A DNA stretch of 39,909 bases from Clostridia bacterium (GCA_017959985.1 JAGCZP010000047.1:1-39909); one strand, 5' to 3'. Shown: positions 1-39,909, numbered from the stretch's first letter. The notes: a model not told the origin generated them from the letters alone. Numbers and translations are program-made.

Positions 1-3000
1 CCACATCGTTCGTTTGTGTTGCAAACACATCCGATGTAAAGCTCGCTGTGTATCGGGTAGTGCCACCTGCGGTACAGGTTGCTAGCACTTGAACGCTAGA
101 AGACATCGTTGCTGCCTCAATCAAAGGAGTACCACAAACAGAACAGGTAGCAAGAGCGGTACAGGCCGAACCATCTGCCGACCAATTATATTGAATAGAC
201 GAATAGCTATGTCCTGTTGGCAAAATATCTTCTATGTCTTTTGTTTGTCCTTCAAACAACTCATTGGTAAACACAACCGTATAGGTGGTGGTTCCTGCTT
301 CTGTACAGGTTGCCACATCTTTAACGGTATCGGTCGAATTGACCGTTTCACTAACTTCATCCCCGCAACGGCTACAAACTGCGTGTGCGGTACAAGTCGA
401 ACCATCAGCAGCCCAAGTATAGGTAATGGTGTAATTGTGTCCTAAAGCTGCAATATTGGCTTCATCATGGGATTGTTCTCCGAACAATGGATTTGTAAAG
501 GTCGCCGAATAGGTATGAACACCATTTTCCGTACAAGTCGGTTGACTCTTAAGGGTTTCGCTTGTGTAAACCTCTTCGGTAATCTTGTGAGTGGCATCAT
601 GGCTACAAGTGGCCGTTGCCTTCACTTTTCCCTGTTCTGTTTTCCACTCATAGGAAATGACATAATCATGACCTAAGGCTGGAATGTCTTGAATTGCTTT
701 GGTTTGTTGTATAAATAGCACTCCGGTAAAGGTGGCCGTATAAGTGGTGGTTCCTGCGTCTTCGCAAGTCGCTGCCGTTGTCTCTTCACTAGAAATGGTG
801 GCATATTCGTCCACAACATCTCCGCAAACAGAACAGGTAGCCACTGCATGGCACGAAGAACCATCTGCTGCCCATGTATACAAAACATTGTAATTATGGT
901 CTGCCATCGGAATAGTATCTGTAACGGTTTGTTCTACGAATAAACCATTGGCAAAGGCGGCGGTATAGGTAATGGTACCGGTTGCAGTACAGGTTGCCGG
1001 GTCTGTCACCTCACTGGTAGCGTCCACAGTCTCGATGACAACATGGCTGCCGTCATTTTGGCAAACCGCCTGTGCGGTACATTGCGAATAATTGACACTC
1101 CAAGTATAGGTAATGACATAATCATGCTCTAATGCTGGAATATCTTGTATATCTTTAGTTTGTGTAGCAAACAACGCATTGTCAAAGGTCGCAGTATAGG
1201 TAGTGGTTCCCATCGTGATACAAGTTGGCGCTATTTTCTGGACACTAGAAATGATTCCGTGTTCTTGCGACACATGGCTACCATTATTCTGACAGATAGC
1301 GGTTGCCATGCAATAAGATCCGTCTGCTGCCCATTCATAAGACACAACATAATCATGTCCGGTAGCAGGAATATCCGTCTTATCAATAGTTTGTACAGAG
1401 AAGACGGCGTTCGTAAAGGTTGCTGTGTACGTGGTAATACCATCCGACGTACAAGTTGCTGCTGTTTTCACCACCGAAGTACAAACAACATTTTCGGTAA
1501 TCACATCGCCGCAACGCGAACATTCTGCACGTGCCGTGCAAGTGGTTCCATCATCCGAGAACGTATAGGTAATGATTGAATAATCATGTCCCAGTCCACC
1601 GGAACCAGCAACCGATTCGCTTTGCTCGGTAAATAACGGATCAGTAAAGGTGGCGGTATAAACGGTGGAACCAGCACCCAAGCAAGTAGACTCTTCGCCA
1701 ACTTGGCTAGTTACAACACCATTTTCAGAATAACTATCTCCGCATCTCGAACAAGTGGCGGTAGCTGTACAAGTAGAGTGATCAACACTCCACTCATAAG
1801 AAGCCACATAGTTATGTCCTAAAGGAGCAACATCGTTACGTGTAGTGGTTTGGGTTTCAAAATTCGGATTGGTAAAGGTGGCAGTATAGGTAGTCGTTCC
1901 ATTATCCGTGCAAGTTGCAGGAGTGGTCACTTCGCTGGTACAAGCCACTTCTTCCTCAATCTCATCGTTACAATCTGCACAAATACCATGCGCCGTACAA
2001 GTTGAACCATCCACAGAGAATGTATAGGTCGCCGTATAATTGTGACCGGTAGCTGGGATATCTTGAACCGTTGTCGATTGCGCCTCCATCATATCTTTTG
2101 AGAAGGTAACCGAATAGGTTGTATATCCCATTGCCGTACAAGTAGCTGGTGTGGAAACGGTTGCCGTGGAATTCACGGTTTGATTTTCCACGTGGCTAGC
2201 ATCCGTTTGGCAAACAGCATGCGCTGTGCATTGGGAATAATCGGATGTCCATGTATAGGTCACTACCCAATCATGGCCGGTAGCCGGAATATCATCAACA
2301 TTCTTATATTGGGTTGTAAACCGTGCATCACTAAACTGTGCTGTATAGCGAGTCGTTCCTGCCGTGGTGCAAGTTGCTGCGCTAATCTCTGCAGAAGTAA
2401 TTGTCGCATATTCGGTAATTTGGTCGTGACAACGACTACACTCTAAAATGCCTTCACAAGAACTGCCGTCTAATGCCCACACATATGGTTGGACTTCATA
2501 ATTATGACCAAGAGCCGGCATGGTGGAAGGATCATCATAGGTTTGCGTCTCAAAAATAGGATTGCTAAAGACTACAGTGTAACGAATCACACCAGGGTCT
2601 GTACAAGTCGCAGTAGAGATGTTGTTAGAAGTAAAATACTCTTCTTCCACAATCACGTGAGAAGCATCGTTCTCACAAGTTGCAGTTGCTTTCACTTTTC
2701 CTTGTGCAATCTTCCATTCGTATTCCACGGTGTAATTATGACCGGTAGCTGAAATATCCTCAATATCTTTTGTTTGGGTCACATACGGAGCACCTGTAAA
2801 GGTTGCCGTGTATCTTGTGGTACCCGCTGTTGTACAAGTGGCGGCCACTAACACTTCGCTAGAGATGGTCGCGTCTTGATTGATTTGGTCATTACAGTTT
2901 TGACAGGTTGCCACGGCCGAACAAGACGATCCATCCGCCGCCCACGTATATTCAACCGTATAATCATGACCCGTTGCCGCAACATTTTGAACCTCTTTTG

Positions 3001-6000
3001 TCTGGGTTTCAAAATTCTCATTTTCAAAGGTTGCGGTATAGGTGGTCGTACCCATTACCGTACAGGTCGGATCAGTGGTCACTTCACTGGTAGCATCAAC
3101 CGTTTCGGTAATGTAATGGGTGTTATCGTATTGACAAATTCCCAATGCCGTACAAGAAGTGGTTCCATTCCAAGTATAGGTAATGGAATAGTTGTGTGGC
3201 ATTGCAGGAATGTCTTCAATATCTTTTGTTTGGGTTGCAAAAGGTTCTCCGCTAAAGGTAGCAGTGTAACGAGTGGTCCCTGGTCCCGCACAAGTGGCGG
3301 CCACTAACACTTCACTGGTAATGGTTGCATTGGCATTCACTTGATCTTGACAGGTTTGACAAGTTGCTACAGCCGAACAAGAGGAACCATCCGCTGCCCA
3401 TGTATACTCAACCGTATAATCATGCCCTAATGCGGAAATATTCTGCACTTCTTTTACTTGCGTTTCAAAATTGGCATTTTCAAAGGTTGCGGTATAAGTG
3501 GTTGTGCCTTGCGTTGTGCAATCCGGATCGGTGGTCACTTCACTGGTGGTATCCACCGTCTCCGAAATAACGGAATCACAACGACTGCAGTTTCCAGTTG
3601 CTGTGCAGGTGGCGTTATTCCCACTCCACACATATTCCACAACGTAATTGTGCCCTAGTGGGGCCACATTGTTAAGTGTTGTTGATTGTGTTTCAAAGAG
3701 TGCGTTTTCGAAATCGGCCGTGTAGGTGGTTGTTCCATTACCCGTGCATGTGGCTGGTGTGGTCACTTCACTGGTCGAATCCACTGTTTCGGTTACAACA
3801 TGACTTTGATCGTTTTGGCAAATGGCAGTGGCCGTACAAGACCCTTTTCCTTCTGCCCATTCGTAAGAAATTACATAATCATGACCTAAAGCAGCAATAT
3901 CTTCCACATCTTTTGTTTGCTGAGCAAATAGTTCACTGGTAAAGGTTGCTGTGTAGCGGGTCGTTCCTACGCTTTCACAAGTGGCTGCAACGATTTCTTC
4001 ACTGCTAATCGTAGCATCATCCTCAACAACATCATTGCAAATAGAGCAGGTCGCCACTCCGTGACAAGTTGATCCATCCGTAGCCCAAGTATACGCTGCA
4101 CTATAGTTATGACCAGTGGCTGGAATATCCGCCACATCTTTGGTTTGGGTCGTGAAAGGCTCCTCAGTAAAGGTTGCCGTATAGCGAGTGGTTCCCGCTT
4201 CTGTACAAGAAGCGTTTGCATATAAAGCGGAGGTAATCGAACCATTATCTGTTATTTCATCGTTGCAACGACTGCAAATGGCCGATGCGGCACAAGAAGA
4301 ACCATCCGCTGCCCAATCATACGTAATGGTATAATCGTGTCCTAACGGTTCATTGCTTTCCACATCTTTGGTTTGGGTGGTAAAAGCTGGATTTGTAAAC
4401 GTTGCGGTATAACGAGTAGTCCCTGCTTCCGTGCAAGACGCACCAGAAAGGGATGCGCTCGTCGTATTCACTACTTCTTCAATCGTATCTTGGCAAATCG
4501 AACATTCTCCATTTGCGGTACAAGTGGAGTTATCCGCTGACCAAGTATAGCTCACCACATAATCGTGGCCTGTCGCAACAATATCTTCTACATTTTTTGT
4601 TTGGGTGGTAAACAAAGTACTGGTAAAGGTTGCCGTGTACTGGGTGGTTCCATTGGAAGCACAACCAGCACCAGAAACAACTGCGCTGGTAATGGTCGCA
4701 CTTTCTTGTTGGATATCATGGCAACGGCTGCATTCCGCTGTACCCACACAGGAAGAACCATCGGCCGCCCAGGCATACGAAGCCACATAATCGTGATCTA
4801 AAGCAGAAATATCTTCCACATCTTTTGTTTGCATGGTGAAATTACCATTGCTAAAGATGGCGGTATACCGTGTCGTGCCAGCCTCGGTACAAGTTGGAGA
4901 CTCAAGTGTCGAAGAAACCGGATTACTCACCGTCTCGGAAATCTCATCGCCACACACACTGCAAACACCGGTTGCGGTACAAGAAGAACCATCCGCTGCC
5001 CAAGAATAGGAAACATCATAGGAATGTCCCAAAGGATCGCCTGTTAAAGATTTATGCGCATCCGAGAAGACGGAAGTATTCACAAACGTTGCGGTATACT
5101 CCACCGTTTCTCCTGTGGTGCAATTGGCAGCAGATGTCACATTGCTTGTAATCGTGCCATGTTCCACTAATTGATAATTACAAACCGAGCAAGTGGCAGT
5201 TGCTGTACAATCACTGGCATCATCTTCCCACACATACGAAACTGTCGAATAGTTATGTCCGGTTGCCGCAGGAAGTGCTACGGTTTCCGATTGTGTCGTA
5301 AAGAGTGAATTAGTAAAGGTTGCTGTGAACGTAGTGGAACCAGCTGCCGTACAAGTTGGCGCTGAATTTTGAACGCTCGTCGAAGCAACCGGCTCGGAAA
5401 TCACATCGTCACAACCAGAACAGCTAGCAGTCGCTGTGCAAATTCCATAATCTGAACTCCATGCATACGACACGGAATAATTATGAATATGAACTGTCAC
5501 CGTTGAACTGTTAATGGTCGTTGCCACTTCCGTGTCATCATTACGAATCATATTGTTATGCTTATAATATGTCGTAATACTAGTTGTACCAGCCGACGCA
5601 CCGTCTTTAATCTGGAACAATAAGGTGCATAACAAGCCCGTAACGGAGCGGTCTTGTAAGTCAACAGAACAAGCCTGAATAATGGCTGTTCCATCGTTTT
5701 TATGACGGCACAAAAGACTAAAGCTTGAGGACAATTCGCCTTCAATGTAGCCCAAATCCTCTGGATCTGTAGACGTGCCATCCCAATCCTTTCCGACGAA
5801 TTCTAATACATCGTCATCATAGAGGACGTCAAAACCGAAGCCCCAGACACCTGTGTTAGTATCAATGGTGACAGGAACTTCCACGACATCCCCAGGGGAT
5901 CCTGTGACATTTCCGAGCGAAACCGTTAAATTACCCGTCGGTTCCGCAGAAACCATCATGATCCCTGTCGTTGCTACAGAGCTCAGCATAATCGCTGCGC

Positions 6001-6037
6001 AAGCAACAACAGCAAGTGCTTTGGAAAAGCGCTTCAT
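1..6037 (-). CDS. Giant secreted repeat protein, 3'-partial (at least 2012 aa in window): signal peptide + cohesin-like module + 24 tandem ~76-aa Cys-rich repeats
   Basis: The minus-strand frame is open from ATG 6037-6035 to the left window edge. RBS AGGTGGAG lies at 6043-6050 with a 5-nt spacer. I translated it manually throughout and re-checked codon by codon at 2-121, 2441-2509 and 5030-5062. It is absent from the ORF track only because no stop lies inside the window. All listed minus ORFs in 1-6037 are in a different frame. The same motif (GH[DN]Y..Y.W..DGS.CTA...C..C.D...TS.....TC...GTT.YTATF) recurs in one frame across 5.5 kb. Confidence 0.9.
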   Translation of the reverse strand, partial: MKRFSKALAVVACAAIMLSSVATTGIMMVSAEPTGNLTVSLGNVTGSPGDVVEVPVTIDTNTGVWGFGFDVLYDDDVLEFVGKDWDGTSTDPEDLGYIEGELSSSFSLLCRHKNDGTAIIQACSVDLQDRSVTGLLCTLLFQIKDGASAGTTSITTYYKHNNMIRNDDTEVATTINSSTVTVHIHNYSVSYAWSSDYGICTATASCSGCDDVISEPVASTSVQNSAPTCTAAGSTTFTATFTNSLFTTQSETVALPAATGHNYSTVSYVWEDDASDCTATATCSVCNYQLVEHGTITSNVTSAANCTTGETVEYTATFVNTSVFSDAHKSLTGDPLGHSYDVSYSWAADGSSCTATGVCSVCGDEISETVSNPVSSTLESPTCTEAGTTRYTAIFSNGNFTMQTKDVEDISALDHDYVASYAWAADGSSCVGTAECSRCHDIQQESATITSAVVSGAGCASNGTTQYTATFTSTLFTTQTKNVEDIVATGHDYVVSYTWSADNSTCTANGECSICQDTIEEVVNTTSASLSGASCTEAGTTRYTATFTNPAFTTQTKDVESNEPLGHDYTITYDWAADGSSCAASAICSRCNDEITDNGSITSALYANASCTEAGTTRYTATFTEEPFTTQTKDVADIPATGHNYSAAYTWATDGSTCHGVATCSICNDVVEDDATISSEEIVAATCESVGTTRYTATFTSELFAQQTKDVEDIAALGHDYVISYEWAEGKGSCTATAICQNDQSHVVTETVDSTSEVTTPATCTGNGTTTYTADFENALFETQSTTLNNVAPLGHNYVVEYVWSGNNATCTATGNCSRCDSVISETVDTTSEVTTDPDCTTQGTTTYTATFENANFETQVKEVQNISALGHDYTVEYTWAADGSSCSAVATCQTCQDQVNANATITSEVLVAATCAGPGTTRYTATFSGEPFATQTKDIEDIPAMPHNYSITYTWNGTTSCTALGICQYDNTHYITETVDATSEVTTDPTCTVMGTTTYTATFENENFETQTKEVQNVAATGHDYTVEYTWAADGSSCSAVATCQNCNDQINQDATISSEVLVAATCTTAGTTRYTATFTGAPYVTQTKDIEDISATGHNYTVEYEWKIAQGKVKATATCENDASHVIVEEEYFTSNNISTATCTDPGVIRYTVVFSNPIFETQTYDDPSTMPALGHNYEVQPYVWALDGSSCEGILECSRCHDQITEYATITSAEISAATCTTAGTTRYTAQFSDARFTTQYKNVDDIPATGHDWVVTYTWTSDYSQCTAHAVCQTDASHVENQTVNSTATVSTPATCTAMGYTTYSVTFSKDMMEAQSTTVQDIPATGHNYTATYTFSVDGSTCTAHGICADCNDEIEEEVACTSEVTTPATCTDNGTTTYTATFTNPNFETQTTTRNDVAPLGHNYVASYEWSVDHSTCTATATCSRCGDSYSENGVVTSQVGEESTCLGAGSTVYTATFTDPLFTEQSESVAGSGGLGHDYSIITYTFSDDGTTCTARAECSRCGDVITENVVCTSVVKTAATCTSDGITTYTATFTNAVFSVQTIDKTDIPATGHDYVVSYEWAADGSYCMATAICQNNGSHVSQEHGIISSVQKIAPTCITMGTTTYTATFDNALFATQTKDIQDIPALEHDYVITYTWSVNYSQCTAQAVCQNDGSHVVIETVDATSEVTDPATCTATGTITYTAAFANGLFVEQTVTDTIPMADHNYNVLYTWAADGSSCHAVATCSVCGDVVDEYATISSEETTAATCEDAGTTTYTATFTGVLFIQQTKAIQDIPALGHDYVISYEWKTEQGKVKATATCSHDATHKITEEVYTSETLKSQPTCTENGVHTYSATFTNPLFGEQSHDEANIAALGHNYTITYTWAADGSTCTAHAVCSRCGDEVSETVNSTDTVKDVATCTEAGTTTYTVVFTNELFEGQTKDIEDILPTGHSYSSIQYNWSADGSACTALATCSVCGTPLIEAATMSSSVQVLATCTAGGTTRYTASFTSDVFATQTNDV
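2..5482 (-). repeat. 24 in-frame tandem coding repeats, period ~228 bp (75-77 codons), last one truncated by the window edge
   Basis: Recurring plus-strand strings (e.g. ataatcatgacc / ccaagtataggt / ggtaaaggttgc) at ~228-bp spacing. (2012-185)/76 = 24 units. I counted 24 H-[DNS]-[YW] unit starts in the translation. Confidence 0.85.
5486..5935 (-). other. Cohesin-like module (aa ~35-184 of the giant protein)
   Basis: LTVSLGNVTGSPGDVVEVPVTIDTNTGVWGFGFDVLYDDDDVLEFVG...GLLCTLLFQIKDGASAGTTSIT...STVTV matches the characteristic cohesin pattern: G.PGD.V.VPV, then F.L.YD...L, then a F.[IV]K...A..G motif near the end. Recognised by eye only. Confidence 0.6.
5945..6037 (-). other. Sec signal peptide of the giant protein (MKRFSKALAVVACAAIMLSSVATTGIMMVSA / EP)
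   Basis: Basic N-terminus (KR..K), a hydrophobic core, and a VSA motif before EPTG as seen in the translation. Confidence 0.7.
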
Positions 6038-6099
6038 GAATACTCCACCTTTACAAAAAATGTGTAAATACTTTAAAAATTTAAAATATTTAGAACTAT

Positions 6100-6133
6100 A
6101 TTATACCGTATTTCTATGCAAATTTTCTATGCA
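6100..6133 (-). promoter_or_regulatory. Putative promoter region of the giant gene: -10 TATAAT (6100-6105) plus a perfect 10-bp direct repeat TGCATAGAAA x2 (6111-6120, 6124-6133) where the -35 would be
   Basis: TATAAT lies ~60 nt upstream of the ATG. The hexamer at 17-nt spacing is AGAAAA, a poor -35. The direct repeat has 13-bp periodicity and overlaps that position. Confidence 0.3.
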
Positions 6134-6174
6134 TATATATCACACTATTTGGCAACTTTTTTTGGTCATAATCA

Positions 6175-6206
6175 ACAAAAAATGTCTACCCTTTTGAGGT
6201 AGACAT
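6175..6206 (-). terminator. Rho-independent terminator after hydA
   Basis: Minus-strand stem ATGTCTACC (6198-6206) / GGTAGACAT (6182-6190), 7-nt loop, followed by a T-run (6177-6181). It lies 22 nt after the hydA stop. Confidence 0.75.
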
Positions 6207-6227
6207 TTTTGTTCGATTTAAACTAGG

Positions 6228-7973
6228 TTAGTTAAACTTTTTGCGAGCCACATACGAGGTATGTAAATCGTGGTGAGCGGTCTTTCCGCCATAGCCTTCT
6301 GTGTAATACTCATCGTAGAGCGTTTTCACAAATTCGGACTCATGAGACTTACGGAAAGTCATGCTGGAATCCTCGCCATAAAGGGCTTTTGCTCTTTCGC
6401 TTCTCAAATCAATCCAGTTGCGAACGCTAGCCGGTTGAATGGGTTGTCCACCACCATTTACGCATCCGCCTGGGCAGCACATAACTTCCACAAAGTGCCA
6501 TGGTGCGGTACCATCTTTAATCTTGGATAAGACATAATCGGCATTCTTCACACCACTGACAACGCAAACTTTAACTTCGGTACCAGCAATATTGTAAGTT
6601 GCCTCTTTAATACCATCAATACCACGAACCTCTGGGAAGGAATCAGGATCGTTTTCTTTCCCGGTTAACCAGTCGTTAGCGGTACGAAGAGCCGCTTCCA
6701 TAACACCACCGGTAGCACCAAAGATATGGGCAGCACCAGAAGCTTTTCCAATAGGATTGTCGAATTCTTCATCCGGAAGTTCGGTAAACTTAATACCGGC
6801 ACGATCAATCATACGAGCCAATTCACGGGTGGTGAGAGAAATATCAACATCCGGGTATCCCGAAGCATTCTCATCATCACGGGTAATCTCAAATTTCTTA
6901 GCGGTACAAGGCATAACCGAAACAACAACAATGTTCTTTGGATCCAAATCGTTTTTCTTTGCATAGTAGGTTTTGATAATCGCACCTAACATCTCATGAG
7001 GAGATTTGCAAGTTGAAAGATGTGGAATTTGTTCCGGATAGTAATACTCTAAAAACTTGATCCAACCAGGAGAACAAGAGGTAATCATCGGAAGGGTTCC
7101 GCCATTTTGTAACCGTTGCACAAACTCGGTGGCTTCTTCCACGATGGTAACGTCTGCTCCCACGTCGGTATCAAAGACTTTGTCCACACCTAAGCGACGA
7201 ATGGCAGCAGCCATTTTGCCTTCCACGTTGGTACCAATAGGCATTCCAAAGCTCTCGCCTAAACCGGCACGAACAGCAGGAGCGGTCTGGAACACAACGT
7301 ATTTATCAGGATCGGCAATGGCGGCCCATACTTTTTCAGTGTCATCCACTTCGGTTAAAGCACCGGTCGGGCAAGCAGTAATACATTGACCACAAGAAAC
7401 ACAAGGAACATCCACTAAGTCTTTTTCAAAGGGACACGCAATATGGGTATCAATACCACGGTCGTTGGCACCAATAACCGAAACGAGTTGGTTATTACAA
7501 GCACCGACACAACGACGGCAAAGCACACACTTATTGTTATCACGGACTAAGTGAGCCGCACTAGCGTCTTTCTTGTATTCTGGACGGAAGCCATCAAAAC
7601 GGCCACTATCCTCTACCCCATAATCGCGGCAAAGTTTTTGCAATTCGCAATCGGTAGAGCGAACACAAGATAAACATTTTTTCTCGTGAGTCGAGAGAAT
7701 CAATTCCAAAGTCATTCGACGAGCGACTTGGACTTTTGCTGTGTTGGTTTGCACTTCCATGCCTTCGGAGACAGGATACACACAAGCGGTAACCAATCCA
7801 CGAGCACCGGTTGCTTCCACAACACAAATACGGCAGGCACCAATTTCATTGATGTCTTTTAAGAAACACAAAGTCGGAATCTCAACGCCGGCGGCATGCG
7901 CAGCTTCCAAAATGGTTGAACCAGCTGGGACGCTAACAGCAATACCGTTAATTTTCACATTAACCATATCCAT
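6228..7973 (-). CDS. hydA: [FeFe]-hydrogenase catalytic subunit HydA (M3-type: N-terminal 2Fe-2S and 4Fe-4S domains + H-cluster domain)
   Basis: 581 aa. H-cluster motifs VMPCTAKKFE and EVMCCPGGCVNGGGQP are present. The L1 motif is present as the variant TSCSPGW. N-terminal ferredoxin-like Cys clusters. RBS GAAGGAGG upstream. Confidence 0.9.
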   Translation of the reverse strand: MDMVNVKINGIAVSVPAGSTILEAAHAAGVEIPTLCFLKDINEIGACRICVVEATGARGLVTACVYPVSEGMEVQTNTAKVQVARRMTLELILSTHEKKCLSCVRSTDCELQKLCRDYGVEDSGRFDGFRPEYKKDASAAHLVRDNNKCVLCRRCVGACNNQLVSVIGANDRGIDTHIACPFEKDLVDVPCVSCGQCITACPTGALTEVDDTEKVWAAIADPDKYVVFQTAPAVRAGLGESFGMPIGTNVEGKMAAAIRRLGVDKVFDTDVGADVTIVEEATEFVQRLQNGGTLPMITSCSPGWIKFLEYYYPEQIPHLSTCKSPHEMLGAIIKTYYAKKNDLDPKNIVVVSVMPCTAKKFEITRDDENASGYPDVDISLTTRELARMIDRAGIKFTELPDEEFDNPIGKASGAAHIFGATGGVMEAALRTANDWLTGKENDPDSFPEVRGIDGIKEATYNIAGTEVKVCVVSGVKNADYVLSKIKDGTAPWHFVEVMCCPGGCVNGGGQPIQPASVRNWIDLRSERAKALYGEDSSMTFRKSHESEFVKTLYDEYYTEGYGGKTAHHDLHTSYVARKKFN

Positions 7974-7990
7974 TGTTTTATTCCTCCTTC

Positions 7991-9793
7991 TTAACCTTTT
8001 TTGATGGCATCAAATTTACAGTTGCTCATACAAACACCGCACTTGATACACTTGGATTGATCGATAACATGAGGTTCTTTCACCTTACCAGAAATCGCGC
8101 TAACCGGACAAGTTCTAGCACACAGTGTACAACCCTTACATTTGTCAGCATCAATGGTATATTGCATTAATGCTTTACAAACACCAGCCGGACACTTCTT
8201 ATCTTTGATGTGAGCAACATACTCATCACGGAAGAAGCGAAGCGTTGCCAGTACTGGGTTTGGAGCTGTTTGACCAAGACCACAAAGGGCATTGGCTTTG
8301 ATATATTGACAGAGATTTTCAAGATCATCAATATCTTGCATCTCACCTTTACCGCTGGTAATCTTATCGAGTTTTTCTAACAACCGTTTGATACCTACAC
8401 GGCAAGGGGTACATTTACCACAAGATTCGTCAACAGTAAATTGTAAGAAGAACTTGGCGATATCCACCATACAAGTGTCTTCGTCCATAACAATCAATCC
8501 ACCAGAACCCATCATACAACCAATCGCAGTTAAGTTGTCATAGTCAATTTCGGTGTCAATGAGAGAGGCCGGAATACATCCGCCGGAAGGACCACCTGTT
8601 TGGGCAGCCTTAAACTTCTTACCATTTGGAATACCGCCACCGATATCTTCGATGATTTCGCGAAGAGTGGTACCCATGGGGATTTCCACCAAACCGGTGT
8701 GTTCGATTTTACCGCCTAAGGCGAAAACCTTGGTTCCTTTGGAACGTTCCGTTCCCATGGAGGCAAACCATTCGGCACCATGTAAAATGATTTGTGGAAT
8801 GTTGGCAAAGGTTTCCACGTTATTTTCAACGGTTGGTTTGCCAAACAAACCTTTAACAGCCGGATATGGAGGACGAGGACGTGGTTCACCACGGTTACCT
8901 TCGATAGAGGTCATAAGCGCGGTTTCCTCACCATAAACGAAGGCACCAGCGCCAAGACGGATATCCATATCAAAATCAAATCCACTGCCGAACAAGTCTT
9001 TTCCTAACAAACCATATTCTCTGGCTTGTTTGATAGCGATTTGTAACCGATGAACAGCAATCGGATACTCGGCACGGACATACACGTAACCTTTGGTCGC
9101 TCCAATGGCATAACCAGCAATGGCCATTGCTTCAATGATAACGTGTGGGTCACCTTCCAAAACGGAACGATCCATGAACGCTCCTGGGTCACCCTCGTCA
9201 GCATTACAAACAACATATTTTTGATCGGCTTGGTTGCCAGCGGTTAAGCTCCATTTACGACCAGTGGGGAATCCACCGCCGCCACGGCCACGCAAACCAG
9301 AATCCGAAACAATTTGAATAACTTGCTCTGGAGTGTACTCTGTCAAGCATTTTCCTAACGCTTGATACCCATCCATCGCAATATATTCGTCAATGGACTC
9401 AGGATCGATAACACCGCAGTTACGAAGGGCTACACGTTTTTGTGCCTTGTAGAAGTTTGTGTCGTTTAAAGACAATGCTGTCTCGGCTTGGCTCTTAACC
9501 TCTTCCGAAACATCATCATACACCAATCTTTCAACTGGACGTCCCTTCAAAAGGTGTTCCGAAACAATTTCCGCAACATCCTCTTTTTGGACACGGCTGT
9601 AGAAAGTACCATCCGGATAAACAATAACGACTGGGCCAAGAGCACAAAGACCAAAGCATCCTGTACGTACAACTTTTACTTCGTCAGACAAATCGTTGCT
9701 AACAATTTGTTTTTCGAACTCTTCAATAAGTCCTTTACTGCCGGAGGAAGTACAACCTGTACCGCCGCAGATTAAAACCTGTGAACGAATCAT
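7991..9793 (-). CDS. hydB: NuoF-like NAD(P)H/FMN-binding subunit HydB of a multimeric [FeFe]-hydrogenase
   Basis: 600 aa. N-terminal thioredoxin-like 2Fe-2S region, GRGGGGFPTGRKW FMN/NADH region, CGKCTPCR, and a C-terminal 2x[4Fe-4S] ferredoxin (CKGCTLCARTCP, CIKCGVCMSNC). Confidence 0.9.
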   Translation of the reverse strand: MIRSQVLICGGTGCTSSGSKGLIEEFEKQIVSNDLSDEVKVVRTGCFGLCALGPVVIVYPDGTFYSRVQKEDVAEIVSEHLLKGRPVERLVYDDVSEEVKSQAETALSLNDTNFYKAQKRVALRNCGVIDPESIDEYIAMDGYQALGKCLTEYTPEQVIQIVSDSGLRGRGGGGFPTGRKWSLTAGNQADQKYVVCNADEGDPGAFMDRSVLEGDPHVIIEAMAIAGYAIGATKGYVYVRAEYPIAVHRLQIAIKQAREYGLLGKDLFGSGFDFDMDIRLGAGAFVYGEETALMTSIEGNRGEPRPRPPYPAVKGLFGKPTVENNVETFANIPQIILHGAEWFASMGTERSKGTKVFALGGKIEHTGLVEIPMGTTLREIIEDIGGGIPNGKKFKAAQTGGPSGGCIPASLIDTEIDYDNLTAIGCMMGSGGLIVMDEDTCMVDIAKFFLQFTVDESCGKCTPCRVGIKRLLEKLDKITSGKGEMQDIDDLENLCQYIKANALCGLGQTAPNPVLATLRFFRDEYVAHIKDKKCPAGVCKALMQYTIDADKCKGCTLCARTCPVSAISGKVKEPHVIDQSKCIKCGVCMSNCKFDAIKKG

Positions 9794-9810
9794 TTTTATA
9801 CCTCCATCAA

Positions 9811-10176
9811 TTAAATATTCTTAATAACATATTCCGAAATGGGTTGACCACCCTTTAAGTGTTTTTCAACAACTTCTTTTGCTTTTTCAGCGGTCATTTT
9901 CAAGTAGGTAACTTTTTCTTTCCCTGCTTCGAAAATTTCCACAACTGGTTCGTATTGGCAAATACCGATGCATCCCGTTTGGGTAACGGTAACCTTATCT
10001 GCCAATCCCGCGTTGTTCACCTCTTCAACGAAGGCATTTAAAACAGGGCGGGCACCCGCGGCAATACCACAAGTAGCCATACCCACAACCACACGAATGT
10101 CGTTGCTACCTTCACGGAGAACAACTTTGCCTTGCATTTTTTCTTTGATTGCTGCAAGTTCTGCCAATGATTTCAT
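9811..10176 (-). CDS. Thioredoxin-like [2Fe-2S] ferredoxin domain protein
   Basis: 121 aa. Cys pairs in MATCGIAAGARPV and TGCIGICQYEPVV, typical of NuoE/HydC-like 2Fe-2S folds. Located within the hyd operon. Confidence 0.7.
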   Translation of the reverse strand: MKSLAELAAIKEKMQGKVVLREGSNDIRVVVGMATCGIAAGARPVLNAFVEEVNNAGLADKVTVTQTGCIGICQYEPVVEIFEAGKEKVTYLKMTAEKAKEVVEKHLKGGQPISEYVIKNI

Positions 10177-10195
10177 ACTGCTAACCTCACTTTTA

Positions 10196-10765
10196 TTATG
10201 AATTGCAATTACTATGTTCTATCGCACCATATTGTTCGTTTAGATATTCCCGTATCCACGTTAATACCTCTATCGTATCCAATGGCACTTCTCCAAGAAC
10301 GCTGGTCAGTTCCGCTGTATCTAGCGTTACTTCCCCGTTCTCAAATACATGTTGAAACACCCAATGAGTGGACGGATTTCCTTGAATTAAGGTCACCAAC
10401 GTGGAAACAATATCCCCCAATGGTGTGGCGTCAATATGCTTTTTGTAAAACAAAGCTTGAATGGTAGTACCATGGCACCGCGGATTCTCTTGCTCACACA
10501 CCGATTCCAACGTCATCGTTCCACCGGTTTGCTCGGCAGCGAGTTTCAAGAACGGAATGCCAAGTCCCACATCTCTTGTGGTTCGTGTTGTTGTAAAAGG
10601 ATCACAAGCCTTTTCTAAAAACTCGGAATCCATTCCACAACCGTTATCCACAATGGTTAATTGCAAGGTTTCCTCATTTTCTTTCAAGATAATGGAAATG
10701 GTGTCTGCCTTGGCTTTTAAGGAATTCTCTGCAATATCTAATATGTTAAGGGATAGTTCTTTCAT
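10196..10765 (-). CDS. HATPase_c-only ATP-binding protein (kinase-like, no HisKA or receiver domain seen)
   Basis: N-box ENSLKA, G1 DNGCGM, G2 GLGIP. Start moved to ATG 10765 (MKELSLNILD), which has RBS GGGGAG and abuts the PHP gene stop. The track ORF start at 10789 overlaps the upstream gene. Confidence 0.7.
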   Translation of the reverse strand: MKELSLNILDIAENSLKAKADTISIILKENEETLQLTIVDNGCGMDSEFLEKACDPFTTTRTTRDVGLGIPFLKLAAEQTGGTMTLESVCEQENPRCHGTTIQALFYKKHIDATPLGDIVSTLVTLIQGNPSTHWVFQHVFENGEVTLDTAELTSVLGEVPLDTIEVLTWIREYLNEQYGAIEHSNCNS

Positions 10766-11502
10766 GATGTTTCTCCCCGCAAGTAGCAAAATAGGTTATG
10801 CCGTACCAGTTGACTGCTATACGGCTCATCGTCTAGTTCGACGAAATTCTCTTTATCCCGAATATGCCACAAATAGTGCGCATCAGAAGAAATGAGTATC
10901 TTCCGTTTTTTTATGGCCGGATACTTTTCTAAATATTCCGGGATATTCTCTTTGTCCCGAAATTCGCAACACAAAAACCCATCATAATCTGGAAACGAGC
11001 CTAGCACCGCAATTGCTCCATTAGCCGGTCGATCCACATGGGCGGGAAAGCAAACGCCTCCCTGTTTAGCAACAAGAGCCGGAACTTCTTCAATGGGAAT
11101 GGTGGTGGCGTTTGAAAGCAAGCATTCGTCACTTCCTACCACATGGTCTTCCCCATCCAAGATGAGCTGTTCTCCGAAAACATCCACTTTATTGGGTATC
11201 TTCACACGTCTTGAATCCACAACACCATCAAAAGCCATGGCATCTTCCAAAGTTTCAAATAAACACACCACATGAATATCTTCGGCGGTTGTTAGTTCCA
11301 TTCCCGCAACGGGAATAATTCCGTTTTTCTTGGCTGCTTCAAAAAAAGCAGGACAATTTTTACAAGTATTATGATCCGTGAGTGCCACAATTTGCAAACC
11401 CGCCAACGTTGCCATACCGGCAATATTGTTGGGCGTCATATCCTGGTCCCCACAGGGTGATAAACAAGTATGAATATGAAAATCGTAATAATACTTACTC
11501 AT
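10762..11502 (-). CDS. PHP-domain phosphoesterase
   Basis: 246 aa beginning YDFHIHTCLSPCGD, with later DHN and SDAH histidine motifs typical of PHP metal sites. ATGA overlap with the upstream gene. Confidence 0.7.
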   Translation of the reverse strand: MSKYYYDFHIHTCLSPCGDQDMTPNNIAGMATLAGLQIVALTDHNTCKNCPAFFEAAKKNGIIPVAGMELTTAEDIHVVCLFETLEDAMAFDGVVDSRRVKIPNKVDVFGEQLILDGEDHVVGSDECLLSNATTIPIEEVPALVAKQGGVCFPAHVDRPANGAIAVLGSFPDYDGFLCCEFRDKENIPEYLEKYPAIKKRKILISSDAHYLWHIRDKENFVELDDEPYSSQLVRHNLFCYLRGETS

Positions 11503-11825
11503 AATTCACTGGCAATATCTTTTAGCGTTTCAAAGGCCGTTTTGGAAGAAGAAAGGATGTTAACCCCTTTTTCCACAGCCATATCCACAATTTCCTTGTC
11601 TAGAGTAACTCCTTCGGCAAGAATGACGCAAGAGACATCCACTAGGGAGGCCACTGCCACCACATTCAGGTTAGACATAATGGTGACCCAAACATTTCCT
11701 GCTTTTGCACGGCCCATCACCCAACTCAACAAATCGCCAACATAACAACCGGAGACAATCTTCTCCCCTTCGGGCATTGTCACCACAGAAAAAGCATATT
11801 TTGTTGCCAATTGATTGACCGTCAT
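11499..11825 (-). CDS. DRTGG-domain protein (copy 2)
   Basis: Small protein with VGDLLSWVMGRA...VWVTIMSNLNVVAVA, typical of DRTGG-type proteins in hydrogenase clusters. Start set at ATG 11825 (RBS AAGGAG), 5 nt after the upstream stop. Confidence 0.55.
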   Translation of the reverse strand: MTVNQLATKYAFSVVTMPEGEKIVSGCYVGDLLSWVMGRAKAGNVWVTIMSNLNVVAVASLVDVSCVILAEGVTLDKEIVDMAVEKGVNILSSSKTAFETLKDIASEL

Positions 11826-11830
11826 TGGAT

Positions 11831-13114
11831 TTACTCCTTGTTTGTTTTTATATTTTTCTCTGCCTGCCGGACCACACAATCTTCAATGGTCGGGCCAAGG
11901 CCTTTTACGATATCTTCGGCAAAGGCACGACAGGTTGGAGACCCACAGGCACCGCAGTCGATTCCCGGAAGTTCTTCGTGAAGCGTTTGAATGGCTTCCA
12001 TCATCTGCATAGCTTGCAAGCGATCCTGACTTAAGAAAGTCAACCCGTCATAGCTTGGTGTCGAACCAAAGAAATACTCTTGTGGAATATTGCTTTCGTC
12101 CCCGGCTAAGAAGTTTCGGGAAACCGGCATATACCGTCTCACCGTTTGCAGCCTTGTTTTGGCAATAAACGGGTTTTCAATGGTCATCATGCCTCCCACG
12201 CATCCGCCGGTGCAAGCATTGAGTTCAATAAATTCTAAGTCTGGAATGTTTCCATCCTCAATTTTTTCTAAAATATCCACGACATGTTCAATTCCATCAG
12301 CTGCTAGATACTTATCGTTGAGAATAGCCGAGGCTTCTCCTCCGCTGGAGGCCCAGCCAATTCCCACCATACCGGCTTTGGATGCCGCTTGTGGTTGAAC
12401 ATCTCGTCTCATAACTCCTAAAATCATAAAGTAAACATCGCTCATGGAAATGACAACGTCCACATGCGATTTGTAATCGCCAAAACCCATATTGATATAG
12501 CTAACTTTGGCAGGACAAGGAGAAATGAAATAAATACCAATATCATCTTCATCCAGTTCTGGATGCTCTTCCTTCGCTTTCTTCTTGGCCATAATGGCGG
12601 CAATCTCCATGGGAGGAAGCAAAGGAAGCAAGTTTTCTTCTAAAGACGGGAACCGTGTTGAGATTAAACGCATCACCGCCGGGCAAGCCGAACTTAACAC
12701 CGGCTTCTTTATCCCTTCCCGTTTCATATAGATACGGGTGTATGCGGAAACATATTCCGCGGCTTGTGCCACTTCAAAGACATCATCAAATCCGATATCT
12801 AACAAAGCTTGAATGACATAGTCTGCATCTTCCAAATCGTTAAACTGTCCAAACAATGCCGGAGCTGGAAGCGCAATTTTCCATTTAAACTCTTGGTGGT
12901 TTTCCCATTTATTACAAAGGGCTTTTCGCGCCCCGTGAGGACAAACACGAATGCATTCTCCGCAATCAATACAACGGTCCGGATTGATTTCAGATTTTCC
13001 ATCGTGCACACGAATGGCTTCGGTAGGGCAGTGTTTTAGGCAAGTCGTACAACCTGTGCATTTATCCACAAACAACTCAACGGAATGTCGATAACAAGTC
13101 TTTCTTTTTGCCAC
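11831..13114 (-). CDS. Sensory-type [FeFe]-hydrogenase homolog (HydS-like, group D-like): 2x[4Fe-4S] + degenerate H-domain + C-terminal 4-Cys motif
   Basis: 427 aa with a GTG start. Ferredoxin motifs CTGCTTCLKHCP and CIDCGECIRVCP. H-cluster motif equivalents are SSACPAV (for TSCCPxW), SPCPAK (for MPCxxK) and ELNACTGGCVGG. The C-terminus is CGACGSPTC followed by a further Cys ~17 residues later. Confidence 0.75.
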   Translation of the reverse strand: MAKRKTCYRHSVELFVDKCTGCTTCLKHCPTEAIRVHDGKSEINPDRCIDCGECIRVCPHGARKALCNKWENHQEFKWKIALPAPALFGQFNDLEDADYVIQALLDIGFDDVFEVAQAAEYVSAYTRIYMKREGIKKPVLSSACPAVMRLISTRFPSLEENLLPLLPPMEIAAIMAKKKAKEEHPELDEDDIGIYFISPCPAKVSYINMGFGDYKSHVDVVISMSDVYFMILGVMRRDVQPQAASKAGMVGIGWASSGGEASAILNDKYLAADGIEHVVDILEKIEDGNIPDLEFIELNACTGGCVGGMMTIENPFIAKTRLQTVRRYMPVSRNFLAGDESNIPQEYFFGSTPSYDGLTFLSQDRLQAMQMMEAIQTLHEELPGIDCGACGSPTCRAFAEDIVKGLGPTIEDCVVRQAEKNIKTNKE

Positions 13115-13129
13115 TACTGCTCACCCCCA

Positions 13130-13555
13130 TTACTCCATATTAACGCGCATGGTAATTTTCGTGCCAACACCAACGGTGGAATCAATTTGCATATCGTCTG
13201 TATAGCGTTTCATATTGGACAACCCCATACCAGCGCCAAATCCTAAAGACCGCACATGATCGCTTGCGGTGGAATAGCCTTCTTGCATGGCGAGTTCCAC
13301 ATTTGGAATACCTGGTCCGTGGTCGTCAAGAATAATTTCAATGTAATCTTTATAAACATTCACATCAGCCACTCCGCCACCGGCGTGAATGACCATGTTA
13401 ATCTCTCCCTCGTACATGGCGATGGAGACGCGTCGGATAATATCGGGATCCAATCCCATTTCCCTAAGATTCTTTTTGACTTTAACAGAAGCTTGCCCTG
13501 CTGAGACAAAATTGTCTCCATCCACGTCAAAGTGGAAATTTACAAACTCGCTCAT
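13130..13555 (-). CDS. Anti-sigma-factor-like Ser/Thr kinase (HATPase_c only, SpoIIAB/RsbW-like)
   Basis: 141 aa. E..N-type N-box region, DDHGPGIP (G1), GFGAGMGLSNM (G2). ATGA overlap with the upstream DRTGG gene. Confidence 0.7.
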   Translation of the reverse strand: MSEFVNFHFDVDGDNFVSAGQASVKVKKNLREMGLDPDIIRRVSIAMYEGEINMVIHAGGGVADVNVYKDYIEIILDDHGPGIPNVELAMQEGYSTASDHVRSLGFGAGMGLSNMKRYTDDMQIDSTVGVGTKITMRVNME

Positions 13556-13908
13556 GCCTTTTTTTGTCCGTTGGCAACCAGTCCATTGCTATACAAAATG
13601 CCACAAGCCTCATACATCCGTTTTTCAGTAGAAAGCATCACCATTTTGTAATCTTTTGCCAACTGAATCATTTCATCCGTCGGCTGTTTGGAGCGCACAA
13701 ATACGATACAGACCATATCCATCATTTCGGCTGTACGAACAACTTGTGAATTAACAAGACCCGATAAAAGCACGGCTTGATCTTTCACATAGGCAAGCAC
13801 GTCGCTCATCATATCGCTACCACAAGCTGAGAATACATCACGGTACATATAAACTTCTCCGCAAAGAACCTGTGCATCCAGTAATTCTTTAATGTCACTA
13901 ATTTTCAT
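13552..13908 (-). CDS. DRTGG-domain protein (copy 1)
   Basis: 118 aa. VLLSGLVNSQVVRTAEMMDMVCIVFVRSKQP pattern. RBS GGGAGG. Confidence 0.55.
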   Translation of the reverse strand: MKISDIKELLDAQVLCGEVYMYRDVFSACGSDMMSDVLAYVKDQAVLLSGLVNSQVVRTAEMMDMVCIVFVRSKQPTDEMIQLAKDYKMVMLSTEKRMYEACGILYSNGLVANGQKKA

Positions 13909-13933
13909 CTTAGGGCCTCCCGGCTAAATTAAA

Positions 13934-14425
13934 TCATTCGTATTTAGCAAGAATACTAGGAACCTCGTCTGGATTCAAACGTCCATAGACTTCTTCGTTA
14001 ATCATCATAACAGGAGCTAAACCACAAGCACCGACACAACGGCAATCCTCCACAGAGAATTTTCCATCCGGTGTGCAGCCACCTTCAATGCCTAAGGTCT
14101 CGCACACTTTATCAAAGACTTGTTGGGATCCTTTTACATAACATGCAGTACCCAAGCATACGGAAACATTATATTTTCCTTTTGGGGATAACGCGAATTG
14201 CGCATAAAAGGTTGCCACACCGTAGACTTTCTCTAGCGGCACGTCCATACCTTCTGCAATAATTTGTTGCACTTCGATTGGCAAATAGCCATAAATGCCT
14301 TGCGCTTCTTGCATAACGGCCATCAAACGACTTTTGTCGGCTTTGTTGGCTTCCACAATTTCACGAAGCTGTTTTTCTTGTTCAGCAGTGCCTTTAAAAG
14401 GAACTTGACTCATGATTTTTTTCAT
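13934..14425 (-). CDS. hydC: NuoE-like [2Fe-2S] subunit HydC
   Basis: CLGTACYVKG and CRCVGACGLAPVMMI motifs. Start set at ATG 14425 (MKKIMSQ), preceded by RBS GGAGGA. The track start at 14476 has no RBS. Confidence 0.85.
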   Translation of the reverse strand: MKKIMSQVPFKGTAEQEKQLREIVEANKADKSRLMAVMQEAQGIYGYLPIEVQQIIAEGMDVPLEKVYGVATFYAQFALSPKGKYNVSVCLGTACYVKGSQQVFDKVCETLGIEGGCTPDGKFSVEDCRCVGACGLAPVMMINEEVYGRLNPDEVPSILAKYE

Positions 14426-14500
14426 TGAAATTATCCTCCATTTCAATTTCCATCCTTGCAAAAAAGATAGAAACACTTAATGCAAAAATACACATCCTTT

Positions 14501-14529
14501 ATTATATAAGAAAACACACGATTTTGCAA
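14501..14529 (-). promoter_or_regulatory. Sigma-70/SigA-type promoter of the hyd operon: TTGCAA - 17 nt - TATAAT
   Basis: -35 at 14524-14529 and -10 at 14501-14506 (minus strand), ~75 nt upstream of the hydC ATG. Confidence 0.6.
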
Positions 14530-14546
14530 CATAAATCGTGTGTTTT
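14511..14546 (-). terminator. Hairpin downstream of the GntR gene (12-bp stem, 12-nt loop), possible terminator
   Basis: Stem AAAACACACGAT / ATCGTGTGTTTT (14511-14522 / 14535-14546), 22 nt after the GntR TGA. The U-run is partly inside the stem, so termination efficiency is uncertain. Confidence 0.45.
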
Positions 14547-14568
14547 TCCAAAGGATTTTTCGCTTTTA

Positions 14569-15225
14569 TCAGGACGTTTTCTCGCTATTTTTGAAAAAGT
14601 TGTTTTTGGCATTTTTTACATGCTCCATCATTAGTTTTTCCGCCTGTTTCCCATCGTGGTTTAAAATCGAGTCACAAATAGCACGATGCTCCGAAACCGA
14701 CTTCTCCGCGCGGCCGTCCACATTATAAGAAATATCTCTGGCCCGTTTAATACACTTGTGGTATTTCGTCAGCATATCCCCTAATGTTCGGTTGCCACAT
14801 CCATCGTAAATGGTCGCATGGAACTCGTTATCGAGCTCCCAGATTTTCTCTGTCTCCCCTTTAACAAGGTAGAACTCTTGCAAATCGATAAAATTGCAGA
14901 GAGACTTCTTCTGTTCTTCGCTAGCATTCTCCGCAAAAAGACGGGTTGCATACCCCTCGGTTAAAATCCGAATGGTGTAAATATCCAGCACGTCTTGTTC
15001 CGAAACGCCAACCACAACAGCTCCCTTATTGGGGACAATGCGGACCAAGCCCTCTAATTCTAGTTGCATCAAAGCTTCCCGAATAGGGGTGCGACTCACT
15101 TGAAGTTTTTGCGATAACTGAATTTCGTTCAAGTTATCCCCTGCCAAATATTCGCGATTAATAATCGCATTTTCAAGAGACTGAAAAACCTGTCGACGCA
15201 GGGATCCTAAACCTTCTTCATGCAT
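14569..15225 (-). CDS. GntR/FadR-family transcriptional regulator (winged HTH + FCD-like C-terminal domain)
   Basis: 218 aa. LSQKLQVSRTPIREALMQLELEGLVRIVPNKGAVV is the canonical GntR HTH signature. Confidence 0.85.
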   Translation of the reverse strand: MHEEGLGSLRRQVFQSLENAIINREYLAGDNLNEIQLSQKLQVSRTPIREALMQLELEGLVRIVPNKGAVVVGVSEQDVLDIYTIRILTEGYATRLFAENASEEQKKSLCNFIDLQEFYLVKGETEKIWELDNEFHATIYDGCGNRTLGDMLTKYHKCIKRARDISYNVDGRAEKSVSEHRAICDSILNHDGKQAEKLMMEHVKNAKNNFFKNSEKTS

Positions 15226-15226
15226 A

Positions 15227-16642
15227 TTAGAATTTATCCTCTACAAAACGATTGTCATTGAGAAGAGCTACTTGTTTGACGAGCTCATCATCACTAATGA
15301 CCGTTTGACGGCCACCTTCGTATTGCGCATCCACCCATTTTTTTACCGCCAACACCGCAGGGTCTTTTTTATCCACCGCTTTGCTACCTTTGAGGTGATA
15401 ATGGGTATTTATCCAATACGCAATACCTGCCACACCGGACGTCGCGCTAATGGCCACAACCGCAGGGCGTTTTAAGAGTTTTTCGGTATCGAAAATATTG
15501 TAAATCTCCGTATCTTTCATAAGCCCATCCGCATGGATGCCCGCCCGTGTCAAGTTAAAATACTTGCCAACAAAAGGTGTCATCGGTGGTAACTTGTAAT
15601 CGGTTTCGTGCACAATGTATTTGGCAATATCAGTAATGACTGTCGGATTCATGCCATCAAACGTGCCTCGAAGCGCTGCATACTCAAACACCATTGCTTC
15701 AAGCGGAATATTTCCTGTACGTTCGCCAATGCCTAGCAAAGAGCAGTTGACCGCTCCACAGCCATATTGCCAAGCCGTACTGGCGTTGGATACCACTTTA
15801 TAAAAATCGTTATGACCATGCCACTCAAGCATATCACTAGAGAAACCAGCATAGTGTTGTAAACCATATACGATACCCGCCACACTACGTGGAAGGGCAA
15901 CACCTGCATACGGAACCCCATATCCCATCGTGTCACAGGCACGAATTTTAATGGGAACACCACTTTGCTCAGATAACTTCCGAAGCTCAGTAGCGAAGGG
16001 TACAACAAAACCATAGAAATCCGCACGGGTAATGTCTTCAAAATGGCAACGCGGACGTAGTCCCGCTTCAATACAATCCGAGACAACGCGAATATATTTA
16101 TCCAGAGCCTTTTTCCGTGTTAATCCCATCTTATTGAAAATATGATAATCTGAACAGCTGGTTAAAATACCAGTCTCTTTAACATTCAAGTTCTTAACAA
16201 GTTCAAAATCCTTACTAGAAGCACGAATCCAAGTAGTGATTTCTGGAAACTCATAGCCTAAATCCATACACGCAAGCATCGCGTCTCTATCTTTTTCCGA
16301 ATAGACAAAGAACTCCGTTTGACGGATTTTTCCTTTTTTACCGCCCAGTTTGTGAAGCATCTTGTAAATATCCACCATTTGTTGCTTGGTATATGGCGCA
16401 CGAGATTGTTGTCCATCACGAAAAGACGTATCCGTAATGAAAATCTCTTTGGGCATATTCATAGGTACACGACGATAGTTATAGGTGATTTTCGGAACTT
16501 CTGTGTAAGGAAACATTTCCCGAAAAAGTTCCGGTTCCGAAATATCTTGCAATTCAAAGTCATAAGGATCCATTTCTAACAAGTGACTATTAGGATTTAA
16601 TTTCACCTCACGGTTTTGCGAAATAATCTCACTGTGAATCAT
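15227..16642 (-). CDS. HMGL-like synthase of the homocitrate / isopropylmalate / Re-citrate synthase family; specific substrate not determined
   Basis: ITDTSFRDGQQS near the N-terminus and the HGHNDF metal-site motif. Start set at ATG 16642 (MIHSEII) with RBS GAGGG. The track start at 16705 lies inside the promoter. Confidence 0.6.
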   Translation of the reverse strand: MIHSEIISQNREVKLNPNSHLLEMDPYDFELQDISEPELFREMFPYTEVPKITYNYRRVPMNMPKEIFITDTSFRDGQQSRAPYTKQQMVDIYKMLHKLGGKKGKIRQTEFFVYSEKDRDAMLACMDLGYEFPEITTWIRASSKDFELVKNLNVKETGILTSCSDYHIFNKMGLTRKKALDKYIRVVSDCIEAGLRPRCHFEDITRADFYGFVVPFATELRKLSEQSGVPIKIRACDTMGYGVPYAGVALPRSVAGIVYGLQHYAGFSSDMLEWHGHNDFYKVVSNASTAWQYGCGAVNCSLLGIGERTGNIPLEAMVFEYAALRGTFDGMNPTVITDIAKYIVHETDYKLPPMTPFVGKYFNLTRAGIHADGLMKDTEIYNIFDTEKLLKRPAVVAISATSGVAGIAYWINTHYHLKGSKAVDKKDPAVLAVKKWVDAQYEGGRQTVISDDELVKQVALLNDNRFVEDKF

Positions 16643-16663
16643 AGTATACCCTCGTTTCTTAAG

Positions 16664-16675
16664 ATTGTATACAAT
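16664..16675. promoter_or_regulatory. Perfect 12-bp palindrome ATTGTATACAAT, candidate GntR-family operator
   Basis: It overlaps the -10 by 2 nt and covers the predicted transcription start. It has the GT-N-AC core typical of GntR/FadR operators. Confidence 0.45.
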
Positions 16676-16702
16676 TATACAAATATATTCTTTGTTTGTC
16701 AA
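16674..16702 (-). promoter_or_regulatory. Consensus promoter TTGACA - 17 nt - TATAAT for the synthase-GntR operon
   Basis: -35 at 16697-16702 and -10 at 16674-16679 on the minus strand. Both hexamers are perfect consensus. Confidence 0.7.
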
Positions 16703-16796
16703 CAAAAACCCAAAAGATTTCTTTTAAAATACAAAAGATGCCTCCACTTTCAAGAAGCAGAGGCAATCATTCATTCCTTATCCTATTGATATTTGG

Positions 16797-17402
16797 TTAT
16801 TCTCCAATATCCGTAGCATTTCCTAACTGGCCATTAAACTTGACAGACTTCACGACTAAAGCGTTCATATCTTCCTCGCTAAACTCATCCGAATTCTTCA
16901 CATCGCCTGTCATGACAACATCGTATTGGAAATTACCATAATCCATCCAAAAAACCATCTCATCTAAATTCCAACCAGCGTTTTCCCAACCTGCATCAAA
17001 CAAATCCTTTCCAGACTTGCCGACCCACTGATCTAACTGGGATTGTGCAGGAATCAATTGGCTCAAATTTTCTATATGGTCAATCACTAGCGGAGAGATT
17101 GCTTCTGTTAGTTTTGCATCGTAATCATCCGAAAAAATGTCTAAATTGGATAGTTTTGCAAAGGCATCTTTCGAAAGGACGGCTATCGCACGGTAATACG
17201 TTTCGTCTTGTTTGTACACATATACCTAATATTGCTCCGTATAACTAGACTGTTGTTACTCCACATTTTTCGCTTGAATAATGTCTCCTAGCGTCTTAAA
17301 TTCCGTAGAGGGTGCTTCCTCCTCTTTTACTGAGAAACTGCACGCAGTAAAAATGGTTGCGATAAACAAAATCATAATCCACACAGCCAGTATTCTTTTC
17401 AT
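16797..17402 (-). pseudogene. Lipoprotein gene interrupted by two in-frame stops (TAA 17256-17258, TAG 17226-17228)
   Basis: ATG 17402 with RBS GGAGGAG. MKRILAVWIMILFIATIFTAC has a lipobox-like FTAC. The same frame continues through ...AKNVE*QQSSYTEQY*VYVYKQDE... into the 140-aa track ORF (16797-17219), which otherwise needs a GTG start with no good RBS. Confidence 0.5.
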
Positions 17403-17439
17403 AGTTCTCCTCCTTATCAAATGAGTTAAACCGTTTTAT

Positions 17440-18138
17440 TTATGCATTTTTTGCCATTTGAATTAATAGTCCTGCAACCTTTTTCGCAGCTTTTTCCGCA
17501 AACGCATCAAAAGATTCCGGTGCAGACCCATCTGCCAAATCAGAAATGGATCGAACCACCAAGAAAGGAACAGCAATGGCCGTGGCAACTTGTGCCATCG
17601 CGCCCCCTTCCATCTCTGCGGCTATTGCCCCAAACTGGTCATGAACGATATCTTTCAGTTCGACGGCGCTTACAAAAATATCCCCCGTGGCAATAAGACC
17701 TTCCACACAAGAAACCTTTTTTTCATCGGCAGCTTTCAAAAACCACTCTTTTAATTCGGCACAGGGATAAAAAACTGTTGGTTGTTGATTGTCCGGTCCC
17801 TCTATAAACCCTGGAGCATCTCCGATAGCGGATGTATCAAAATCGTGCTGCATAGCACCGCTAGCCACCACAATATCTCCTACTTTCAAAGAACGATCCA
17901 GTCCCCCGGCTACACCCGTGTTAATCACGTGGGAAACAGCGAATTCGTCCACAAGGATTTGTGTCACCATGGCCGCGTTGACTTTTCCTACTCCACATTG
18001 GGTAATGACCACCTGAACGTTTCCTAGTTTTCCTTCTACAAAGGATTTTCCGGCAATTTGCGATTCTTGAACATTTTTCATTTGCTTTTTCATAAGAGCC
18101 ACTTCTTTATCCAGTGCTCCTATAATTCCCCATTTCAT
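17440..18138 (-). CDS. mtnN: 5'-methylthioadenosine/S-adenosylhomocysteine nucleosidase
   Basis: 232 aa. GIIGA..EV, GVGKVNAA, INTGVAGGL, ATGD.FV and AEMEGGA motifs of the Pfs/MtnN family. RBS AAGGAGG. Confidence 0.85.
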   Translation of the reverse strand: MKWGIIGALDKEVALMKKQMKNVQESQIAGKSFVEGKLGNVQVVITQCGVGKVNAAMVTQILVDEFAVSHVINTGVAGGLDRSLKVGDIVVASGAMQHDFDTSAIGDAPGFIEGPDNQQPTVFYPCAELKEWFLKAADEKKVSCVEGLIATGDIFVSAVELKDIVHDQFGAIAAEMEGGAMAQVATAIAVPFLVVRSISDLADGSAPESFDAFAEKAAKKVAGLLIQMAKNA

Positions 18139-18162
18139 ACAAATCGCCTCCTTATTTTTTAA

Positions 18163-18191
18163 AGTATACCATTTGCCCCTCTCTTTTTCAA
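18163..18191 (-). promoter_or_regulatory. Promoter for mtnN: TTGAAA - 17 nt - TATACT
   Basis: -35 at 18186-18191 and -10 at 18163-18168, ~25 nt upstream of the mtnN ATG. Confidence 0.5.
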
Positions 18192-18200
18192 CCGTACTTG

Positions 18201-18229
18201 TTGCACTTTTCCCTATAGTTTGCTATACT
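18201..18229 (+). promoter_or_regulatory. Divergent promoter for the DUF896-like gene: TTGCAC - 17 nt - TATACT
   Basis: -35 at 18201-18206 and -10 at 18224-18229, 22 nt upstream of ATG 18251. Confidence 0.5.
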
Positions 18230-18250
18230 TTCACAAGTGAGGTGAACACC

Positions 18251-18463
18251 ATGACAGAAGATAGAATCGCCCGTATTAACGAGCTATACCACTTATCCCA
18301 AAAAAGGGCTTTAACCGAGGAAGAAAAGAAAGAACAAGCAACGCTTCGAAAAGAATATATAGACGCCTATAAACAATCCCTTATCAACCAATTAGACCAT
18401 ACCTTTATCGTAGACGAAAAAGGAAATAAACATCCGTTAAGAAAGAAAGACGCTAGCAACTAA
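18251..18463 (+). CDS. Small DUF896/UPF0291-like protein (70 aa)
   Basis: MTEDRIARINELYHLSQKRALTEEEKKEQATLRKEYIDAYK resembles the YnzC/DUF896 family. RBS GAGGTG precedes ATG 18251. The upstream part of the track ORF (from 18173) is promoter sequence. Confidence 0.65.
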   Translation: MTEDRIARINELYHLSQKRALTEEEKKEQATLRKEYIDAYKQSLINQLDHTFIVDEKGNKHPLRKKDASN

Positions 18464-18483
18464 GCTAGCGTCTTGTTTATTTT
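18449..18483. terminator. Bidirectional intrinsic terminator between convergent genes
   Basis: Stem GACGCTAGC (18449-18457) / GCTAGCGTC (18464-18472), 6-nt loop. T-rich runs follow on both strands. Confidence 0.7.
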
Positions 18484-20765
18484 CCGTTAATCAGGATGGT
18501 GTCTTCCTCACCTAAAGTTAATTTCACTTTCTTTGGAGGATTATCATAGGCATCCACTAACATGGCAGCAATCTTATCTTCCACCTGACGACGAATGGCC
18601 GCACGCAAATCCCGTGCACCACGTTTTCCCCCATGAGTCGTTCTAGCTAACATTTCGCTTACTTCTTTTGTCCAGGTAAGCTCCATATCCCGCTCTTTTA
18701 GTGGTTCCACCATTTCTTCTAACATAAGATTGGCAATCTCCACGTAGTTTTCTTCGCTGAGCGGACGGAAATACACAATTTCATCCACACGGCTAATAAA
18801 CTCGGGTCGCAAAAAATCCGAAAGAGCTTTAATGGCTTTATCCTTTGCCCCTTGTTCTTCATTCTTTCCAAAGCCTAAAAGGTTTTCTTTATTCTGGCTA
18901 CCCGCATTGGATGTCATCACAATAACGGTATTTTCAAAGTTAACCACACAGCCATGAGCATCGGTCACACGGCCCTCATCAAGAATTTGTAATAAGATAT
19001 TCAAAACATCTGGATGGGCTTTTTCAATCTCATCGAAAAGAATAACCGAATAAGGTTTGCGACGGACTTTTTCGGTTAACTGGCCGGCTTCATCGTATCC
19101 CACATAACCAGGAGGCGAACCAATAATCCGAGACACCGCGTGTTTCTCCATAAACTCCGACATATCCAAACGGATAAGGGTTTCCGGCGTATCAAACAGC
19201 TGGGTCGATAACACTTTAACAAGCTCCGTTTTCCCAACACCGGTTGGCCCAACGAAAATGAAAGAAGCTGGCCGACGACGAGGACTAATGTGCACACGGG
19301 TACGACGAATAGCCGCCGCTACCGTTGCAATAGCCTCATCTTGTCCTTTAATCTTTGTACGAAGCTCCTCTTCTAAACGAGCAAGTTTTGGCAACATATC
19401 TTCTTGAATTTTCGCGGCAGGAATTCCTGTCCACAGTTCAATAACACGAGCCAAATCCTCTTCCGTTACCGGAGCCTCTGTCGCCGCTTCCCGGATTTTC
19501 TCCGCCTCATCTTGTGCTTTTAGAAGTTCTGTGTGAATCGAAGCAACCTTTTCATAATCCACTTCTTCTGCATCGTTTTCCGTTTGTTCTTCGATTTGCA
19601 TCTCAGCAATTGCTTTTTGAAGCTCGGCATATTTGTCCGCCATCTTATTGCGAAGGGCGGTTGCCGCACAGGCTTCATCTAGCATATCAATGGCTTTATC
19701 CGGTAAGAAGCGATCCGAAATATACCGTTCAGACAACACTACCGCTTGACGCACCAGTTCATCGGTAAGTTTTACCCCATGGTATTTTTCATAAAAACCA
19801 CGAATACCTTGCAGAATATGAATGGTGTCTTCAATCGAAGGCTCTTCCACCGTTACCGGTTGGAAACGACGCTCCAAAGCAGCATCTTTTTCAATGTATT
19901 TGCGGTATTCATTAAATGTGGTGGCACCAATCACTTGGATTTCTCCGCGGGACAAAGCCGGCTTTAAGATATTCGCTGCCGACATGCTTCCCTCTGCATC
20001 ACCAGTACCTGCTAAATTGTGCACTTCGTCCACAAAGAGAATTATATTGCCCTCTTGTTTGACTTCATCAATAAGCCCTTTAATTCGGCTTTCAAATTGA
20101 CCACGAAATTGCGTTCCCGCCACCAAAGCGGTTAAATCCAATAAGAAGATTTCTTTTTCTTTTAAACGCACAGGGACATCCCCGCTGGCAATACGAAGAG
20201 CCAATCCTTCCGCGATAGCGGTTTTACCAACACCAGGTTCTCCAATGAGGCAAGGATTGTTTTTCGTACGACGAGAAAGAATCTGGATTACACGATAGAT
20301 CTCTCGATCTCGTCCAATAATGGTATCAATTTCCCCATTACGCGCTCTTGCGGTTAAATCGGTACAATACTGATTTAAGCAACGGCGCTTCTTTTCTTTT
20401 TTAACCTTCTTGTCCGTCTTCTTTTCTTTTTCGGACTCTTCGGTATTTGAGCTAGCTCCACCAAATAGGCCTTGGAAGGGGAAGGTGGCGGCTCCGCCAG
20501 GATGGAATCCTTTTCCCTCTTCTGCCTCATCCTCGTCATCGGAGGAATCGTTGCCGCTGAGGATACCCATCATATCCTCCATTTGTTCGCCCATTTGTTC
20601 CATTTCTTCTTCCGAAATGCCGAACTTCTTCATCAAATCGTTAACCGGTTTAATGTTCATCTCTTTGGCGCACACCAAACAAAGTCCATCGTTCACAGGC
20701 TTATCGTTTTCCATGCGAGTAATGAACACCACCGCGGTTCGTTTTTTACATCTTGAACAAAGCAT
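18477..20765 (-). CDS. Clp/Hsp100 double-AAA+ ATPase (ClpC/ClpA-like) with an N-terminal C4 zinc ribbon instead of Clp_N repeats
   Basis: 762 aa. Walker A GEPGVGKTAIAEG and GPTGVGKTELVK, a short coiled-coil middle region, and an LLGFG loop (ClpP-docking-like). The N-terminus is CSRC...CLVC followed by an acidic then a basic low-complexity linker. Confidence 0.85.
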   Translation of the reverse strand: MLCSRCKKRTAVVFITRMENDKPVNDGLCLVCAKEMNIKPVNDLMKKFGISEEEMEQMGEQMEDMMGILSGNDSSDDEDEAEEGKGFHPGGAATFPFQGLFGGASSNTEESEKEKKTDKKVKKEKKRRCLNQYCTDLTARARNGEIDTIIGRDREIYRVIQILSRRTKNNPCLIGEPGVGKTAIAEGLALRIASGDVPVRLKEKEIFLLDLTALVAGTQFRGQFESRIKGLIDEVKQEGNIILFVDEVHNLAGTGDAEGSMSAANILKPALSRGEIQVIGATTFNEYRKYIEKDAALERRFQPVTVEEPSIEDTIHILQGIRGFYEKYHGVKLTDELVRQAVVLSERYISDRFLPDKAIDMLDEACAATALRNKMADKYAELQKAIAEMQIEEQTENDAEEVDYEKVASIHTELLKAQDEAEKIREAATEAPVTEEDLARVIELWTGIPAAKIQEDMLPKLARLEEELRTKIKGQDEAIATVAAAIRRTRVHISPRRRPASFIFVGPTGVGKTELVKVLSTQLFDTPETLIRLDMSEFMEKHAVSRIIGSPPGYVGYDEAGQLTEKVRRKPYSVILFDEIEKAHPDVLNILLQILDEGRVTDAHGCVVNFENTVIVMTSNAGSQNKENLLGFGKNEEQGAKDKAIKALSDFLRPEFISRVDEIVYFRPLSEENYVEIANLMLEEMVEPLKERDMELTWTKEVSEMLARTTHGGKRGARDLRAAIRRQVEDKIAAMLVDAYDNPPKKVKLTLGEEDTILINGK

Positions 20766-20784
20766 ATAGAAATCCTTTCAGTTG

Positions 20785-21366
20785 TTAGTTTCGTTCGTTC
20801 TCTTCTTTTAATTCTGCGTTCTTTGCCTTGGACAATTGCATAAAGATAGCAAAATACCGTACAAAAGCAAACAACATAGCAGCACCCATCACACACACAG
20901 CGCAAATGTATAGCCACTGAGGCATGTTGGGGAAAGCAACAATTGCTCCCGTTGCCACGTAGAAAATAACCGTGGAAAGTTTTCCAAACCATTTGGATTG
21001 CCGCATTTTCTCCCCATGTTCAATGAGTAAAAAGCCACCAATGGTTTGGCACACTTCTTTAACTAAGCACAAGGCCATAATCGGTAAAAGATTTAAGTGA
21101 CGTATGGTTAAACAAACCAGTACCGTCAATTGTGTTAGTTTATCTGCAGCTGGATCTAATATTTTTCCAATTTCGGTAATTTGGTTACACTTACGCGCAA
21201 TAATTCCATCCAACACATCGGTTACACCGGAAGTAACCAATGCCGCTGCCGCCCAGAAAAGCAATTCCGGATATGTATCGCTCATTAAGTAGGTAATGGC
21301 GATAACAGGAACCAGCGCTAATCGAATAATGGATAATACATTGGGAATATTCCAAACCCACTTCAT
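20785..21366 (-). CDS. pgsA: CDP-diacylglycerol--glycerol-3-phosphate 3-phosphatidyltransferase (CDP-alcohol phosphatidyltransferase family)
   Basis: DGIIARKCNQITEIGKILDPAADKL matches D-G-x2-A-R-x8-G-x3-D-x3-D. Multi-TM, 193 aa. Confidence 0.75.
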   Translation of the reverse strand: MKWVWNIPNVLSIIRLALVPVIAITYLMSDTYPELLFWAAAALVTSGVTDVLDGIIARKCNQITEIGKILDPAADKLTQLTVLVCLTIRHLNLLPIMALCLVKEVCQTIGGFLLIEHGEKMRQSKWFGKLSTVIFYVATGAIVAFPNMPQWLYICAVCVMGAAMLFAFVRYFAIFMQLSKAKNAELKEENERN

Positions 21367-21378
21367 AATTGTTTCTCC

Positions 21379-22122
21379 TTACGCTTGGGTATTTGTCGAA
21401 TCTTTCAGTTCATCTAGTAAATTGGCAGGATTGGCGGATTTCGAATCTCCTAACAATCTGACAATTTTGGTTTCTTTTAAGGAATCATAGGTTATAAACC
21501 CATTTTTCGGCATTTGTTTAGCAAAGGAAAAGAGCATCATAGAAATCACCCACGCTAAGAGCAACCCTTCAATTGCTCCAATCACTAAGCCTAAAATACC
21601 GTTTAACTCTTTTAGGACCGGTAGTTTCATTGTCTTGTTGAGTAAATTTACTAGGCAAGTCAAAAGTACCAGTAAAACCACAAAGAGCACAATCATATAA
21701 ATCGATGAAATTAAAGATACCGTTAATGGTCTAACCACTTTATCCGCAACTCCATCGACAACATCTGTCTCTTGTGCAGAATCAGAAAGGCCTATTTTCT
21801 CCATAGCATCCCAACCATCTTTTACGCCAGCATTCACCATCGCGTTTTGAATGATTTTGGGAAGGCCTTCAATTGTTTTATTGAGTTTTTCTGACATGGT
21901 TCCTTTGGCTTCATCCATTTTGGTGGAAATGGAATCTTTTATCGAGGCTTCGATAAATGTGTCGTAGGTCCATTCAGACAATGGTTTGGATGCCCAAATC
22001 GCAATTAACAAAGCGGCAACTACCACCACAATTCGCATAATGGACAAGAAAAACCCTCGTTTATATCCGATAAATGTGAATCCAAGGAAAACTGCGGCAA
22101 CAAGAATATCAAAAATAATCAT
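21379..22122 (-). CDS. CvpA-family membrane protein
   Basis: The N-terminus MIIFDILVAAVFLGFTFIGYKRGFF is typical of CvpA-like proteins. Several TM helices. RBS AAGGAG. Confidence 0.6.
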   Translation of the reverse strand: MIIFDILVAAVFLGFTFIGYKRGFFLSIMRIVVVVAALLIAIWASKPLSEWTYDTFIEASIKDSISTKMDEAKGTMSEKLNKTIEGLPKIIQNAMVNAGVKDGWDAMEKIGLSDSAQETDVVDGVADKVVRPLTVSLISSIYMIVLFVVLLVLLTCLVNLLNKTMKLPVLKELNGILGLVIGAIEGLLLAWVISMMLFSFAKQMPKNGFITYDSLKETKIVRLLGDSKSANPANLLDELKDSTNTQA

Positions 22123-22132
22123 ATTGGTCTCC

Positions 22133-22879
22133 TTATGGCATAATACTTGCTAACATATACAAGGGATTAATCACTCTCAAATAAGGATAGATAAGTCCCT
22201 TTGTAATCATATCTTTGGAAAGTAGCACTGAAACGCCGCACAAAGCTCTTACAAACCATTCAACAGCAATTGTCAATGCAAACACAATAATAATACCAAG
22301 GATAGCTCCGCAAATGGGTGCCCCAATGTTCTTAATGGTTTTCGTACGTCTTGTGCTAATTAAGTTTCCTTCAATACGGCGAATAACAAGGAGTTTTAAT
22401 AGTAGCATACATACGATAAGTGCTAAACAGTACACCACCGCTTTGGAAACCAGTAGAGCTGGCGGATCAGCCATCTTTTGCACGACACAATAGGCATCGT
22501 GACTGGATTTATATTCTTTTTCAATTGTTTCTACGGAACAATTGTATTTATCCACAAGCTCCTCAAAAAAGGTTTGGTGCTCTTTAATGAGTTTCTCTAA
22601 GTTGCTAGTATCTATGTTTTTTGCCGTTTCTTCCGCTGTATCCAAATGTTGTCCCCCAACGACATCCGCTAATTCAAACGCCGCCTGTTTTTCCATAAAA
22701 GGGGTCACAAGGTTATTGGCAATCACAGGCGCTAGGAAGGTTTGCACAACCAACGCCAATAGCACCGATACGATAACGGCAAACACACGCGTCAGCGGAG
22801 ACCAAAACGATCCCTTTGCAAAGCGAATAATGCACGCGACTACCACAGCAACACAAACGATATCTAAAACAAAATACAT
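22133..22879 (-). CDS. CvpA-like membrane protein (second copy, divergent)
   Basis: MYFVLDIVCVAVVVACIIRFAKG N-terminus, a multi-TM protein with a central soluble insert. RBS AAGGAG. Confidence 0.5.
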   Translation of the reverse strand: MYFVLDIVCVAVVVACIIRFAKGSFWSPLTRVFAVIVSVLLALVVQTFLAPVIANNLVTPFMEKQAAFELADVVGGQHLDTAEETAKNIDTSNLEKLIKEHQTFFEELVDKYNCSVETIEKEYKSSHDAYCVVQKMADPPALLVSKAVVYCLALIVCMLLLKLLVIRRIEGNLISTRRTKTIKNIGAPICGAILGIIIVFALTIAVEWFVRALCGVSVLLSKDMITKGLIYPYLRVINPLYMLASIMP

Positions 22880-22890
22880 AACGGGTCTCC

Positions 22891-24138
22891 TTATTTTAAA
22901 ATGTCCCGAAGGTTATACCACATACGCATATAATGGATGGCAAAGCCATACTCCCCAACAGGAGGTTTCTCCTGAAGCATTCCGAGAGCTTTTAGCAATT
23001 CCGTGTACATGATTTCTTTAGAGTCCGCATAGAAATCTACATGGTCTCCTTCTCCATCATTACCGGTCTCTACTCCATACACAATTTTAATACCGGTCAA
23101 ATCCACAGCACGACGTCCATATTCCGCAACGCTAAGTATTTCTTTTGCCGTATCCCGGTAAGCCATCATGCACATCACATCACAGCAATTGGCAATGGCA
23201 TCAAAAAATCGAACCGTATAGGTGCCATCTCCGTTATCCGTTGGACGACCTTTTTGTTCATATAAAGGGGTAAAGCCTAAGTCATAGATAACCTTTTGTG
23301 ATAGGAAATCCCATCCACAGCCGATATCCAGTTCTACCCACACACCATGATCTCTCGCTTGTTTAACTTGTCCTAAGAAATTGGTCGCGTAGCCTTGGAA
23401 CCATTGTTGCCAGCTTTCCGAAGAAGCACGGTCAGCAGCCTGTGGTTCAATATCGCAGTGGAGTCCATACAAAGCATCCGCCGGGTAGATTTCTTTGTAT
23501 TGAAGGTATAAATTATACGCATTGATAAACGATTTGCTTCCGGCTCTGACGACTCCCTGTTCATCAAATAGCACGCATACTCGCATGTTGCGTTGCATAG
23601 CTGCTTGTACGAAATTGTGAATGGTTGTCCGTCCGCTATCGGAATCTAACAACTGTGCACAATAATAATAGATTTCCGTTACTTGGTTTTCCTCTAAGAA
23701 ATCCATATACTTATCGCGCGTTCTCTCGCTCTCTTGGTGCCACCACCACACGCCCAAAGAAGCCTTGCTATCAGAGATAAAGTTAATGCGTGGGTTTTCA
23801 TGATTAATTGTTGGCTGTGTTGTTCCCGAAAGGTCCGATTCAAACGTTCCGAGAGAGGGAATCATATGGGCCATAAACTTACGAATGAGCAAAACGTCTT
23901 GCAAGTTTAGGTCCCCGTCTTTATTTACATCCGCTGCCTGTTCATGAAAGGTATGAACCCAATCCGGATTTAACAAATAATTGCGAAATCCTAACACATC
24001 GCGCATATCGATACTCTCATCGTAATTGATGTCTCCATACTGATACGTTTGAGCCTTGGCAATATTTGCAAGGCCAATGGATCCAATCCACACAATAAGC
24101 ATACTGATTGCAAGTAAAAAAGATAATTGCTTTTTCAT
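22891..24138 (-). CDS. Secreted protein with an N-terminal type-I-like dockerin and a ~310-aa C-terminal domain of unknown function (possibly TIM-barrel glycoside-hydrolase-like)
   Basis: Signal peptide MKKQLSFLLAISMLIVWIGSIGLANIAKA. Two EF-hand-like dockerin segments, DINYDESIDMRDVLGFRNYLL and DVNKDGDLNLQDVLLIRKFMA (nt 23869-24036). Confidence 0.75.
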   Translation of the reverse strand: MKKQLSFLLAISMLIVWIGSIGLANIAKAQTYQYGDINYDESIDMRDVLGFRNYLLNPDWVHTFHEQAADVNKDGDLNLQDVLLIRKFMAHMIPSLGTFESDLSGTTQPTINHENPRINFISDSKASLGVWWWHQESERTRDKYMDFLEENQVTEIYYYCAQLLDSDSGRTTIHNFVQAAMQRNMRVCVLFDEQGVVRAGSKSFINAYNLYLQYKEIYPADALYGLHCDIEPQAADRASSESWQQWFQGYATNFLGQVKQARDHGVWVELDIGCGWDFLSQKVIYDLGFTPLYEQKGRPTDNGDGTYTVRFFDAIANCCDVMCMMAYRDTAKEILSVAEYGRRAVDLTGIKIVYGVETGNDGEGDHVDFYADSKEIMYTELLKALGMLQEKPPVGEYGFAIHYMRMWYNLRDILK

Positions 24139-24151
24139 ACAATCCCTCCTT

Positions 24152-25411
24152 TTAGAAAGAGTAGCAATTCATTGCGGTAAGGCCTAAAACAACGGCATCA
24201 CCGGCAAAAGTACCACAAACCTTCAGTCCACCTATCTCGGTCGCAATCGCTTTTGTCTTGCCGGAGGAATTGCACATAATCACATTGCTATCCGTCAACA
24301 GGAAGAAACGACCATACGAACCAGATGAGAAACTTTGATAGGTTTCATCAAAATCGATACTGAAGTCTTCTTTTCCGCTCTTACTAATTCCCAAAAGTTC
24401 ACAACCGGTTGTCGTACCATAGTTTTGTAACACGAGACCGATTTGACTTCCAGAAAACGCACATCCAATTAATTTCTTATCTGTATAGGAAATCTTGGTG
24501 AAATCATTTTTCCCGACACGAACCACCCAGCTTTCGGTATCGCCCACGGCGCCTACCACACTATTGGATAAGAATTCTACTTGACACAAAAGAACACCGG
24601 TTCCTCCGTATTTGGTAGGTTCATTATTGGAAGAGGTATTAAATACCAGCAATTTCGATTCGGTTGCTCCTTGGTTAGACTGCACCCCAACGACCGCCAT
24701 TTGTCGGCCGTCATTGCGTATAGCTACGTCCATGACTAAAATGTCTGAACTGTACCAATGGAGCTTTTCTTTTCCGGATTTGCTATAGCAAATTACTTCG
24801 GAAGCATAACTCTTGCTAGACCCGGTAGCGACCACAAAAGATCCATTTCCCGCAATATCCGCCGCCATAATGTTTGACTCGGTATTCACTTCTTTCATGG
24901 CACTGCCAAGTGTTTGGGTTTGAATCCGTGTTCCACCCATTTCCGCCAGCAAAATATGATTGCCCGCCGTGGATAGAATCGGAGAAGCAAAGTTATGGTT
25001 TTCAGTTTGAACCACACCCGCCGATTTGTTGTAGACTGTCAAGGTATTTCCGGTTAAAAGGGCCAATTGGTTACTCACAGAATCCATTTTTACAACACTA
25101 CTGCCCTCTGCTTTAGCGGGAAATCCGTCCCCGCTCTCTCCGCCGGTGACCACAATTTTCCCCCAGTTGAAAACACTGACAGGATTGAGAACATCCCAGC
25201 GAAGATACACAATAAGGCCAAGTAAAAGAATAATGGCTAAAATGATTAGGCGTTTTTTCGATTTCGGTTTTTTGGAACGTTCCATTCGACGCTCCGCCAC
25301 CGAACGAGCAACTTCGGCTACCTCATCATTTTCATACTCTCTATTTGCGGAAGAATCCGTTTTTGTTTTTACGTGCGCTTTACGAATACGGACATCGTTT
25401 CGTCTCGCCAT
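24152..25411 (-). CDS. Membrane-anchored protein of unknown function (basic N-terminal tail, one TM helix, beta-rich ectodomain; possibly DUF5711-like)
   Basis: 419 aa, RBS AAGGAGG, TM helix LIILAIILLLGLIVYL. The repetitive G/S/V-rich strand-like C-terminal region suggests a propeller-type fold. The family assignment is from memory only. Confidence 0.5.
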   Translation of the reverse strand: MARRNDVRIRKAHVKTKTDSSANREYENDEVAEVARSVAERRMERSKKPKSKKRLIILAIILLLGLIVYLRWDVLNPVSVFNWGKIVVTGGESGDGFPAKAEGSSVVKMDSVSNQLALLTGNTLTVYNKSAGVVQTENHNFASPILSTAGNHILLAEMGGTRIQTQTLGSAMKEVNTESNIMAADIAGNGSFVVATGSSKSYASEVICYSKSGKEKLHWYSSDILVMDVAIRNDGRQMAVVGVQSNQGATESKLLVFNTSSNNEPTKYGGTGVLLCQVEFLSNSVVGAVGDTESWVVRVGKNDFTKISYTDKKLIGCAFSGSQIGLVLQNYGTTTGCELLGISKSGKEDFSIDFDETYQSFSSGSYGRFFLLTDSNVIMCNSSGKTKAIATEIGGLKVCGTFAGDAVVLGLTAMNCYSF

Positions 25412-25423
25412 TCTCCCGCCTCC

Positions 25424-26158
25424 TTAATAGTAAACTTTCTCAAGATATAATCCCATAGGTGGCGCTGTCGCCCCCAAATCTTGGCGCTTGGTGGTATCCA
25501 AGGCCTGTTTTATCGCGTCACTCGGTAGTCGACCCGCTTCAATATCCAACAAGGTACCCACCAAAATACGCACCATATTGTATAAAAAGCCATTGGCTGT
25601 CACCGTAACCGTTACCAAATCGCCTTCCCGTTTCACAGAACATTCCGATACAGTTCTTACCGTATCTTCCACATCACTGCCCGCCGAACAAAAAGCTTTG
25701 TAATCATGCGTTCCACAAAAACCTTTCGCCGCTTTATCCATTACGCCTTCATCTAACGTTTTCGAAATAAACAACGCACGGTCCTCATAAAATGGATTTC
25801 GGTGTTTTCCGTTCCAAATACAGTAGGTATAGGTTTTCCCTACTGCTTGATACCGTGGATGAAAATCTGGCGCCACTTCCCGAACTTTGTAAACGGCAAT
25901 ATCTTTTGGCAAATGCGCATTGAGAGCTTTTGCCATTTTTTCTCCTTGCAAAGGATACTCCGTATCAAGGGTGCAACAAAACATTTTGGCATGCACCCCT
26001 GCATCGGTACGACTGCAGCCAATCACCCCCGAACGGACACCGGTTACCTTTTCGATAGCATCCTGAAGGCGTTCTTGCACCGTGACTCCGTTTGGTTGAA
26101 CCTGCCAACCATGATATGCCGTTCCCACATATTGAATTGTCAGTAATAGACGTGTCAT
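25424..26158 (-). CDS. truA: tRNA pseudouridine(38-40) synthase
   Basis: LTIQYVGTAYHGWQVQP and GCSRTDAGVHA (catalytic Asp motif). 244 aa. Confidence 0.9.
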   Translation of the reverse strand: MTRLLLTIQYVGTAYHGWQVQPNGVTVQERLQDAIEKVTGVRSGVIGCSRTDAGVHAKMFCCTLDTEYPLQGEKMAKALNAHLPKDIAVYKVREVAPDFHPRYQAVGKTYTYCIWNGKHRNPFYEDRALFISKTLDEGVMDKAAKGFCGTHDYKAFCSAGSDVEDTVRTVSECSVKREGDLVTVTVTANGFLYNMVRILVGTLLDIEAGRLPSDAIKQALDTTKRQDLGATAPPMGLYLEKVYY

Positions 26159-26169
26159 GGTTTTCCCCT

Positions 26170-26985
26170 TTACAACACTGGTGGGACTACAAACAATGAG
26201 GCAATCAAAAGCCCTACAAATACAGTCATCACAGCAATAGCAGAATAGTCTCTACCTTGCATTTTCAGTTGTTTCATCCGCGTTCTACCTTCTCCACCGT
26301 GGTAGCAACGGCATTCCATAGCGGTTGCCAATTCATAGGCTCTACGGAAACTCGATACAAACAATGGAATTAAAACTGGAATGAAGGCTTTGATTCGTTG
26401 CGATAATCCTCCGCTCTCCATGTCCGCTCCTCTGGCTTTTTGTGCCGACATAATCTTATCGGTCTCTTCAATAAGGGTGGGAATAAACCGAAGAGCAATG
26501 GTCATCATCATAGCCAGTTCATGCACATGCACATGAAACACTTTCAGCGGAGAGAACACTCGCTCCATTCCATCGGTTAATGCTGTCGGTGTGGTGGTGT
26601 AAGTCATGAGCGAACTTCCCACAATCAAGCAGAGAATACGCACCGCCATAAAACCGGCTTTGTTGAGTCCTCCTGTTGAAATGGTGAAAATCCACCATTT
26701 CCAGAGAATGGTTCCACTTTGCGTATAAAAAACGTTAATAAGCGAAGTAATCAAAATAATAGGAATAATCGGTTTAAAACTCTTTAAAATGGTTTTTCCA
26801 GGGATCTTTGAACAATTGATGGAAAAGAGTACAAACAAGATAACCATCAGTAGACCCGCCCAGCTTTGTGGAATAAACACCGCAATAATGAAAATGAATG
26901 TGTTGATTAGTTTTATTCTGGGATCCATTTTATGCATAACCGATTGACCAGGGAAATATTGTCCTAATGCAATACCATTAATCAT
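26170..26985 (-). CDS. ecfT: Energy-coupling factor transporter transmembrane component EcfT
   Basis: Multi-TM protein with the conserved ARG motif (SAQKARGAD) following two ECF ATPase genes. Start set at the ATGATTAA overlap with the ecfA2 stop (26985). Confidence 0.8.
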   Translation of the reverse strand: MINGIALGQYFPGQSVMHKMDPRIKLINTFIFIIAVFIPQSWAGLLMVILFVLFSINCSKIPGKTILKSFKPIIPIILITSLINVFYTQSGTILWKWWIFTISTGGLNKAGFMAVRILCLIVGSSLMTYTTTPTALTDGMERVFSPLKVFHVHVHELAMMMTIALRFIPTLIEETDKIMSAQKARGADMESGGLSQRIKAFIPVLIPLFVSSFRRAYELATAMECRCYHGGEGRTRMKQLKMQGRDYSAIAVMTVFVGLLIASLFVVPPVL

Positions 26986-27850
26986 GGACGGTCCCTCCCC
27001 TCTGTAAGAAAGGAAGCAAAACATCCGCCGCTTGTTCAATGGTATAGGCGTTTTGTCCTAAATCAAATCCTCGTTTTTTCAGTCCCGTAAAAATCTTGGT
27101 AACCGCCGGTACGGTCAGTCCCATTTGTTCTAGCTTGTCCACTTGGGAGAACACTTCATAGGTCTGTCCATACATGGCGACTTTGCCTTTGTGCATCACC
27201 AAAACTTTTTTGGCGACTTTTGCAATATCTTCCATGCTATGAGAAACAAACAAAACGGTGGAGTTTTGTTCCTCTCGGTAAGCACAAATCTGGTCAAGTA
27301 TTTGGTTTCTGCCCTTAGGGTCTAGTCCTGCCGTAGGTTCATCCAAGATAAAGACTTCTGGTTCCATCGCCATTACACCGGCAATGGCTGCGCGGCGTTT
27401 TTCCCCACCAGACAATTCAAAAGGAGATTTTTGCAATAAATCTTCTTTTAAATGAACAATGGAAGCCGCTTTTTTCACCCGTTGTTCGATTTCATCCTCG
27501 GAAATGCCCATATTTTTCGGACCAAAAGCGATATCTTTATAAACGGTCTCTTCAAATAGCTGGTATTCCGGATACTGAAACACCATTCCCACTTTAAACC
27601 GGATGTCCCGAATTTGTTTAGGATTTGCCCAAATATCGTTTCCATGCAATAAGACCTGTCCGGCTGTTGGTTTTAATAAACCATTTAAGTGCTGAATAAA
27701 GGTGGATTTTCCCGAACCGGTGTGTCCGATAATTCCTACCAAATCTCCCTGTTCAAAGGTAATAGAGACCTCATCTAAGGCTTTTTTCTCAAAGGGGGTT
27801 CCTTCCCCATACACATGGGTTAGACCCTTGGTTTCTAGCAAAGAACTCAT
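26978..27850 (-). CDS. ecfA2: ECF transporter ATPase EcfA2
   Basis: Walker A GHTGSGKST, signature LSGGEKRR, Walker B FILDEPTAGLD. 290 aa. Confidence 0.85.
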   Translation of the reverse strand: MSSLLETKGLTHVYGEGTPFEKKALDEVSITFEQGDLVGIIGHTGSGKSTFIQHLNGLLKPTAGQVLLHGNDIWANPKQIRDIRFKVGMVFQYPEYQLFEETVYKDIAFGPKNMGISEDEIEQRVKKAASIVHLKEDLLQKSPFELSGGEKRRAAIAGVMAMEPEVFILDEPTAGLDPKGRNQILDQICAYREEQNSTVLFVSHSMEDIAKVAKKVLVMHKGKVAMYGQTYEVFSQVDKLEQMGLTVPAVTKIFTGLKKRGFDLGQNAYTIEQAADVLLPFLQRGGTVHD

Positions 27851-28692
27851 TCGGCACGCACCTCCATTCTAGAGGCAAGTGCTTCAATACACTCTTCGGT
27901 TGTTAGAATCCCCTCCGGCAAAGAAATCCCTGCATCCCGCAAGCGGTCGCAAAGTTCCGTCGGTTGCGGAACGTCCAATTCCACCGAGCGAAGCTCTTTC
28001 ACTTTGGAAAACACTTCTTTCGGTGTGCCATCTAACCAAATTTCTCCATCATTCATTACCACCACACGGTCGGCTTTGGCCGCTTCTTCCATATAGTGGG
28101 TAATAAGCACGACGGTCATTCCTTGGTTTTTATTTAAATCCTGAATGGTATCTAAAACTTCTTTTCTGCCTTGCGGATCTAACATAGCGGTTGGTTCATC
28201 CAAAACCAAACAATCCGGTTGCATTGCCAAAATACCGGCAATGGCGACCCGTTGTTTTTGTCCACCAGACAACTTATGGGGAGCGCTATTTTTGTATTCG
28301 TACATTCCTACCACTTTCAGCGCATCATCCACACGCTGACGAATTTCTTGAGGAGGCACTCCTAAGTTTTCTGGTCCAAACGCCACATCTTCTTCCACAA
28401 TAGTGGAGACCAGTTGGTTATCGGGGTTTTGTAACACAAGACCAACCGTTTTCCGGATATCAAAAGCTTTTTCTTCCTCTTTGGTATCCATAGATTCCAC
28501 CAAAACGGTGCCTCCCGTAGGAAGCAACATAGCATTAAAATGTTTGGCAAGGGTGGATTTTCCGCACCCGTTATGGCCAAGAAGCGCAACAAAGCTACCA
28601 CGTTCGATTGTTAAATTGATATCTTTTAAAACAACAATCGGTGGTTCTTCTGGATTACGATATTCAAACGATACATGTTGTGCTTCAATCAT
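27847..28692 (-). CDS. ecfA1: ECF transporter ATPase EcfA1
   Basis: Walker A GHNGCGKST, signature LSGGQKQR, Walker B LVLDEPTAMLD. Start set at ATG 28692 (MIEAQHVSFEY), 14 nt after the upstream stop. Confidence 0.85.
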   Translation of the reverse strand: MIEAQHVSFEYRNPEEPPIVVLKDINLTIERGSFVALLGHNGCGKSTLAKHFNAMLLPTGGTVLVESMDTKEEEKAFDIRKTVGLVLQNPDNQLVSTIVEEDVAFGPENLGVPPQEIRQRVDDALKVVGMYEYKNSAPHKLSGGQKQRVAIAGILAMQPDCLVLDEPTAMLDPQGRKEVLDTIQDLNKNQGMTVVLITHYMEEAAKADRVVVMNDGEIWLDGTPKEVFSKVKELRSVELDVPQPTELCDRLRDAGISLPEGILTTEECIEALASRMEVRAE

Positions 28693-28706
28693 GTTCTTTA
28701 TATCCT

Positions 28707-29567
28707 TTACGTTTTCGCCGTCCAAATTGCTGAAGCGCCACAAGGTAATACCATATGGCTCTCCGAAACAGGAAGGCCGATTTCTTCTGCGAGCACGTCA
28801 CCTTTTGGTAAGATGGTGCTCATAATATATTGCATAATGGTTGGAGACAATCCCGTTGTATAGAAGTTCACAACCATAAATAGCGGATCTTCGGATAACA
28901 GTTTGGCGCATTCCTCAATGAAAGAATAAATTTGATCTTCAAACTTCCAAACTTCTCCGTTGGGACCTCTTCCATAAGAAGGAGGATCCATAATAATGGC
29001 ATCATAGTGATTGCCACGTCGTTGTTCTCGTAACACAAACTTTAAGCAATCGTCCACAAGCCAGCGCATGGGTTTATCGGCCAGCCCGGAAGCAACGGCA
29101 TTTTCTTTTCCCCATTGCACCATACCCTTTGCCGCATCCACATGTGTAACATGAGCACCTGCTTTTACGCAAGCTAAAGTAGCGGCTCCTGTGTACCCAA
29201 AAAGATTTAACACCTTAATGGGACGATTGGCTTCTTGTATGGTTTTGCTCATCCAATCCCAGTTAACCGCTTGCTCTGGAAAAATACCGGTATGCTTAAA
29301 TCCCATCGGCTTTAAGTTAAACCGTAAATCTCCATACGCAATTTGCCAAGAATCTGGAATCGGCTTATACGTCTCCCAGTGGCCGCCTCCCGACGCCGAA
29401 CGAAAGTATCTTGCGTGAGCTGACTTCCAACCCGGATGAGTTTTGGGTGTCTCCCACAACACTTGTGGGTCTGGACGAATTAAAAGAATATCTCCCCAAC
29501 GCTCTAAACGTTCTTTTCCAGAGGCATCTAATAATTCGTAATCCTTCCAATTGGATGCGATACGCAT
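28707..29567 (-). CDS. Class I SAM-dependent methyltransferase (RlmI/YwbD-like, probable rRNA methyltransferase)
   Basis: LNLFGYTGAATLACVKAGA (SAM motif I) and IIMDPPSYGRG (motif IV-like). Start set at ATG 29567 (MRIASNW) with a perfect AAGGAG RBS. Confidence 0.6.
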   Translation of the reverse strand: MRIASNWKDYELLDASGKERLERWGDILLIRPDPQVLWETPKTHPGWKSAHARYFRSASGGGHWETYKPIPDSWQIAYGDLRFNLKPMGFKHTGIFPEQAVNWDWMSKTIQEANRPIKVLNLFGYTGAATLACVKAGAHVTHVDAAKGMVQWGKENAVASGLADKPMRWLVDDCLKFVLREQRRGNHYDAIIMDPPSYGRGPNGEVWKFEDQIYSFIEECAKLLSEDPLFMVVNFYTTGLSPTIMQYIMSTILPKGDVLAEEIGLPVSESHMVLPCGASAIWTAKT

Positions 29568-29577
29568 ACAAATCTCC

Positions 29578-30648
29578 TTACAGTAACGATTGCTGGCCTG
29601 GTTGTGCAATGCCTAAATGCTTATACGCTGCCGGCAACACAAGACGACCGCGCGGTGTACGACTCAAAAATCCAATCTGCATCAGATATGGTTCGTACAC
29701 ATCTTCAATGGTAACGGATTCTTCTCCAATCATGGCAGCAATAGTTTCTAGTCCTACCGGACCGCCACCATAATATTCAATCATGGCCTTTAGCATTCTT
29801 CTATCCGTCTTATCCAGTCCCAATTCGTCAATTTCCAAACGAGTTAGAGACTCTTTGGCAGTTTTCTCATCAATCATGCCGTTATTCATCATTTGGGCGA
29901 AATCACGAACCCGTTTTAACAAACGGTTGGCAATACGAGGAGTTCCCCGACTGCGTGTGGCTAACTCTAATGCTCCCCCATGGGAACAGGAAATTCCTAA
30001 AATACGCGCACTACGTTCAACAATTTGAGATAACTCTTCGGCGGTATACAATTCTAAGCGAAGTACCACACCAAAACGATCCCGCAACGGTGCCGACAAC
30101 TGTCCTGCCCGGGTGGTTGCCCCAACGAGTGTAAAATGGTCTAGCGGTAAGTGAATAGCTTGTGCACCGGCTCCTTTTCCATTCATGATATCAATGGAAA
30201 AATCTTCCATGGCCGGATACAAGATTTCTTCGACCGTTCGCGGCAAACGATGAATTTCATCAATAAAAAGCACATCATTGGGCTCTAGACTGGTCAAAAG
30301 AGCCGCCAAATCCCCTGGACGCTCTAATGCCGGACCAGAAGTAATACGGAAATTCACCCCAAGTTCTCGAGCAATAATCTGTGCTAGTGTGGTTTTACCA
30401 AGACCAGGAGGGCCATACAAGAGCACATGATCTAAGCTCTCGCCTCTTTGCTTCGCTGCTTGAATGTACACCGACAAGTTTTCTTTGTTTTTTTCTTGTC
30501 CAATATATTCTGACAACGTTTGCGGGCGAAGAGGGTTTTCCCATTCATCTTCTTCATGATAATCCGCCGAGACCATGCGATCTTCTAAATCCATCGTACT
30601 CGGTTCATTTTGACTGAAATATTCATTGTTTTCCCAAGATACATCCAT
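29578..30648 (-). CDS. ruvB: Holliday junction branch-migration helicase RuvB
   Basis: [12 protein letters not shown], Walker [20 protein letters not shown], and a C-terminal winged helix. 356 aa. Confidence 0.92.
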
Positions 30649-30668
30649 GAAAACTTTCTCCTACCTTC

Positions 30669-31256
30669 TTATTTAGCAAGATTTTTCAGTGCTTCTTTCA
30701 CTAAAACTTCTACCGATAAACTGCTATCCAGCTTAGCGACCACCGCCGAGGACTCGCTAACGGAGAAGCCCAGTACATTCAACGCTTTTACCGCCGCTTC
30801 CGCGTTTCCGGAAACAGAAGCCACCCCACTGGTAACACCCACATCCGGTGTAAAGGTTTTATACTTGTCTTTTAGTTCTAATACAATCCGTTGTGCCACT
30901 TTTGGACCGACTCCTTGCGCCGCTGTTAACGCTTTAAAATCGCCTGTGACAACGGCTGTAGCAACTTTTTCCGGAGACAAAACCGATAAAATCGCATTTC
31001 CCGCTTTCGGTCCCACACCCGAGATGGAGGTCAATAGCTTATAGCAGTTTAATTCTTCCTTTTCCGCAAAACCATAAATCTCAATAGCATCCTCACGGAC
31101 ATTTAACATGGTATATAAGAAGACTTCTTCCCCTATGGCAGGCATCCGTTTGGCGGTGTTCATGGTAATTTGGCAATTAAAGCCAACCCCACCACATTCC
31201 ACAACGGCTACATGGGGATCCAAATAGGTTAATTTTCCACGTACAGAATAAATCAC
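30669..31256 (-). CDS. ruvA: Holliday junction DNA-binding protein RuvA
   Basis: GTG start with RBS AAGGAGA. MIYSVRGKL, tandem HhH motifs (ISGVGPKAG, AQGVGPKVAQRI). 195 aa. Confidence 0.9.
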   Translation of the reverse strand: MIYSVRGKLTYLDPHVAVVECGGVGFNCQITMNTAKRMPAIGEEVFLYTMLNVREDAIEIYGFAEKEELNCYKLLTSISGVGPKAGNAILSVLSPEKVATAVVTGDFKALTAAQGVGPKVAQRIVLELKDKYKTFTPDVGVTSGVASVSGNAEAAVKALNVLGFSVSESSAVVAKLDSSLSVEVLVKEALKNLAK

Positions 31257-31272
31257 TGTCGTCTCTCCTTAT

Positions 31273-31791
31273 TTATCCTAATATCTTTTGCTTTTGCACG
31301 GTTCCTCTTGTTTGTGCATGGCATATTGCAATGGCTAAGGCATCGGCCGTATCGTCTGGTTTTGGTACCGATTCGAGTCCCAGACGTCTTCTGGTCATTT
31401 CCATTACTTGGGCTTTTTCCGCTTTTCCAAATCCTGTCACCGAGCTTTTTACTTGCAAGGGGGTGTATTCGTATAGTGGAATAGCTTTTTTCTTTAAGGC
31501 CAGCAACAAGACACCTCTGGCTTCGGCCACATCAATGGCAGTTTTTTGGTTATTTTTAAAATATAGCTTTTCCACAGCCGCCGCTTCTGGGTGATACCGG
31601 TCAATGAGGGCAAGAAAATCTTCATAGATTTTACAAAGCCTCTCCGAAAAGTCCATTTCGGCAGGTGTTTGTACAGATCCAAAGGCTAACGGTTTCACTT
31701 TTCCGTGTTCGGAGAGAATCAGTCCCCATCCCACAATAGCATAGCCAGGATCAATCCCTAAAATAACGATTATCACCCACCTCTTTTCCAT
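31273..31791 (-). CDS. ruvC: Crossover junction endodeoxyribonuclease RuvC
   Basis: ILGIDPGYAIVGWG catalytic Asp motif and C-terminal DDTADALAIAICH. The exact start is uncertain: ATG 31791 lacks an RBS, and AGAGGTGG lies just inside the ORF. Confidence 0.85.
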   Translation of the reverse strand: MEKRWVIIVILGIDPGYAIVGWGLILSEHGKVKPLAFGSVQTPAEMDFSERLCKIYEDFLALIDRYHPEAAAVEKLYFKNNQKTAIDVAEARGVLLLALKKKAIPLYEYTPLQVKSSVTGFGKAEKAQVMEMTRRRLGLESVPKPDDTADALAIAICHAQTRGTVQKQKILG

Positions 31792-31838
31792 GTAAAAACT
31801 ACATACCTATACAGATAAAAGTATACCATAATTATGGA

Positions 31839-31847
31839 ATTATAGCA
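31839..31847 (-). promoter_or_regulatory. Possible extended -10 promoter (TGCTATAAT) upstream of ruvC
   Basis: TATAAT at 31839-31844 preceded by TGC. The nearest -35-like TTGAAA (31865-31870) is 20 nt away, which is too far for a canonical spacing. Confidence 0.35.
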
Positions 31848-31882
31848 AACCTTCTTTTCGCCCTTTTCAAGGTTTTTCGGGC

Positions 31883-31910
31883 AAAAAAATAAGCGAGCAA
31901 ATGCTCGCTT
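31883..31910 (-). terminator. Intrinsic terminator after the DUF3048-like gene
   Basis: Stem AAGCGAGCA / TGCTCGCTT (31891-31899 / 31902-31910) followed by a 7-T run (31883-31889) on the minus strand. Confidence 0.75.
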
Positions 31911-31924
31911 ATTTTGTATTCTTT

Positions 31925-32974
31925 TTATTCGAAAGAAGTATCGCCACGATAGGCACTGTTTACAATACAAATGTAGCTCTTACCAGTGGCAACGGTTAAA
32001 TCTTTTCCGTCTTCCTCTTTAAAAGAAACGCCGTCATTGGTAATGCTGTATTTAATATTGCGATAGGTGCCGCCAGAGATTACATAACCGGTACCATCTT
32101 CCATGGCAAAGTCACAGGTCTTTTTGTTTTCCATCGACTTTCTCGCATAGCACACAATAATGTTGCTAACATCCAGCGATGCACCACTATCCGAGACGTG
32201 TTTTTCCCAGATACCGTCGGCACCAACCCAGTTCCATTTAGTATATTGTTTTGTCTTCTCATTGTACTCAAATTTAATGGTTTGGTAGCCAGAGAATTGA
32301 ATGGTTGCTTTTTTCGCTGGATTATCCCCTTTCTTGTTTCCAAAGACAAAGGGTGATTTCACATCACGGTCTTTATCATAACCATACCGATCAAAAGCCG
32401 CAATGACTTCTTCCCGACCGGTCATCATACTATATTCGGTTCCTTTAGAATATAAGAGAGATTTATCACGCCAGAAAGCGGTAGAATCAGAACAGCCATC
32501 TAAATCGGCCAATCTTAAAGAACGAATCTTAGCTTTACCGGTCACACTACCACCGGCATGGCAATACACCACACCGAGCGAATAAGCCACTTTTACCGAG
32601 GGCGTACGAGCACTACGGCAAGGGCCAATCTTATCAGGCAAACGGTCCGCATTGGCAAAAATGGTTAGAAAACGAGTAATACCGCCTTCTGTCTCGATTT
32701 CAATATACATATCGGCTTTTTCTAAACCGACTTGTGGACGAGATTTCCAGTTATTACCAAGCACAACACCGATAGGACGTGTATGGCTAGATTTATCAAT
32801 ATCATATTCTCCCGTATAGGGGTTTTGTAGATAGGGATTGGTGGTCGTTGTGGTTTGTTTCATGGTTGTGGTGGTAGGAGTAGGTTGTGTTTCTTCTTCC
32901 TTTTTACCACAGCCGGAGAAGCAACACAAAACAAGTGCCAAGACGGTGATAAAAAGTAATGCTTTTTTCATCAT
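31925..32974 (-). CDS. DUF3048-type (YerB-like) lipoprotein
   Basis: MMKKALLFITVLALVLCCFSGC lipobox, a Thr-rich linker, then PIGVVLGNNWKSRPQVGLEKADMYIEIETEGGITRF, which resembles the DUF3048 family. Start set at ATG 32974 (RBS AAGGATGG). Confidence 0.65.
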   Translation of the reverse strand: MMKKALLFITVLALVLCCFSGCGKKEEETQPTPTTTTMKQTTTTTNPYLQNPYTGEYDIDKSSHTRPIGVVLGNNWKSRPQVGLEKADMYIEIETEGGITRFLTIFANADRLPDKIGPCRSARTPSVKVAYSLGVVYCHAGGSVTGKAKIRSLRLADLDGCSDSTAFWRDKSLLYSKGTEYSMMTGREEVIAAFDRYGYDKDRDVKSPFVFGNKKGDNPAKKATIQFSGYQTIKFEYNEKTKQYTKWNWVGADGIWEKHVSDSGASLDVSNIIVCYARKSMENKKTCDFAMEDGTGYVISGGTYRNIKYSITNDGVSFKEEDGKDLTVATGKSYICIVNSAYRGDTSFE

Positions 32975-33009
32975 TCTTAATCCATCCTTGTATAACAAAG
33001 TGCACATTT

Positions 33010-33038
33010 ATTATACACAAAAAAGCGCCAAATATCAA
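33010..33038 (-). promoter_or_regulatory. Promoter TTGATA - 17 nt - TATAAT for the DUF3048-like gene
   Basis: -35 at 33033-33038 and -10 at 33010-33015 on the minus strand. Confidence 0.55.
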
Positions 33039-33084
33039 TATATTGTGGTGTTTATTTCAAAATTGTAATAATCCATACAAGAAA

Positions 33085-33120
33085 GCAAAAAAACAAGCAG
33101 TATCATTTCTGATACTGCTT
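33085..33120 (-). terminator. Intrinsic terminator of the str/tuf operon
   Basis: Stem AAGCAGTATCA / TGATACTGCTT (33095-33105 / 33110-33120), 4-nt loop, 7-T run (33087-33093) on the minus strand. It lies 22 nt after the tuf stop. Confidence 0.8.
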
Positions 33121-33141
33121 ATTCTAATAATCAACTAAGAA

Positions 33142-34344
33142 TTAGCCATTGATAGCGGTAACAACACCGGAACCAACAGTACGTCCGCCTTCACGGATAG
33201 CGAAACGAAGACCTTCTTCGATAGCGATTGGGGTGATCAATTCAACGTCCATTTCGACGTTGTCACCAGGCATGCACATCTCGGTGCCAGCTGGCAAGGA
33301 GATAACACCGGTAACGTCGGTGGTACGGAAATAGAATTGAGGACGATAGTTGTTGAAGAATGGGGTGTGACGTCCGCCTTCATCCTTAGAAAGGACATAA
33401 ACTTGACCATGGAATTTGGTGTGTGGATTGATGGAACCTGGTTTGCAGAGAACTTGTCCACGTTCGACTTCTTCACGGCCTACACCACGGAGAAGAGCAC
33501 CAACGTTGTCGCCAGCCTCGCAATAATCGAGGGTCTTGCGGAACATTTCCATAGAAGTAACAACTGTTTTGGCTTTTTCGTCTTTCAAACCAACAATTTC
33601 AACTTCTTCGCCAGCTTTAAGAGAACCACGTTCGACACGGCCGGTAACAACAGTACCACGACCGGAAATGGTCATAACGTCTTCGATTGGCATTAAGAAA
33701 GGAAGATCAGCTTTACGCTCTGGGGTTGGGATGTATTCATCAACAGCGTTCATGAGCTCAATGATTGGAGCATAAACAGGATCGTTGATGTCGGTGGAAC
33801 TGCTTTCCAAAACTTGTAAAGCAGAACCTTTGATGATAGGAGTATCATCGCCTGGGAATTCATAGCTGTTCAAAGTCTCACGAACTTCCATTTCGACGAG
33901 TTAGAGAAGCTCTGGATCGTCCATTTGATCGCATTTGTTTAAGAAAACAACGATGTATGGAACGTTAACCTGACGAGCGAGAAGTAAGTGCTCTTTGGTT
34001 TGGGCCATAGGACCATCGGTAGCAGCGATAACGAGGATAGCACCGTCCATTTGGGCAGCCCCGGTAATCATATTTTTGATATAGTCGGCGTGGCCTGGGC
34101 AGTCAACGTGAGCATAGTGACGTTTTTCAGTCTCATACTCAACGTGAGCGGTATTAATTGTAATACCACGCTCTCTCTCTTCAGGAGCCTTATCGATGTT
34201 TGCATAATCGGTGAATTCAGCACCGCCTTGCATTGCTAACACTTTGGTGATAGCAGCGGTAAGAGTGGTTTTACCATGGTCAACGTGGCCAATGGTACCA
34301 ATGTTTACGTGTGGTTTGTTTCTTTCAAATTTTGCTTTTGCCAT
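33142..34344 (-). pseudogene. tuf: Elongation factor Tu gene, full length (400 codons) but interrupted as sequenced by a single in-frame TAA at 33901-33903. Track fragments are 33901..34344 and 33142..33891.
   Basis: N-terminal fragment has [18 protein letters not shown] and NKCD. It ends ...DDPELL*, and the same frame continues [28 protein letters not shown]... The stop replaces the Glu of the conserved EELLELVEMEVR segment, so GAA to TAA is one substitution. Confidence 0.85.
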
Positions 34345-34402
34345 TGTAAATTTCCTCCTTATATAGGTAACAGGATTATTATTTTTGCATAATCACAACG
34401 CC

Positions 34403-34431
34403 ATTTTACCAAGTTTTCCTTAGAAAATCAA
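34403..34431 (-). promoter_or_regulatory. Internal promoter upstream of tuf: TTGATT - 17 nt - TAAAAT
   Basis: -35 at 34426-34431 and -10 at 34403-34408, within the 111-nt fusA-tuf spacer. Confidence 0.4.
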
Positions 34432-34455
34432 GTCTTTTTTATAAATCACAAGACC

Positions 34456-36540
34456 TTAATCTTCTTTTTTAGCACGCTTGGAGATAATGGCCTCCGAAAC
34501 ACTCTTCGGAAGTTCTTTGTAGTGGCTTGGTTCCATAACATATTGGCCACGGCCTTGTGTTTTAGAACGTAAGTCGGTTGCATAACCAAACATTTCAGCC
34601 AACGGGATGCCCGCACGGATTTGTTGGGCACCAGAGACAGCATCCATACCTTGCATTTCGCCACGACGAGAGTTGATATCACCGATAACATCACCGGTGT
34701 ACTCGTCCGGAACGGTAACGGATACTTTCATGATGGGTTCCATCAAAACAGGATCAGCTTTGCGCATTGCCTCTTTGAAGGCCATGGAGCCGGCAATCTT
34801 AAAGGCCATTTCAGAAGAGTCAACCTCATGGTAAGAACCATCATAGAGGGTAACTTTTACGTCAACGACAGGATAGCCAGCCACGGTACCCGATTGCATA
34901 GCGCCTTGAATACCGGCATCGACAGCAGGAATGTATTCCTTCGGAATCGCACCACCGACGATGGCATTGATAAACTCATAACCTTTTCCTGGTTCGTTTG
35001 GTTCCAATTTGATTTTAACGTGACCGTAATGACCTTTACCACCAGATTGACGGGCATATTTGGTATCCACATCTGCTAAGCGACGAATGGTCTCTTTATA
35101 AGCAACTTGTGGTGCACCGACATTTGCTTCCACTTTGAATTCACGCAACAAACGGTCAACAATGATTTCCAAGTGAAGTTCGCCCATACCAGCAATAATG
35201 GTTTGGCCAGTTTCTTCATCGGTATAGGTCTTGAAGGTTGGATCTTCTTCGGCAAGTTTTGCCAAAGCGATACCCATCTTCTCTTGACCAGCTTTGGTTT
35301 TTGGTTCGATAGCAACACGAATAACCGGCTCCGGGAATTTCATGGATTCCAAGATAACAGGGTGTTTTTCGTTACACAAAGTATTACCGGTTGTGGTGGA
35401 TTTCAAACCAACAGCAGCTGCAATATCACCAGCATACACTTCGTCAATTTCTTGACGATGGTTGGCGTGCATCTGCAAAATACGACCGATACGTTCGTTT
35501 ACATCTTTGCTTGAGTTGTACACGGTAGAACCAGCTTTTAAGGTTCCGGAGTACACACGGAAGAAGCAAAGTTTACCAACGAATGGGTCTGTAGCAATTT
35601 TAAATGCCAAGGCAGCAAATGGTTCCGAGTCGGAAGAGTGTTTTTCAATCTCTTGATCGTTATCAGGATTGACACCCTTAATAGCAGGAACATCTGTTGG
35701 AGCGGGCATATAATCGACGATAGCATCCAATAACTTTTGAACACCTTTGTTACGGTAAGAAGTACCGCAGCAAACAGGAACCATAGTATTGGCGATGGTA
35801 GACTTACGAATAACACTCTTGATTTCATCAATGGTTAATTCCTCGTCTGCAAAATATTTTTCCATCAAGGCTTCGTCTTGTTCTGCAACGTGTTCTAAGA
35901 GCTCTGCATGGTATTGGTTGGCTTTCTCAATCATGTCCTCTGGGATGGGTTCCTCGCGAACATCTTTTCCCAAATCGTCATAATAGATGTAGGCTTTCAT
36001 TTCGACTAAGTCGATAATACCTTTAAAGAACTGCTCAGCACCAATTGGAAGCTGAATCGGAACAGCATTACATTTTAAACGTTCTTTCATCATGTCCACG
36101 ACACGATAGAAGTCGGCACCCATAATGTCCATTTTGTTGACATAAGCCATACGCGGAACTTTATATTCGTCCGCTTGACGCCAAACGGTTTCGGATTGGG
36201 GTTCGACACCGCCCTTTGCACAAAGAACCGTAACAGAACCATCCAAAACACGAAGGGAACGTTGCACTTCTACAGTAAAGTCAACGTGGCCTGGGGTGTC
36301 GATAATGTTAATACGGTGGTCTTTCCAGAAACAGGTGGTAGCGGCAGAGGTGATGGTAATACCACGCTCTTGCTCTTGCTCCATCCAGTCCATGGTAGCA
36401 GAACCATCGTGTGTTTCACCGATTTTATAGTTAATACCGGTGTAATACAGAATACGTTCTGTAGTTGTCGTTTTACCAGCATCGATGTGAGCCATGATGC
36501 CGATATTACGCGTTTTCTCAAGAGAAACTTTACGAGCCAT
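34456..36540 (-). CDS. fusA: Elongation factor G
   Basis: 694 aa. [27 protein letters not shown]. Typical EF-G length and position after rpsG. Confidence 0.95.
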
Positions 36541-36576
36541 TTTGTCCTCCTCTTACTTAAACATACGTTGCCGTAA

Positions 36577-37047
36577 TTACCATCTGAAGTGTGCAAACGC
36601 CTTATTGGCTTCTGCCATCTTGTGGGTATCTTCACGCTTCTTAGCGGCTCCGCCTGTTCCAGCGAGAGCGTCCATAATCTCGTTAGCTAATCTTTCTTTC
36701 ATAGTTTTCTCAGAACGAGCACGAGAATAGGTAGTCAACCAACGAAGTCCAAGAGTCACACGACGATCTGGACGTACGTCAATCGGGACCTGATAAGTAG
36801 CACCACCGACACGGCGGGCTTTTACTTCGAGCAATGGCATGATGTTTTCCATGGATTGCTCAAACACTTCAAGTGCATCTTTGCCTGTTTTTTCAGCGAC
36901 GATGTCAAAAGCATCATAAACGATCTTTTGCGCAACACCGCGCTTACCATCAAGCATAATGTTGTTAATAAGACGGGTCACCAACTTGGAATTGTACATT
37001 GGATCTGGCAACACATCACGTTTCGGAATAGAGCCTCTTCTAGGCAT
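36577..37047 (-). CDS. rpsG: 30S ribosomal protein S7
   Basis: [28 protein letters not shown]... ending HFRW. Start set at ATG 37047 with RBS GGAGGGA. The track start at 37113 is an upstream in-frame extension. Confidence 0.95.
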
Positions 37048-37175
37048 TCTACTTCCCTCCTTCATAGAAATGATATCATCGGTACTCGGAAGTGACAAGC
37101 TTCCGTTGGCCAAGCAGAGACCCTATATATAATGGTATATATATAGCTGCTTTTAAGCCGCGTTTAGTGTCTTCC

Positions 37176-37589
37176 TTACTTCTTTTGGCGTTTTGCACCA
37201 TACTTGGAACGAGCTTGCTTACGGTTGGCAACGCCTTGGGTATCCAATGTACCACGAATAATGTGATAACGAACACCAGGCAAGTCACGAACACGTCCGC
37301 CACGTAGTAAGACTACGCTGTGTTCCTGCAGATTGTGTCCTTCACCAGGAATGTATGTGGTAACTTCGATACCGTTTGACAAACGCACACGAGCTACTTT
37401 ACGAAGAGCAGAGTTCGGTTTCTTTGGGGTCGTTGTCTTAACAGCAGTACACACACCGCGTTTTTGTGGAGCATTACGATCGGTTGCAATTTGTTTTTTG
37501 GAGTTCCATCCTTTTAACAATGCAGGAGCCTTCGCTTTCTTTTCCACATCGCTTCTTCCCGTACGGACCAACTGGTTAAATGTCGGCAA
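37176..37589 (-). CDS. rpsL: 30S ribosomal protein S12
   Basis: (M)[11 protein letters not shown]...[20 protein letters not shown]...[13 protein letters not shown]. The likely start is TTG 37589, 6 nt after RBS AAGGAGGTG. The GTG used by the track lies inside the RBS. Confidence 0.93.
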
Positions 37590-37622
37590 ATCAAACACCT
37601 CCTTGATTAAAAATTATCTTCA

Positions 37623-37650
37623 GACTGTGCAGACTCCTGCCTGCACAGTC
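37623..37650 (-). terminator. 10-bp perfect GC-rich hairpin in the rpoC-rpsL spacer (attenuator, processing site or weak terminator)
   Basis: GACTGTGCAG (37623-37632) / CTGCACAGTC (37641-37650) with an 8-nt loop. No immediate U-run follows on the minus strand, so terminator function is uncertain. Confidence 0.35.
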
Positions 37651-37691
37651 CAAATATTAAGTTTATCATCGGTTTTCTCAATTGTCAAGGA

Positions 37692-39909
37692 TTATTCCTC
37701 AATAACAGGGGCTTCGTCGTCTTGATCATCGATCATGCTGCGAAGTGCATTTACATAAGCATTATCATCGGATGCATGGGTATTAATAACCTCCACTTCG
37801 TTGTATTCCCGAATACCGGTACCGGCAGGAATCAACTTACCAATAATAACGTTTTCTTTGAGGCCAACCAACGGATCCACCTTGCCCTTAATGGCGGCAT
37901 CGGTTAACACACGGGTGGTTTCTTGGAAGGAGGCAGCCGACAAGAAGCTGTCGGTGGCCAAGGCGGCCTTGGTAATGCCAAGAAGCACTGGCTCATAGGT
38001 CGCTTCCTTCAAGCCCTCTTCCCCGTTATCGATACGATTGCGAACCTCTCTGTTAGCATCGTCTAAATCCACACGATCCACCGTGGAGCCTTCAATCAAG
38101 GTAGTAGAACCCTTATCTAGGATATGGGCTTTACGCATCATTTGACGGACAATAACTTCAATGTGCTTATCGTTGATTTTAACGGCTTGTAAGCGGTAAG
38201 CAAGTTGGACTTCTTCTGTCAAGTAGTCTTGGACCGCTTTGGCGCCAAGGACTGCCATAATGTCATGAGGATTGATAGAACCTTCGGTCAAACGATCGCC
38301 TGGTTTTACCGTATCCCCTTCCATAACACGAATATGGGTTCCAAATGGAATGACATATTTCTTCTCAACAGGTGTACCATCTTTGTCTTTGCCGTTGACT
38401 AAGACCATCCGTTTTTTCTTCTCTTCTGCAAAGCGAACTTCGCCTTCGATTTCGGAAATAATGGCATGGTTCTTAGGATTGCGTGCTTCGAACAGTTCTT
38501 CAACACGTGGCAAACCTTGGGTAATATCTTCTCCAGATGCGATACCACCAGTATGGAAAGTACGCATGGTGAGCTGAGTACCAGGTTCACCGATGGATTG
38601 AGCCGCAATGGTTCCGACCGCTTCACCGACAGTAACCGGTTCCACGGTTGCTAAGTTAGCACCATAGCAGTGGGCGCAAACACCATGTCTGGCTTGGCAA
38701 GTCAAGATAGAACGCACTTTCATGGTTTCAACTTTATAGTCATCCACCAAACGTTTCGCATCGGATTCGGAAAGCATATGGTCACGAGAGAAGATCACTT
38801 CGCCAGTTTTGGGATCGGTAAAATCTTCCACGAGGAAACGACCAACAAGGCGTTCCACCAATGGTTCGATAACGGCATCACCATCTTTAATGGTGTACAC
38901 TTCAATACCTTCATGGGTTCCGCAATCGTCTTCGCGGATGATAACGTCTTGCGCAACGTCCACCAAACGACGAGTCAAGTAACCCGAGTCAGCGGTACGA
39001 AGAGCAGTATCAGCCAAACCTTTACGGGCACCACGAGAAGCGATGAAGTATTCAAAGATGTTTAGACCTTCACGATAGTTGGCACGAATCGGAACTTCGA
39101 TAGCGCGTCCGGATGTATCGGCAATCAAACCACGCATACCAGCGAGCTGACGAATCTGAGCTGCCGAACCACGAGCTCCGGAATCGGCCATCATAAAGAT
39201 AGGATTGTATTTATCCATGTTGTCATTCAAAGCCTTTCCAACCTTTTCGGTGGTGGCGTTCCAAATGTTAACAACATTCTTATAGCGTTCATCATCGCTC
39301 ATGAGACCTTGGTCATAAAGTTCGGTGACTTTATCGACTTCTTGCTCGGCTTCCGCAATCAAATCCTTCTTCTTTGGAGGAATGGTAGCGTCAACAACCG
39401 AGACGGTCAAGGAACCGATGGTCGAATAATGGTAGCCTTGGTTCTTAATGGCATCCAACACTTCGGAAGTATCGGCAGGACCATGAACCTTAATACATTT
39501 CTCAATAATTTGTGAGAGTTTCTTCTTATCAACTTTGCAGTTGATTTCGTACTCAAACTTATCTTCGTCACGATTGACAAAGCCTAAGTCTTGAGGTACT
39601 GGACGGTTGAAAATGATGCGACCAACGGTCGTATCAATGAGTTTGCTCTCTTCATTGCCATCGATGATAGCGGTCTTACGGACCTTACTCTTGGCATGCA
39701 AGCTAACCGCTTTGGCATCATAGGCCATCAACGCTTCATCTTCATCGCGGAAGACTTTGCCTTCGCCTAATTCCCCGTCACGATCATAAGTCAAATAGTA
39801 AGAACCGAGAACCATATCTTGGGTTGGCACCGCAACTGGTTTACCATCGGATGGTTTTAACAAGTTTCCAGCAGCCAACATTAAGAAGCGAGCTTCTGCT
39901 TGTGCTTCC
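37692..39909 (-). CDS. rpoC: DNA-directed RNA polymerase subunit beta' (C-terminal ~740 aa; 5' end beyond the window)
   Basis: The frame is open to the right window edge. Conserved segments include [45 protein letters not shown] and [11 protein letters not shown]. Confidence 0.95.

Follow-up and report, generated by a model that had tools for sequence, protein, structure and literature searches.

A truncated 6-kb gene of a Clostridia bacterium codes for a secreted cohesin protein bearing at least 24 tandem Cys/His-rich repeats of a widespread, uncatalogued family

We show that one end of a contig from a Clostridia bacterium (GCA_017959985.1, JAGCZP010000047.1) carries a real 6-kb gene for a secreted product, truncated by the contig end. 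The window, that is, the whole stretch of DNA analysed, is the entire 39,909-bp contig (EF-G search), and the gene runs off it inside a repeat array, leaving a partial coding sequence (2..6037, minus strand) that is complete at its 5' end and cut at its 3' end. As the original prediction had it, computational translation beginning at ATG 6037 runs through 2012 codons without an in-frame stop; the remaining five frames of positions 1-6037 contain 38-146 stops each, and at 46% GC a frame this long would stay open by chance with a probability of about 1e-48. The frame is indeed absent from the ORF track, for the trivial reason that the track omits ORFs running off the source end. The start signals claimed for the gene are also present on the minus strand: a ribosome-binding site, AAAGGTGGAG (6043..6052), read from the sequence 5 nt upstream of the ATG; a candidate sigma-70-like promoter, TAGAAA-18 nt-TATAAT (6100..6129), which is a consensus match only (10/12 in a consensus scan); and a terminator-like hairpin followed by a T run (6178..6210), which ends the upstream hydrogenase operon. 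Both the hairpin and the promoter-like site lie just after the ORF end, at 6228, of an [FeFe]-hydrogenase gene (6228-7973). A Sec signal peptide, also predicted earlier and judged here by eye, occupies aa 1-30 (5948..6037, minus strand), with MKRFSK, a hydrophobic core and VSA/EP at about aa 30. An Rfam scan of the whole window found no RNA family. Searches for an extension of the gene with the exact 42-mer of positions 1-42 found no match in GTDB representative genomes or JGI metagenome contigs, and no record of the exact HydA protein was found. No orthologue of the giant protein was found either, the best full-length match being 43% identical and carrying another head domain.

The signal peptide is followed by a type-I-like cohesin module at aa 38-182 (5492..5926, minus strand), whose identity is supported by both sequence and predicted fold. 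The Pfam profile PF00963 matches it over positions 2-139 of its 139, with an E-value of 9.7e-10 and a score of 39.2 bits (cut-off 24.1), and the AF2 model of the module (pLDDT 90.1) is predicted to form a β-sandwich of the jelly-roll type. Foldseek with the cohesin-bearing head model returned 97 PDB matches at E≤0.001, and the best 50 of these 97 are all cohesins or cohesin-like. The best are type I cohesins, including 6kgf_A (E 1.3e-10, target TM 0.79) and 1aoh_A (0.78), with a top range of 0.79-0.80; among the matches listed, those at TM ≥0.55 cover about 150-190 columns, which is the size of the cohesin only. A word-indexed search with the cohesin alone returned no close relative, and by sequence the module is divergent. 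At its boundary with the repeat array lies an H-I-H motif (aa 183-185, 5483..5491, minus strand; within VHIHNY), and H-x-H likewise follows the cohesin at the cohesin-array junctions of relatives.

The remainder of the visible protein, aa 180-2012 (2..5500, minus strand), consists of exactly 24 tandem Cys/His-rich units of 75-78 aa, the last being 75 aa long and ending at the contig edge. The number, the length and the consensus all agree with those originally proposed, as does the presence of a cohesin. The units start at aa 180, 256, 333, 410, 486, 562, 638, 714, 791, 867, 943, 1019, 1095, 1173, 1250, 1327, 1403, 1479, 1556, 1633, 1709, 1785, 1862 and 1938, and CxxC is present in 17 of them. 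Their mean identity is 45% in protein and 52% in DNA (DNA maximum 76%), their synonymous sites are near saturation (pS 0.72 versus pN 0.40), and Tandem Repeats Finder reported no array; by sequence, they are old duplicates. A recent collapse or misassembly, raised in the original prediction as a contrary reading, is unlikely because the units are so strongly diverged, and on that ground a misassembly collapse was rejected. In an AF2 model of three consecutive units (5-7; pLDDT 96.8, pTM 0.70), the fold is all-β with five strands per unit. The claim that the unit lies outside named families also held. At E≤1, the whole protein matched only cohesin in Pfam-A 2025 and NCBIfam 20.0; among 75 units scanned singly against Pfam at E≤10, no family was matched by more than three units, which is the level of noise; and isopeptide, ester-bond, G5, SHIRT, Big and Flg_new profiles gave no match to the unit in Pfam-A 2025 or NCBIfam 20.0, nor did any carbohydrate-binding family in Pfam, for the whole protein or for single units. 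Against the PDB, the only match of a profile search with the unit was a chance one, over 22 residues of rotavirus VP4, and Foldseek with the three-unit model gave no fold match at E≤0.001.

Nor is the unit rare: it belongs to a widespread, uncatalogued sequence family of rumen and gut Clostridia. An exhaustive search with a profile founded on the 24 window units found 7,796 clusters, and in 114 independent proteins that profile picks up between 1 and 18 units apiece. The present case stands out for its lack of annotation and for how large its array is, rather than for having the repeat at all. In at least 114 proteins, the units are combined with varied heads (LRR_5, S8 peptidase, Big_2, Flg_new, cohesin) and anchors, and some members have no recognisable head domain. 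The single match from a viral library, A0A8S5QLF9 (E 2.5e-8), comes from a virome contig and is an SLH-bearing fragment with no annotation; it is most likely another family member and thus uninformative on function. The suggested likeness to short (~40-aa) TCTExG...CxxCG...GH repeats proved partly right. Short and long repeats occur together in the same proteins, and profile-profile comparison aligns only a 17-column PTCTExG..YT knuckle-hairpin (87% probability, E 3.8e-6). The family bears on annotation more broadly. Thousands of very large rumen and gut Clostridia surface proteins, much of whose length is made up by this unit, are annotated as hypothetical or by their flanking LRR, SLH or peptidase domains, and a family definition, a confident model and a testable junction-metal hypothesis would together allow much of the gut surfaceome to be annotated better.

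The positions that define the family are H6, C2, C4, G54 and the aromatics. Across 447 units, H6 is conserved in 99%, C2 in 100% and C4 in 90%, and Y12, W14, Y58, F62 and F67 are strongly conserved. The ligand position after C2 takes the form CxxC, C-x3-4-C or C-x5-His interchangeably, and across the family it is usually His. In about 1,900 units, the presence of C4 goes together with that of the opening His of the following unit (counts [[1527,189],[61,145]], odds ratio 19), and units at array starts, which lack a preceding Cys, have an additional His or Cys immediately ahead of H6 in 38/83 cases versus 52/1865 elsewhere (odds ratio 29); kinship among units inflates the p-values of both co-variations, so that the effect sizes alone are reliable. 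In the related short repeat, the invariants are exactly H, C and C..C, and this repeat gives weak, partial matches of the zinc-knuckle kind, to zf_UBZ, Zn_ribbon and treble-clef models. Collectively, the ligand pattern and the co-variation fit a four-ligand site, while no zinc-finger profile matches the long unit, and they point to a Cys/His site at each unit junction that may bind a metal. We propose that the extra His of the H-I-H motif stands in for the C4 ligand that a preceding unit would otherwise supply. Some observations fit such a site less well: C4 is missing in about 10% of units, an obvious substitute ligand is absent in 45 of the 83 array-start units, and C1, which is Cys in 69% of units and has no co-varying Cys partner, has a role that the metal-site model does not account for.

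Taking these features together, we think it reasonably probable that the gene encodes a scaffoldin-like surface protein of this gut bacterium, holding its cohesin on a long rigid stalk. The protein would be exported via its Sec signal peptide, the N-terminal cohesin would bind one or more dockerin-bearing proteins, and a rod of at least 24 tandem β-rich units would keep the cohesin far from the attachment point. Each unit is predicted to be a five-strand meander in which the β1-β2 hairpin returns to the unit start, the long β3 spans the unit, and β4 and β5 return the chain to its far end. Judging from the strand order of the model and the co-variation, C4 of one unit would lie beside three residues of the following unit, namely H6, C2 and C3 (or its His replacement), implying one tetrahedral Cys3His or Cys2His2 site per junction. 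Candidate Cys/His ligands imply Zn-type chemistry, and the site would most likely hold Zn2+, locking neighbouring units and stiffening the stalk. If each unit adds roughly the length of one β3 strand (about 4-5 nm), the visible array would measure on the order of 100 nm. The missing C-terminus most likely bears a wall anchor of the SLH-triplet or sortase type, or else a dockerin; because it lies off the contig, anchoring is argued by analogy only. At least nine proteins share the layout of signal peptide, cohesin and units, and the tails of these nine are SLH triplets, a hydrophobic helix and basic tail after an xxTG-like motif, or a dockerin. As to the partner, the contig encodes one secreted protein, 415 aa long, that bears a type I dockerin at its N-terminus (22891..24138, minus strand; aa 34-88; Pfam Dockerin_1, E 1.3e-10). 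Its gene lies 17 kb from the cohesin gene and is not adjacent to it; it is a candidate for the ligand class of the cohesin, the shared contig being the only link between the two. The relatives adjoin dockerin-bearing proteases.

Other readings of the locus were weighed against the anchored stalk. The protein could be a free or adaptor scaffoldin without its own wall attachment, its dockerin end plugging into another scaffoldin or the whole being released, so that the stalk would serve as a spacer inside a multi-protein complex. One relative, P0087, has just such a build, with a cohesin at the N-terminus, a dockerin at the C-terminus and repeats of both the long and the short type, and the end of the present protein lies beyond the contig; however, of the nine relatives examined that share its N-terminal layout, eight have SLH triplets or sorting-signal-like tails at their ends, which makes this arrangement unlikely. 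We regard as quite improbable a fibrillar adhesin whose repeats bind glycans or plant or host surfaces through their conserved aromatics, the cohesin being secondary. The strong conservation of these residues, the great number of repeats across the family and the members without a recognisable head are all compatible with binding, but thin β-sheet rods would be expected to conserve aromatics for packing, the pairing of the units with many unrelated heads and anchors is typical of spacer modules, and the search for carbohydrate-binding families gave no match.

The chemistry of the junctions could also differ from that proposed, with Cys and His acting not as metal ligands and the units being stabilised by disulfides or by other covalent cross-links, such as the isopeptide or ester bonds of Gram-positive stalk domains. 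Disulfides are frequent in extracellular Cys-rich repeats, and the CxxC of most window units would suit them; yet the usual replacement of the second Cys by His, which cannot pair as a disulfide, disfavours such a bond, and disulfide-stabilised repeats were rejected for this reason. The unpaired C1, the co-variation of the invariant His with C4 of the preceding unit, the strictly anaerobic life of the hosts (as judged from the [FeFe]-hydrogenase cluster) and the Pfam scan, which found no isopeptide- or ester-bond domain, likewise speak against covalent cross-links in general, and we consider them very doubtful. Finally, the contig ends inside the array and its tuf gene carries an in-frame stop, which means that the contig is not error-free; the region might thus be a non-coding, chimeric or collapsed assembly that is open by chance. 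Given the length of the open frame, the intact start signals, the divergence of the units with pN below pS, the thousands of homologous proteins and the confident fold predictions, an artefact of this kind is extremely improbable.

The stalk that we favour has counterparts and differences among known systems. In SasG/Aap G5-E repeats, SHIRT-domain Periscope proteins and fibrillar-adhesin stalks, a binding module at the N-terminus is projected away from the wall by tandem small β-rich domains (PMC8201768, PMC9704523, PMC8286594). The array described here shares this principle with such Gram-positive rods, while its sequence and predicted fold are unrelated to theirs, without a match in Pfam or the PDB. 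Unlike in Periscope proteins, length variation by recombination is not expected, since the DNA repeats are too diverged, and a Periscope-type variable-length protein was ruled out on this basis. SasG/Aap, Periscope and fibrillar-adhesin stalks are not known to have intramolecular Cys/His sites of the kind proposed here; in Aap, zinc bridges two molecules. With zinc-ribbon and zinc-knuckle modules, the unit shares hairpins tipped by CxxC(G) and C-T-x-x-G turns, and a His as the candidate fourth ligand, but it scores in no zinc-finger family, it is predicted to be extracellular, and its proposed ligands come from two consecutive units instead of one compact domain. In a study of RTX adhesins (PMC7493085), Ca2+ at the junctions of BIg repeats is described as stiffening and extending the stalk. 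Junction metal ions between tandem β repeats would be common to both systems; the RTX repeats are Gram-negative β-sandwiches that bind Ca2+ via acidic residues, in contrast to the Cys/His candidates and anaerobic Gram-positive hosts considered here. It is tempting, at slightly less than even confidence, to regard the 76-aa unit and its ~40-aa sister repeat as a new class of extracellular structural module, β-meanders stapled by a Cys/His metal site shared between two neighbours, with which disulfide-poor anaerobic Gram-positive gut bacteria would build their own rigid stalks, of the order of 100 nm, for cohesins, proteases, LRR adhesins and other heads. Such sites would be a possible Zn-based addition to the known means of stiffening stalks (Ca2+ linkers, isopeptide and ester bonds), and a rod as regular as predicted would be a potential modular nanoscale spacer.

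Anchoring scaffoldins combine a cohesin and a linker with SLH, as in SdbA, OlpB, Orf2p, OlpA and OlpC of C. thermocellum, or a cohesin with a sortase signal, as in ScaE of R. flavefaciens, and their spacer is a short Pro/Thr-rich linker or an X-module. Like these proteins, the product of the present gene is predicted to be secreted, with an N-terminal cohesin held at a distance from a C-terminal wall anchor, the latter by analogy with the SLH- or sorting-tailed relatives. By Foldseek, its cohesin matches the solved cohesins of OlpA and OlpC (3ul4, 4dh2) and, more weakly, that of ScaE (2zf9). Unlike theirs, its spacer is a folded array of Cys/His-rich repeats, at least 1,830 residues long. EF-G, at 87-88% to Anaeromassilibacillus and Acutalibacteraceae, places the organism near these taxa, a lineage in which non-cellulolytic cohesin-dockerin mucinolysomes have been described (PMC12997984). 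The mucinolysome and amylosome scaffoldins of gut Oscillospirales (Limousia/Anaeromassilibacillus, Ruminococcus bromii), non-cellulolytic and of the same lineage as the contig, are described as tandem cohesins, in contrast to the single cohesin and very long repeat array found here, and the word 'cysteine' is absent from the mucinolysome paper (PMC12997984). For research on cohesins and dockerins, a lone cohesin carried by a long rigid rod would be a new type of scaffoldin architecture, and one from a lineage whose non-cellulolytic complexes are only now being described. In a further departure from cellulosome-type systems, the dockerin proteins that neighbour its relatives are proteases, not cellulases.

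We show that the minus-strand reading frame starting at the ATG at 6037 encodes 2012 sense codons and remains open to the window edge, as the original prediction had claimed, in a region that its ORF track left empty because the ORF listing omits ORFs running off the source end. The other five frames carry between 38 and 146 stops each across bases 1-6037, and the chance of an open frame this long at 46% GC is about 1e-48. We also located the start signals attributed to the gene, as well as its position behind a hydrogenase terminator: a ribosome-binding site (AAAGGTGGAG) precedes the ATG at 6037 by 5 nt, a promoter-like site matching the consensus (TAGAAA-18-TATAAT) runs from 6129 to 6100 on the minus strand, and a hairpin of 13-14 bp followed by a T run (6178-6210) lies directly after the gene for a 581-aa [FeFe]-hydrogenase, a member of a HydABC-type cluster. 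Since the window is one entire 39,909-bp contig, the gene is truncated by a real assembly end, and the break falls within the repeat array.

At its N-terminus, the encoded protein begins with what looks, by eye, like a Sec signal peptide (aa 1-30: MKRFSK, a hydrophobic core and VSA/EP). The cohesin-like module predicted to follow proved to be a cohesin on two lines of evidence. Pfam Cohesin matches residues 38-182 with a score exceeding the curated threshold (E 9.7e-10), and an AlphaFold2 model of the head (aa 31-335, mean pLDDT 90.1) places the domain among cohesins of known structure, with 97 Foldseek matches in the PDB at E<=0.001, every one of the best 50 being a cohesin or cohesin-like module. 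The highest-ranking matches are type I cohesins, including Clostridium acetobutylicum CohA2 (6kgf, E 1.3e-10, target TM 0.79), C. thermocellum CipA (1aoh, TM 0.78), OlpA and OlpC. The matches listed for the head model at TM >=0.55 cover only about 150-190 columns, which is the size of a cohesin.

The remainder of the visible protein (aa 180-2012) consists of 24 tandem units of 75-78 aa, the number and approximate length originally counted. These units share on average 45% identity in protein and 52% in DNA, with a DNA maximum of 76%; pS between them is 0.72 versus a pN of 0.40, and Tandem Repeats Finder reported nothing. Judged by their sequences, the units are old duplicates. Their high divergence argues against recombination-driven length variation and against the possibility that the array is an assembly collapse, which is opposed by the mean DNA identity, the pS and pN values and the null result of Tandem Repeats Finder alike. 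The window protein is also unlike Periscope proteins, and is ruled out as one, because its DNA repeats have diverged.

The proposal that the unit is not a named domain family withstood every search we made. No Pfam-A or NCBIfam family matched the repeats when the whole protein was scanned, even at E<=1; 75 diverse units scanned singly at E<=10 gave scattered noise only; a profile search of all PDB sequences returned nothing meaningful; and the literature matched by full-text search describes no such repeat. On sequence grounds, the unit belongs to none of the curated stalk, Ig-like, isopeptide, ester-bond or zinc-finger families among the Pfam and NCBIfam models tested. It is nevertheless widespread. 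The full-length window protein retrieved 114 proteins of 1,100-3,400 aa from uncultured Clostridia (best identity 43%), annotated as hypothetical or named for a neighboring domain (LRR, S8 peptidase, Ig-like or SLH). An HMM of the 24 units in the window protein found 1-18 units in each of the 114, most often spaced 76-81 aa apart. When 1.84 billion representative proteins were searched exhaustively with a profile, 7,796 clusters matched at E<=0.001, 5,190 of them at E<=1e-10. Among the best 150 proteins listed, the largest number of matched stretches per protein was 25, so that the window protein, incomplete and with 24 units, ranks close to the highest of them. Among named genomes, the unit occurs almost exclusively in MAGs from rumen and gut (Lachnospiraceae, Oscillospiraceae, Ruminococcus, Acutalibacteraceae and Christensenellales), with one cultured isolate, Lachnospiraceae bacterium V9D3004. 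The unit also occurs in MAGs labelled Atopobiaceae, Salinivirgaceae, Bacteroidetes and Bacteroidales (loci L011, L019, L021, L028, L045 and L062), reflecting either clostridial contamination of the bins or a horizontal transfer. Six other loci (L039 at 3948-15823, L024, L030, L074, L058 and L061) hold tandem arrays of paralogs whose products, about 740 aa long, contain one 76-aa unit each; the one scanned (L039 11137-13359) additionally carries a pectate-lyase-like adhesive domain and two copies of DUF4214.

The resemblance originally noted to shorter repeats of clostridial surface proteins holds for one part of the unit. In relatives including P0087, P0033 and P0001, the 76-aa unit occurs together with a second unit of about 40 aa, H-x10-PTC-T-E-x-G-x5-C-x2-C-x13-GH, in which H, C, G, C, C and H are invariant; the window protein contains zero such short units. 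In profile-profile comparison, the alignment is limited to the 'PTCTExG..YT' knuckle-hairpin, paired at 87% probability (E 3.8e-6) with columns 45-61 of the long unit. Zinc-knuckle and zinc-ribbon models matched the short repeat weakly and only in part, which would fit a metal knuckle without establishing membership in a zinc family.

AlphaFold2 modeling of three consecutive units (aa 486-723, from a 51-row alignment) produced an all-β model with a mean pLDDT of 96.8 and a pTM of 0.70, in which five strands recur per unit (residues 8-14, 20-27, a long strand at 33-46, 54-60 and 70-77). Foldseek found no PDB match to this model at E<=0.001, the best reaching 0.015 with a TM of about 0.1. Its sole significant neighbor in the viral library BFVD is A0A8S5QLF9 from Podoviridae sp. 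ctdRZ1 (E 2.5e-8, 20% identity), a virome-contig fragment annotated 'S-layer homology domain' that probably belongs to the family itself, whether as a bacterial protein or as one encoded on a prophage.

The conserved Cys and His residues of the unit suggest what might hold consecutive units together. Across 447 pooled units, H6 is conserved in 99%, C2 in 100%, C4 in 90% and G54 in 94%, and Cys occupies C1 in 69% (otherwise Val or Ala) and C3 in 30%. Where C3 is absent, the segment after C2 nearly always offers a ligand-type residue, most commonly as C-x5-His, or as C-x3-4-Cys or similar. This replacement of Cys by His points to metal ligation and counters the alternative that disulfides stabilize the units. 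In the model, the β1-β2 hairpin would return the C2/C3 knuckle to H6 at the unit start, and the long β3 would place C4 at the opposite end, the point at which the following unit's H6 would emerge after β5. This strand order predicts a junction-spanning site formed by C4 of unit n-1 together with H6, C2 and C3 or its His substitute of unit n. Co-variation among about 1,900 units from 252 proteins, fetched-locus ORFs and the window protein agrees with this site. C4 and the His opening the next unit co-occur (two-by-two counts 1527, 189 and 61, 145; odds ratio 19), and an extra His or Cys within 5 residues before H6 is found in 38 of 83 array-initial units, defined as those without a Cys in the 45 residues upstream, versus 52 of 1,865 others (odds ratio 29); these effects are large, and their p-values are inflated by kinship among units. 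The compensating residue typically forms an H-x-H motif, seen as VHIHNY at the cohesin/array boundary of the window protein and as VHIHGW, VHIHEW, VHIHNW, HVHAY, HTHEF or HEHNY in relatives. From co-variation and strand order, we infer that metal would be bound at the unit junctions. C1, at column 21 of every unit (aa 506 in unit 5, for instance), lies outside the proposed site; its presence is independent of C3 type, no co-varying Cys partner was found for it across the pooled units, and it may simply be a buried position.

Across relatives, the units are joined to LRR_5, S8 peptidase, Big_2, Flg_new, pectate-lyase-like or cohesin heads, with C-terminal modules that also differ, which is the behavior of spacer or stalk modules. 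A local iterative search found the signal peptide-cohesin-units layout in at least 9 further proteins. The C-terminus is an SLH triplet in P0231, P0247, P0162 and P0033, a hydrophobic helix and basic tail after an xxTG-like motif in P0159, P0210, P0248 and P0209, and a dockerin in P0087, whose gene lies directly downstream of that for a 2,879-aa dockerin-bearing S8 peptidase. P0003 has three flanking dockerin genes, one encoding a C1 peptidase-lectin-dockerin protein, and the window contig itself encodes a secreted protein of 415 aa bearing a type I dockerin at its N-terminus (22891-24138, minus strand). The best reading is that the window protein is scaffoldin-like, presenting a single cohesin on the end of a long, stiff stalk. 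By analogy with its relatives, this stalk would most likely be wall-anchored or docked via a C-terminus beyond the contig end, and, if each unit adds roughly one modeled β3 length (4-5 nm), the array seen here is estimated to be on the order of 100 nm. In function, the protein is similar to fibrillar adhesins and to anchoring scaffoldins such as ScaE and those of the SdbA/OlpB type, and the idea of metal-stiffened junctions recalls the Ca2+-rigidified repeats of RTX adhesins (PMC7493085). Cohesin-dockerin 'mucinolysomes' were recently described in the Acutalibacteraceae/Anaeromassilibacillus lineage, with no mention of cysteine-rich repeats (PMC12997984). Cohesin-bearing surface stalk proteins are a known functional class, built here from a module that is uncatalogued, as judged among family libraries against NCBIfam and the Pfam copy used, and apparently new in structure.

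The contig is a core chromosomal region with every gene on the minus strand, including rpoC, rpsG, fusA, tuf, ruvCAB, ECF transporter genes, truA, pgsA, a clpB-like gene and the hydrogenase cluster, and its EF-G is nearest to those of Clostridia MAGs (92%), Acutalibacteraceae (88%) and Anaeromassilibacillus (87%). Amid these housekeeping genes, the gene for the 415-aa dockerin protein, whose C-terminal region of about 310 aa has no Pfam match, adjoins one for a DUF5711 protein (24152-25411, minus strand). The tuf gene for EF-Tu (33142-34344, minus strand) carries an in-frame TAA at 33901-33903, where a conserved Glu is expected; this single-base change from GAA gives same-frame ORFs of 147 and 249 aa and could be a sequencing or assembly error, a pseudogenized second copy or a real nonsense mutation. 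Within the hydrogenase cluster, three genes are inserted at 10196-13114 (minus strand), encoding a HydA-like protein of 427 aa that has an additional Fe-S motif (PF04060) at its C-terminus, a histidine-kinase-type ATPase and a PHP-domain protein, which together look like a sensory or regulatory hydrogenase module.
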